This document shows, in pieces, positions 1 through 64,000 of a stretch of DNA of 64,000 bases. The notes under the pieces are model-generated. The model did no database searches and had not been told where the DNA came from. It saw only the letters and a list, made by a program, of their open reading frames with translations. Origin of the DNA: Yuukianura sp. NJ FZ-2021 (taxonomy: Eukaryota); contig CM102283.1 in the NCBI GenBank assembly GCA_046563655.1, positions 8,122,001-8,186,000 of the forward strand. The letters run 5' to 3'. The position numbers were made by a program, and so were the translations under genes. Each line of letters opens with the position of its first letter. Positions within the stretch are counted from its first letter, which is position 1.

Positions 1-2599
1 ATTACTTCGTTTGACGTCAGTAGTAGTACTCAACATTATAACATTATTAAAGTAATGAGTGGGAAAGTACAAATCCATTTTTCAAAAACGTGCCAATAAC
101 AAAAAAATTGTTTTTCAAGAAATTTCGGCAATCATTTACGTGTGCCAAAAACTGTGATGACGTTAAAACTGTTTACACAAATTGTGTTTTTCATGCCGAA
201 TTTGAAAAATTTCTAACTAGCTTTAACTCTGACTTATGCAGAACTTTGAAATTTTGAATACGACCAAAATTAATTATTGAAAATGTTTCAAAATTTCGAA
301 ATTTTGAGTCTACCGTATTCCAAAGTGGTTTTATGAAACTCTCCGTTGGGTGTAATAATGAAACTGCTTCTTCTCCTGTTGCAAATTACAGATTTTTTAC
401 TACTTCTTCCACTGACACTTCCAGTAACAATTGACATCAAATGCAGACATTCCCTCAGCGTCGACGTCAAATCGGTTTTCATTTCAATTAAGCACCACAA
501 TTTTTTTCACAATTTTTCAACAATTTTTTAAGTTTTCTTTGAAATTCTGGCAAAACAAAATGTTTCAACCTAAAAATTTAACCTGTAGAAAAACTCCTCC
601 GTTCTGCTCGTTCTTTCACTTTAAACTGCAATATTTTGTTTTACTGGAAGTCAAGAGTGCGATGAGCTTCTTTTTTATTTTGGGAAGAAAGACGAAGTTT
701 GCAAAGAAACGTATTCCGTGATACGAAAAAGTTAATTTTGGCACCCGGATGTCAATAAGCAACTATAGAAGCATATATTGAAGAGATACAACTAAAACAC
801 AAGCCAAAATTCATATTTCATCATCATCTGCTCTTTTCCACGAGTTGTTCAAAACAAAAAATCATACGCTGTTCAGAACAACACTTTAGAACAGCATACT
901 CCCCAGCATTCATACGAAAACTACCTACGCAAATTCTCACAGAAACTCATGACATAGCCATCAACACTCCAGCGAGTCGTCGTTGCATTCATGTTTTAAA
1001 TATTTTTTTTAGAAAATCAAAGTACACAAAAGTGTAGTCGACTTTTTAGCCAAATTCGATCTATTCCTCTATTACAAATAAAAATTTTGAGCGTAATTTC
1101 AGAAGTATTCTGAGTAATTTACACGTGTCTGAGTTTCTCAAGGCGTCAATTGTGTTAGACTACAATGGATTTCAAACTGGAGTAAGTTGTTGATTTGGCT
1201 GATTTTGCATTTCAATTTTGAATTGAGTTTTAATTAAGTTTAGTGCTCTATTAATTCTGTTTTCAAAACTCGATTTTAATTATTGGCGCGTGTTACTGTT
1301 TGACTCGCCAAATTTTTGTTAAACCTTCATCCCTTGTAGGTAGACGAGCTAATACGGGAAAATGGTACAGACTGGTTGTTACAGTTCTAAAAAAAATTTG
1401 CAATTCTAAGAAAAAAATTTACAAAATTCCGAAAATTACTTGCACGAGCTTCTACGTAGTGATTTTGATCTTTCAAGACATTTCACATGGTTAGATTTTA
1501 ACTTTTAACGGGTTAGACAACATAAGGAATTGAAAAGCCTTTGATTATTGTCTTCTTTTGTTTAATTTTTTTTTCTGGAAAAAATTCTGAACTGGATTTT
1601 CATGAGAACCAGTCATTGGGTTTGGCCCACAAATTATTTTTGTTTTTGAAAACGTCATTTATACAAGAAAGAAGAAACTTTTCGTCACGTCAGTTTAGGA
1701 AAATCTATGTTAATCAAAAAAAATTCAGTGCTAAATTCCATTACAACAAAGGGCGTAGGTGCACCTTCTCTTTCCTTTGAGTGTGTAATAATATTTGACC
1801 TTGGAAAAAAATTGCAAAAGATGAAACTTGCTCAATTCCCAAGTACAAACTTCCTCACAATTTTCCCAATATTACTTTGAAACAGGTTTTCCAATTTGAC
1901 TGGTCCAAAACAATAGAAATTCCTAAAAGTCTCGTCTGATATCACATTTTTAACTCCTGTTACTTTCATTTTTTACATTAAATATTTATATAAAAAATTA
2001 ATTATCATTACTTTTCTATTTTTGGTCAGCACATTTCTGAAAAAAAATCGAAGAATGAGAACTAATCTCTACTAAATTGAACAATGCCAACAAATTTTTA
2101 AAAGCGATTTTAGAAATTTTGAAATTCGCGGGGGTGTCATTTGATATAATTTGCGTTGTTTTTCTTTGTGTTGAAAAGTCAACATCTCTTCATTTTTTTT
2201 CAGTTCTCAAGGTCTCATAGTCTAAAAAATTTGGATTTCCCGCCAAAAAAACCTGTTACATCATTCAAATGGCCGCCAAAGCTATTCTAGGTAAACCAAG
2301 GATGAGTACATTTCCAACAACTCGTTTAAATTAGTAGTCGTCAACTTTACTTAACCCACGTACGTTAACTTACATAAGTTGTTTATATATTTTGATGAAA
2401 ATTTGTCACGTACACATCTAATTACAACTTAATTTTTAAAACATTTACTGTATCTTTAGTTTTGCTATGTATTACCCGAATTTCCTGTTGTCCTAAAATT
2501 TGAGCAAGAAAACATCGTAAACTTTTTTTTGGTAACAAGATAAATGATTTTTAGTGTAAACTAGAAACGATGACGTGATACACACGTAATAAATTGTTC

Positions 2600-2916
2600 A
2601 TTGGAACATTGGCTAATAAGCACACGTAAATCCCTAACATTTGGCAAAAGTTCCCAGGTACCGCGGTATCCATAATGTAAAGTCTCACTTTCTGAAATAC
2701 TGAATGTTAATTGGTCGATACTGTTTATGTGATACTGTTGTAAATATGTTGCGTTTGAAACAGTACAAGCCGGAATACACGTTGCGTCCAACATTGGCAG
2801 TTTGACGCGTGCGCCGCCTTCAATGCTACACCATTGAAGCATTTGAGGTTCATGGCATTCGTTGTATTTGTATTGTTATGTTTACTTACGTTAATTGAAC
2901 TTCAATCAATTCAGTT
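2600..2916 (+). promoter_or_regulatory. Candidate HMGCR core promoter (inverted CCAAT boxes plus TCAGTT initiator)
   Basis: ATTGG at 2600-2604, 2608-2612 and 2793-2797, a CpG-rich patch at ~2770-2820, and an arthropod Inr consensus TCAGTT at 2911-2916, upstream of the first HMGCR coding exons. Motif inference only. Confidence 0.3.
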
Positions 2917-4024
2917 AGACCGCTTAACGTCAATTGACACGTCAACGAATCACATTACGACTCCATGCTTCTCCAGTAGAACAGGACACGGCTCCACGAG
3001 GGGTCATAAAAATTTGACCTTGCCTTGACCCCATTTTCCTCAATTTTCATTGTTCCATTGTGTCGCTTTTCTCTTTTTGAACAAAGTTATAATACTGTTA
3101 GTCTAAAATCTATTTTCAGTTACTCAATACATGTAAAGTTTTGTCTCAATCTTTACGAAATCTTCAAAAAAGTTATTCTTATTTTAACAAAAGGTTCAGA
3201 ACAGCGGAAGTTTAAAAAAATCTTATCCTGGTTCGTATCAAAGAATCATTTTCAGCAGTTAAGTTCGTCGAAATCATAAAAACTAACATTTGAACGTGTT
3301 TTTCGGATTGTTCGTAATGGATGTTGCTTAATACACGAGTAAATGGGAATACCAATTCCCAAAGGAACTTTTTTCAGATTCATAGTGAACTGGAACAGCT
3401 CAACAGCGTCATTCCACTTCTGGAACCAGCACTATATTCTTCTAGTACCTCCGATTTTTCAGCTCCAACAATCACCGCAACAAAGGTACCGAAATTTTGA
3501 AAAATTCAATTTCCAAATTGAATTTCTGTTGGAAAATTTTCGGCAATTTGATTAAGCTTGTGGCTACTACGTCATCTGAGTGGTTGAGAAATTACAGGAG
3601 TCAAGACTACAGCAACACCCTCAAGGAATTCGCCGGGAAATTTTGAATTGAAACGTCTAACTTCAAAAAAGTTCTCACTCAAAGCGTTATCTGTCGTTTC
3701 AATCATCACGTTCTTAGCTGCTGCAACAATTTCGTACTTTTTGAACAATTCCCACCATCAAGGAAAGGGAAAAACTTTATTTTCGAAAAATACTTTTTAA
3801 TTGACAAAAAAGAAAATACACAGGATTAAAGTGGCCTCTGAACGGAAAACCTTGCACAGACGAACGTCATTTGCAGCATCCCCAGACAACAGAAAAATCC
3901 AACCAACCAACAACCTGTTAAAAAGTGATTTCCAAAAACATAAAAAACACAATCCAAAAAAACTGGATTTTTTGATGAACCTTTTGGATTGACTGACCAA
4001 CAACGTGAACCATAAATCAAGGAT

Positions 4025-7000
4025 ATGAGGTAGGCTTGTCGTCAATTCCTTCCACCGGCAAGGTTTAAATTTTTTTTGTCGTACTGAGTACATTGTAAAA
4101 GCAAAAGCCTTTGGTGCTTAAACAGTAGTAGATGGATTATGGATTGGAAAATCTTATAAACCGGTGACCTCTTGTCTAAATACGACTCATTCCTAAACTA
4201 TCTGTCTGTCAAGACACATTCAGTTACAAACTTTTTTAAAAAGTGTTTGTACAAGTTACATAAAAAGCATAGTGAATATCTCTATTTGTAGATTGATTTG
4301 TTATTGTATCTTGAAAAAGTGTTTGCATCCATTCATTTTTTCTGGGAAACTTTAGGCCTGCAACAAGATTACATTGTAAAGTAAGCTTATCATCTTTACT
4401 TGGCGACTATTCTTCTATGTAGTACCTGTTGATTGCTTTTTCACGTGTGAATTTACCGTTAGTTACTTTCAACTCTAAACTACCGTACGCAGGTAGAATA
4501 TGCAAATAACTTTAAGAAGATAAACATTTGGAAAGGCAGAATTTTTTGAACTTTTAAAAACGTTTATTTCGAATTTTGAACAAATTTTATTGAAATGTCG
4601 AATAAGGCTTTCGAACAGCAAGGCAGAATTTTTTTTTTGCATGTTGTCAGGATTTTAAAAATTTCAAAATTTGAGTTCCATTTCCTCACCCGTGTCACAA
4701 ATTTGGGACATGTTTTTGATACCAAAGCGGTTTTACGTTACTTTTAATTTAACTTTAACGTCGTCACGAGGTGGTGATTAGTTATAAGTTGACCTTTTAA
4801 TGGATTTGCGGTTAGTTTAGGTTATACACTAAGTTTCAAATTACATTTCTATCTAGGAAGAAATGTTTTTAGTAAGGTTTCAGAAGCCAAACCGGAATCC
4901 GGTCTAACGAGAAAGCGTCACCCATTACGAAAAGTTGAAGTCGCATTTTCATTTTTTTTTTACAAAAAGTGGAAATTTTGGGGAAAAATTGTGCATTTTT
5001 TTTCAATAAACGTGTCGCGACAGTTTTTCCAAACTTCAGGCTGTCTGCCTTGCACGAAGTTGCGATTTCGCTGGAAGGCTTAACAGGTCCTCCAACTTGT
5101 TTTAATTGTTGAAATACTGCCAAATTTCCAAAGAACAGAAAAAAATTAAAAGAATTGTGAGATTTTTTTATTAAATGTAAAAAAACCAGTCCTTGCTCTT
5201 GATAATTTAAAGTCGTTCCGTGCTGTTTCGGTTGTTGGGATTTCCTAGGGATTTTTCAACTTCAACTTGAACTTGGCCAACAACCACCAAAAACTTCTTA
5301 AACTTCTTTAAAATCTTTCCTTCTAGGCTCCTTCATCTTGAATCTTCAATTGTAATTTCTTATATTGTTTTTAGTTGGACCAACGGCATCAGTTTTCATC
5401 ATCTCTTTCTGGTTTACCTCTTCATTCGAGCGTCAATAGTCTATGTCCAACGAAGAATCCCCAGCATCACCACCTCCGCCACATCATCATCATCTTCCTC
5501 ATCTTCTGCCCCTCCACCAGCATCACCACCAGTGACCACCATCACTACGACCATTCCACGCACTCGCTCTAAAACTGACATCATTCCAGCCGCAGTAGTG
5601 ACGCCTATACTCAAAAAATCCACTGAAAAGTTCATAGTCAATACGGAAGATACTTTAGTCCAGAGGAAACCTCCGCAGCATCCCCAAGCACATCGCAGCG
5701 TTTCTCTTAAGAACTTACCAAAAATTACTTTTGATTTTGTTGGAATCGGAGCCAAAGTGAACATAATGGGACCACCAAGTGAAACTTCTACTGTTGTCCA
5801 CCGAGGTAATTAATCTAACCTAAATTAATTAATATAATATAAAATTATACTATAAAGTAAAATTTATTTATAAGTTTCATGATCTCTGAGCTTCTTAAGT
5901 TCACTTTTGACAACTTTCAAAACTCTTTGAAGAAAAAGTTTTTGAGGAGAGACGCCTAACCTTAGTGTTACACAGGAAGTTAGGGTTATACCTGTTAGGA
6001 TCTTCTGAAGGAAGAGTCATTAGGCTATCAATTTGATCAAGTTTCACATCCGTGATCAACTACTAGTGTTTATAAAGTATGAAAGTGCGCAATCGCAGGC
6101 GTCAACGGATGTTAAACTATCATTAATCTAAACCTATTTTCTACAAACCCAAATGACGAAACCATTTGACTCTAATTTTTTTGTTCATTGGCTTTAATGA
6201 TGCATGATTTAGAAAAAGTTGAGATTTTATTTTTGATTTTCTGAACCTAACTTAACTTTTTTCTGACTTCCATTTGTTCATTGCTTTACAGTTGCACCAG
6301 TCACAGTTTCAGAAGTGCAGAAATCATCGTTTGAACCAATGCGATCCAAGAGTGAATCCGATTCAGACGCAGAGAATAACAAGTTTTTGATCCAAAATGG
6401 TGCGGCGGCTGCAAATAACAATAACATGTTTCAAGTTGGTGAAACCGATAGCAGTGCTAGTGACAGCGAAGATTTGTCGGAAGATGCCGAATCGTCAATT
6501 GGAGACGATACGCCAGAAACAGTACGATCTTTAGACGATTGCAAAATGATTTACGATCACAACGGACCGGCAAATTTAAACGATTCAGAAATTTTGCTCT
6601 TGTTGGACGCTAAACATATTGCAGCTTATCAACTCGAAAAAGCTCTTGGAGATTTAGAACGAGCAGTTTCGATTCGGTGAGTTTCAAAAAAAATTAAACT
6701 AATTTTACAAAAAAAGTTAACTTTAAACTAACTTTTGTTTAAATTTTGATGGTTTTAGGCGAAAATTAGTCGGAAAACAAAATCAGATTCACGAAGCCTT
6801 CACAGACCTTCCGTACCATCACTACGATTACTCTCTGGTGCAAAACGCCTGTTGCGAAAATGTAATCGGTTACATTCCGATTCCTTGCGGCGTCGCTGGT
6901 CCACTTCTGCTGGACGGCAAAGAGTACCAAGTTCCCATGGCAACAACTGAAGGCTGCCTAGTGGCCAGTACAAATCGTGGATTTCGGGCATTAGCTGAAG

Positions 7001-8446
7001 GCGGAGGCGTTCAGAGTTGCGTCGTGGCTGATGGCATGTCCAGGGGTCCAGTTGTCCAATTTCCAGCAGCAGTTCAAGCATGTCAAGCCATGTTGTGGCT
7101 CGAAGCTGAAGAGAATTTTAAGATAATCAAACAAGTTTTTGATGGAACGAGTCGGTTTGCTCGACTGAACAAAGTTCAATGTCGCGTAGCTGGAAGGCTT
7201 TTGTACATTCGGTTTGTTGCGAGAACTGGAGATGCTATGGGCATGAACATGATTTCCAAAGGAACAGATCAAGCTCTGGCTGAAATTGGCAAGGAATTTC
7301 CAGAAATGCGAATCCTGTCACTCAGTGGTAACTTCTGCACGGACAAAAAACCGGCAGCGGTCAATTGGATCGAAGGACGTGGGAAGTCTTGCGTAGCTGA
7401 AGCTGTAGTGCCTGGAAGAGTTGTGCGCGGCATTTTGAAAACGACGGCGGCAGCTTTAGTGGAGCTTAACATTGCGAAGAATTTGGTTGGATCGGCAGTA
7501 GCAGGTAAAAAAGTTTTCAAGTATTTCACAAAACACATAGCAATCTAGGCTTTTCTCACATAAAAAGCATGAACTCCTTTTGGATTTTCACAAAATTCCC
7601 ACGAAAAATTAAAAATTTTTACAAAATAACGTCAACTTATCAAAGAAAAAAAAATACTTCAAAAAATATTCTCCCGTGCCAAATATTTTACATGCGCGAA
7701 ATTACCTAGAAATTATACATACAAAGTACGAATTTAATTGGCTAAATTTCACTTTTTTCTAAGAAATTTCCTTAATACAAAAACGATTTTCTCAGACATG
7801 GCGTACTGCAATCAATCCCAAAATTTCAAAATTTGTGACCAAAGTTGCTAAATTTTTTGAAATTTTTCTCTCCGTAGGTTCAATTGGTGGTTTCAACGCC
7901 CATGCATCGAATATCGTCACAGCGATATACTTGGCAACGGGTCAAGATCCAGCACAAAATGTTGGATCCAGTAACTGCATAACTCTGATGGAACGAGTAG
8001 GTGACAAGGGAGAAGATTTGTACATTTCTTGTTCCATGCCATCAATTGAATGTGGAACTGTTGGTGGTGGGACCGTACTGAGACCACAGGCAGCTTGTTT
8101 GGAAATGCTGGGCATTCGTGGGTCACATCCCACCCAACCGGGTGAAAATGCCCGCCTTTTGGCTCGGATCGTCTGTGCTTCCGTTTTGGCAGGAGAACTG
8201 TCCCTGATGTCAGCTCTAAGTGCTGGACACCTCGTCAAGTCCCACCTCACTCTCAACAGATCCTCGACCAACATTGCATCCATGACGACTTCATTGTCAG
8301 CAGTGAGCTTAGGAGATGGTCGTGGGGGGAATCGACGACAATCCGGAGCTGGAACAGAACTGACTCCATTGTTCAGGCGATCCACTTCCGAAACTCCACG
8401 AACCACGGCACCTATGACCTTCCTCAGCGTTCCATTCCAGACGTAA
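4025..8446 (+). CDS. HMGCR: 3-hydroxy-3-methylglutaryl-CoA reductase (class I), ~727 aa
   Basis: Exons 4025-4029 (ATGAG, tentative), 5327-5805, 6292-6676, 6759-7504, 7878-8446, all GT-AG and phase-consistent (2184 nt). Motifs: [68 protein letters not shown], and GHLVKSH..NRS (catalytic His and AMPK-site Ser). The catalytic exons are certain; the start exon is inferred. Confidence 0.95.
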
Positions 8447-8734
8447 TACGAAGAAAAAACGCGGAAAAATGACAGAAAAGAGTTTTAGAGTTCGTGTATG
8501 CGCTTGTATCACATCTCCGAACGACAATTTTAATGCGCATGCGAACCAAATTCCTTTACAAATGTAGAAATTATACTCTCCGTAGACTCTGAGGAGAAAA
8601 AACATAAATTATACAAATATCCGAAGACAATAAAACAAATACTAAATCAAGTATGGGACATTTTTCTAAAAGTTTGGAAGTTGCTTGGAATGTTTATGTG
8701 TGAAAAAGAATTGAAACGTTGTTCTGCAACGTGC

Positions 8735-9433
8735 ATCCGAATCTGCAATAATTGGATTTCACCGGAATTGCATATTTCTGGATTTTTGTATTTATTTCGG
8801 AGGTTTTCTGGAGTTCCACTATAATGTAATTTTTCAAATTTTGCAAAAATTTTACACGAAATTTGGTGCAATATTGTGTGCATGTCGAACCAACATTGTC
8901 TTTGTTGGAAATTTCATAAAATTTTGAGTTGTCGCCTTTTGGCAAATTTTTGCACTAGATTGTGTGAATTTGTATTCAGCAACTTGAGCCGACCATTGAA
9001 GTTGCAGAAATCGCAAAAAAAGTTGCAATTTTTAAAAGTTTTTGAATGCAAGGAATCGTGAAGTTTCATGAGATTTTAATAAAAATTGAGATCGGATATT
9101 GTACGGAACAAAAAGAGCTTCCCCTTCTCTGATTTTTGTATGGAAATGTCAGCGGAGTGAAAAAGTCGAGGAAGGCAGGGAGCCTTTTCTGACCGTACGA
9201 TCCCCGCATAGCTCCGGTCAGTTTCCGAGAGGAACCTTCTACTTCACAATGTAAAAAAAAGCCTGTAATTTTTTTTTTAGAAAAACGGAAATTCGAAATG
9301 TCCACTTTTGAATGTGGATTTGCATAGATGTTGAGTCGCGGAATCCGAATCTGCAACCAAGTTTTTGCGGAATTGAATATTTAAAAAGTTATAGCGATTT
9401 TTGTATTCATGTCTGAGGTTTTTTGGAGTTTCC
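8735..9433. repeat. Two diverged direct copies (~85-90 bp) of a dispersed repeat at 8735-8817 and 9343-9433
   Basis: Both copies read ATCCGAATCTGCAA...GGAATTG(C/A)ATATTT...GATTTTTGTATT(T/C)AT...GAGGTTTT(C/T)TGGAGTT. Confidence 0.65.
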
Positions 9434-12286
9434 GCTTCATAGCAATTTCTTACCCAATAAAATTTTTGAAAAATGAAGATAACATTGAAAATTCACGATC
9501 TCCCTCTACCACTTAACTTAGAGTCACCCAGGAACGTATCCAGAAATCGAGCCAAAAAATTTGAGAAATTTTCGAAAAATCCTAATTTGTGACATAACTT
9601 TACTGCTTAAAGACCAACTCTTGTTTTTTGTTTTCCTCGAGGGTCATAGTAGAATTTATAGTGTTTATTGCCTAAAAAGTTCAATATTCTTAGCATCCTT
9701 AAATCTTTACTTAGCATATCCAATTATATGGAACGAGTTCGGACGAATTAAGAACCAGAAAATAGTGACAACTACAAACTAAAATATTTGTTATGTCTTA
9801 ACACTTAACTCCGCATCTTGATCCATTCCTTTTCATCTTCTGTCCTTCTCCGCAATCGTGTATCACACATTCCAGTCATCATTTTACACAATTGATCATG
9901 ATCACTTCCATTTTTATCCCACAATTTTACAGGTAAATCTCTTCAAGCTAACCCGTAAAACTAGCGCTGACATTTTAAATCAAACAGTTTCCTTGTCCTT
10001 AGGGTAACAACACGACACTTTCTCAAGACATTTTAAACTGGAGTGAAAGCAATGTTTCCTTATTAAAGTTTTTAGTTAATTTAGCACAGTTAAGTCAATT
10101 AATTAAACTAAAATAACTTAATTGGTATATTTGCGTGTTTTATGGTACAAAATACGATATGACGATTTTTTCTTCTTCGTGTCGACGAGTTGCGATTTTT
10201 AGCGAATGAGGGCGAAAATTAAAAAGAAACTAATTATACTTATACAAAAAATATCAAAATAATAAAATTCTTAAAATAAAACTTATGTAACTTATTTAAA
10301 ATTTTTAAAAAGTGCTCACACATGCGTCTAATTTCAGAACAAAACTAAATTTAACACAAAGAGCAAGAATGGTAATAAAAGTTCTTTTTAGAAATTAAGG
10401 TGGTGACAGAAGTAAAGGTGGAAACGAAATCACTTAAAATAAGTTTGCGCTTAATCCAAGAACTTTTACAATAATAATATAATAATAATACTTTATATAA
10501 TAATAATATATTTAAACTAAAACACTTCCTAACAATTCTGGCGCCATTTTGTAACTTCGACTTTTATAACCCTCTGCTGCTCTTTCGGTCGAGACTTATT
10601 TTTGTTTTGTGAAGACAATCATTTTTCCACTCCAAAAAATATTGAACAATGTTTTAGCAAACAACATAAAATATAAGACACAAAAATGTTTTTAAAACGT
10701 GTAACGTTTTCGAAAAAAATTAAAATTTAAAAAGGTCTGTCCAGTTTAAAATTTTATCCAGAATATTTTCTTATACGTATCGAAATATAATATTATAGTT
10801 AAACTATTTCGCGTTAACTTCTGTTTTTTAACCTACTTTTTTTCAATCTCCACAAACTTATTCAATTTTTATAATATTTCCCTCGAGTTTCTCTCTTCTA
10901 AAACTTAAACCTTCAGTTTATCCAATCTCTTCGCAGGAGAGAATTCGGAAGAAGACATTTTTCTTGTCACAGAGTTTTTAAAACTAATAATTTTGATTAA
11001 CATTTTAAATTATCAGTTTAAATAACAAAGAGCGCAATACTTCTTCCATTTCCTTTCACATATTACTCTTCAAGCACTTCTGAACACAACAAAAGTGTCT
11101 CAACAATCCATCTTTCCATAATCAACACTTCTCCACCACTTTGCTTGTACTTGAGGGCAATCTTAAGTAAATAACTTCTTTTCCTAATTAGTTATTTTAC
11201 ACGTACTGTTTACACACATTTTTACACATTATCGAATGTATTTTCTAACTAGTATTCCACAGAGACAAATGGCTACACAAGAGTTTTTCACCACAAAAAG
11301 TTCTTAGCCTTCATTTGTAATTATTTCATAAAAAATTTTGTACTTTGAATTATAACTTTCTCAATCAATTTTATATGATTATTATTAATTTTATAATTTT
11401 TCTTTCAAGATTTCATCTCCCGGTAGCCGTAGTTCGTCGAAGGGGAAAAAGGTACGTTGCAGTAGACACGAAGAACTACATGCAATTGAAATTAAAATTC
11501 TAAATTTCTAAAAACTCAGTTTTTGAAAACATTTTTGAAAATTTAGCTTTTGATGCCCTGCAACTACAAAACTGTTTAGGCTAAAAAGTAAGATCAAAGT
11601 AAACAGATCAAGGGTATTTTAAAACAGTTTTTTTTTCAATTTTTTGCTGCCGTACGCGTGGTAAGCAACTAAATTTAAAAATTGGATTTGAATTTTGAAC
11701 TGCTTACTATTTCAAAAAAAAAAATCAAATGTTTAGCGTTAAAATCTGTATACAGAAGCAGTGCAACGAGAAAACTGTAGTGCGCTTGTGCTAAAAGCTA
11801 CTTTACTTTATATTCAGTTGCGTATTTTTTTTTGTAATCCACTTGGATGCATTCGTCTTGATTCGTTTAGCTCTTTTCTTACAAATGGTTAACTTTGGAT
11901 TAAGTCTCTGCGTATTTTACGAAAAATCAATTCTAAATTCCCTTTCCATTCTATTAGCATTGTTCTTAACCCGAACTCTTCTTGACCTTTGACCTTTCCA
12001 GCGCCTTATACTTAACTCCTAAGGTATCTGCTTCAGTTATTGCATTTTTAAATATTTCCGCATTATTATTATTGGCGAAGAAGATTTAGGCGAAGCAGGA
12101 AGTTTTCAGCAGAAGATGGGTTTTGAATGCTTGATTTTTGCAACTTCTTATTCCTGGTAGTGGTTGATTATTTACATATTTTTTGCTGAAGTGGCGGAAG
12201 CTTTCGATGTGCTGATCTGATTGATACGGAACGCTTCTTTGGGATTTTTTTCAAACTTAAAAGTTGCATATGGTTGGAAAGTTTTT

Positions 12287-15200
12287 TTAGTCGCCAAATC
12301 TTGAGCAGGCCTTCTTCCATTTGCACTGCGTGCACCAGAGATCCCTGCGTTCCATTCCATACACCTAAACAGAAACAAAATACATTAAAATTTTAAAACT
12401 TCAGCAAAAAAGTATTAAAAATTTGAAACTTTTCAGTTTATTCTAATAACTCCGTCTTACTTTTCGACACTTCTTGGTGTCTCCGCGCGGTCGCCTAACG
12501 GGACTTGACTTTGGTGATAGCCTCTTCTTTGGATTTCCATGAGTATTTCCGTTGCTTGCGTTACTCGGTGACTTACGATGCTGAAGTTGCAGTTGACTCA
12601 ATTTGTACTCTGGATCTGTTCAAATAATCAACATTTTCAGAAAATTTCATCACCATCTCCAATTTTAGTAATTCCTTATCCCAAAATTTTAGTACATTTT
12701 TCCTTGAGCAAAAAAATAGAAATGGCATCACTTCCTACGTCTCCGTTCCCAGTCATATTTTAATTCCGCCTACTCACTTGTCAGTCTCAATCACTTTACT
12801 TGACAATTACATTACACTTTACACCTCTCTCCCTTCTTTTGTTACTCTTACTAAAAATAACCTCCCACAAATCATCACATTTCCTTCACCAGCTCTAGCC
12901 TCTCTTATTCCCTTTTTCCATCCAAAATGTAGGTCAAGTCTCATTGATTGCAAAATTCATCATGGACTTGATGGCAAAAGCAGTCTCTCTCATTCAAAAG
13001 CAAGTGCTTCCAACGTCCTGTTGCGTTCTCAGTGCTTGATCTTAATGGAGTCCAAAACGAAATATTAAACTAATGGATGTCCCATGCCAAGCGAAATTAA
13101 AGCCCGCAGGAGCCTGTCCAATTTCAGCAGTACATTACAACAAAACAGCCTTCAACGACCGCCACCGCCTAACATTTTGCCCATAAATTCCAAAAATAAT
13201 CGATTTTGGAAATATTTAGTTCACAAACCTTCTGATGGGGGTCGAACCATGTCCATGTGGGAAAGTGTTGGGGAAAATGCCATGCCAAGACCCATCATGG
13301 ACGAGCCATAAGATGATGAAAACGTTGGAGAGAGATCAGGGATCTCAACTTCCGTGTAATAAAATTCCTCTTCATGATCATCCGAAACTTCGGATTTGGG
13401 GCTACAAAAGAAAAAATTAAAATATGTTAGAATTAAATTAAATTCAAAATTCACTAGTTTCTTTTTATACTTTTTGGCAAAATTGTTACCCTAAATGTGC
13501 ATAGCGAACATGAGCTTCAATTTCAAAACAACTGTCTTTGTACATGGAGCATCCTGGCCAAGTACATTCAAAGATAATCTTCACTTTCTTTTTCTTCGGT
13601 TGATCCAAATCCCAATCTCCAGTCCCATCACTTTCAATTCCATCGTCCGAAGAAGATGGAGTTGGACTGTGACTATTAAAGTGCATCTCCGCCGATCCGG
13701 TACTGGATCCTGCCGATCCAACAATTCCCGGCAAGCTGCTGCTCAACCATGACGATGCTCCGGATGAACTTGACGAACTCCATGAAGATGACACGAGTCC
13801 TGCAAAAATAAGAAAAAAACATCAATTAATTCAATTGCGTTTTACATAAAATTCATAAATGTCACAAAAACAATTTGAAATTATATTTTTTTTGCACCCC
13901 GCTGGTACCCATTTTTGCAAAAATCCATTTCCCGCGCTACTTTTTGTGTGCAAATTTGACCTCTTTGGCCTTCCCACTGACTTTGCCTAGAATCTGACAA
14001 ACATTGTTCCGTGTCATGAACAGAGAAATTCAGAGGAGCCGGAAGCAACATGCTTTTCTCCCGCTGTGTGACATACAAGATTCTCTCTCTGACACAACTT
14101 CCTGTCATCATCATCCTTTCATGTCAAAACACAAAAACTTGCACAGTACAACAAAATACTTTGTTACAAATTACACATAACATGCTCCGTTATTTTGACC
14201 AAATCCATCATAATAATCATACTCTAACTGAATGTTTTTCTCAAGGAGGAGGAAACAAGTTGCAAATTTTGCAAAGAGGATGATACAAGGTGCAAATAAT
14301 TTTGCATCATCCTCTCTCTGTTCTTGCATGATCCGGTTCTCGATTCAGTGCTGTGTGGCATGTTCCTCAACATTCGTTGTCCACATGCACCGTGACCTAA
14401 AACTTTACTATGCCAGTTCAACAAAGTCACATGACTCAAAATTTCATGGATTTGCACAATCTGTGTGTAAATACAGCTGGACAAGAGGAACGCTTTGACG
14501 CTTTTAGTTTTTCCAAGACATGAAACATGATTTGACGTATTTGAGGATGAGATGAATGAACATCCTTGGAACTTTAAATCTGTGATAATGCTTTTCAAAT
14601 TTCAATTCACCGGGTTCAAACTCTAAGACGCTTTTAGCTTAAGTGACGATGTTTTTACCAATTCTGCGCAGCCAAAAAAACGGAAGAGGAACCAGAAGTC
14701 TTTAAAAGCTAAAAACAACGACGCAGTTCAATCCATCAACAAAAACAAGCTCAAATAGCCGGCATGTGCGCTTCTCGAAACATGTCACTTTCCAGAAGTG
14801 AACTTTAAATGCGACTTGAATACATTAATTAGAACTTCATGCTTAGGCCGAGTGATGGCTTTGATTTTCCAGAGTGTGAAGAAGGTCATTAACCCAACAA
14901 ATCCTCCAACCACCACCACATAACCAAAACGCAATTCAAAAATTGCTACATGTGCACAACTAAAGTTTCTATTTTTGACTTTCGTTCAGGAACATTGCAC
15001 ACTTTCGTCAAAAAATAAAAAAAAAAACTCTCACTCTATAACCTACATTCTCCAAAATGCTTTAAAATCTTCCAAAATCTCCCAAAACTTCACCAATTTT
15101 AACATTTTACATCGTCACACGAAATCATATCATAACAATTATTATGGTGGACAATGCTTGTATCATGTGACGTCTAAAAATGATTTCAAAGCGCATTGAC

Positions 15201-18200
15201 CTTACAAAGTTACATATGAAAGCGAAATCACAATTCCGCCTGTCATCACACCGCAAATATGGTAAAAACACGAGGCACAATGACGAAGTGACGTCAAATC
15301 CAACTTGCATCAACAATTGGCGTATGACATTCGAAAAAAAAAACTACTTTTCAAAAAATATATTGTTCCATTGTTCAAAATCATGCTCGAATTTATGTTT
15401 TCCGTTTTAGAGGTGACATGCAGTGACAATTTGAAAGGGAAGATCATGTGATGCGTCCTTCACCTCTTCCACAGAGGTTAAAATCCGGTTCACAATCGCA
15501 ATTCGTGAAGGGAGCGGACGAAGCAGGATTAAGACAAAGTCAATGACAAAACGAACAATGGGAAAATGTTAAGAACTGCCGTTATATTAAAACCTACCAG
15601 GACCAACACGTAACCGTCAAGTCAACTTATCCGAAGCAATCACTTCTAAATTACCGTAAATTTCCAAATAAGCACCCCCTGTTCCAAATCATGCCGCTTG
15701 TGTATTATGCAGTACATTTCCCGCAAAGCTAAACGAAGAAGGTATTGATAGCCAGGGTTATTATTTGGAAATTTACGGTAGGTATCTCTCAACATTACTG
15801 TAGTATAAGTGTCCCTGTCGCCACAAAAGTTTCTCAAGGATTATTATCATCTCGTACATCGCACTTTCTTACAGAAACGGGATCTCCTTATCCCATCTCA
15901 CTAACTTTTCAGTTTGAATTTCAAATTTTGAAAATAAGAGTGTGAAAAAAGTGTAATCCGATTTCAGAAATCAATTTTTCCGTATCCTCCCACCCAACCA
16001 TAAATTTTCTACATCCCACAATAAATTTTTTTTACACCTAAAGACAAGTCTTTAGGGGATAAAAAATACTTGTTAGTAAATTTTTTTTACCCCTAACAAT
16101 AGTTATAAATTTCATTGTTAGCCATAAGCCAAGATGAACGCAGAGATCTCTGGTTTTCAATTTACCAAAATCATTCTCAAGGTTCTTCCGCATCGTCACA
16201 CCTTCTTTTGTAGCGCAATGCCGATTTCAAATCAATTAATTTCATGAACAGGCCATTACTATTCTATGCAAATGCAACGAAACAAAGCACTTCTACACCT
16301 AACCTTAAAAATCATTACATGATCAGTTACAATCTAAATTCACAAGGAAGCATTATCCAACCTAAGCTATAGTAAAGCCAGCATACAGTAAAACCAATTA
16401 TTTGCGAATTCAGCAACTCTTTTAAATCAACATTACATTTAATTTAATTCGTAATAAAACAAAAGGAGGTGGTAAGGCTACAACCTTGAGCTTTACCTTA
16501 GCTTAAATCCTAACATGCGCATCGTCATAAGCTTTGTTATGTTAAACCTTTATTATGGCGTCACACAAACAGAAAAACATAAACTATTGTCTTCTCATAA
16601 AATATGGTTGTAGTAACCTACTAAATTTTACACACGCAAACCTGCCGCGCCTGTAACATTGTAGTAACTTTTCGTATTCATTCAATGCAAAAACTTTAAC
16701 TTTAAAAAATTGCCAAAAGAAAAAGAAAACGTACCAAAACTCAATTTAAATACAAAATAACGTTCTTCCAATTTCAGCACTTTAAAACTAAATGTTACCA
16801 CAAATTTTCGCAGAATTACATGTGCAGCTCATTTTTTTTTAAACTTTAGCCTGAATGTACACAGTTTTGCTGCAGGGTCGTAGTAGAAATACAACTAAAG
16901 TTTTTCAGTGACCTCAAATTCACTACCGGCACGTTTTTAGCATGACCTTAAGGTGCAAAGTACAAACTAAGCCGGTATCAGGAACCATAACTGCGCGTGT
17001 TAACAGTTAACCTACCAAAACACTAACTTTCTATTTAGTTAAGCTTACAAAGCGGTTAATTAAGAGTCTCACACCTTTCCGATTAGTTTTTTCCGTCTCT
17101 CATTCATCAGAAAGCTTTCTCGTCCAAACTTATTTTTTCTTTCATTAAGTTCAAAACCACAATTCAAATCTTTGGACATTACTTTGAGGTTAGGTTAGGG
17201 AGCTTCGACCTTAAAAAAGCCGCATATACATCGACAGAGGGCATGAAAATGACAATTGAACAGAAGAAACATAAGTTTCCAATGCCGAAACTAATGCTGG
17301 TGAGAAGATCATTGAATCCAAAGTAATCTTGGGTGACACAAATACCGCCTCATTAAATTCTCATCATCATAATTTTCACACTAGATTTCCAGTTACTAGT
17401 TTCTACTTCATCCATACCAATTCCCTACCCCAAATATTACTCGATTACTCCCAAATACTGGCAGTACTACTTAAGTTACCACATATTATTAAGTCTAACT
17501 CCAAAGCTAACAAGCCTAACCTAACAAGGACATCAGACTAACTTATTAGCCCACAGTTGAATGAACTCCATGCACGGCACAGCGGTTGAAATATTTCCTT
17601 CCTTGTAAGCGGAAATTTTGAAGAAAAAATATGGGGGTCAAAATGTTCCATGAGATTTGGTAAATTTCCAACATTTTTGTAACAACACAAAACAAATACT
17701 ACAAAATTTTTATCAAAAATTCTACATTTCTGTCGAAAAATTCTACACTTGAGGACTGTCCACCAACAAATTTCTCAAATATTGATATTTTTCTACGAAA
17801 AACAAGACAAATTGGATCGTTTTGGAACACTGAAAAGTATTTGTACAATCATAATGTCAGGCTAACTGGAAGCTCTCCAAAACATTTTTGCGTTAAAGCG
17901 ACACTAACATGACATTCGGACAAGGAAACTCGGCTGCTTAGTAAAGCCGTTGTTGAACAGATCCCACTTAATAATTAATGACAACCTCAGACACAAAATC
18001 ATGTTCATTCTCAAAAGTCACCACTTCATTAACATACGTTTTACAAAACCTTGCTCTTTTCACTTTTAAATTGAACAACTCCTAGGTAGTTTCATAATCC
18101 CCAAAAATAATTCAAAACGAAAATGGAATTTCGATTTTCCCAACTTCCTCTAGCCTCATTATGTTTTTACAGCTTAAATCCTAGGTCCTAAAAAGTAGGA

Positions 18201-21200
18201 AATATTAGGGAAAAACCAATTACTGAAATCCACTTTTGTTTAGTACTTTGTTTGGGATTAGACAAAATTAGGCCAATGTGCTTTCCTATCTCAACAAATG
18301 AGGAAATTTAGCTTATTTGTTCTTTAACTGTGTAGTATGCTATGCACACAGGGGAAATTACAAAAACAATTGTCCTCGTTCCTCCAGATTCCAGAAAGTA
18401 GCACAGTTCCAGCAAGCACAACTGCATAAACAATTTATACTTTTCCACTTTGTTCTACTGCAAACCACACAAAAAAACAGAAACGCAAACATATCTTTCA
18501 AAATAAAACAAAATTTTTAGCACCTTGGCCAAATTTTTAGCAAAACTAAAATTTATCATTACCACCAAAATACCGGGTATTACACCGGAAATTTCTGGAC
18601 GAATCCTGAACAATCCGAATTTCCGACTCCAGATATCCGCGAATGCTCCACTGCGCGCAAAGCCATACGAAATTAATGAACTTTCTCACAAAAAAAAGCT
18701 TTCTTTTTCATCATCAGCCAACATCAGCATCAGCAAGCATCTCCTTCTGCTATCTCCTAACATAACATAATCCCCAGAAATCCATAATGTGAAGAGTCAG
18801 AACTAAACGTAGGTGGTTCCAGAAAGTCAATTAAAGTTCCCAAAAGACTTCTACTGTAAGCCAACTTTCTTCGCGACTCATTAGAAGACACACGGAAGTG
18901 ACTTTGGCTCCACCATCTTAGCCTAACTGCCTAACCTAGTCCATAACCCAAACCTTATACTTGTAACTACGGCCCCACAGCCAACTAGTTACAGCAAGTC
19001 GACAGTGACAAGGATTTCAAGGATTTTAGCAACCGAGCCAAGGCTAACCTCGTACCTTAATTTCGCAAGGCACCTAACACATCCTCGTGCAGCTCAAAAT
19101 AGTTATTCACGTTTTGCAAAAATGAAACTGAAGAGTGATGAGAGCACGTTGGAAGTAGAAGTACCATGTGCCAGGCCATACCCTAACATTCCTAGCATGA
19201 ATTACACAAAACCTTAACAATTGAGTACAATGTTCAATGCATTTGCCAACTTTCAAGGTAACATTCACGTGCACGTCACTCCCTAATAATTCTTTTCTTG
19301 CCCACTTCAATGTTATTGCACAACCATTGAATAATAGGGAAGTGAACCATTAGATTCTGCAAACCGCTTTAACATTAGCTAACCAGCATAGCATAACATA
19401 TTCCCTTTCCTTTTCAATTCTTAATTACTAATCTAACTTCTAAACACAATGGATACAAACAAAAACCACAAATAGTTGAAAGCAAAACCTAAGAGTTAAA
19501 GGGCTGATCTTATGGTTAGTAGCAGACTTGTCAAAAGTATTTTGCATAAACCATGGAAATATTGAAGAAAAATTTAAATCGCCCAAATAATATACCTTTA
19601 CGTATTTTTATTTACGTAATATTTAACATTACGGGCATGCGAAAATAAATAACCGCTTAAAAACAAAAACTCCAAAAATATTTTTTCAATTAGCAGTAGG
19701 GGCATGGAGACTACACTTTTAACTAACAAAAAAAATCGAAAATAGTTTTCACATTAGCATATTACCAGCAAAGGGACTAAACATGTAGGAAACAATCGAA
19801 AATAGTTTTTAAACTGGCATTACTTGCACGGGATGACTAAATATTTTTAACACGTCTGCTTCGCAGAGCTCAATTTTCATTTTTTTTAGTCAACGTTTTT
19901 TTTTGCAACTAGGAAACTCCACTTGTTTCAGGATTGGTTTTCAAGGTGAGTTTGCCGGCCGGTCCACTCTTTCCTCTATTATTTTTGCAACATGCGCAAA
20001 AACTTTTTTTCCTTTGTCTTTTCCCCTCCACGTTCCAAGGCCAGTTTCCAAAATGGCCAAATCCAATCCAGCAGCTACAGCACAAGTACAAAGTGCAAAC
20101 ACGCAAATCTCTTTTTTTTGTTTTCCACGGCCATAAATGAATTCCCAGGCACATCGCAGGGGAACAGGTTTTGGCCTGCTGACATACATTCTGAGCTCCA
20201 CCCAAAAATAATTCTGCCATCTTCCTTATATAACAACCAGGAACAAAAACAATACCAAGAACAATAAAAGTTCTCATTCAAAGTCACCGTGTCATGCTAC
20301 TATCAATTCCACCGGGCGCGGCGTGGTTAGTTTCAAGTTTACCAAAAAAAATTGCATGCTTTTTTTCATACTCGTGTAGGAATGACCTTCGTTTTTTTGG
20401 AGTTCCACGTTCCACCCTTTGCTTTTGGAGTCCGTAATAGTTAAATCCGCAATTAAAAATTTAAAACGACTTCCCTAACTTAACCAAGGTCTCACTTTGG
20501 TCGTTTTTGGTTTCCAATTTTTTTTGGATTTCCTACTTTAAAAAAAATTACGAAACTAATCTATCTTTGTCATTTTTTCTTTAAAACTTATTGCAAGTAA
20601 TGCAAATCATTCAATAAAAAAACTGCGTCAATCAACAACCCAAAGTATTAGAAAACAAAATTATGAGGGGAAAAAATTACCAAAAATCAAAAGTATGCAA
20701 AATTGCCTAAAAGTGGAAAATTTTGTGGAAAAATGGAACGATTTCGAAACTACCGCACTTACTCAATCCATAGGAAATTCATGACTAAAAAACTCCAAAA
20801 CGTGACAAAATTTCCAAAAATTCCGCATTTTGATATATACTAAAACATTTCCTTTCAAAAATATTTTCTCCATTTTCCAAAAAAGTAAATTACGTACTGT
20901 AAGGCAGAAAAGGGGAGGAGATGACGAATAACATAGTAGATTTTTCCATTTTGCCTTGGAGTGTTATAACTCTGAAATGAAAGCACATTTGACCTAAATA
21001 AAAATCTAGGTCCAAACGCAGAGTCAGTCAAGCGGATTCAGAAAATTACGAGCGAAGACTTTCTGTGATTCCCATTCCGAAAATCCTTTTGACTCTAACA
21101 TTTCAAAAATGCTTTCAGCGTGAAGAAAAATGCACAGTAGAAGCCAAAAATCATTTTTTCCCAAAAACAAAATGGAAATCCTGTTCTTTTCATAACAAAA

Positions 21201-24200
21201 AGAAAATAACTCCTTTTCACAAAAATTTAAAGAAACTTATAACAAAAATGTATTAAAAAGAAGAAAAAGAAATTGTGCCAAATTTTCAGAAAATCAAAAA
21301 ACCACGCTCTGATGCCGCTCCAACTTCAACTTCTCTTTGTCTCTAACAGATATTTTCTAAATTCTAAATTTCAAAAACCTGTGCCAAAACTTAAAAAGGA
21401 AATGCTCCAAGTTAATCAGTATAAAAACACAAAAGTTCTAAACATTTCCTAGAAGAAAGAGAGAAAAAATAAACAGAATTTGAGCGGTACTTGATTCTAA
21501 TCCAAAAACAGATTTTGGCAAATGTGTGACCTTGGGAGCTCCACAAAGTGCCACTTTCGTCCTCTTTCGCCTACGCATTTGCCTTCTGCGTTCCAATTCG
21601 CACAATTTCAAACACACATCTCATTTCATTACAGAAAAAGTTTCCACCATTTTCAAAATTTCATGCATTTTCAATTCCAAATCGTTTTCTCTCGAATTTC
21701 ACCCTCAGTAATTCACAAAAAAAAAAAATCAAAATTTCACCACAAAAAAGAAATCACAATCACCAAAGAAATTTTTTTTTTACCTTGATATAATCATACC
21801 CACCGCAGTTTTTCTCACATTTTCTCATTAATCACCGGTTTTGTTACATTTCAAAATGTTTTTGACTTTTTAAATAAATTATTTAACTCGTTCTACAACA
21901 TTCTCACTTTAATCAACTCCTTTCAAACTGTAAAATCCGTCAGTCAAAAAATCATTTCCAATTTTCATTATACTAAATCCTATACCATACAATTACCTCG
22001 TAACCCATATTCCAACTCACCATCATCCTCTTCTGCAAATTACTACGCATATTTGCACTCTTAAATCTTTAACCCTCTTCCACTTGCGTACTACTACACC
22101 TACAATTTAAGAAATCTTCACACCGCTCATCATCATAATCACATCTCTTCAAAAACCTGTACAAACAATGTACTACATGCACTGTGTACTAACAAAATGG
22201 CGTGACTTTTTACAAACTAGCCCCACCTTCTACCCACTTCCGCATCTACACCTTATTCCATCAATCTCATTTTAAACATTAAAAAAAATCTAAGAATTAA
22301 AAATGTCGTACTCCACCGGCATGAAAAATGAGCATGAAAGTCACTTTGAACAAAATCATGTGATATGCAATTGCCAATCCACTTACAAATGCAATCACCT
22401 GATGACGATATTTTTCATTAAATTTACAATGTTAAACTACGCCACATCATACATCAGCACCACAATTACCCAACAACCAGAAGATTAATTCACTCAACCT
22501 TATTTTGAACTTGTAATCCACATTTTTATGATGACATTGGAAAAGTGGGAGGATGGGCGCTAGAAAGTGCAATGAACTGCACCAACTGATAAACATGTGA
22601 TTCCAGAAACATCTATCTCACATCATGCAATCTCCTCTTTTCCATTACCATCCTATTCCACTTAATTTCTCCACTACATAGTTAGTAATTTAATGCAACT
22701 TTTTAAAGTAACAACCAAGGATAAAAAGGTTATAAACCACAACCCCTGTTTTTGTTTTGGACAAATTGCAGAAGCTTTTAAAACTAAAGCTCCAGATGGA
22801 AAGTGAGTGATGAAAAGTCAAAAAAAATTGGAAATGCACTTTTTCTAGTGCAATTTAAACCTTTTGAAATCAGTCACAGTCCTTAAAAGGCCAAAAACCA
22901 AAAGCTTCTGTTTTATTATCTTCCATTTGACCTCTGCTGAGCCTTTCAAAAAAATATGGAAAGATGCAATGACCTACCGAAGGTTTTAAATTTAAGTGTT
23001 CATCGTAAACACTCCAAAATAACTTCAACACCAAAATCTAGAAGCTGTTGAGGCCATAATCTCCCATTTAAACTTCAAATCAAAAACAAACTCACAAAAT
23101 GCCCAATCAAAACCATTGTCCAAAATAAATAAAAAATTCAATTAAACTATAATAATATCAGCTAAAAAAGGCAAAAATAGCAAAAGCCAAAAGCAAACTC
23201 ATTCAAAAAAATCAAAAGAGATTTTATTGTGATTTTTACAAACGTTGCACAGCTCCTGTTAGTTTATCAGCGACCTCTGAACTCTGAATTTAAAAAATGT
23301 CAAATTTCAAAATTTCCCAACCTTTTAAACTCTCACCCAAAAAACCAATTTTTTCCAAATTTTTCCAACGTTAATAAATTTTCCTCTTTAAAAAAAGCAG
23401 AGTTGAAAGTATTGCCTTGTACTTGGCCAGAAAAGGCAGAAAAAGTGAACGGACGATAAGAAATGACTCAATCTGTTTCAAATTTTGCCTCTGTCCATTA
23501 TCAAGTTCAATGCTGCCGTTTGACTCTTCTGTGCCACTTTAACATCTAAAAGCCAAGTACACCACACAGAATTCACTTTAAAAAGATGATTAAATGCTAT
23601 TCCCATGCAGATAAATAGGACAATGGAGATACGTATGGTATTGTTTGCCTCTACTGCAATGCAATCCTGTGCATTCGGCATTCCTTTTAAACAGTAAGCC
23701 TTTATTTGCGTTACTTCCTTTCCTCACTTTTACCGCAACTTCATCATGACATGACAATGACAATACATTGCCCAAGTGACGTACATCTTTTCATGTGACA
23801 ACTGACGACAAACTCCAATTTGTCATCAATTCAAATTGCCGGGAGTGACGTCGGCTCTTCCAATTTTTCAAGCTTCTAATTTTTAATTTTTAAATCCCGC
23901 TTGTTGAAAAACCTTTGTTTAATCTTGTTAAAAAGCAGAGAAAGTAAATTTTGTGAAACTTACCGCTTTGATGATCCCACTTTGGCGAATGTGGACTGCA
24001 TGAAAGACTCATAAGGACCATAGCCGCTGCACACTCTTCCATCCCATTGTCTTTCCCATCAATACTGATCCCACCGGAAACGGAAGCCCCACCGCTACCC
24101 GCCATCACAGATTGGTACAGACTCACGCTACTTGGACGACGCTTGCGGGATCTAAAAACAATCATTTCAAATTAGACTAAAACCTCCACACCTTAAAACC

Positions 24201-27200
24201 ATAACCAATGGAAATGAAATAAAAACTGTTTCCTACTTTTCAAAAAACTTTTTTGAAATTTTCAATAAAGGAGTCATGGTTGCTCAGATGTAGATTAAAA
24301 GTGAAATGGAAATCAGATACGGAAATGTAAAATGTGTGAGCGACCAAGCCGGTTTCCGCTTTCCTGTTTAAAAGTACTTCTCGAAACGCACCAAACTACA
24401 CAACATTTAACAAAACCCGCAATGCCAAAATAACATTAGTCACTATCAGTATCATTTTTAGTTTTAAAAATTTAGACTCACTGTTTTCAAAACAATACAA
24501 ACCAGTTCGTTAAACTTTAGGGGCCATGGACTTCATAACACAAACTCTTTCATAACAAAAGAATAAACAAAATCATAAAATAACACATAAAAATGAAACA
24601 AAAATATTAAACTGTTTTTTTGTTATAGTCGTAAAAACAAAGCACGAGTAAATTAAGTGTTACACAAAAACATAAAAACACGTTTACAATCAATGCGTAA
24701 AGCGTAAAAAAAGAAAACAGCAAAATAGTGAAAGTTTGGAAGAAAAAAATTACAACTTTTCAAAAGAAAGTTGTCAAAAAAAATTCTTAACTTTACACGA
24801 AGTTGACAAAAAAAAAAGAGCAACTTCTCACCTTTCACCAAAATCAAAAATTTCGCCAGACTTCAATTTCAATCAACTTCAATCAATTTCTTTCCTCCTT
24901 TTTTTCTTTGCGTTTTTTGCAACTTCATAAACCAAAACTATTTAGTTTTTTTTTAAATCAAAACTAACGAGAAGCACAAACCACAATAAGTCAAAACACA
25001 AGAAACAAAGATTGAGAGCTCTCAGAAATAGCAAACTTGCAAATTTTTCGCAAATTGTTAAAATGCGACTCCAAACAAACAAAAAATTAGACCAAAAATG
25101 AATTGCGAATTTGCCAACAACACTGCCCTTACGTCACTTTACTGCGTTCCTAATCACCCTAACCTCAACAAACCTTAACATTTATCATTAAATTTTCCAA
25201 GTTGCCAAAACAAACAAAATTGGCAACAAAAAAAAGTTTCGTGAGGAAAAACAACTGTAAGCGTCATAAAATTCCTTATTACGACACAAAATCTTACTCA
25301 AAGCACAAGGTTACAAAAAAAAATTTTTTTTCCGCAAAAATCTCCGTCATACCTTTTAATTATTTCCGCGAGTTCTATCTTCCCAGTACATTTTTTTAAG
25401 CAAAAACAAGCCAACTGAAAACCGGCCGGTAAAAATTTATTCCTGCGCAATAAGAAAAGTATTACGTTTCACTTCAATGCGAAATAGAACTATCCAGAAA
25501 GGATTTGCTAAAAAGCTCGATGATGATAACAGTTCTCACAAACACTGACGCTTGTGTTTACTAGTTTGTACATAAACAATTTTTTGCACTGCTAAAATTT
25601 TTTTGCACTCTCAATTACGTTCAGCACGTGCTAAACTTTAAGTGAAGATGATCTCGTCGTCACAAGAGATGCTTCCCACTAACTTACTTCCACTGTTCCA
25701 CTTGAATCCATGTCAAACCAACAGTATTTAACATATTCAATGTAATATATTAAGTATAATACACAGTTTAACACAGTGTTAGTTTCCCGGCCGGTTTCTC
25801 ACTACAACCAAAGCTCCAAAAGTTGAACCAGCTTATTAAGCATCTCTGCCACTCAAAAAATGAATTCACATCGCCATACTCTTTGCTTTTCCTCTGACCT
25901 CACAAAATCACAATTCAAAAACGAATTTGCGCAGTTCTGCTCATTCACTCCACAATAACCTCTAAACTTTGTTTATACAGTAGGTTTCTAACCAAAACCG
26001 GCTTTCCAAACAACAAAAAGTTTCTGTTTTCAAAATTTAGTCACCGCTACTCCACTACTGCCCAACTTTTTCCACTTCCAGGTTTTTTTTACGAGGTCAA
26101 CAGGATTCCAGTAGCCAAACGTTAAAATGTAAATAAAAAATCCCAAAATGCAAACACTTCCACAGAACTTTTTATGACCATGCAAAAAAAAAAATTTTTT
26201 TTTTCCATTTGCAAAAACTGACGTAACTCTTTTACTTTCGCCTTTCGTTTCTCTGCATGAATTTGCACACAACTGACCCACATTTGCAAAAATTAAGCAT
26301 TTTTCTGGAAGTTCGCATACGGAAATTTTACATCAAGAAACTACAAGGTTTCACAGAAATTTCCCCACGTGCCCTCCCCTTTAATGCGCTTCCTCACTGG
26401 AAATCAATTCAAAACACTTCGTGGTAGGTGATGACGTTGCGGAAATGTGAAATAAGTACTTTGGTCGGTTAGGTTTTTACTTTTTCCGATTGCCAGTCCT
26501 CGTGTGGCGTCATTCAATAGTAATTTCGCTGTATTTTACTCAACGTAGTTACATCTATGGTCATTTGCAGAGAAAAAGAGAAGAAAATGCGTTTTTAGCT
26601 TTAGGTATACTACATCTTACCTACCCTAAAAATCGCACGAGCAACCATAAATCTTCAATTGAAATCAAAATCCTTCGAAGCCACTTTCCGCACGCGCCTG
26701 CGCAGCTTAAGTCGAGTGCGTTATGCGTCATTTTGCAAATTCAAAATCACAAACTCGTGCCTACCCTCGGCACGAGTCTAATAATTGTCTCTTATGCAAA
26801 AACAAAATCTTTTGGGATTGGAACTTGCCGTTCATAACTCAATGCCAAATTTTTTGCAGAAACGAAACACACAATTTTTTTTTCTATATTCTACACATGT
26901 ATATACACAATTTATATATGTATATTATTATAGTATGTAAAATCTAATAAGATATAATATACCACTCATGGTCACTTTATCCCATGACTTTCAATTGATC
27001 ATGCCTATTTCCACATTAGCACAAAAACTAGATTTCTTCATCACCCTTTCAAATTCTTCACAATCTTCTAGAATATTAAATTTCCATTGTTCTCTTCTCA
27101 CACTTTGCACAAAAAGTACAAAAACTCTCATTGTGTCATTAAACCACATTTTGAGCTACACTTCACTTCCAACTTGTAAATAATTAATTCCTAACATGAA

Positions 27201-30200
27201 AAGCAAAAGTGGAACTTCTGGAAGGCTAAACAAATACAGGTGAAGTCGAAATTGATGTTCCCTCACTCTTTCCAAAAAGCCTACAAGTAATCCAACGCCT
27301 ATAAAAAGTTTACAAGTAGTAGATCAAGGCCATTTTCGCCAAAATCTGCACATAGCCTTTATTATGCTCAAGTATACGTTATTTTCCGAAGGCGTAAATT
27401 ACTCATGCAGCTTCTTCAAAAATACTAAACAACACAAAATGTAAACACCATTTATAGAAAAGTTTACATTTTTAGTTGTTTTTCATTTTAAATTTCAAAA
27501 CACACATGTAAATTTAGCCTTCCGTAATATTCCACCATAACTTCTGAAATTAACTCTCTCCATTTTAGTAAAAGAAGTTTGAAGAGTTGTGAACTTGCGA
27601 AATCTGAAAGTGAAAAGTGAATAGGGCTTAAATTGGCGTTTTGCAATAAGCATATCATCTTTTATATCAAATGTTTCTATTCAGTAATTCAGTAAATCCC
27701 AGTAGCACTTTATACAATTGAAATGAAAATCCACCACTATTACATTACACCTTCATTCAGTAAAAAAAACATAATAAGTGTAATGTGCCAAAAGCGACTT
27801 ATTAAGCGACTTATTCACGTATGCGCAATTTTTATGCTTTTCCGCTCGCACTCTTTTCCATAAAAATTGTACACCTAGCGTACTATTTCACTCTAACTTT
27901 TTTTTTCATTAAGTTACCTTGTCTCTCGTACAAATTGCAAAGTAAGCCAAACAGTAGTGCGAAATCGTATAACAAATCTCGTTCCTCTCAAAAATGAGGA
28001 CAAGGCAACGCTAATCTTAGCCCATATTTTTTCCAACTCCTTGACCACTACCATTACCATCATCATTTTCTATGCCAATAAAACTGTGCAAAAAAATACT
28101 TTCATCATATTCGCAACAAGCACGTTAAAGTTATGTTATACCTGTGTTCCCAAAAGCCAACCATGCGCATCCACCACCATACCAAAATTTAAAGTTACCG
28201 CACTTAAGCATCATTAAAGTCTCCTTGATTAAAAATTGGAAAGCGAAACTTTAAAAGTCTAATCTTAGCATTCCTATAGTAGTAGAGTTAGTTAGTGTAA
28301 AAAGTTATTGTACATAGCTCGGCCACTAAAAAGTTAAGTTAATCATGGGGATGTTGCGGTTTGTTGTAAACCGGCCGGTAAAACCTCTGTACAGTCACAC
28401 TTCGACTTCATTATCTTTGCATGTTAAGGCAAACAAGGAACAACAACACACAAAACCAAAGAGAAATTTACAACGGGACTCTGGCGTGACCTTACTAATT
28501 TCTTCATTTTTTAGCTTATGCTAAAAATTGGGATAAATTTTGGAAAATTTCAAAATTTTGACTCACCCGTTGCCATTTTTCGGAACGTCAATGGAAGCTG
28601 TCTGTTGGTTTCTCTTGCGATCTGTACTGACATCAGCGAGCCGTGCAAAATCAAAATCCTGTTCCTGGAGACGTGCAGATTTTCGAGACTCCATCAATCG
28701 AACTTCGTCGAGTCTTTTGGTCACATCAAATGGAATCTGAAAAATTAAAAAAAATTGACATTATAAAAAATATCAGGAAGACAAACTTTGTAAAATGACA
28801 TTAGTTTATGCTTGAAGCAGCGGCAATCATTTTTGTTGCAAAGCAAATTCACATCAACTGTCACTCTCCTTTCCAATGATAGCCAAATACAAAAAAAAAG
28901 TAAGCAGCAATCTTCCATTATTCTTCACAGTCATTAATCACTGCTCACTTTTTTCATTTCAAAATTCACATTTGAAATGTTGCACAGATCACACAAATTG
29001 TCCCACAGAAAATTTTGCATCCGCAGGCCACGATGCGCAGAATTCTCATCATCATCATCATCATAAACCAGCATACAAAAACTTTTAAATACTAATGAGA
29101 ACGTGTAATTCCGCAATTGCATAGTTACCAATTGGTTGTTCGTTGCCCAAATTTTTCAAAATCAACCATTTTTGTTCATTTTTTGTGCCAAACCCACTGA
29201 AAACTAATTCTCACACTTTTCAACAAAGATTGAGTAAAAAACAATTTTTTATAATTTTTTTTTAAAGTTTCAAACTGGACTCACAAGTATTCCGATCCAG
29301 TAAAGAGAAATTTTTTGTCAAGTTTTTCAAAAAAAAATTTTTGAAAAAATATTCTCGTTTTAAATTTGCCGATTTCGACCAAAGTAAGGCAAATGAAAAT
29401 TAGTCAAGCGGATTTCTACAGAATTGTACTTAAAAGCTACAGTCACCAGGCGTCAGCTGCCCAAAATTGCTAAAACCCTTGGAAATCCTTGAGTCATTTA
29501 AATTGAAATGGTTAGTTGTTAAATTTAAAAGCCATTTCTCATACTATTCTAAAAAATCAAGAACCACAAGAAAAGCACTACAATAAGTCCCAGTTGTGCC
29601 GCCGCCACAAGATTAGTTTTCGCTACCTACTTAAAGTGACGATGACGACCACTTCCAACAAAAACTTGATAAAAATCCAATTTACAGTAGTGTACACCAA
29701 CTTTTTTACAAGTTTACGAAAGAGCTTCCATTTTATAAAGTAAGCACACCATTTTACGAAACAAAAACAAAAACTTTGTCCCAATTTCTTCCTTTACTAT
29801 TTTTTCTTTGTTACTTGGGACGTGACCATCATCGACAAGCCAAGTCTTGCTCTAAGCAAACTTTAGCATCAACATTAGCCAAAATGTAACTGTCCAAATT
29901 GAAATTAATTTAAATCTATATCAACTTAATTAATGCCAGAGGACGACACTTCCAAGCCACTCCTTGGCATTAAAAGGCGCCAAAGAAGAAGAAGCCTTCC
30001 ACGGGAATTAATTCTGTGTGAAATTCAGAGGATTTCAAGTTTGCAAAATCCCCAGTCCTTGCCAATTTTCAGCGTAACATTCAAGTTTTTTGGGCATTTG
30101 AATTCATTAAATGACTCTTTAACTCGTATAAATTAATTTCCAAAGTTACAATAATTTTAAACGTTATAATAAATTATAAATTAAAAAAGTACAATGTGTT

Positions 30201-33200
30201 TTTACCAAGGATACATTAGACACTTATCGCTTTAAGCTCACCAGTTTGTAGTTACTGTAGTTCAACTCACATTTTTTTTCCCAAAATGTGCGTGTGCAAA
30301 ATTCGGAAGGACCTCAAAACCCAACCACCTCAAAAATTTTTTGAACCGGTTTTTTTTATTTCAAAATTCTGATTCTTTTACGAGAATTTTAAATCCAAAC
30401 CAGAAAGTTTTCTGAGGGTATTCGTGCTGGTTCGTAAAAAACAGGATTTATAGTAACGCTAACATGTGAGGGAGGGAGCGGCGGTAAAGCAGTTCTTCAA
30501 AGTATAAAAAAGAAAACAAATAAATAAAAAAATACCGTAAAGTGAAATTATAAATTCAACTTGTGGACTTTAATGTCTACAATTCATGTACGAGTTGTAA
30601 CAGCTAGAAGCAAGCAGCAACAAGCATACAGGAAGTTCAAAGAAATTAAAAAACGAGTGACCAAACAGAACAATAAGGCAGTTAATACAGCAAATAAAAA
30701 TTCATTTGAAAAAATTAAAAAAATTACAATTTTTTTAAATTCTACACATTGTATTACAGTCACATCAACGGGAAGTTGCTAATAACATTTTCCATTGTTG
30801 TCACATTTTTTCCCATTGTGTAAATTTTTCTTTGTTTATAATTTAATAATAATGCAGAAATAATGCAAAACATTCATAATTAAACATAGTTCTCCACATT
30901 CAAGGAGTGAGAGGGAGAGAAAAGATTCTTACGAGAGATAAAAATTCTCTCATTTATAATGTATATGTGCAACATTTTATAAAAATTACTTACTATGCCA
31001 CAACGCTAGGCACATTTACTATCAAAATGGTTAGTTTTTTGCTAAGTAGCGGAGCGAAACCGTAAGTAAACTAACCGTACTTTGTCTAAACTAAAACTTT
31101 AACTTTTAAAAAACGCACTGTACAAAACTTTAACCTCACAAGACGTCATATTTGCTCATCCAATAAGCACAAACCGGGAAGTCAGGATCAGTAACTGGTG
31201 CTCACTAACACTAACAACTACGTTGAGTGATAGACCATGTAATTGCCACCTTTCAACTCAGGGTCATGTCCACATCAAACACGCCATTTCTAGTTACAGT
31301 TCTCTTTCGAAAGTAACCCATATTTCATCTCTAATTTTTTCAAACTTATCAAATTTTTTCTTAAAATTTTACTTCAACACTGTTATATTTTATAACACAT
31401 TGCTTTTGTTTCACAATTTCCTACAGTCAACAGACCCCTTACAGCGCAAATTCTCTTTTACTTTTTACAAAAATCCAAAGTGTAATTTACTCTAGTGCCA
31501 ACAAAAGAAAGAGAAAGCGTGTCTCTTCCTTCATGCAATTCGCATAACAATTTGACAAAAAGAGAGTGACACCAAAATGTGTCAACTCTGTCTTAATTTT
31601 ACAAGTCTTTCGTTGTGTTACAGCCTTACAGCAAAACAGCAAAATTATTTTGCCTACAGCAAAAAATTGATGTCGGTTCAACACACTGCAAATTTGTGAT
31701 TAATGCGAAACTGTGCTTACGGCTTTAGCCGATGTTACACCTTACAAAAAAACATGAACATGTCATTCACTTCAACTTTAGAACGAGTGACGGTTGGAGT
31801 CAATTTGCTCACCATTTTCTAAAAAAACGAAAACCGTAAAAAAGTTTTCGATTTTTTGTCGTTTTTTCCTCTCTTTTTTGCAAGTTCGTAACCCAGCAAC
31901 ACCGGATAAGCTCAGACAAGGTTTTGAATTACAGGAATGAACAAAAGAAAGCTAATTTCTAAATTATAGGTTTGGACATGGGCATAGCGTGATTTCAAAG
32001 ATAAAGCAAGAAGTAAATGACCCGTGTAGCAAAACCTTTGATGCTGATCATGAGGTAATGGCACAGCAAAATCCAAGGTTTGTTAAAACCAAAAACTCGA
32101 AAAACGAAGAAGATCAACTCTTTTGCTCGACTTTATAATCCAAAATTTAAATAGACTCTTGTCCATAAACCTCGTCAGAAACAACTTCAAAAGAGAAGTT
32201 CATAGAACTTTGCAAAGGTCATTCTGAGGTCACCGGCTAGTTGCTCAATTTTTTAGTCAAGTTGATGAGTCTGACTCATTTCCAAATCGTGCTCTGATTT
32301 AAATTGACAGATTCCAAAAATTAAGCACCTTTCACACTCTAATTTTAGTCTTCATACTCTGATTAAAGTTAGGCTTAGATTGCACATACGCCTAACCTAA
32401 TCAGAAGGTCATTGACCTCTTGATTAAATTCCAAATTATACTTAACATGTTTACAAAAAACTAACACTTATGCCTAATCATTAATTACTCAATGCTCCTG
32501 ATTTGGTGGTAAAAACCGTTCTTTTTCCTCCAAAAGAAAAATTTCCAGTAAAAACCGTCATTACGAAACGTATCAAGTGTGACGTGATTTAGCAACAAAA
32601 AAGGACATGACGATTCGCAAATTGCAAAAAATTGCAACAATTTCAACCCAAAAAGTGAATCAAGTAGGAAAACTGTTTTTTTTTATTTGCTGACAGAAGT
32701 CAGACCATCAGTTTTCAATTGATTACAAAAAGTCAACACCCGATAACATCAATTTCACAATTTCAGGTTGATTAGTCACCCCCATACAACTTTTTTTTTG
32801 CGAATTCACCGGACGCCAATATTCCCCTCACCGGCTTCCTCACAAACCATTTAGTCATTACACAGTTATTCAAAAAACGTTTACCAAAAAAACTTGTACA
32901 TTGGGAAACGTTAAAAAAAACTAAATACGTAAACCTACGTCTTCAAATTTAACATTTTAACTTCCTTGTATCCAGTGCTATTGTTTGCTCTTACTTTCAA
33001 AAAATACTATAAAAAAAAAACAAGACAAATTTATGATTCACCAGCACAAAGTAAAAATTTTTTTCATAAAACGTTTATGTTTATGAAATTTCTCACCTAG
33101 TAAGAAAGTTAAGAAATCATTGATTCATAATGCGAAATATTGCGCAAAATTGAAAAGCTTTTGACACCTTTTCAAATTCCTATTTACAATGTCCTTCCCT

Positions 33201-35267
33201 TTAAAGTAAGTAAAAGTGCACGTCAAAACCTATTGTTAGCCAAGGGAGTAGTGTAAAGTTCCGTTAAGGTTTTTAACACCATGTAAATTAAATAAAACCA
33301 AAGACTTAGAAGGCCGGGAAGGTTCAAATTTCAAATTTCACCAATGGCTAACCCTATGTATCCCGAAACCATAAGCCTCTTAGCATAACAAAAAGTAGCA
33401 CACGCTACTAATGCTGATGACTCAGTTAAAAATTCACACAAAAAATTTAAACAAAATTCAGCAAGATTTCAAATTAAAAAAAATATTGATGACATAGCTG
33501 AACTAGCCTTGCTAAAATTGCCATCCTAAGCTAAAACTAAAAAAAAGTCAACTACCAAAACTTCCTGTTTTCATCAGGTTTAAAATTTCAGAAAAAAAAA
33601 TCTCAAGTAGACAAAAAGTGTACACAGCTGAAATCTGCTGGACTCAAAAAAAAACTGACAGGAAGAAACTGATGACACAAGAAGATGAGAAACATGATAC
33701 AGTTGGCCATTTCCATTATACACACTCATTTTTTTCTATCCATCCTCCATGATTCTCAAAATTCAGAGTTTCTAGTTAGACTTGACTTGGAAAAGAAGAA
33801 GTTAATGAACTGAAGATGATGCAAACAAGGGAAACTACAACTTAAAAACCCGTACGACCGACCACAGGAAAAAAAAGACGCTACAACGTTGCTCATCTTC
33901 ACTTCACATCAAGAGGAGTAGACCAAAAGGGCTTTACCCCCACAAAAAAAATCATCAAAACATGCATTTTGGCCGTAAAACTTTTTTTTTGCAACAACTT
34001 TTCGTGTTGGTGCCTTGTGCAGTCAAATGCCGGTTAACCCCGTTGCTGTGCTTTTTCAATTCCCTTTTGCTTTAAAAATTTCACCCAGCAACAAACTCTT
34101 TAGCTTCATATGCTATGCATTTCCTCCCTTCATCAGCTTTATTTGTACATGCGCTGAAACGCTCCAGCGAAGGTCAAAATCGCTGCGTTCCCCACCCGCT
34201 TTCAAGCAAAAAACGGAGTAAAAGCTATATGGTTTTCAGCTGTTAGAAAAAAAGCCAATGCCACAAGCTACCCGGATACAACTTAGGTTGGCCCCGATTT
34301 ACACCGAAATTCTCAGAAGCAAGAAGCTTCTTTCTGCATTTTCTCGCCCGGCAACAGCAGAAGCACGTTTCACTTTCTCTACTTTTAGTTTTAGCAAGTT
34401 TTCAGCCCAATTTCAAAATGAAGCTTTCCACTTCTTCTCTTCTAATAAAACTAAAAGCGTCATTTCTTGTTAACACTTCCTCTTTTTGGAATGAAAACGA
34501 CGCAATTCGGAAGATCAAATATTTAACATTCTTGTAAACAGCGTGCTTCTTGAGTTTATTCACCCGAATAACAATCACGCATCAAGGAAATGCAAAAGAA
34601 CAAGGAAGCTTTCGGTTTCGTACAATTTTTCCGAAACGTTTTGGTGTCGTAATTGCCTGGAACCTTTTGGTTTCGTACAATTTTACTGGAAAATGAAACT
34701 GCTTTAGTTTCGTATTTTACAGGAAGCGTTCAGTTTAGTACAATTTTGGAAAATGGAAACCGTTTTGTACTTTACCAGAAGCTTTTGGTTTCGTACAATT
34801 TTAGTGGAAACTTCATGGCAAAATCCCGTAAAGCATAAAATGAGACAAAAAGCGAAATTAGGAAACTAATTTGGTCTTACCTCCGGTGAACCCGGTTGTG
34901 CCTGAGCTTGGACGTTGATGAGAACTTCATCGCGTGCCGGTTGGTGGTAAACCACAGTGCCCATGACCTCACGGCCATTGTATGTCACCCAAGCCTTTTG
35001 ACCATTCCGTAGTTTCAGGTTACTGATGTTTCCAAATCCAGAGCCAATGAGGTCCGATTCTCCAAATTCCCGGGTATCCCCGTTTTCAAACCGGACAATA
35101 TACTTGTTATTCGGACTAATTCCAGAGACGTTGGCAAAAAACGGATGATCTTCTGGCGACTTGGAGCCAATGATGGTTCCGGGTTGGTAGAATCCACTTT
35201 CTTTGACATATGCAGAGATGCGCGTGCCGACGATTGACCTCTTGGCCAATCTCTTTGCAGTAGACAT
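12287..35267 (-). CDS. ZNF704: ZNF704/ZNF395/SLC2A4RG-family (Glut4EF-like) C2H2 zinc finger + C-clamp transcription factor, ~486 aa
   Basis: Exons 35267-34881, 28736-28567, 24151-23964, 13799-13490, 13401-13229, 12615-12461, 12364-12287, phase-consistent (1461 nt). N-terminus MSTAKRLAKRSIVGTRI..., RLDEVRLMESRKSARL, conserved MEECAAAMVLMSLSCSP, single C2H2 finger FECTWPGC...IEAHVRYAHLG, DHEEEFYYTEVE, and C-terminal C-clamp [34 protein letters not shown]. Probably the single invertebrate co-ortholog of the three vertebrate genes. Confidence 0.93.
22566..22578. promoter_or_regulatory. hsp27-type EcRE-like IR-1 (AGTTCA-T-TGCACT on the minus strand)
   Basis: Plus strand AGTGCAATGAACT; close to the Drosophila hsp27 EcRE (GGTTCAATGCACT). 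Confidence 0.4.
32197..32418. promoter_or_regulatory. Nuclear-receptor element cluster: perfect IR-1 (EcR/USP-type), DR5 and an imperfect IR-1
   Basis: AGGTCA-T-TGACCT at 32406-32418; AGGTCA-TTCTG-AGGTCA at 32216-32232; AGTTCA-T-AGAACT at 32197-32209. Confidence 0.55.
34611..34810. repeat. Degenerate tandem repeat, ~25-35 bp units with core GGTTTCGTACAATTTT
   Basis: About 7 diverged units. The core is near-intact at ~34614, ~34669 and ~34787. It lies in the intron just after the first coding exon of the ZNF704-like gene. Confidence 0.7.
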
Positions 35268-37060
35268 GATTTCTGTTTTGAAACTTGCTGTTTTGACCAG
35301 TAAAGTTGATGATTGCGTGGGCTGTTTTAACCAAAACGAGAGTGAAACTGAGACTGCCCGTTAATTACTGATTGTTGTGAGTTTTATAGACTGAGGTTGG
35401 AGCTTGTGGAGTAATAGGCCAATGTCAATTTGAGCACTAGGGCTATTAAAAAGCTCCAGCGAATCAATAACTAAGTCTCAATGACAAAATGTTGATTGTC
35501 ACAGGAGTTAATTAATTGGTGATGAGAGGCGAAAGTGATGATGAGGGAATGACGTCTGCCAATAATAGTCAACTTGACACTTCTTTTTATGATTTGTACT
35601 TGCTGCTGTGCTGCTGAAGTGATGTAAACAAGGCAATAACCGACTTTTCCTTGTGTGCAAAGTCAACAGAATCTAAAAACAACACAAAAATAGAACGTTT
35701 TTTAATCTCCGTATTATAGCACCAAGCTGGCTGTCACTTTTTGCTCATGTTGTGCAATTTGATCTTTGATAGCTTGGAGTTTTCGTGACGTCGAATACTT
35801 CAACAGCGTCTTCCTGAAACACCAGTGTTAAACACTAGGTAAAGCGTTACATTTAGTACGTTTTAGCTAGTAAACTTAGGCAATTCCTACTTAACTTTTT
35901 AGTTAGGGTCAAAGGGGTCACCTAAGGTACTTGAGCACTGCGCATGACTGTGCAGGACAGATGATACCGAAAGTACAGTAGTTAGAGTTCCAAGTACGTC
36001 ATAAATGTACTTGAAGGTCTTCCATATCGTTAAGAAATTTACAACCGTGTGTGTTTCCATTTCCACACCATAACGACAGCATCAGCAGGGATTCATGATG
36101 TTGCCACCATCAGATGTTCGGGGCTCTCCCTGCTTAGCAACAGCAAAAAATCTCGTCAACAATAGATCCCCTTACTATTTCTTCCTGAATCCATGATTTA
36201 ACAAAAGGCTGGAAGGCATAAAACCAAAATACAAACTCTTTGCGTGTTGATCATCTTCTGAAAAGGGGACTTCAAGATCACAAACTTCAGAATCCTGCAA
36301 AGTACTCCCCCCTTTCCCTTTCTCCCTTCAAGTATCTCTCAGGTGATCGACTTTTACTTGAAACAGAACAAAGAAAATGAAAACGAAGTGAGTATGCGCT
36401 AAGGGATAAGCCCTTGGAAGGCTGACCTCAAATGAATACCAACATTTACGAGGTCACAGATTCCCAGAGGTCAGATTCCACTTCATGTCCACTTCCGTCT
36501 CAAAATCAACAATGCCGGCTACCGGCGCCTCTCTTGTCGTTACAGTGACAAGACAATGTAAATGATGATGATGAACTGAACTAACGTTTGTGTGACGATT
36601 ACCGGCACCACTAACTTTCATTTGTGATTAACTTATAATTAAAAATGAATTAGACATTACCTGTGGTTTCTTGGATTGTAGAATTTTGAACTTTTGAAGA
36701 TAGTAGAGGCAGTTTGGTTAGTTGACGAGACGTTTTCGTTGAACTAGTAGATTGAAGATTTGAACTGTTTCTACACTGGGTTAGGCGGGACACGGTCCAG
36801 ATCACGGAGTAGTCGTAGATGTGGTGGGCCTGGGTGGGGCGTCAAAGTTCGGTTGACATCTTTCGACGACAGAAGATGAGTGTGTTTGGCAGAATCCCTT
36901 GGATTCATGGTTTGAGAGCCGGGTAGATGTGGGTCAGAGGGTGAACCGAAGTGACCCTGGAGTGAGATTGAGTACTTGAAGGGGTTCGGTGTACCGAAGT
37001 GGTGTCCAGAAACACAGCTTAGCAACAATGGAGACTGTTTTTTGACGTTTGTTCAGTTTG
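35268..37060 (-). other. Probable 5' UTR of the ZNF704-like gene with an upstream non-coding exon
   Basis: Minus-strand acceptor GTTTTTAG|ATTC near 35673 and donor CACAG|GTAATG at 36661/36660. The GC-richer 36661-37200 region looks like a first exon and promoter. The TSS position is approximate. Confidence 0.4.
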
Positions 37061-40000
37061 AGATGCGGAGAGCGAGTGAGAGGAGAGAAGGCCGAATCTT
37101 TGTTTTGTTATTGAAAACCAGCTGGGATAGGATGAACCTCACGCGCCAACTCCCACCGCACCACCACATTCTTAAGCCTACCTCACACTTCACGACGCAA
37201 CACGGTCGCGCGCGGTTATTAGAAATAATAAACTATGTAATATAAAATATTAATACGGGAAATAGATAATAATTTATCGAAAAGGTATGCCATAAATTGG
37301 AAATTGAAAACAGATGTTTCCTGTTCTATGGACGAGCTGTATTACAAGAGTAATTTTTTACAACAAAAATTAATTTAGTTTCACCTAAAGTAAACCATCA
37401 AAAAAGTCAATATTTTATTGAGTTTGATTGTTTTCAGTGCCATCAAGTTTTTACATGTGATTTTGGCTACAAGTGTTTTACTGTAAAACCTTTAAGAGTA
37501 AATTTTAAAACTAGTTGCATACACAGTTATTTATTTCGATTGATATTTTTGGCTTACAATTACGATAAAAGAGATTTTAAGATAAAACACATACTGATTT
37601 TTAACATTGTAGCTTCAATGTCAAGCATACCCACAAAGATTATTGGAGTTTTAGTGGAAATTATTAGAACGCCGATTCGTCAAAAATTCGCGTACCAAGG
37701 GAGTGGCGTGGACAGGGCTTAAGAGGGGTTGATATTTTGATATAGCCAAGTTCTGTCAATTCTGTTTCCTTTTCCCTAGAAAATGAATTTTGTTGAATTT
37801 TCCATTCAAATAATTTTTTTTCAAAAATACCTACTTGCGATTCTTAAATTTTTGGAGAATCATCTTTTGAATTTAATGCAAAAATGAATGGACATTTCGT
37901 TTCAGTTGGTAGGATCTTGCCGAAGATGATATGAGTTGAATTTAAATGGCCGATTTTCCCCTAATCCTGCGTCACTTTTTCCCCTGTTCCCTCCCAGCTG
38001 ATTCCATATTTACCCTCACAGATGACGATGACGTAATTCCCTTAAGCTCCGCCCATACCCAAAACCAAGTTATCATTCAACCAAGGTCATTTTACCACAA
38101 ACTTAACTAAACCTCACGAACTGTTTACACCCATCACTCTTCGTGTCTGTTCAGAACTTGTTCAAACAACTTTTAGCTCAATTAAATTACCACGCACACA
38201 CAAATCTTCTGATATCTTAATTTTTTCCAAGGAAGAGAGAACCAGAATTTAGAAATGTTGACCTTGGCTATAATTAAAGTCGGGGAAATCTAAACCACAA
38301 AAATACTTGCCGGCCGGGCCGGTCAGTGGCAGAGTGTGAAATGAGGTCAAGTTTTCTGAAAAAGAAGAAAATGGAAGTAGGCCAGAGGTCAAGGCCACCC
38401 GCGACATTTTGGCGTCCCGGGGATCGCAACCGGATTTCCTGGAATTTGAAATTACTTTTTTTTCAAGAATTTCGGAATTTCCGCGGCTCTAAAAATTTTC
38501 AGCCCTATTTTTGAAATGGGCGGACTTCGTTTCACTGGAAATGATCTGTAGACTGTCATTTCAGCATGACCAAATCGTCGTTTTCCTCACATCTTCATCT
38601 AACCGCTGCTGCTTCTGGCATCATCCTGGTTAAAAAAAAAGTTATAAAATGGAAGCCTAGATTTCCTGTGCTGATTCGGACATTTCCGTGACCTAGATTC
38701 AGCGCTGCTTCTCAATCGAATCTACACGCTGCCGCTTTTCTCAAGGCTTTCACTGCAGCAGCAGCGACCTAAGTTTCGTTCATCTTCAAAAGCAAAGTCA
38801 GCTCAAGCCGAAAGCCTTAGTAGGTTACATTTTCCCGGGAAAACTTTTTTCTGGATGTTCCCATTTGAATTTTCCTGCCGTTGGCGCTGTTATACGATTG
38901 AGGACAATCGATTTTTCATTTCCTTTGGGTGTTAGTCAAACGGTGCGTGCCCGTGCCCTTCAAAAGAAAAAAAAAGTAGTTCAGTTAGCAACAAGAGCAA
39001 AGGTTTTGCTGCAAAACCTAACCATAGTTAAGCCATTTCCAGAAAACCTGTCCAGAAGAAGCCTTACAAAACCCTATAATCAATATTTGCAAACCTTTTT
39101 TTCCAAAATCGAAAACTCAAAATTTGACAACTTCATCAATTTCGGATTTGAAAGTAAACAAGTTCCGAAAGGAGAAGCTCAGAAAAAGCAAATTGGCGGT
39201 TTTTTGTGCTCAAAGATGAAAACGAGGTCATCTTGTATGGTTCTGGATCTCCGTCATCTGTACCATACGGCTTATTTGTCCTACTACCCGGGTTTTCTAC
39301 GCATTATACCGGGAGAGAATCGATCCGATTCCTCCACGTGGCAAGGGCATACGGACTGACGCACACAAAAATAAGGGCTCCCGTGTACATATTTAGAGAT
39401 TTAGTAAAGGGCTCTTCAAAAAAGCCTAGCTCAACTTAAGTATTTCATTACGATGCTAAAACTTCGGAATCGATCGCTCATTTTCTAAAAATGGAAAGAA
39501 ATAAGATCTTCACTTTCGCTTTTAAGAGTCGAAGCGCTCGAAATTCCTGGAATTACTTTTCGCCAAAATCTAAATTCGCAGATTCTCATTTCATTTCCTC
39601 GTTTTTGCAAAAAGTGAAACCGAGCACCGTTTTTTGTAGCAACGACCTTGTAAGCTAAGAGAAGCTAAGAGAAGAAGGTCACCGGAGTTTTAGTATCTAG
39701 CGGTGTATAGTTACCACTTTGAGCTTTTTTTAGAACATGAAATTAAAAAAAATGTTTCAACTTTTTGTGTTTTTCAAAAAGTTGCAAACTAACGACAACA
39801 GGAAGGAGGGCTATTTGTGAATTGCGATTCCGCAATAATTTGTTGAATTATTTATGAAGAATCCATTGTCTAATATGAAAATTGCAGAAACGATGACCCT
39901 GTGAACGGGGTGAGTTGCGAATTTATGAGGAATGACAATATGCAGACGTTAAGAATTTTTATAAGGCTCATCCTTAAGTCCCCCTTGACATGTTGTCTCT

Positions 40001-40319
40001 TGTCGTTAACTTCTTGCTTTTTGAAAAATTTATGGTGCAAGATGTCCTCTTGCATCAAAGGAGTGCCTGTTATTAACGCATTGTGCTTATTAAAACTTTT
40101 AATTATTCTAAAATTTTGAAGTTTGAAGGTGATTCGACTTACGATAAAAAGAGATGCAGCAGCAGCAGACATTTTTTCAATTGACTTCAACTTCTTGGTT
40201 GTAGCAGTTCCCAGCACTAAAGTTAAACAAAATACATTTTTAAAGAAGTTTTTAAAAATACATTGCAGTACTTTGAATTAAGTTTTCAGTTTGATTTTTT
40301 CTTACCCAAAGTGACGAAA

Positions 40320-40757
40320 ATGCACAAAGCGTTGGGAATTCTCGTGTTTGGCTTGTTGTTGGACTTGATGCTTCTGCTAGACACGACTGCTGCCAGAGGT
40401 CCTCGCAGTATCGAGCCGTTCCGGAAGTATCAGCATCAAGTATCAAGTGGCAAAGTGACACTTTTGGACTCCAGAAGAATTCGGATCGAAGGATTCCGGT
40501 ATGACGGTGGAGCCAACAATGCTTTCTTCTGGGTCGGCCAAGGAAGTCGGCCGAATCGGAACGGAATGCAAATTCCAGATGAAAACGGGAAGTATGAACC
40601 ATTGCGAGGATACGACCGAGAGGACATCACGCTCACACTGCCCTCTGACCTCACTTTCAACGACATTGACTATCTGGCTGTATGGTGCAAACGATATGTT
40701 ACAAACTTTGGGCATGTCGTCATACCCAAAAATCTTGACCTTCCAAAATACAAGTAA
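40320..40757 (+). CDS. Secreted single DM13-domain protein (Skeletor/knickkopf-type DM13), 145 aa
   Basis: Intronless ORF from ATG 40320. Signal peptide MHKALGILVFGLLLDLMLLLDTTAA, then a DM13 pattern: HQVSSGKVTLLDSRRIRIEGFRYDGGANNAFFWVG...GMQIPDENG..PLRGYDREDITLTLP...IDYLAVWCKRYVTNFGHVVIP. AATAAA follows at ~40827. Confidence 0.88.
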   Translation: MHKALGILVFGLLLDLMLLLDTTAARGPRSIEPFRKYQHQVSSGKVTLLDSRRIRIEGFRYDGGANNAFFWVGQGSRPNRNGMQIPDENGKYEPLRGYDREDITLTLPSDLTFNDIDYLAVWCKRYVTNFGHVVIPKNLDLPKYK

Positions 40758-40859
40758 TTTGTACAAATGAAACTGAAAAACTTTCAAATTGAAAAATTCA
40801 ATGATCATGTTTTAAACAAAGTAACAATAAATAAACAAAATAATAAAAAACGTGAAATT

Positions 40860-41357
40860 TTAACCGCGACGACCTCCACCTCTGCCCCTCCCGCCGCCTC
40901 CACGGCGTCCTCCTCCTCCTCGTCTGCCTCCACCGTGGCCTCTGTGTCCACCGTGGCCGTGACCTCTGTGTCCACCGTGGCCTCTGTGTCCACCGTGATG
41001 ATGACCGCGATGACCGTGACTGTGGTGATGGTGATGATGATGGTGCCCTCTATTTAAGACTTGGCGGATCCGATTTCCCACAATCCTGCCAGCACCAGCT
41101 ACGTGATGGGGTCTTAGACATCGTCGTCCAAGCAGTTGCAGCTCGCGACATGACGTGCCAATGAAAATTTGTCGTTTCTCGCGCAGTCGCAGTACGTTGC
41201 TTTTTAAGGCATCTGATACTTCGTTGTCCGAGGAAACAAAAGATACTGCGCAACACAGGATGGACAGAACTACGAAAAATGTCACCTGGAAATAAAAATG
41301 TTGATTAAAACAAGTTAACAATTTAAATAGAAGTAAATGTTATTAAATTACCTTCAT
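40860..41357 (-). CDS. Orphan secreted His/Gly/Arg-rich prepropeptide, 143 aa (candidate antimicrobial or metal-binding peptide)
   Basis: Exon 1 41357-41352 (ATG AAG|GTAATT) and exon 2 41285-40860 (TTCCAG|GTG). MKVTFFVVLSILCCAVSFVSS (signal peptide), DNEVSDALKSNVLRLREKR (pro-piece with furin site), then QIFIGTSCRELQLLGRRCLRPHH...GHHHHHHHHSHGHRG(HGGHRG)n...GGRRGGGGRGRGGGRRG*. Confidence 0.8.
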
Positions 41358-42011
41358 TTTTGTGCCAATTTCAACCTCGCAACATGGCAGAGTCCAAAGA
41401 GTGACAAACGATGACTGTTGAAAACTGGCATCTGACAGTTGTGGAAAAATAAGTTGACTCAGCAGCAGTTTTATGCCTTGACACAAGTCAAATGCGGAAT
41501 GACTATGTGTGAATTATGGAAATCAGTTTAGTGAGAAACAAAGCCATTAAACCGTTGTTTTGCACTCAAAAATAGAGTACCCCGTTCTACGACGCAAACT
41601 GAGTTAACTGATCTTTCTTAATTTGAGGAAGTAAACTCAACTGCCGAAAACTGAGTTGAGGTCAGCATCAGCATTTCACATTTGAAATTAAATTCACCGA
41701 CTTGTGGATCGTAACTGTTTATATCAATCAAAATTCGAAATATTTTTGACGAGTATTAAACTAATAAATTGGTAAGTTCAAAGTGAATAGAAACTTTGAA
41801 AGTTACAACAAAAGAGTAAATATAAACAGCACATCAAAGTACGTACATCGCTATATACCAGTAAACGAATGTACTGAAATACGATACCGTTTGCCTTATG
41901 AATTGGTAATGGATTTCTACCCTCCAATCTCCAACTCAAGTGTCCAGTTAATTGTATAAGTTTAGGGTGACCTGACCTTACTTCGATGCTCCTGCTGCTC
42001 TGCTTAACTGT

Positions 42012-43119
42012 TTACTTTTTCCAGCCACGTTTCCATTTGTCAGCTTGGGAGAATTCAGTCATCGGTTTTCCTGAAACCCCGCAAGTTCCAATGCCAACAC
42101 GACCGTCCACAGTAGTCGGAGACGCAAAAATACTCTTTTTCTTGTTAAGCAGGCCTTTCTTGCTCTGCAAATATAACAACGAAATGTTCTGTTATTCCCA
42201 AAATTTACATGCATTTACTAAAAAAGTATAACATTATTAGCTTACTGCGAAGTTGCTCCATTTCTTCTTGTCCTTCTCACGTTCTGCTTCTTGCGTTTGG
42301 ACACGGGCTAGTTTCTTCTGTTTTCGCTTTTTGAGATACTCCTTCTGCTTCAGTAAAGCCGCTTTCCTGAAATTAAATTGTTAGTTCCTTGGTCTAGTAA
42401 ATGATCAGACTATCCGCTAATCAAGTGAAATGACTTACCTTTCGGCCAGGGATTCCTTGGGAGAGTTCTGGATAGTCTTCTTAGTGGCAGAAACAGCGGC
42501 AGCGGAACCTTTTGTAGCTGCCTTCTTCGGTGGAATTGAGACGTTAACGTCAGAGCCAACAGGCTTGATTAATGATATATGCGTTACATCTCCGTGAGAA
42601 TACGCCGTAAAACCTATTGAGACTTTACCATCAGGCTGAATTTCTTCTATGACAGCTTCATAGTACTTTCCGTCTTGTGGCCATGGTGCCAAGCATTTGT
42701 CTCCGACATTCCAATCTTCTGGGCCCTTCTCCTCCTCTTCTACTTGACAATAACAAAATTCAAAATCAAACCTTCTGAAAGCTATTCGGAGCTAAACATA
42801 TGCCATGCGACATATATCCAAATCCTTACCGTAATCCAAATATCCTGCTTCACTTGCTGAACTACTGGAGGGTTCGGAAGACTGCGACATAAGTTCCTTC
42901 GTCAGATCAATAACCTCTTGCAAGTCAGCTTTAAGTTTCTGTAGCTCGTCATTGTTCGGATCTGACGTAAGGGCTGCATCAACCTTAACATCAGAAAGAA
43001 TATCATTAATTATCCTAATGTAAATAATGGTAAGTAACACTAACAAGTCCAATGGACTTAATCGTTACCTGTTGAAGTTGGAGATAGTACGATTCCAAGT
43101 TCGTTTTTACGTCGTCCAT
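42012..43119 (-). CDS. SMNDC1: Survival of motor neuron-related splicing factor 30 (SPF30), ~260 aa
   Basis: Exons 43119-43069, 42983-42830, 42742-42439, 42366-42246, 42164-42012 (783 nt). N-terminus LESYYLQLQQVDAALTSDPNNDELQKLKADLQEVIDLT; Tudor domain WNVGDKCLAPWPQDGKYYEAVIEEI; C-terminus KSIFASP...GRVGIGTCGVSGKPMT. Confidence 0.95.
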
Positions 43120-44112
43120 TGTCAAAACCTTGAACTTGTTTCAACTTCAGTTAATTTATACCGAAAACGACTCCTAAATGAAATATTGTAAAGTATGCTG
43201 ACCCAGATGTTTAACTTTGAAACTTTTCCCTGAAAATGCTGTTTTAAAAAGTTGTTTTAAACACACGACTAAACAGCTGAACACGGAGAAAAATTCAAAT
43301 TTGAAAATTGATGATTGAAAGAGAAACTTTCAATATTTTTTTAGAACAAAAGAAAACACCTTTTGAAATTCCCGCTCAAAACAAAATGTCGCACAATGCC
43401 CCAATCTGATCCTACCAACTTCTCTGCTTTTTACAATGCAATACTAGAGAGTTGCATCCGTCGACGACTTTGGTTTGTTTAATTAGTTTAATAATTAAAC
43501 TAAATGATTAAATTAAATTAAATTGATTACTAATTTACTTTTTGAAATATAACCTACAGTAAATTTTGAGAAATATTTTTATACTTTCTTTCTAGTACAA
43601 CATCATAGAGTTTCTAAAAATTCAAAAAATTAACTCTTCGTTCTTCGACATTGTTCAATGACATCAATACCCCAACTACTGCAACTGAAAAAACATTGAC
43701 TGCGTATACTCTACGACAACAATTTAGTCTGTTTAGTTGAAAATCAGCAGTAGTTTAGCGTTAACTTAGGTTAGTACATTAGTTAGTAATTAAACTATAG
43801 CTTGGTAATCGCGACGCGATTTGTTATCCTGTGAAGCCTTCGCGTTAAGCCGGCATCGCCAAATGAATCTTTCAACTTTGTTAAATAGAAACTGCTTGCT
43901 TACACCATCATCATCGTTAATTCATGTTCCTTAAATCCTCAATGTCAAAGAGGTCACCACAAAGGGAATAATTCCCGTTGGAGAATAATTTAACAATTAA
44001 AATTAAAATTATACATTACAAACTATAGCGCTGTTGTGAAGCAGAAATGTATCTCTATAAGTAGAAAAAATCAACCGCCACCATGTTACGAGTAGGAGTG
44101 CCCTAATAAGTC

Positions 44113-47100
44113 TCACCCAATTAACGCTTCGTCCATAAGGTCATCGTCAATTGCATATGGCGACGGATGTGAATGTGGTGACTGGACTACCAAAGGACTT
44201 CGGAGTAGCCGAGCCGGAGAGTTCGGTTGTGGCGAATGCACAATATGAATATGCGATACAACTGGTACCGGTACCTGTCCTACCGCTGACGTCGGCACAC
44301 TCGACATCGCTGATACCGGAGAACCCGAAGACGATTCATCTGCAGTTGATCGTGGAGGTGGGGGTGGCATTGACTTATTATCGAGCTTATCTTCAACCGG
44401 ATTCATCGAAGCGGCAATTACATCCACTTTATCCTCACTGTTAGAAGCGATAGATAGTGGCGTAGGTAGATTTGATGGAATATCCATAACAAGTCCATCT
44501 TCATCGTCAACTTGCGGTGTTGGTTCAGATGAGATGATTACCGGAGTAGATGGACTTGGATCTGTACTTCCTGCCAATGGTGTAGTAGGAATCGTAGGTG
44601 TGGACTTACTCTCTTCAGTTTCGATTGGATTTGGATCAGGTGATTCCGGTGAAATGAAATCAGTTTTGACACTGGAAAGTGCGTTTAATCCTGGCAATGC
44701 TGCCGTCACTGCTGGTGCTGATGCTTGAGATCCTTGTGGAAGCTGAGACTCGTACTGAATTTCCGCCAGAAGTACTGGCGGCATTTCGTCACTCTTCTCC
44801 GCCGTTTCAACGTCAGATGCCAATGTCAAAGTAGGTGGATCTCGTTCCGTAGTTGGTTCAAATTCTGACTGACCTGGCATAGGCGGTGGAGTTTGAGAAG
44901 ATGGTGATTCTGAAGAGAATCCTTCTATATCTCTGTCTTTTTTGGACATAATCGATAGATCTTCCACTTTTTCCATCGATACGGGATTCATCACACTTCT
45001 AGATTTCTTCGGAATTTGAAACTTCGTGTCGAATTTTGGACCATCAAAGAGTCCAACTCCACCAGGCATAAACAGTTTCTTGGTCAAATCAATTTCTCCA
45101 TCTGACTTCGTTTTTGGTAAAAGTCCTCCGGTTGGACTTCCCTTCATGGCGGGAGATTTCGTCTGTCCAGGAACCAATCCTTCTTGTTTTAGTTTCTTTG
45201 TAGAACTCGCAGCATTTACTGGAGTCATCAACTTCGGTGAAGGAATTCTCGTTGGAGTAAGGCCTTTCTTTAGACTTGGAAGGGCCCCTGGGCCCTTGAT
45301 TCCATCCAGACTTTTCAGTTTTTCCTTTCCTTGGACTCCCTTGGTCTTATTAATCGTCAATTTAAGTCCATGTGATCCTCCTCCCGGTTTTATCATGTAC
45401 TCCGATCCAGGAAGATTTCCTGCCGTCGGACCAGAAGTCCCCGAACCGCTATTCTGTCCCTTGGATTTTGAATTTTCCGCTCCAGCAGTTTTCAACGTAT
45501 CAAGTTTTCCCAACTCCTTCTTCACGACTTCCTCTACAGAATGTTGAGATTTGAGTTTATCAATTACCGCCAAAAGTCCAGCTTTTTTCCCGCCCAAAGT
45601 TCCCGCCACTCCTGGTTTTTGTGCTTGGGCATTATTCTTAGCTTGATCTGCTTTGAAATTGACTTGCTCCACTTTTATACTTGTGTTTGATGATAACAAG
45701 TTTCCAATCGGTTCCAGTTTTGGTATTGGCAGACCATGATGATGGCCCAACTCCATTTTCATGCCAGAAGAACCCGATTGCTGCAATTTCTGCATTTTCG
45801 ACGCAGGTCCAACAGTACTCAGCTGTTTCTTGTCACGGTTCGGCTTTGCCTTTTGAGTTTGACCTTGCGACGACGGTTGTTGTTGCATCATGACACCACT
45901 GGAACCAGAAGGAGACGACGACGGAGATGCCGAAACAGACTTCAGAGTGGACACACTGGGCTTCCCGCCAGTAATTCCTTTTGAAATTGCCAGAGCTCCA
46001 GGAGACATGCCAACTCCTGTCTTATTCGACTTCGGCAGTACTGGTCTAGGAGTTAACGAATTCGAACGTTTGATAGTTCCCAAACCGCCGCCAGGTTTTG
46101 AAATTGTTTTCATCTGTAAGTTTCCAAACGGCAGATTCTTCGTTGATGGCGATCCGGATGCTGATCCAGCATCTTCCAACTTCCTCTTCCTCGAGTCCGT
46201 GTATTTCTTGGTACTTGAAGCATCACTTCGTTTTCCATCGGGTTCATCTGTCGTCGAGTTTTTCTTTACCAACGACGGTTTTGGCAGTATCGGAGTCACG
46301 GTAATTGAGTTTGGAATGTTAACTGGATTCGGCAGCGGTATAATTTCAATTCCAGGGCGCATTGAAGCCAAGATCGAATTCACAGTGACACTTGTGTTGC
46401 TTGATACTGGCGTTATACTTAGACTTGGAGTGACCATAGGCTTGAATCCATCTCCAGAGTGATCAAACAAGTTCTGAATCATTGTTCCATTTCCAGAATC
46501 TTTAGATGACGAGTCCAGTGACATAGAGCGTTTCAGTAGTTCTCTGTTTTTCTTGAGTGCCTTCATCGGGAACTTCCCGGGCACTTCGGATTCAATTTCA
46601 ATGTCGGAGTCATCCATACTTTGAAATTCTGAGCTCAAACTGCTTAGCATTTTGCTAAAAGTGGTGTCCACTCCTGGACCAACTGGAGTAATGTCAATAT
46701 TCCATCGTGGATCTCCGTCAAGTCCTAACTCTGGCAACATGTGTCCAACTGAATTACTGCCAGAAGTGGTCGTTGGAGTGCCTCCTCTAGGACTGGCTTC
46801 GTCTGATCCTTCACTAGGCCTTCTCTTAGGGCTCTGTTTGGCTGACGGGAGTCGGCTTTTCGGTGACGGCGATGGACTCGGTCGCGGCATACTGTTTGAA
46901 CCAGGCCCTGTGAAAACCAATTCAAAGAGTTTAGGGCACCTCAAATTAGACAAAACCGAGTAAATCATCAACTACCTACAAAAAAAAAGAAGAAAAAAAG
47001 TTAGAATGTCAGGTTTTGTCCAACTTCAAAAAAAAGTTTTTGAAAATGCTAGCAAACCTGATGACGAATCGCCGCCGGTCTTCCGTTTTCTCTTCCGGTT

Positions 47101-49610
47101 CTGCTGTCCCGCTTGATCCAGTAAGTTCATCAAAACAGCTGACGATTGGTTGGCTTGTTGCTGTTGATTTGAAATTTGACTTGCAAACATGTTCACGACA
47201 GAGGGATTGAAGTTGAGTTGGTTCAGATTTTGGAAGTTGGATAATGTAATGTAAGGTGAAACCAACTCCATTGGTGTTTGATTTGGAAATGTAGTTGTTT
47301 GAACAGAATTTACTGGAGATATTGTAAATGAGGAATTCGGCACAAGAGAACTGTTGGCCCAGTTCATAACCATTCCAGGAATATGTTGTTGGGTAGACTG
47401 ATGTTGTTGTTGTTGGTTATTCAAACGTTCAGATTCAGCAGCACAAGAAAAGTCACCTGACTGCCCCATGTTTGACTTTGGGTTGTAGGAAGAACCAACA
47501 CGAACGTTAAAACTTGGATTTGGCGGTTCAACTTTTACTCTCATCGACTGCCAACGACGAATGATAGCCCGCAATGTTATTGGAATGGACATTGTCCTAA
47601 AATTAAAAGAGTACGAAAGTTACATGTTATGTTTTATGTAAGTTAAGGTATGCATGTTATGTATGAGAAACTTGAATGATTTACCTGTGAACGACCTTAC
47701 ATGCATACTCCTCCAGGGTTGGTATGATGTCACTTGCGGTGGCCACTGCATGAAGATGACATTGAGGATGTGTGACATCCCGCAAGTCAAACTCCAATGT
47801 CACCAGTGTGTCTTCCAGTGGATGTTGAAAAGAAACAGTTAAGTTCTGATACGACAGTGCATTTACCTCAAAAACTATGGGATCAGGTGCTTCTTGACTG
47901 TCAGTACGGACACAACTGCCCACCAGAGTATTAAAAGCAAGTTGTTGTCGTAGTGTCGCAATTACTTGCGGAAGCTGGGAGGCCAGAGTGAAAGGAATGT
48001 TTGAAATCATCATTCCTTCCAGGTTATCCGTCTCTGTCATAAAATAATGGTGAGTTTGGCCCGGTAGAGTCTGAGAATTCAGAAATTGACACAAGTTATA
48101 GTCACGAGTTTAAAAATTGAGTAAGATTGATCTTACCACAAAAAGGCCTCTGGAATCGCAACAATCCAGCGAACCATTTGAAACGTGTTTCGTGATTAGG
48201 CTGAGAATTGGGGTCATCAACTCCGCTGAATCGACGAAACTGATTCCCGTTGTTGTCTGAATGGCTTGAATCAACTCTCGACATACCGGAATCGGATTCT
48301 GAAGTTTCACGGTAAAGCAAGCCTGGAGCCAAGTACTATTGGTGGCGTTGAGAGTTCCATATCGCGGGATACTGTAACATAGTGGAGTCATCACAAACTT
48401 AAGAGATTTAGATTAGCTTTAAGAATAAATTAGTATGTCTAAATCAAATCTGATATGTGTCAACTTCTTACCTTTTCCCATCAGCTGTTCTAGATATGGA
48501 CACTGTCGTGCTCATTTGTAGTTTCTGTGAGGTATACGGCTGAACCGAAACGGTAGCTACCGTTCCGAGTTGATGCTCCAGGATCGTGTTCAAATCGGTT
48601 GACATCACTTTCTTACTGTCCAAATCAACAAACTCGTACGGCGATATGTAGAACACAAGTTTAACCGGATGTCCTCCCTTCCTTGGTTGTAAAATTCCGA
48701 GTAGCGACTTCATCACAATCAATTCCCCATCCGTGAGTTGTGCATATGTGCTGGCCATAGCAGCGAGATCGCTTTCTAGAGCTTGTAAAGCAATGAACAC
48801 TTTGCTTTTCGTTTTCTTGTCAGCATTTAGCTGGTAAATTGAAGCCAGTCCTTCGAGATGAGCTGCCAAGTCAGTAAAGTTATGTTGCTGAAGGGACTGA
48901 ACTATTTCTGGACAACTCTGGAAGAAAAGCAAGAAGTGATAGTTGAATCGTGTAACGGTTAGTAGTACTAAATAGGACTGTTACCAGTTACCTGTTGTTC
49001 CGCTTTTCCTTCATGTTGTATCTTCACTTCCTGAACTACTCCATTGGAATCAATTAGAAGTTCCAAGTAAAACATATCCGTGGAAATGAACCACTCATTT
49101 CCGTTTGTGCCGGGCGCTGGCGTGAATTTAAGGCCCTGTTGACGAGTGACCATCTCCAGCTTCTCTACCATAGTTTGTAGACTGTTGACTTTGATGGACT
49201 GTAGAAATGAAAATGAGTGTAACATAGATTACTTATAATCGATTTCAATGTGATTAAAATTGGATATCGATAGCGGAATATGGTAAATGCTATTTCTATA
49301 CTTACCTTCTGAAGTTCGTCCAGACATCCTTGATTCTCCGACGGATCTACAATGCATCGACGTTCCTAAATATACACAAATAGCTCCTATAATGTCAACA
49401 TGACCTTTGCTTACTTGAACATTTGGAATAGAACCTTACCACCAACGAGGCTTTCACATTTTTAGCAGTTTCTAGCAGGGAACTTCCTTTAGCCTTCTGT
49501 CGGAGCTTTTGCATCAGCAGGTCAAGTTGCCACGCTGGAGTGGGCCCACTTTTGTTATCTGATGATGTTGGTCCCACTCCCGACGTTTCCCTGACGCGAC
49601 CAGGCTCCAT
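44113..49610 (-). CDS. MED1: Mediator of RNA polymerase II transcription subunit 1, ~1612 aa
   Basis: Exons 49610-49440, 49365-49306, 49198-48992, 48917-48472, 48371-48137, 48070-47685, 47596-47058, 46907-44113 (4839 nt). Med1 domain: SIKVNSLQTMVEKLE, FISTDMFYLE, HLEGLASIYQL, ALQALESDL, PRKGGHP, MSIPITLRAII. LxxLL motif (LMNLL), long S/P/K/G-rich disordered tail, and terminal IDDDLMDEALIG. Confidence 0.95.
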
Positions 49611-50243
49611 AACACTGTCTGACGGACTGCTTCCTTTGGGTCAGAGTTTAGGATTAAAAAGACAGTGACCTAGTCTTTTCCGTCGTCTGTGACTCGCAGC
49701 AGAACTTACTTGACAATCCTTCCTTCAGAAATCCTATACAAATGTAGCATTGATTAAGAACTACTAATTGAATCATGTCCAGGCGTTTCTCTAGTTATTT
49801 GGATCTTACCCTTCAAGTATCCAGTAGTAGGTTCACTGTCGTCCAAAAAACTCGACTCCACTATCCCGTCTTCCCGTGTTACGCTGAGAAACCTGAAAAC
49901 TTTAGATCTAATTATAATTATTAGCGTAAAAACAAATATTTTCAATTGACAGATTGATTTGTGTTTATTCGGTGTAAGAGTAAATACCGTACCTCGAAAT
50001 GTCGAATCCGGAATCCGGATGAGGACGGTATCGGTAGCGTACCGCGAATTCCGAAGGATTGTTATCATCAAATCATCTGCTCTGTCTCTGTCTCATCTCG
50101 ACTCTCGACTCATCTCTCTCAGATTCACTCACGCAGTCCTAGTGGATACATCTTCTCATTCTCATCCATAAACGAACTAAGAATCAGATGATTAACTAAT
50201 AAATTAATTAAGTTAGATAATTAATTCTTGACACTGCTCGAAC
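49611..50243. promoter_or_regulatory. Bidirectional promoter and 5' UTRs between MED1 and PIK3R4
   Basis: The divergent start codons (49610 minus, 50244 plus) have only 633 bp between them. Confidence 0.6.
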
Positions 50244-53200
50244 ATGGGTAACCAACTCGTCGCTTTCGCTCCATCAATTATACGTCCAATTGAATTCTAC
50301 TTAACTGACGTCCCTGAACTTCAATTTGATTGCAAGTAAGGATAAACGTTTCAAAGACGTTTACGTTTTTTTTGATTGATTAATTGTTTAAATAATTGAT
50401 AACTATGGTCTTTTGATTTCTTACAGTTTGGGATCAACGAGATTTCTGAAAGTATGCCGGGGAAAGGTTGATAATCTCTTCTACGTCGTGAAAGTTTTCG
50501 TTATTCATGAACACACGCTTCCTATCCAAGTCTATTGTGAACGATTAATTAGTTTGAGGAATCTTTTAAGCCTGTCGCCGTCTCCCAATTGTTTACCATT
50601 CACTCAAGTTAAGGTATGTTCGGCCTTCATGCTATACGTAGATCGTAGATCATACTCGAGCTAAGTTGACTCATTTATAGTGCTGTTAATTGATCAGTGT
50701 GTTTGGGATTAATCGTGTTTTCTTGGTTTTTTTTAGCTGACTGAACGATCAGTGATTGTGCTTCGGCCTTATATCAAGTACTCTCTCTACGACAGAATAT
50801 CCACAAGACCATTTACACAATGGCCAGAAAAATTGTGGATAGCATTTCAACTCCTTTGTGGCCTTGCACAAATTCATAAGCACGGATTGAGTCATGGCGA
50901 TCTAAAGTTAGAAAATTTACTTATTACTCCAGGTAAGTCTACAATAGTACACTAATCAAGTTTTGCACACCGCTAAAACAACATTTTGTTTGTTTAATAG
51001 GATTGAGACTTCTTCTCTGTGATTTTGCTCCGTTCAAGCCAGTTTATCTTCCACGAAACAACCCGTCAGCAATATTTGGATTCTTCTTTGATACTTCGGG
51101 CAGAAGGAGTTGCTACATTGCTCCAGAAAGATTCCATGATGACAAAAGTAAACTTGGTGTGGGAGCTGACAACCTGCTGACCCAGGAAGAGGAGCTGAAG
51201 CACTTTCTCTTGCCTTCAATGGATATTTTCTCTGCTGGGTACTAGCTTCATTTAAGTCGCTGAACTTGATATGATTTATAGATAGAAACGTAATTCACCT
51301 TTTGCTTGGTTACAGTTGCTGCCTGATTGAGCTGTTCACAGAAGGAAGTTCTCCATTTGACTTATCTCAACTTTTGTCTTTTTGTGCTGGAGAATACGAG
51401 CCTGCAGCGGTTGTGGATAAGATTGAAAACGAAGTGGCTCGAGAGCTGGTGAATCACATGATCCAGTTAGATCCGTCGCAACGATCGTCCTCTGAAGAGT
51501 ACTTGACAATATTCCGTGGAAAACTGTTTCCAGAAATCTTCTACTCGTCTCTCCAGCCCTACTATGACATTCTTGCATTTCAACAATTAGTTACTCCCGA
51601 TTCCAGAATGAATCGACTGCATCAAGATCAAAAGTAAGTACTGCCAGTACTTTACTCAAAACTTGCAAGTATTGACAATGCTATTTGATATTTTAGAACG
51701 CTACCAGACGATACTTCTTTAAGTTTAATCTTCACTTCGCTTGTTACGGCCGAAATTCGTGGTCTTCGTTCTTCCACTGCAAAGCTCAATGCACTCGAAT
51801 CCCTCTACAGTCTTTCAACTAAGTTAAGCGACGAATCAATCCTGGAAAGAGTAATTCCTTATGTCGACTACCTTCTACACGATTCAAGTTCTCATCGCGT
51901 ACAAGCTGAAGCCCTGACAACTCTTGTCAATTGTCTCGATTTGGTTGATAAGTTGCCTCCAGGAGAATATCACATATTTTCTGGATATATTTTTCCGTCT
52001 TTGAGTAAACTCGATCAAGACTTGGCTGTTCGAATGGCAATGGCGGCAAACATAGCAAGATTGGCACAAATTTCTATGAGGTAAACTGTACATGAAATTT
52101 TAAAATGACAATTTTTTAAATTTTGTGCTAAACGGTTTTGTTTTAAAACAGATATTTAGAAAACTCTTTTATAAACGACCCGGACGGTGCTGCCCAGCAA
52201 CAGCCACAGTTTGTTTCCGAACTTCACTCGCAGCGTGAACGAATCGCTTCGTTTCTCCGATCGCTTCTGACTGACCCAAATCCCATCGTTAAGAGGATTT
52301 TAGTTTCGACGCCTGGATCGCTGAAAACGTTGTGTAATTACTTTGGACGCGGGAAGGCCCACGATATCATTCTGTCTCATCTCATCACTTTTCTCAATGA
52401 CAAGGACGACGCTGAATTACGAAAAGCTTTCTTTCAGTGCGTGTCTTCAGTTGCTGCTTATATTGGTTGGCAAGCAGCACCTTTGATTGTTCCACTGCTG
52501 AAACAGGTACGTTAACTCTGCAGGAATTTTTTCTAAGTGAAACTTTTATTGATTTTGTGTTATTTTTAGGGTTTGACTGACGAAGAAGAATTTGTGATGC
52601 GAAATGCCCTTCTGACTACTAAATCTTTAGCCGAAATCAACTTCTTCAGTCGTCGAATTCTGCTGGACTTGCTAGATGGCACGATTCCGTTCCTGATTCA
52701 TCCTAATTTGTGGCTCCGAAATGCTGCTGCTGGAGTGATAACCAGTATCAAAGCCAATTTGTCCCAAGTAGATGTCCATTGTCACGTCATTCCAAAGTTG
52801 AGAGACTACTTGAAACCATCATGCAACTCTCTTTGGGCAGTCAACGAAGTGTCCATTCTTAGCAAAGTCAAGCGACCGTTGGAACGACAAGTTTATGAAA
52901 GTTGTGCCAGAGCAAAGATTTCCCTCCTGATTGCTGCTGTGGATTTTCTACAGAGCAATCCCAATGAAAGTTCCAAGCCAGATTTAAACGAAGTAGAAAA
53001 CGTAAGTCATAATGATAATTCTTGAAAAAGTCCAAAATTTTGAAAAGGTTGAAAATTTCGTTTGTTCAGTTTCTGACAAGACTACGAGCTGAAGGACTTC
53101 CACTAATCCTTGACCGTGTCTACACCGCCTTCATCCAACGCCACCTTTACAAAGTCTGCACACAACGTTCGTTGAAACAAAATGCAGTTTCTGGAGCAGT

Positions 53201-54932
53201 CTCCGTTGGGATCAAAAGTATCAACCAAAATCTCGTCAGTCAATCAAGCTTGCAAAACATTGCAATTCCATTTCCAACTGCACCGACGCGGGAAAACAAT
53301 TTCGTGAACTCTGGACTTCTGGAAGGGCTGTCATCGACTAACTCCTTTGCACAAGGATTTGGCGCCAGTTTTACTGAGAAGTTCAACGACAAACCGCGTG
53401 GAATCCTGGTTGCACATTTACATGAACATAGAAATGCAATATTGAAAGTGTGTCCACTGACAGCATTCAATGGAGTTTTTGCAACTTGCTCAAGAGAAAA
53501 TGTGAGGATTTGGGATGCTGAGAAGATGGAAGGAAGAAATGTTGCCAACAGGTTAGGACGATTCAAAATTTCCGAAATTCAGCGTTTTTCGAAATGAAAG
53601 CATAACATTTTTTTCAGATCGCGTTGTATGATAAAGTTACCGGGAGATGCAATTATTACTAACATGTCCTACGCTTCTGGTGGAAACATCGTTGGAGTTA
53701 CTGATGACAAGAACCTTTATGGATATTAGTAAGAGTTAATTCAATTAACTTTAATTTCAATTAATGATTAACAATCAATTAACCAAGTTGTTATCTTGTA
53801 GCATGGACGGAATGATTGCTCGTTCGGTTTTCACTGTCGGCCTACCGTTTCCACGAAACGAAATCGAGATTCCAGTGGCCTTAGAATCCTACTCTCCTAA
53901 TCTATTTATTGTCGGTACGGAAATGGGAACTTTGATGGGATTCGACACGAGAGTGGCCACAAAAGAAGTGTTTAGACTCCAATCAGATCTTGCCTCGGGT
54001 AAGCAGAATTTCAAAAACGTTAATATCAAATTTTGAAAAATGCAATTTCAAATTTTTTTTCATCTTAGGACTCCTGACGACAATTGCCTCGGATTCGGAT
54101 CAACTCTGGATGTGTGCCGGGAGCTCAAAAGGAATTCTGACTTGCTGGGATCTCCGGTTCGGTATACCGGTCAATACAATCAAAACGGGTTCCGGAATTC
54201 GACGGGTCAAACCGTCACCGTTTCATGCCGGCGGTGTTTTCACTTGCTCCAGAACACAAAACGAAGTTTCTTTATGGAATCTGGAAACTGGTGAGAATAA
54301 TAAACAAAACTACTAATAAGCCTATTGAGTCATTTGTCAGTTTAGAATGTTTCTTGATATGTTGATTTTTAGGTAGTCGACAAATGTGTCTTTGGTCTAG
54401 TCCTCTCCCGCCCCTGACGAAATCGGACGGAGCCAATCCCTATCCCGCCAGAAACCGTCAACAACCTCAGTCACAGTTCAATCATCAACCACACTCTCCT
54501 CTTGGCATTGCCTTTGTACGCAAGTACACTGCCGTTGTCACTGCCGGAACTGACATGTGCATTCGTTGGTGGGAACTGAACTCACCCAATGAATCTTCGA
54601 TCCTCATGAGTCCTGAAAAGGCAGAACAACAAATCTCAGGAGTAGCCAAAACGGGAGACTTCCGATTCCGCTTAGTTGACGGAGTAGAAGTGATACATGA
54701 TATTAGTGGGGCTGGTCGAGCCACTGGGACACCAAACTCTCCTGGAGGAGGGAAAAATGTACCTGATACTGGCAGCACTTCAAGCAATCCTCTGGGAACT
54801 GCTACAGCACATTCCATTGTTATGGGAAACTCTCATCACAATACGATTACAGACGTCACTACAGTCACAACTCCCAATCAAAGTTTTATTCTCACAAGTT
54901 CTTCTGATGGAGTCATAAAAGTCTGGAAATAA
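50244..54932 (+). CDS. PIK3R4: Phosphoinositide 3-kinase regulatory subunit 4 (VPS15), ~1257 aa
   Basis: 13 exons: 50244-50335, 50427-50613, 50737-50932, 51001-51238, 51316-51633, 51697-52080, 52152-52506, 52570-53001, 53070-53551, 53618-53728, 53802-53998, 54069-54290, 54373-54932 (3774 nt). Myristoylation start [52 protein letters not shown] repeats ([18 protein letters not shown]), WD40 region ([12 protein letters not shown]...[10 protein letters not shown]). Confidence 0.96.
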
Positions 54933-55136
54933 GACGGAGACTGCGCAGTTGACGGTTTTTTGATAATGAAACGACACACTATTTGCTTCCGGTGTAAAAA
55001 TTTACGTCTTATTGCCAGAGTACAAAATTGCACCAAAGTTTTTTTTTACGGACGTAATAATAACTACTTTACTTGTACTTCGGTTGAACTTTTTGTTCGA
55101 GTTTTGTTGATGTATTGTTTGTTGAACTTTTTGATT

Positions 55137-58100
55137 TCAGATGAGTCTTGTTTTGTTCAAATACGGCGGAGGTGGAGGTGGAGTACTGTTGAGCACGGCG
55201 CCAGTATTTCCCTTTGGTTCGTAGATTAGTTCATCCAGTTTTTTAATGTCGAGTGTCTCATAGTCCAAGTTGAAGTCCGCTCCAGGAATGAACGGATCCA
55301 GCACTCTGTCTTTGTCTGGAAGATCGGCTAAGCCCAGGAACAAGTTGTACCGTCGCTGGACATCTTCTGGAATGTACTGCTTGCCATGCAGTTTGTTCAC
55401 TTCGTGAATAATATCACGAGCATTTCCTTGTGTTCTGATCATGTGCATCATGGCTTTCCTGTAGTGAGTCCGCAGGGCCAAGCTGGATTTCATGTTCAGT
55501 GCTGTTTTCAAGAAAAATTTGAGTTTTTAAATTTTTATGAGTTTTAACTTTTCAAGTTTCAGAAACTCACTTTTGAGGTAGTAACCCAAATAGAGCAAAC
55601 TGCTTTTGGTGGCTGACATGAACGGAAACTTTGGTCTTGCCTTTGCCACTATGTCCAGCATCCTGGCCACTTCGTTCGTCAGTCCAGAAGCAATCAAGTA
55701 CCCTGCTGGACTAAGAGAATCTGACTCCAACTAAAACAGAAATCAAGTAGTTTTCAACATTTTCTAAAATTCAAAGTCCAAAATTTGCACATTTTTAAAA
55801 ATTTACATATTTTTTGTCCGTTTCGCCGGGAAGTTTTCCAGGAAGCTTAACTTCGACATACTGCTGTGGTTTTTTCATGAATCTCTCCATTGTTTCTGGT
55901 GTCGTAAAAAAGTAAAATTTTGATTTGTACTCAACGCAGTAACGAGGATCTCCAGGATGAAGCCATTTTGAGCTAAAACGAAACAGTAACTTCATAATTT
56001 TCAAATTTTCCATTTTTTTAAAGTTGCGATTACGAACTTGAAGTTTCCTTGGACGTAAACGACAGGGTCATAGTTCATGAATCCCCAAGATTCTTTCAGT
56101 AAGAGCATCTCAGCATCAGTCAACACGCAACTGTACGGCACTTCCTTCGGAGGAACTCGTTTGCAGTTTGGGAGCGTATAAGCTTCCGGATTGGCCAAAA
56201 ACTTTTCAATGTTTTTGTCCGATCCAAAAGCGTACAACTCTCCTCTGAATTCCACTAGTTTCTTCAAGTCAGTCAAGTCCTTTACTTGGAGCAGCTCGTC
56301 ACGGTCGTTGAGCGCAACGGGATCGAAACTACCAAAGTCAGTTGACAAAAGTCCTCGGACAAGAGAGGTCAACGGACTGAGGCCATCAATTGGACATGGT
56401 CGACCTGCGCACAAAAACGTTTTGATTAGTCTAACAATAGGGTTAGTTTAGTATAAGAATTACCTTTAAGACCAGCGTAGATGTAGCGTTGGACTTTGGA
56501 CATTGTTGAGTAGCAGCGATCTCTGACCAAATTGAAAATGGCGGTTGGACTCTGCGTTCCATCGACGTTGAACAGACATTGGATTTCATCTTTGTACCAA
56601 CCGAGATTGTGTTTGATCAAAGGTTCGTAGTCTTCGGCCATGTAGTCCATAAAGTCATCGGAGTCTGGCAGAGGGTCACGGTAGCTAAAATTTTAAAATT
56701 CAAATTAAGTTTTTGGAAAAAATTTTAAAAAGTTTATCTTTGAAAAAGTTTTAAGTTTTTGAAAAATTGGCTCACTTGTACTGAGGATTGAATCGTGTCA
56801 ACTCGGCTCTTCTGTATCCTTCAGCAGCATCAATGTGCAAGTACGCCACAACTGCTGGAACAACTCCTCTCTCAAGCATTTCTTGTAGCTGAAGGTCTTC
56901 TAGTGGATAGTTGTCGAATACGGCACCATGGTACTGCGCTCTAAAAAAGCGGGAAAATTTTTATCAAAGTGCCTTTGAAATTCAAATTGTGAAATTCTTT
57001 GTTGCCTTACCGTGGTTCCATGAGAGCAAAATCAAGAATCCTAAAGCCAATGTACTCCGGAATGGGAATGCCAGCTCTGAGGTACGCTACTACTTCATCA
57101 GCCAATAGCATCGAAGAGCCTTCAGCAGCCAAAGCAACACTTTCGAGGTCCTTTTGACTCTGCGACAGGAAAGAGCTTTGAACAATGTCCTGCGTCATGC
57201 CTTCGGATGAGATGTACACCAATCCCAATTTGTCTTCCAGTCGCTTACAAACTAAAGTTTTCAAAAAAAAAATTAAATTTCAAACTAACTTTTAAATTTC
57301 AAACAGCATGGCATGGCAGTGCTTACGTTCAGTTTTTCCGCTCTTTGAGTGCCCTAGAACTAAAACATAGAGTGGCGTGACCGGAGTTTGTGGGGGACTT
57401 CGAGTGTATCGCCATGGATCTAACCGGAAAGCGTTAGCATTTTCAACGCCAGCTAAAAAATGCAAGTAAATTTCAAAATTTATGAAAGCATGAATCAGGT
57501 TTGCGTTGGCGATGCTCTTCTTTACCCAAAAAATATACGAATCCTCGATAAAGTATTGGAAATTTTTTGACACCAGGAGCATGCCACAAATTCACAGCTC
57601 TGTTGCCTTTATACACCTACAAACCAGAAAATATTCAAAATTTGGAAATTTTGAGCTTAGTAAAGATTCAAAATTTTGAAACTTTGTATAAAATCTTCCC
57701 AAAATTCAAAGTCATCAACTGATTTATTTTTGTACCTCCACTGGACACATTTTCTCAAACTTGCTATGATGAAAATACTTTTTGTTCAACAAAACTTCAG
57801 CTTCTTCTAGACTCAAATCGTACGTCGAGTCGAACATACTTTCACGATGAGTAAAACAATTTTCAAGAAGTTCGCGAAATCGACGTTTTGCGTCGATCGG
57901 ATTGGCATCAGTGTGGATCGGTGTCCATTCAATTCTGAATTCATTCAGTGCCATCTAAAATCCAAAATTCAAAATTTTTCAGCGTCATACATTAGCATTC
58001 TCTTTTCTCATGCACTGGAACTTACTTTCAGCGATTTCAAATCTTTTGAGTAAATCCGATGCCAATGAAGCAGATTTCTTGAAATCATGGCGGCTACTGA

Positions 58101-61100
58101 AGTGTCTTTGTACAATCGATCTTTTCCTTTGAGCGTTTCATTATCGTCATTTTCCAGTGGAACTTGTTCATTCATCAGTTGATTTTTCTCTTCTTTTGTC
58201 AGCATCCGATGCTGCATTGGAATAAAAACTTTGCGTGTTTTTCCGTGCAAGTTGTCTTTTGCTTTTCGTTTTTCTCCTGGATGTTGACTAAACCACTCAT
58301 CAACTGTTTTGTGCAGAAGTCGATTGTGCATAGTCTTGGATTTACTTTCCAAAACAAAAACGATTTCAGGAACGTAGTTTCTCTTATGCATGAACTCAAT
58401 ATCTGCTCCAGTGTTTGGAAATCCAACGATAATGAAGCCACGTGACTTGAATGGCTCTGTTTCCCAAAACATTGCTAGCAGCACATCCAGTATTTCATCG
58501 GAAAGTTGTCTTCCGTATTGCAAGAAATTCCTAATTTCATCCTCCATTGCACTCATTTCCTTCCAGTTACGATTGACCATTGATTCTAGCATGTTGATTT
58601 CTGTAGGTTGACAATGGGCCAAGTACAAGGGGTCCATGATGCCCAAATTCTTGAGTGACAGGTCATCGTACTTGCTCATTCCAGCATCTTCCCCTCTCAA
58701 TTCTTCGCCTTTGACCTCCTCTCCTTCCATTTCTTTATCTTTATCAACATCTTCGGTGACTCCGGCGTTGTCTCCGAGCAAATCGCTACAAAACAAAAAA
58801 AAAAGTTTTATGAGCTTTCCAAAGTTGGATTTCAAAATCCAATTCGTGTATTTCAAATTCCAGGACTTCTATTTTTGAATTTCACAAGAATGCCCCAATA
58901 AAACCCACCAAAACGTGATCCCACCATTCTTGGCAACATTTTGGTGTAAGCACAAGGCGGGGTTTTTTGCTTGGGAATTTTTTTTTTTAAATAATTTTTC
59001 GTAATTTGAAAATTTTAATGTCTGACCGTGCGGACTTGTCCGAGCGGGGCATTCCTGGACCAGTATTCCGGCCGACCTGAACTTTGAGTAGTTCATGAAG
59101 TCGTTGACGAAAATTGATGTAATACAGGTTGTACTTTTTGGAAATTTGGAGCGCCACTTCCTCTTGGTCACATCCGGGAGATCCTATCAAAAGTAAAACA
59201 ATTATCATCTGAATTTTTATGAATTTCAAAATTTTTTTGAAAAAAAAAAATCAGACAAACCTGTAACACATATTCTTGGGCAAGGCGCTTCCAGCGGTCG
59301 TTCATTCATTGCAAGATACTGGAGTGGGTGTTCCAGAAATTCTTGACGGGCTTCTGCACTTGCAAAGAAATAAGTCCTGTCCAAGTACTTGGCAGCGAAT
59401 TGCGTAAATCCTTTGCGAATTAGTCCAAGATTCTTGAGCGTCACTGGACAAAAGTTCCTGGCGTCTCCAAAGTGCCGCATCCGCTCAATTCCTAGCAGCA
59501 TTTGACGATATTCTTCCGGTTTATTGACATTTTTGGCCAATTCGTCCATTTCTTCTCCCTCCAGCTCTCCGTCAGACTCATCGTCCCCTTCTGCCATTGG
59601 CTGAGGTTCAGAATTCAAATCTGGAGCGAAGTTCCACAGTCTATTGGCATCTACCCACTCTTCATACTCCAGTCTCAGGTCAGTAGAAGTCATTATCTTC
59701 GCTTCCGGAATAAACCTATTCTCCATTGAGTTCCAGAAATCACGTACTTGGTCCAGCACATTCTCTTCATCGACGACTCCTCGTTCAGAAAATGAGATTC
59801 CCTCTTTGTTCAAAATCGGAATCAGCATGTTCCAAACTTCATCAAAATGGCGGATTTGGTTCAAAAATTTCCCTTTCAGAGACGGCAAGTAAATTGGTTT
59901 TCCAGTTGCATCTACACTGACTTCCTCTGCAGTTAAACTCGCTGCTGAATCTAATCGCTGCATGTTTTCAGAAAATTCCCCCGCTTCAAGTTCTTCAAAA
60001 TTTTCTTCAAATTCAAAAGGCTGTGATCCGTCATCTCCGGAATCTGGAATTGAAGGACTGGAGCCACGAGTGGCCAAATCGCGTTGTCTTTGGGCCAAAA
60101 ATTTTTTTGGCGGGAAAGTAAGCAGTTCATAGTTGAGTCTCTTCGGAATCCAGCCTATCTCGGCGTAACCTTCAACTGGATATGTAGATCGACATCGCAG
60201 TGGAATACATTTGGACGGTCCAGCGGTGGACTCTGATTGGATGGCAGAGTCTGGCGGTTGGTCTGACTCGGGAATGTTGAAAGTGGCCAACCAAGCTTCC
60301 AGTATTTCTCGTTGAGTGACATCTAAAAGTGAGTCGGCAAGGGATACTTGACGTAACTTGTCCCGAAGTTCCTGAGCTTGAAGGGAGCTGCTAGTTTCCA
60401 GTTCAAACGGTTCCAAGAGCGTGTCCGCTGGAAGCTTGCTGTGCAAAAGTTCAGATTCTGTTAGTCTTGGTGATTCTGGCGTCACTTCTTGGTCAAGCTC
60501 CAGTCCAGTGTCTTCACAAATCAGTTCTTCTCCAATTACTTCTCGACTGCGTGCCAAGTAATTGTCTAAGAAGGAATCTTCACCACGTTCCCCTTGAAAC
60601 TCTAATGCTCTTTTCAAACCATCTCCTTGTCCATAAATTGGAACAAGTCTGCACGTCGGACCTGGGGTCACTACAACAGAAAGAAAAAACGAACGCAGTT
60701 CAAAAATCGAAAATTCCGAAATCAAAAATTCGAAAAACGTAAAAACAATTCAGCATAACACTCGAAATGTTTAAAATTTCACTCGTATGTTTATGAGCAA
60801 CACTTACGTTGTTTTGGAAGGCGGGTTCTGGCGTACGCTCTCTTCAAATTATTCAAAAGTGACATCTTATATTCCGAATTGTCGGCAAGTACGACGATAT
60901 GATCTGGAGCTGTCGGCGGGTGACGAATAATGGCCTTCAATTGCTCAAAGTCTGGATTCAAATTTTCCACAATCCAACCTCCACTCCTAAAAACCGAAAA
61001 CAAAACTTTTAAAAAACGGAACGAAACTAACATAAACTCAAGATATTCAAGAAATAAAATACTCACAATGGGCCTGTAGGATTGGCTTCTACATAACGCG

Positions 61101-64000: not shown

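Follow-up and report, generated by a model that had tools for sequence, protein, structure and literature searches.

Exact copies of a C-clamp family motif at a Glut4EF-type gene suggest that the encoded factor regulates itself

The window, by which we mean the whole 64,000-base stretch of DNA analysed here, carries on its minus strand (12287-35267) a gene encoding a factor of the Glut4EF/ZNF395/ZNF704/SLC2A4RG type. The protein has a DUF4772 domain, a single C2H2 finger and, at its C-terminus, a C-clamp, and these matches bear out the first-pass annotation's assignment of the locus to a C-clamp factor of this family. All its exons lie on the minus strand, and coding exons 1 to 6 were mapped by tblastn with six arthropod/mite orthologues. 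Coding exon 1 (34881..35267, with the ATG at 35267 and a GTAAGA donor) encodes DUF4772 and was found both by tblastn and by Pfam (PF15997, E 7.4e-25, with a bit score of 88.3 for a cut-off of 27, in the minus-strand interval 34866-35360). Coding exon 2 (28567..28736) holds a conserved KRLDEVRLMESRKSARL block, and coding exon 3 (23964..24151) carries ECAAAMVLMSLS, inside which lies AAMVL, an AAxxL motif of the Sin3A-type repression class. Coding exon 4 (13490..13710, its 5′ boundary approximate) contributes the single finger, FECTWPGC...HVRYAHLG (13656-13489), which tblastn aligned with five of the six orthologues (P0002, P0004, P0005, P0007 and P0012) and left without a match in P0001; Pfam gave no zinc-finger match at E<=1. 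Coding exon 5 (13229..13401) contains a DDHEEEFYYTEVE block, coding exon 6 (12461..12580) finishes with the opening part of the C-clamp, and coding exon 7 (12287..12364) supplies the second part and the stop codon. The C-clamp was assigned by comparison with the solved human SLC2A4RG C-clamp (PDB chain 7dta_A), the Pfam set searched containing no C-clamp model: exon 7 is identical to residues 9-33 of that chain at 21 of 25 positions (E 5.3e-12), exon 6 ends in GDTKKCRK where the chain has GDAKKCRK, and all four C-clamp cysteines are kept.

Beyond the coding region, a reading of the sequence places a putative non-coding first exon at 36661..37150 on the minus strand, with the donor CAG/GTAATG at its end. 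On one side of the gene, a DM13 gene diverges from it across a 5-kb intergenic region; on the other, HMG-CoA reductase (HMGCR, 5271-8446) is convergent with it and lies 4 kb beyond its 3′ end.

An exact search of both strands across the full 64 kb found CCGGCCGG at the five positions that had been reported for it (19955, 25422, 25787, 28371 and 38310) and nowhere else. CCGGCCGG itself is an eight-base palindrome made of G and C only. The intron that separates coding exons 3 and 4 holds site 1 (19955..19962, within GCCGGCCGGT), ~4.0 kb downstream of the former exon. Coding exons 2 and 3 are separated by the intron that holds sites 2 (25422..25429) and 3 (25787..25794, within CCCGGCCGGT); site 2 is 1.27 kb upstream of exon 3, site 3 is 365 bp from site 2, and site 4 (28371..28378) sits 189 nt into the intron that follows coding exon 2. 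Site 5, extended to CCGGCCGGGCCGGT (38310..38323) and thereby holding three CCGG within 14 bp, is in the divergent intergenic region, upstream of both genes, at 3.0 kb from the C-clamp gene's ATG and 2.0 kb from the DM13 ATG; the putative first exon would set it ~1.2 kb upstream of the transcription start. The claim that the sites are confined to the C-clamp locus thus stands for the four intronic copies and weakens at 38310, which is nearer to the DM13 ATG than to the gene's own.

The surroundings of the octamers were also as first described. R...Y flanks occur at 19955 (G..T), 25422 (A..T) and 28371 (A..T), and two of these RCCGGCCGGY sites, those at 25422 and 28371, are alike, sharing the asymmetric 16-mer AAACCGGCCGGTAAAA in the same orientation. 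The paired GCCGG/ACCGG sites at 36514..36529 are present as GCCGGCTACCGGCG, two CCGG spaced 7 bp start to start, and, ~130 nt into the putative first intron, would make a candidate for a weak C-clamp site. The flanks are biased, with CCGGCCGGT at four sites and GCCGGT ending the fifth. The octamers stand isolated in DNA of 30-41% GC. CCGG pairs that abut occur five times, against one to three for each other spacing. Only the exact octamer is enriched: variants with one mismatch are no more frequent than chance predicts (3 observed versus 3.2-4.6 expected).

We quantified the excess against several backgrounds, all drawn from the window, whose remaining 37 kb consist of neighbouring genes with mostly short introns. 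Dinucleotide shuffles of the whole window gave a mean of 0.09 copies and reached five in 0 of 100 trials; shuffles in 2-kb blocks, which preserve local GC, averaged 0.095 copies with at most 3, and 0 of 3000 reached five. Markov models of order 0-4 predict 0.09-0.28 copies, and an order-5 model predicts 1.04 (p 0.004), a figure that is circular in that its 6-mer counts come mostly from the CCGGCCGG sites themselves. Against this window background the gene's own motif is enriched in its own locus, with 5 copies observed in 12001-39000 versus 0.03-0.19 expected, while the remaining 37 kb, although richer in GC, hold none (0.06-0.12 expected), as the first-pass annotation had noticed. Its estimate of 0.01-0.02 copies in 26 kb was right in magnitude and slightly low in value, the order-0 expectation for 27 kb being 0.03. 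CCGGCCGG tops the 256 palindromic 8-mers in enrichment (p 1.1e-5, with 4.6e-3 for the runner-up). Among all 8-mers with at least 4 occurrences it ranks 13th under an order-3 model, behind twelve non-palindromic words, mostly triplet-repeat and A/T-rich and including the TTAGG-like AGGTTAGG and GCGTTACA; five copies of any GC-only 8-mer arose in 3 of 3000 shuffles. Bonferroni correction over ~32,900 words gives ~0.0014 under order 1 and 0.36 under order 3 (from 1.1e-5 per word), and by the latter, conservative model the excess does not reach significance on its own.

According to the available text of the Codebook preprint (PMC11601247), human SLC2A4RG, ZNF395 and ZNF704 share the motif CCGGCCGG, with specificity located in the C-clamp and Yin et al. 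2017 cited as the source of the ZNF704 matrix; the palindrome that the first-pass annotation gave for ZNF704 was therefore correct, and our five sites match the published consensus exactly. CCGG is described as necessary for ZNF395 binding (PMC5339479). No paper in the literature searched names both Glut4EF and SELEX, and no motif for any arthropod family member was found.

We propose that the five octamers are predicted high-affinity sites for the protein of the gene that holds them. The C-terminal C-clamp would read CCGGCCGG, probably with two molecules per palindrome, and protein on the four intronic sites and the one upstream site would feed back on its own transcription, most likely negatively, so that the loop may damp or self-limit expression. 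The evidence leaves us evenly balanced between accepting and doubting this complete account, from binding by the gene's own protein to a most likely negative effect on it. For self-binding speaks that the top-enriched palindromic 8-mer is the exact motif of all three human family members; against it, weaker variants are normally part of genuine site clusters, and here they occur only as often as chance predicts. Because the own locus holds an excess of the family's published motif, autoregulation through such sites can probably be inferred on good grounds, short of a demonstration. Among the literature matches listed, none paired the family names with autoregulation.

The sign of the autoregulation is probably negative, since the conserved AAxxL motif is kept and the fly and human relatives repress via Sin3A/HDAC. 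As far as the consulted parts of these sources go, a repressive domain that bears the conserved AAxxL motif has been mapped in fly Glut4EF (PMC9890238), ZNF704 represses together with SIN3A (bioRxiv 10.1101/2020.01.09.900548) and ZNF395 recruits SIN3A/HDAC (PMC3781154). The sign is nevertheless uncertain because ZNF395 is also described as capable of activation (PMC3781154).

The excess could instead be unrelated to the encoded protein: long introns of this genome might often contain the word, whether by mutation, from a repeat or as the site of an unrelated factor, with the motif match a coincidence. We regard this as unlikely, though it deserves weight, in that exact copies lacking degenerate relatives would also suit a copying process, as would the 16-mer common to sites 2 and 4. 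A blastn search of the window with each octamer and 250 bp on either side of it (508 bp in all) returned only a 19-bp core match between those two sites. The similarity ends there; within the window the sites are thus not one repeat family, and on that comparison we rejected a dispersed repeat or transposon remnant as their origin. Coincidence must further contend with the empty, more GC-rich 37 kb, with the specific favouring of abutting CCGG pairs, and with the very small chance that the enriched 8-mer would be the known motif of the window's one sequence-specific factor.

Alternatively, the octamers may be real C-clamp sites whose role is at other targets or in chromatin generally, and not in feedback on the gene itself: 38310 may act on the divergent DM13 gene, to whose ATG it is closer, and the intronic sites on the convergent HMG-CoA reductase gene. 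This we consider rather improbable, as four of the five sites are in introns of the C-clamp gene, 8-20 kb from other genes, and the putative first exon would bring 38310 within ~1.2 kb of the C-clamp gene's start.

Were the octamers helper sites for TCF/Pangolin, arthropods' other C-clamp protein, the gene would be a target of Wnt signalling. TCF C-clamps are reported to bind GC-rich helper sites (PMC4267635, PMC3896468), yet we find the proposal very unlikely: the HMG site CTTTGWW, present 85 times in the window, is within 40 bp of none of the five octamers, and the helper words RCCGCC and GCCGCCR are not contained in CCGGCCGG and are spread across the window (28 and 10 copies). A bipartite Wnt response element was rejected on that HMG-site spacing. 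Binding by another CCGG reader such as a Grainyhead/CP2-type factor, whose motif is AACCGGTT, is highly unlikely; it would use AAACCGG / CCGGTAAA halves, and the A-rich flanks at two sites do resemble half of the motif, but each half deviates from the consensus, the other three sites lack such flanks, and AACCGGTT occurs once in the window, at 30344, and at none of the octamers. We give almost no credence to pairing of the self-complementary octamers in the pre-mRNA, by which introns 2 and 3 would be joined and exon 3, with its repression motif, would loop out: that exon has three sites upstream and one downstream, and these AT-rich introns have few GC-only 8-mers, but complementarity stops by 10 nt because the flanks are A-rich on both sides, 8-10 base pairs are short for long-range RNA pairing, site 38310 is outside the coding transcript, and exon 3 is 188 nt long, so that skipping it breaks the frame.

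We return to autoregulation by the C-clamp protein and to the hormone input that had been suggested for it. Intron 1 contains one perfect inverted repeat of AGGTCA, AGGTCATTGACCT (32406..32418), which resembles an ecdysone response element; for the consensus used, one match compares with 0.09 expected, and at least one occurred in 9 of 100 shuffles. GAGGTCA half-sites follow site 5 at 38343 and 38385. A hormone-triggered pulse, drawn from this single repeat and scattered half-sites, is speculation. Bolder still, and in our judgement quite improbable, the restriction to exact octamers, together with the 16-mer repeated at two sites, might mark dimer sites kept by strong purifying selection as an ancient dosage-sensing negative feedback in Glut4EF/ZNF395/ZNF704-type genes, which with the AGGTCA repeat would convert a steroid-hormone signal into a pulse of the factor that ends itself.

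The in vivo targets of non-TCF C-clamp factors are poorly defined, and arthropod Glut4EF appears in the consulted part of the literature mainly as an expression marker and for its wing-posture phenotype. That the factor's own gene carries a cluster of perfect sites makes for a hypothesis that is specific and inexpensive, with five 8-bp elements and one protein, and the locus would serve as a positive control in binding assays. Should orthologous loci show the pattern too, this would point to conservation across bilaterians of the CCGGCCGG specificity measured for the human proteins, and to self-regulation as a family trait; clusters shared from insects to vertebrates would give non-TCF C-clamp proteins their first defined in vivo circuit. 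If CCGGCCGG is common genome-wide, the finding is ordinary.

Several known systems resemble this arrangement. The nearest, human ZNF704, ZNF395 and SLC2A4RG, have the identical core word CCGGCCGG and the same domain order, and the C-clamp exon matches SLC2A4RG at 21 of 25 residues. Their motifs, from HT-SELEX and Codebook data, come from in vitro work and GC-rich promoters, whereas here isolated predicted sites stand in AT-rich introns of an invertebrate gene. The 7-bp consensus of the Huntington's disease promoter is GCCGGCG, a word with a single copy in the window, at 54227 and outside the C-clamp locus. The palindrome found here fits the two-molecule AlphaFold3 model described in the available text of PMC11601247. 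HDBP1/HDBP2 (SLC2A4RG/ZNF395) bind GC-rich repeats in the promoter of the Huntington's disease gene, and ZNF395 (PBF) binds CCGG in papillomavirus E2 sites (both as cited in the portions consulted of PMC3896468 and PMC5339479). As described there, the C-clamp alone is enough for binding and CCGG is required, but each is one element in another gene's promoter, in contrast to a cluster in the factor's own gene. TCF/Pangolin C-clamps likewise read a short GC-rich word (RCCGCC / GCCGCCR); it is a different word adjoining HMG sites, unlike the five octamers. For the loop itself, negative autoregulation via sites in the own gene is reported for developmental transcription factors, among them C. elegans TBX-2 (PMC4478547) and UNC-3 (PMC13192591). 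Those loops were demonstrated genetically, whereas ours is inferred from sequence, and the logic would be the same: the factor's own motif in its own regulatory DNA, with a repressor domain present.

An exact count of the 64000-base window places the GC-only, 8-bp palindrome CCGGCCGG at five positions (19955, 25422, 25787, 28371 and 38310) and nowhere else. These are the positions proposed by the first-pass annotation, which also described the flanks of the sites correctly and noted the paired partial sites, GCCGGCTACCGGCG, present at 36514–36529. All five copies lie in the 27 kb between 12001 and 39000, where 0.03–0.19 are expected, and the other 37 kb, which is richer in GC, contains none (0.06–0.12 expected), as had been claimed. 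Dinucleotide shuffling of the whole window yielded a mean of 0.09 copies, with at least five in 0 of 100 shuffles; shuffling within 2-kb blocks, which keeps the local GC content, averaged 0.095 copies and never gave more than 3, with at least five in 0 of 3000. Markov models of order 0 to 4 predict 0.09–0.28 copies in the window, and an order-5 model predicts 1.04, a figure built on 6-mer counts that, in 64 kb, mostly come from the CCGGCCGG sites themselves.

The word had been picked beforehand, and its rarity was therefore judged against all words. Among the 256 palindromic 8-mers, CCGGCCGG has the top enrichment (P = 1.1e-5 at order 3; runner-up, 4.6e-3). Among 8-mers with at least four occurrences it ranks 13th, behind 12 words that are all non-palindromic, mostly triplet-repeat and A/T-rich, and that also include the TTAGG-like AGGTTAGG and GCGTTACA. 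A tandem array at 63020–63232 (20-bp unit AAACCCAGTGTAACGCTATG, ~11 copies, 64% match) accounts for the surplus of GCGTTACA and TAACGCTA words. At least five copies of any GC-only 8-mer appeared in 3 of 3000 shuffles, and Bonferroni correction across all 8-mers gives 0.36 at order 3 and ~0.0014 at order 1. Consequently, the excess taken alone is strong, not overwhelming, and the compelling part is the identity of the enriched word.

The Codebook preprint (PMC11601247), in its available text, gives CCGGCCGG as the ZNF704 motif, as named in the first-pass annotation: the ZNF704 matrix (Yin et al. 2017) is called virtually identical to the SLC2A4RG/ZNF395 motif, ‘(CCGGCCGG)’. According to the same text, SLC2A4RG and ZNF395 appear to owe their specificity to the C-clamp; in an AlphaFold3 model presented there, two SLC2A4RG molecules occupy one site. 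For both proteins, the C-clamp alone confers DNA binding and CCGG is needed (PMC5339479, available text). Flies have a single homologue, Glut4EF, and their sole other C-clamp protein is TCF/Pangolin, according to the accessible passages of PMC3896468 and PMC4999783. We found no binding motif for an arthropod family member in the literature, where Glut4EF and SELEX were never paired, and no report among the matches listed linked the family to autoregulation; in the available portion of a ZNF704 preprint (bioRxiv 10.1101/2020.01.09.900548), the lone mention of autoregulation concerns the circadian clock.

The minus strand carries a gene of this family. Six orthologues, whose annotated names are zinc finger protein 395, zinc finger protein 704 or glucose transporter 4 enhancer factor, served as tblastn queries and resolved seven coding exons between an ATG at 35267 and a stop at 12287, encoding one C2H2 finger and a C-terminal C-clamp. 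Pfam identifies DUF4772 at 34866–35360 (minus strand, E = 7.4e-25), in an exon whose product shares 35–43% identity with proteins of insects, mites and annelids. The C-clamp was assigned by comparison with a solved human chain, the SLC2A4 regulator C-clamp (PDB 7dta_A): the last exon matches residues 9–33 at 21 of 25 positions, and the penultimate exon ends in GDTKKCRK, compared with GDAKKCRK in the human chain. A phase 0 intron of 96 nt (12365–12460, minus strand) splits the C-clamp between ..KKCRK and VYGMERRD... Sites 28371, 25787 and 25422 are inside the intron following coding exon 2, site 19955 is inside the next intron, and site 38310 is 3.0 kb upstream of the ATG. A non-coding first exon ending CAG/GTAATG at 36661 is plausible, and would place site 38310 ~1.2 kb from the transcription start. 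Between 12000 and 34000, the plus strand has a sustained GC skew of −0.16 to −0.28 and a positive AT skew, which matches the minus-strand transcription unit, stops at ~34 kb and looks like transcription-associated strand asymmetry.

The five sites are isolated GC-only octamers within DNA of 30–41% GC. CCGG pairs abut five times, and each other spacing up to 24 bp occurs one to three times. Four of the sites carry the extended form CCGGCCGGT and the remaining one carries CCGGCCGGGCCGGT; an asymmetric 16-mer, AAACCGGCCGGTAAAA, is common to two sites in the same orientation. One-mismatch variants are at chance level: three occur, one of which overlaps site 38310, versus 3.2–4.6 expected. This lack of degenerate variants is equally compatible with copying and with strong selection, and CCGGCCGG might be common genome-wide or have been multiplied by copying, an explanation we consider unlikely, though one to be taken seriously. 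However, the flanks are not shared, and the other 37 kb is devoid of copies. When 508-bp segments round the sites were compared with the window by blastn, the only common sequence was a 19-bp match between 25422 and 28371; therefore, the sites form no repeat family within the window, and a repeat origin was rejected at that scope. Tandem Repeats Finder reported nothing at the sites. The site flanks also lack an excess of co-motifs, with nine 7-mers common to at least three of the five and a random mean of 9.7.

Several other features lie beside the sites. A local 60-bp duplication (19730–19784 versus 19790–19844, 75% identity) precedes site 19955 by ~110 bp. Hidden exons overlapping that site were rejected: the minus-strand ORF at 19909–20277 has no Pfam family and a translation that is not protein-like, and the plus-strand ORF at 19950–20267 is likewise not protein-like, its best Pfam match being sub-threshold (PhoLip_ATPase_N, E = 0.0094, 16.1 bits versus a cut-off of 29). 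The ORF at 38697–39359, beside site 38310, has no family and appears non-coding. Rfam families had no matches across the window.

The region upstream of the C-clamp gene is common to a divergent plus-strand gene, encoding a signal peptide and a DM13 domain, whose ATG at ~40320 is 2.0 kb from site 38310. Real C-clamp sites could act on neighbouring genes instead; site 38310 may do so, and the four sites in introns are unlikely to. As a whole, we regard this reading as improbable. An 18/24-bp tandem repeat (CCGTGACCTCTGTGTCCACCGTGG, 40929–40997) lies directly downstream of the DM13 exon and may be a coding repeat. The further genes in the window encode HMG-CoA reductase, an SMN-Tudor protein, Med1 and VPS15, none of which is a sequence-specific DNA binder. 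The HMG-CoA reductase gene (5271–8446, plus strand), with an exon whose best match is a springtail protein (69% identical), is convergent with the C-clamp gene (minus strand, to 12287), their 3′ ends ~3.8 kb apart.

Three other roles for the palindromes have little standing. TCF helper sites are very improbable, as the consensus for such sites differs from CCGGCCGG and none of the five palindromes has an HMG site within 40 bp, and TCF bipartite sites were rejected on that latter count. Use by a Grainyhead-type factor is more doubtful still, the known motif having a lone exact copy elsewhere, away from the sites. Least probable of all is that the octamers, being self-complementary, pair with one another in the pre-mRNA round exon 3: complementarity extends over no more than 10 nt, and skipping of exon 3, with its 188 nt, would shift the frame.

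The locus also contains hormone-type elements. A perfect inverted repeat, AGGTCATTGACCT, resembling an ecdysone response element, occupies 32406–32418, inside the first intron of the C-clamp gene; the degenerate response-element consensus used here has one match versus 0.09 expected, and at least one in 9 of 100 shuffles. Window-wide, the AGGTCA-type words TGACCTCA and AGAGGTCA are each present 10 times versus ~1.8 expected. Three GAGGTCA half-sites fall within 50 bp at 36423–36473, and two more, one reading AGAGGTCAAGGCCA, come right after site 38310 (38343–38391). Together, the AGGTCA-type elements at the locus would fit nuclear-receptor input, and the hormone-triggered pulse put forward in the first-pass annotation is speculative. 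Separately, short TTAGG-type words (AGGTTAGG / CCTAACCT) occur nine times versus 0.8 expected, seven within the C-clamp gene, at 5955, 16298, 17187–17199, 17515, 18930, 25158, 32391 and 53550, with 2–3 units apiece and no array; the one from 32391 (CCTAACCTAATCAGA) precedes the inverted repeat.

We give an even chance to the reading in which the five palindromes are the C-clamp protein's own sites and mediate feedback on its own gene, most likely negative. The protein would bind the palindromes in its own locus, probably with two C-clamps on each, and the bound protein would then feed back on its own gene's transcription. A negative sign is favoured because, in the available text of the sources, the repressive domain mapped in fly Glut4EF contains an AAxxL motif, strongly conserved and of the Sin3A-linked kind (PMC9890238), ZNF704 is a SIN3A-associated repressor (bioRxiv 10.1101/2020.01.09.900548) and ZNF395 brings in SIN3A/HDAC, with activation also possible (PMC3781154); exon 3 of the C-clamp gene contains ECAAAMVLMSLS. 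Autoregulation, as predicted from the sequence, appears well founded and is partly supported, the motif's link to the family now being documented. Transcription factors with their own sites in their own genes are a known kind, and the C-clamp gene is a further candidate.

Follow-up and report, generated by a model that had tools for sequence, protein, structure and literature searches.

The locus at positions 40,860 to 41,357 of the window (the whole stretch of 64,000 nucleotides that was analysed) is probably a real two-exon gene on the minus strand. On the strength of its sequence we tentatively assign to it, at somewhat less than an even chance, a small convertase-processed, secreted, cationic and host-defence-like prepropeptide of the Gly/His-rich kind. 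What is unusual in the predicted product is the combination, within one small precursor, of a putatively convertase-released head with an N-terminal Gln and a disulfide loop, a run of eight His followed by HGGHRG repeats, and a GGGR tail with Gly as its last residue. From this composition we infer that the peptide may have an antimicrobial or a metal-binding function. If expressed, it would add a modular example to the Gly/His-rich cationic peptides, the structures and modes of action of which are called largely obscure in PMC5031766, and could serve as a natural system in which to test the gating of activity by metal or pH.

The initial annotation had proposed a two-exon gene whose start, Met-Lys from a 6-nt coding exon, was overlooked by the listing of open reading frames, and this model was recovered with its exons and intron in place. 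The coding part of exon 1 (41352..41357, minus strand, read from 41357 to 41352) is ATG AAG, found in the context ACAAAAATGAAG and leading directly into the donor AAG/GTAATT (the slash marks the exon border). It is followed by a 66-nt GT..AG intron (41286..41351, minus strand; 18% GC), the 3' end of which, TTTATTTCCAG, shows a pyrimidine run and then CAG. The coding part of exon 2 (40860..41285, minus strand; 56% GC) comprises 141 codons and the stop codon TAA at 40862..40860. The predicted product is 143 amino acids long, two residues being contributed by exon 1 and 141 by exon 2; the translation of exon 2 is designated P0001, and its numbering is used for all residues below.

Since P0001 does not contain a single Met, an upstream start exon is needed. 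Candidate start exons were taken from 41352..42100 wherever an ATG led to a phase-0 GT with no stop codon in between. Among the seven candidates obtained, the Met-Lys exon has the best donor, with agreement at 8 of 9 consensus positions (6 in the runner-up), and it alone gives an intron of usual size (66 nt, against 98-730 nt for the other six). In two neighbouring genes, the five introns inferred as best-fitting measure 63, 71, 63, 68 and 82 nt. The GC content changes in sharp steps at both borders of exon 2, from 18% in the intron to 48% in the unique part of the exon (56% in the exon overall) and to 14-22% directly past the stop codon. Furthermore, the Met-Lys start plus a 14-residue hydrophobic core coincides exactly with the acceptor. 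A coding first exon of 6 nt can conceal a secreted-peptide gene from annotation based on open reading frames.

The explanation against which this gene model has to be weighed is that no gene exists here, a coding-like GC-rich minisatellite holding frames open between real genes while the ATG, the splice-like signals and the hydrophobic stretch are coincidental. We consider this rather unlikely, and several observations nevertheless speak for it. The length of the open reading frame is weak evidence of coding because the GC-rich repeat holds all frames open: each of the three frames of the minus strand runs through it, as do those of the plus strand, and a second minus-strand frame is also open over 41050..41304 (84 codons). 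Codon usage was scored as a log-likelihood trained on 18 open reading frames of the window, with the best of six frames from ORF-poor DNA as the null. The unique part of the proposed frame scored 0.058 per codon, the highest of the six frames, and this value is unsupportive, lying below the 5th percentile of the window's coding windows (0.17) and inside the null range, below its 95th percentile (0.079). A scan of the minus strand over the 460 nt past the stop codon revealed neither of the poly(A) signals AATAAA and ATTAAA. The proposed start is preceded, within 75 nt, by two further ATGs (41431 and 41385), of which the former begins a frame of 25 codons (41354..41431, minus strand) whose TGA overlaps the main ATG as ATGA, and the latter one of four codons (41371..41385, minus strand). 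The failure of all searches to return a relative, described below together with the lack of a paralogue within the window, also agrees with a non-gene.

Against such a coincidence stands the meeting of independent signals at one place, namely the start context, the donor with 8 of 9 consensus positions, the pyrimidine tract with CAG and the typical intron length, together with the GC steps at both borders of exon 2 and the hydrophobic core set exactly at the acceptor. The locus also occupies a 1.25-kb gap between an SPF30/SMN-like Tudor gene and a DM13-domain gene to which no other gene was assigned. Frame-specific simplicity is a further point. The repeat half is written in the proposed frame with four amino-acid letters at an entropy of 1.59 bits, while the five remaining frames need 6-10 letters (2.2-2.95 bits). 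Twelve kinds of codon are used for these four letters (4 for Gly, 2 for His, 5 for Arg and 1 for Ser), His being encoded by CAT 7 times and by CAC 13 times, and codon variety is similar across the frames. Only the proposed frame is simplified despite this similar variety, and it mixes synonymous codons in doing so; this is the outcome to be expected from selection on a Gly/His/Arg peptide and not from plain slippage of one DNA unit. What raises the locus above chance is the joint occurrence of the splice signals, the start context, the size of the intron, the steps in GC content and the frame-specific simplicity. If it should prove to be unexpressed, the locus would be a warning that coding-like minisatellites beside splice-like signals can mimic peptide genes.

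Under the gene model, the precursor is laid out as follows. The rest of the predicted signal peptide (P0001 1-19; 41229..41285, minus strand) was recognised by hydropathy, the 9-residue Kyte-Doolittle means of the first 13 windows being 1.7-3.1, and application of the -3/-1 rule by eye gave possible cleavage sites after residue 15 or 19. Next comes a pro-piece of 19 residues (P0001 20-38; 41172..41228, minus strand), which is mildly acidic, with 4 acidic and 5 basic residues when its terminal REKR is counted in. This REKR (41172..41183) is the sole R-x-[KR]-R in P0001, lies exactly between the 19-residue spacer and the cationic part, and would be a furin-type cleavage site. The non-repetitive part of the putative mature peptide (P0001 39-79; 41049..41171, minus strand) begins with Gln and contains the Cys loop CRELQLLGRRC (41118..41150) and a basic segment. 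It is followed by a His-rich block (P0001 81-117; 40935..41045, minus strand), in which eight consecutive His precede HRG/GGH repeats and up to 14 His occur per 20 residues, and by a Gly/Arg tail (P0001 118-141; 40863..40934, minus strand) with four GGGR units at residues 118, 124, 130 and 136, ending in RRG before the stop codon. In total, HRG occurs four times, GGH three times and GGGR four times, and there are four GRR sites, one of which lies inside the Cys loop.

The features on which the initial annotation had built its reading were all found again: the signal-like start, REKR with Gln as the first residue after it, a remainder of about 103 residues with two Cys, the eight His, the GHRGHG/HGGHRG-type repeats, the terminal RRG and the single acidic residue of the mature part. 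Its 18-bp DNA repeat needs some extension. Tandem Repeats Finder reported, in 40923..40997, behind the HGGHRG units, both an 18-bp period (2.0-3.5 copies) and a 24-bp period (2.1 copies, 96% matches), and a separate 6-bp repeat at 41023..41045; the periods of 6, 18 and 24 bp are all multiples of 3, in favour of the gene model.

The remainder after REKR comprises 103 residues, of which 33.0% are Gly, 21.4% His and 19.4% Arg; 62 of the 103 (60%) fall in low-complexity His/Gly/Arg sequence. A single acidic residue (Glu) stands against 20 Arg, Lys is absent, and there is one aromatic residue. Its two Cys (residues 46 and 56) are separated by 9 residues, and two more Cys are located in the signal region. 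The calculated mass is 11.0 kDa, the calculated pI about 12, and the calculated charge +19.8 at pH 7.4 and +35.8 at pH 5.5. Prediction by AlphaFold2 from the single sequence gave a low-confidence model (mean pLDDT 51.4, pTM 0.26), with coil from residue 80 and with helices at 46-56 and 59-79 predicted at pLDDT 44-62 only. The amphipathicity of the unique and basic part was not unusual, as its hydrophobic moment was reached by 329 of 2000 shuffled sequences.

A plausible course of processing can be proposed from these features. Removal of the 66-nt intron would join Met-Lys to the frame of exon 2, the signal peptide would route the product into the secretory pathway, and a furin-type convertase would cleave after REKR. 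The newly exposed Gln may then cyclise to pyroglutamate, the two Cys may close the 9-residue loop by a disulfide bond, and the terminal Gly may serve amidation. The Arg charge, roughly +20, could bind anionic microbial surfaces. The 22 His would add about 16 charges between pH 7.4 and 5.5 and could supply imidazole ligands for Zn or Cu, in which case acid pH or metal might switch or strengthen the activity, as is reported for the GGH-repeat plant peptide shepherin I. The general layout of furin-processed antimicrobial peptides (AMPs), that is, a signal peptide, a pro-piece, R-x-[KR]-R and a cationic mature part, is found in the predicted sequence. Furin sites are known in Drosophila AMP precursors, for which PMC6857651 gives RVRR in DptB and Attacin C.

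The region upstream of the start was also scanned for immune-type promoter motifs, with kappaB and GATA sites defined by consensus sequences. In the 655 nt upstream no GATA site was found (about 0.9 expected) and one loose kappaB-like match was present (about 0.3 expected from the density in the window). Such sites near the start are common in genes for furin-processed AMPs and are not obligatory. In this respect it is unlike a classical inducible AMP promoter. The amphipathicity, the promoter scan, the Gly content (half that of the classical members) and the low-confidence AlphaFold2 model did not support the Gly/His-rich defence reading.

Gly-rich AMPs described in PMC5031766 and PMC7017220 include holotricin 3 of Holotrichia, tenecin 3 of Tenebrio, the shepherins (with the GGH motif) and the armadillidins, and the predicted peptide was compared with each of these by description. 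Holotricin 3 has 64.1% Gly in 84 amino acids, with His in second place (PMC5031766); a Gly-His peptide from cat flea saliva is reported to be 55% identical to holotricin 3 (PMC3458046), and a 'holotricin' gene of Aedes to be induced by fungal infection (PMC9852974). As far as these descriptions go, the candidate resembles holotricin 3, tenecin 3 and the flea and Aedes peptides in its predicted secretion, in having about 80-100 residues and in the dominance of Gly and His. It differs from holotricin 3 in its Gly content, 33.0% against 64.1%, and so falls short of the very high Gly content of the holotricin type (PMC5031766). The candidate further differs from these peptides in having 19% Arg and an N-terminal disulfide-loop module. 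To our knowledge, holotricin-type Gly/His-rich peptides have no Cys, poly-His run or Arg-rich tail.

Armadillidins, as described in PMC7017220 and PMC5031766, carry 3-7 GGGX units, more than 10% Arg and an encoded terminal Gly, and have no defined secondary structure. In PMC7017220 they are given as peptides of about 50 residues, with no Cys in the printed sequences and with a conserved family signal peptide, that were found only in Oniscidea (terrestrial isopods). The likeness to the candidate lies in the GGGX units, in which X can be R (four GGGR units in the candidate), and in the terminal Gly after Arg; in the armadillidins Arg is the main residue after Gly, and His occurs in the GGGF(H/N)(R/S) repeat. 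In contrast to the armadillidins so described, the candidate is twice as long, has an N-terminal loop that would be released by furin and a run of eight His, and is placed in a genome of insect-like gene structure.

Shepherins I and II of Capsella, with 28 and 38 residues and 67.9 and 65.8% Gly (PMC5031766), share with the candidate the GGH motif, three copies of which lie within its 37-residue His block. They are plant peptides and are short, with about 66-68% Gly and, as far as they are described there, without an Arg-rich tail or a Cys loop, whereas the candidate has 103 residues and 33% Gly. Zn(II) renders shepherin I fibrillar and antifungal, according to PMC10698721. This response may serve as a mechanistic model for metal-switched activity in the candidate, as an analogue only. 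Likewise, the peptide would be a compositional analogue of the Gly/His-rich defence peptides and not a demonstrated homologue. Compared by composition and description, the candidate cannot be filed in any known family of Gly/His-rich peptides.

The strongest functional rival is a structural or metal-binding matrix protein, that is, a secreted low-complexity Gly/His-rich protein of cuticle, mouthparts, eggshell or a similar structure, in which His would be cross-linked by quinones or would coordinate Zn; we regard it as unlikely. Cuticle proteins tend to be rich in Tyr, Ala and Pro, and for such a protein the make-up of the candidate, with its 19% Arg, one aromatic residue and no Lys, is atypical. 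An exactly positioned furin-type site together with a lone Cys loop is characteristic of processed peptides more than of matrix proteins, and neither the Rebers-Riddiford nor any other Pfam domain was found in the product. The contents of 33% Gly and 21% His agree with a matrix protein, as does the scan of the 655 nt upstream, from which immune-type promoter motifs did not emerge. Moth scales contain abundant cuticular proteins with 6-45% His, which can be cross-linked by laccase2 with NADA or NBAD (PMC8062583). For the jaws of Nereis, PMC13120676 proposes that His/Gly-rich proteins with a signal peptide bind Zn, an example being Nai11527 with 29% Gly and 16% His, and counts as His-rich any region with a run of at least 10 His or with no fewer than 8 in 20 residues; the candidate has 14 in 20. 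The likeness to the jaw proteins Nvjp-1 and Nai11527 and to His-rich cuticular proteins such as BmorCPR152 consists of the signal peptide and of the high Gly and His contents; in those proteins His is a metal ligand or a site of quinone cross-linking. On the other hand, they are much larger or bear the Rebers-Riddiford domain. The mature product of 11 kDa contrasts with the Nvjp-1-like jaw protein, for which about 53 kDa is given for a partial protein (PMC13120676), and the descriptions drawn on from PMC13120676 and PMC8062583 mention neither convertase processing nor Arg-richness for the jaw and cuticular proteins.

A second functional rival is a signalling or secretion peptide (neuro/endocrine, seminal-fluid or salivary), in which the head with pyroglutamate and the disulfide loop would act as the ligand, with the His/Gly/Arg part serving to space or carry it. 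We hold this to be distinctly improbable. The signal peptide, the dibasic/furin site, the N-terminal Gln, the disulfide loop, the four GRR sites and the terminal Gly would all suit it, and by established prohormone processing such a layout is also that of peptide-hormone precursors. Cleavage at the GRR inside the Cys loop would destroy the loop, however, and 62 low-complexity residues out of 103 are atypical for a spacer; the frame-specific simplicity suggests that the repeat part itself was selected. Moreover, no known neuropeptide family was recognised, and the Pfam and sequence searches were empty. In saliva, it is usual for small secreted peptides to evolve fast and to lack relatives (PMC3458046).

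Returning to the host-defence reading, a more specific form of it can be put forward, to which we give a low probability. The gene could belong to a lineage-restricted family of modular defence peptides, in which a pyroglutamate and disulfide head, a poly-His/HGGHRG sensor block and an amidated GGGR tail would be joined; Zn/Cu or acid would switch the peptide from inactivity to microbicidal action or self-assembly, or back. If true, such a family would unite in one gene features that are known apart from each other in the shepherins, the armadillidins and the His-rich Zn-binding proteins.

Relatives of P0001 were searched for in several collections. The Pfam scan with E up to 1 returned solely a sub-threshold match to MerT, and the Rebers-Riddiford chitin-binding domain was absent; the MerT match scored 18 bits, its cutoff being 32.9, was aligned on the hydrophobic N-terminus and was discarded. 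In a word-indexed search covering 5.8 billion proteins, residues 1-80 gave 10 candidates with none at E <= 1, and the full P0001 gave 8000 scored candidates (lengths 77-247 aa) with none at E <= 0.01. When the 79 non-repetitive residues were compared exhaustively by phmmer with 1.84 billion representatives, there were three matches at E 5e-5 to 1e-3, which were internally repeated open reading frames aligned in several stretches and without the signal and Cys-loop architecture, and were therefore attributed to chance. Exact look-up showed that both P0001 and the protein of the neighbouring DM13 gene are absent from the protein collection, and the ESM Atlas contained no usable match for P0001. 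With phmmer against the PDB, 148 sequences were obtained at E <= 1; the best 60 of the 148 aligned to chain ends and to engineered tags or fusion constructs (His-tags), and were rejected. No paralogue was found in the window by tblastn with P0001 and its halves, the top non-self match (E 0.014) falling in low-complexity sequence. A full-text literature search with a 10-residue stretch of the loop region gave no match, and a His-rich family was looked for in PMC2853521, on the AMP-like genes of Nasonia, where the term is absent.

The initial annotation recognised no family with this combination, and none was found in the Pfam, word-indexed, phmmer, ESM Atlas and PDB searches. Its interpretation holds in part: its gene structure and its scheme of processing follow from the sequence and are not surpassed by any other model considered, and the designation 'orphan' is not established, the collections being poor for this lineage. 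The DM13 protein, used as a control, had 6 relatives among 14 candidates, all of them unnamed, with top identities of 75% and 72%. Since this control shows that the lineage is barely covered, the absence of relatives of P0001 says little on orphan status. Of the 19 putative AMPs from an immune library of Eristalis, 16 represented novel types listed with no significant match, disulfide-bridged cationic and Gly-rich ones included (PMC2039750). Because unmatched, lineage-restricted putative AMPs are common in flies, a candidate without matches is unsurprising in itself.

The window is eukaryotic in character, with 29-46% GC in 2-kb windows and short introns, and bacterial promoter and terminator scans are inapplicable to DNA of this type; a search of the whole window against Rfam gave no match. 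The neighbouring genes and the introns of 63-82 nt would suit an insect. Upstream of the peptide gene, and also on the minus strand, lies the SPF30/SMN-like Tudor gene (42012..42800), with at least three exons represented by open reading frames at 42435..42791, 42237..42380 and 42012..42191 and with the stop codon of the last exon at 42014..42012. Its Pfam match to SMN_Tudor scored 22.5 bits, slightly below the cutoff of 22.7, and its C-terminal exons are presumed, by likeness to the human protein, to be those of an SPF30-like gene. Downstream and convergent is the DM13-domain gene (40317..40757, plus strand; PF10517, E 7e-25), a single exon encoding a small secreted protein. The stop codons of the DM13 and peptide genes are only 102 nt apart, so their 3' ends probably overlap. 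Past its stop codon the DM13 frame stays open for 99 further codons (40758..41057, plus strand), antisense through the His/Gly repeat, and we take this for an effect of low complexity and not for read-through.

Farther away, from a reading of their open reading frames, we take the sequence at 6.2-8.4 kb to be an HMG-CoA-reductase-like gene, that at 44-49 kb to be a large Ser/Pro-rich gene, and that at 51-55 kb to be presumably a multi-exon gene. The stretch 12000..34000 is ORF-poor and shows a persistent strand asymmetry; in 2-kb windows its GC skew is -0.10 to -0.28 and its AT skew reaches +0.16. It may represent a long intron or a transcribed spacer. Two long stop-to-stop frames assigned to no gene, both on the plus strand, were also observed, one of 220 codons at 38697..39359 and one of 180 codons at 5271..5813.
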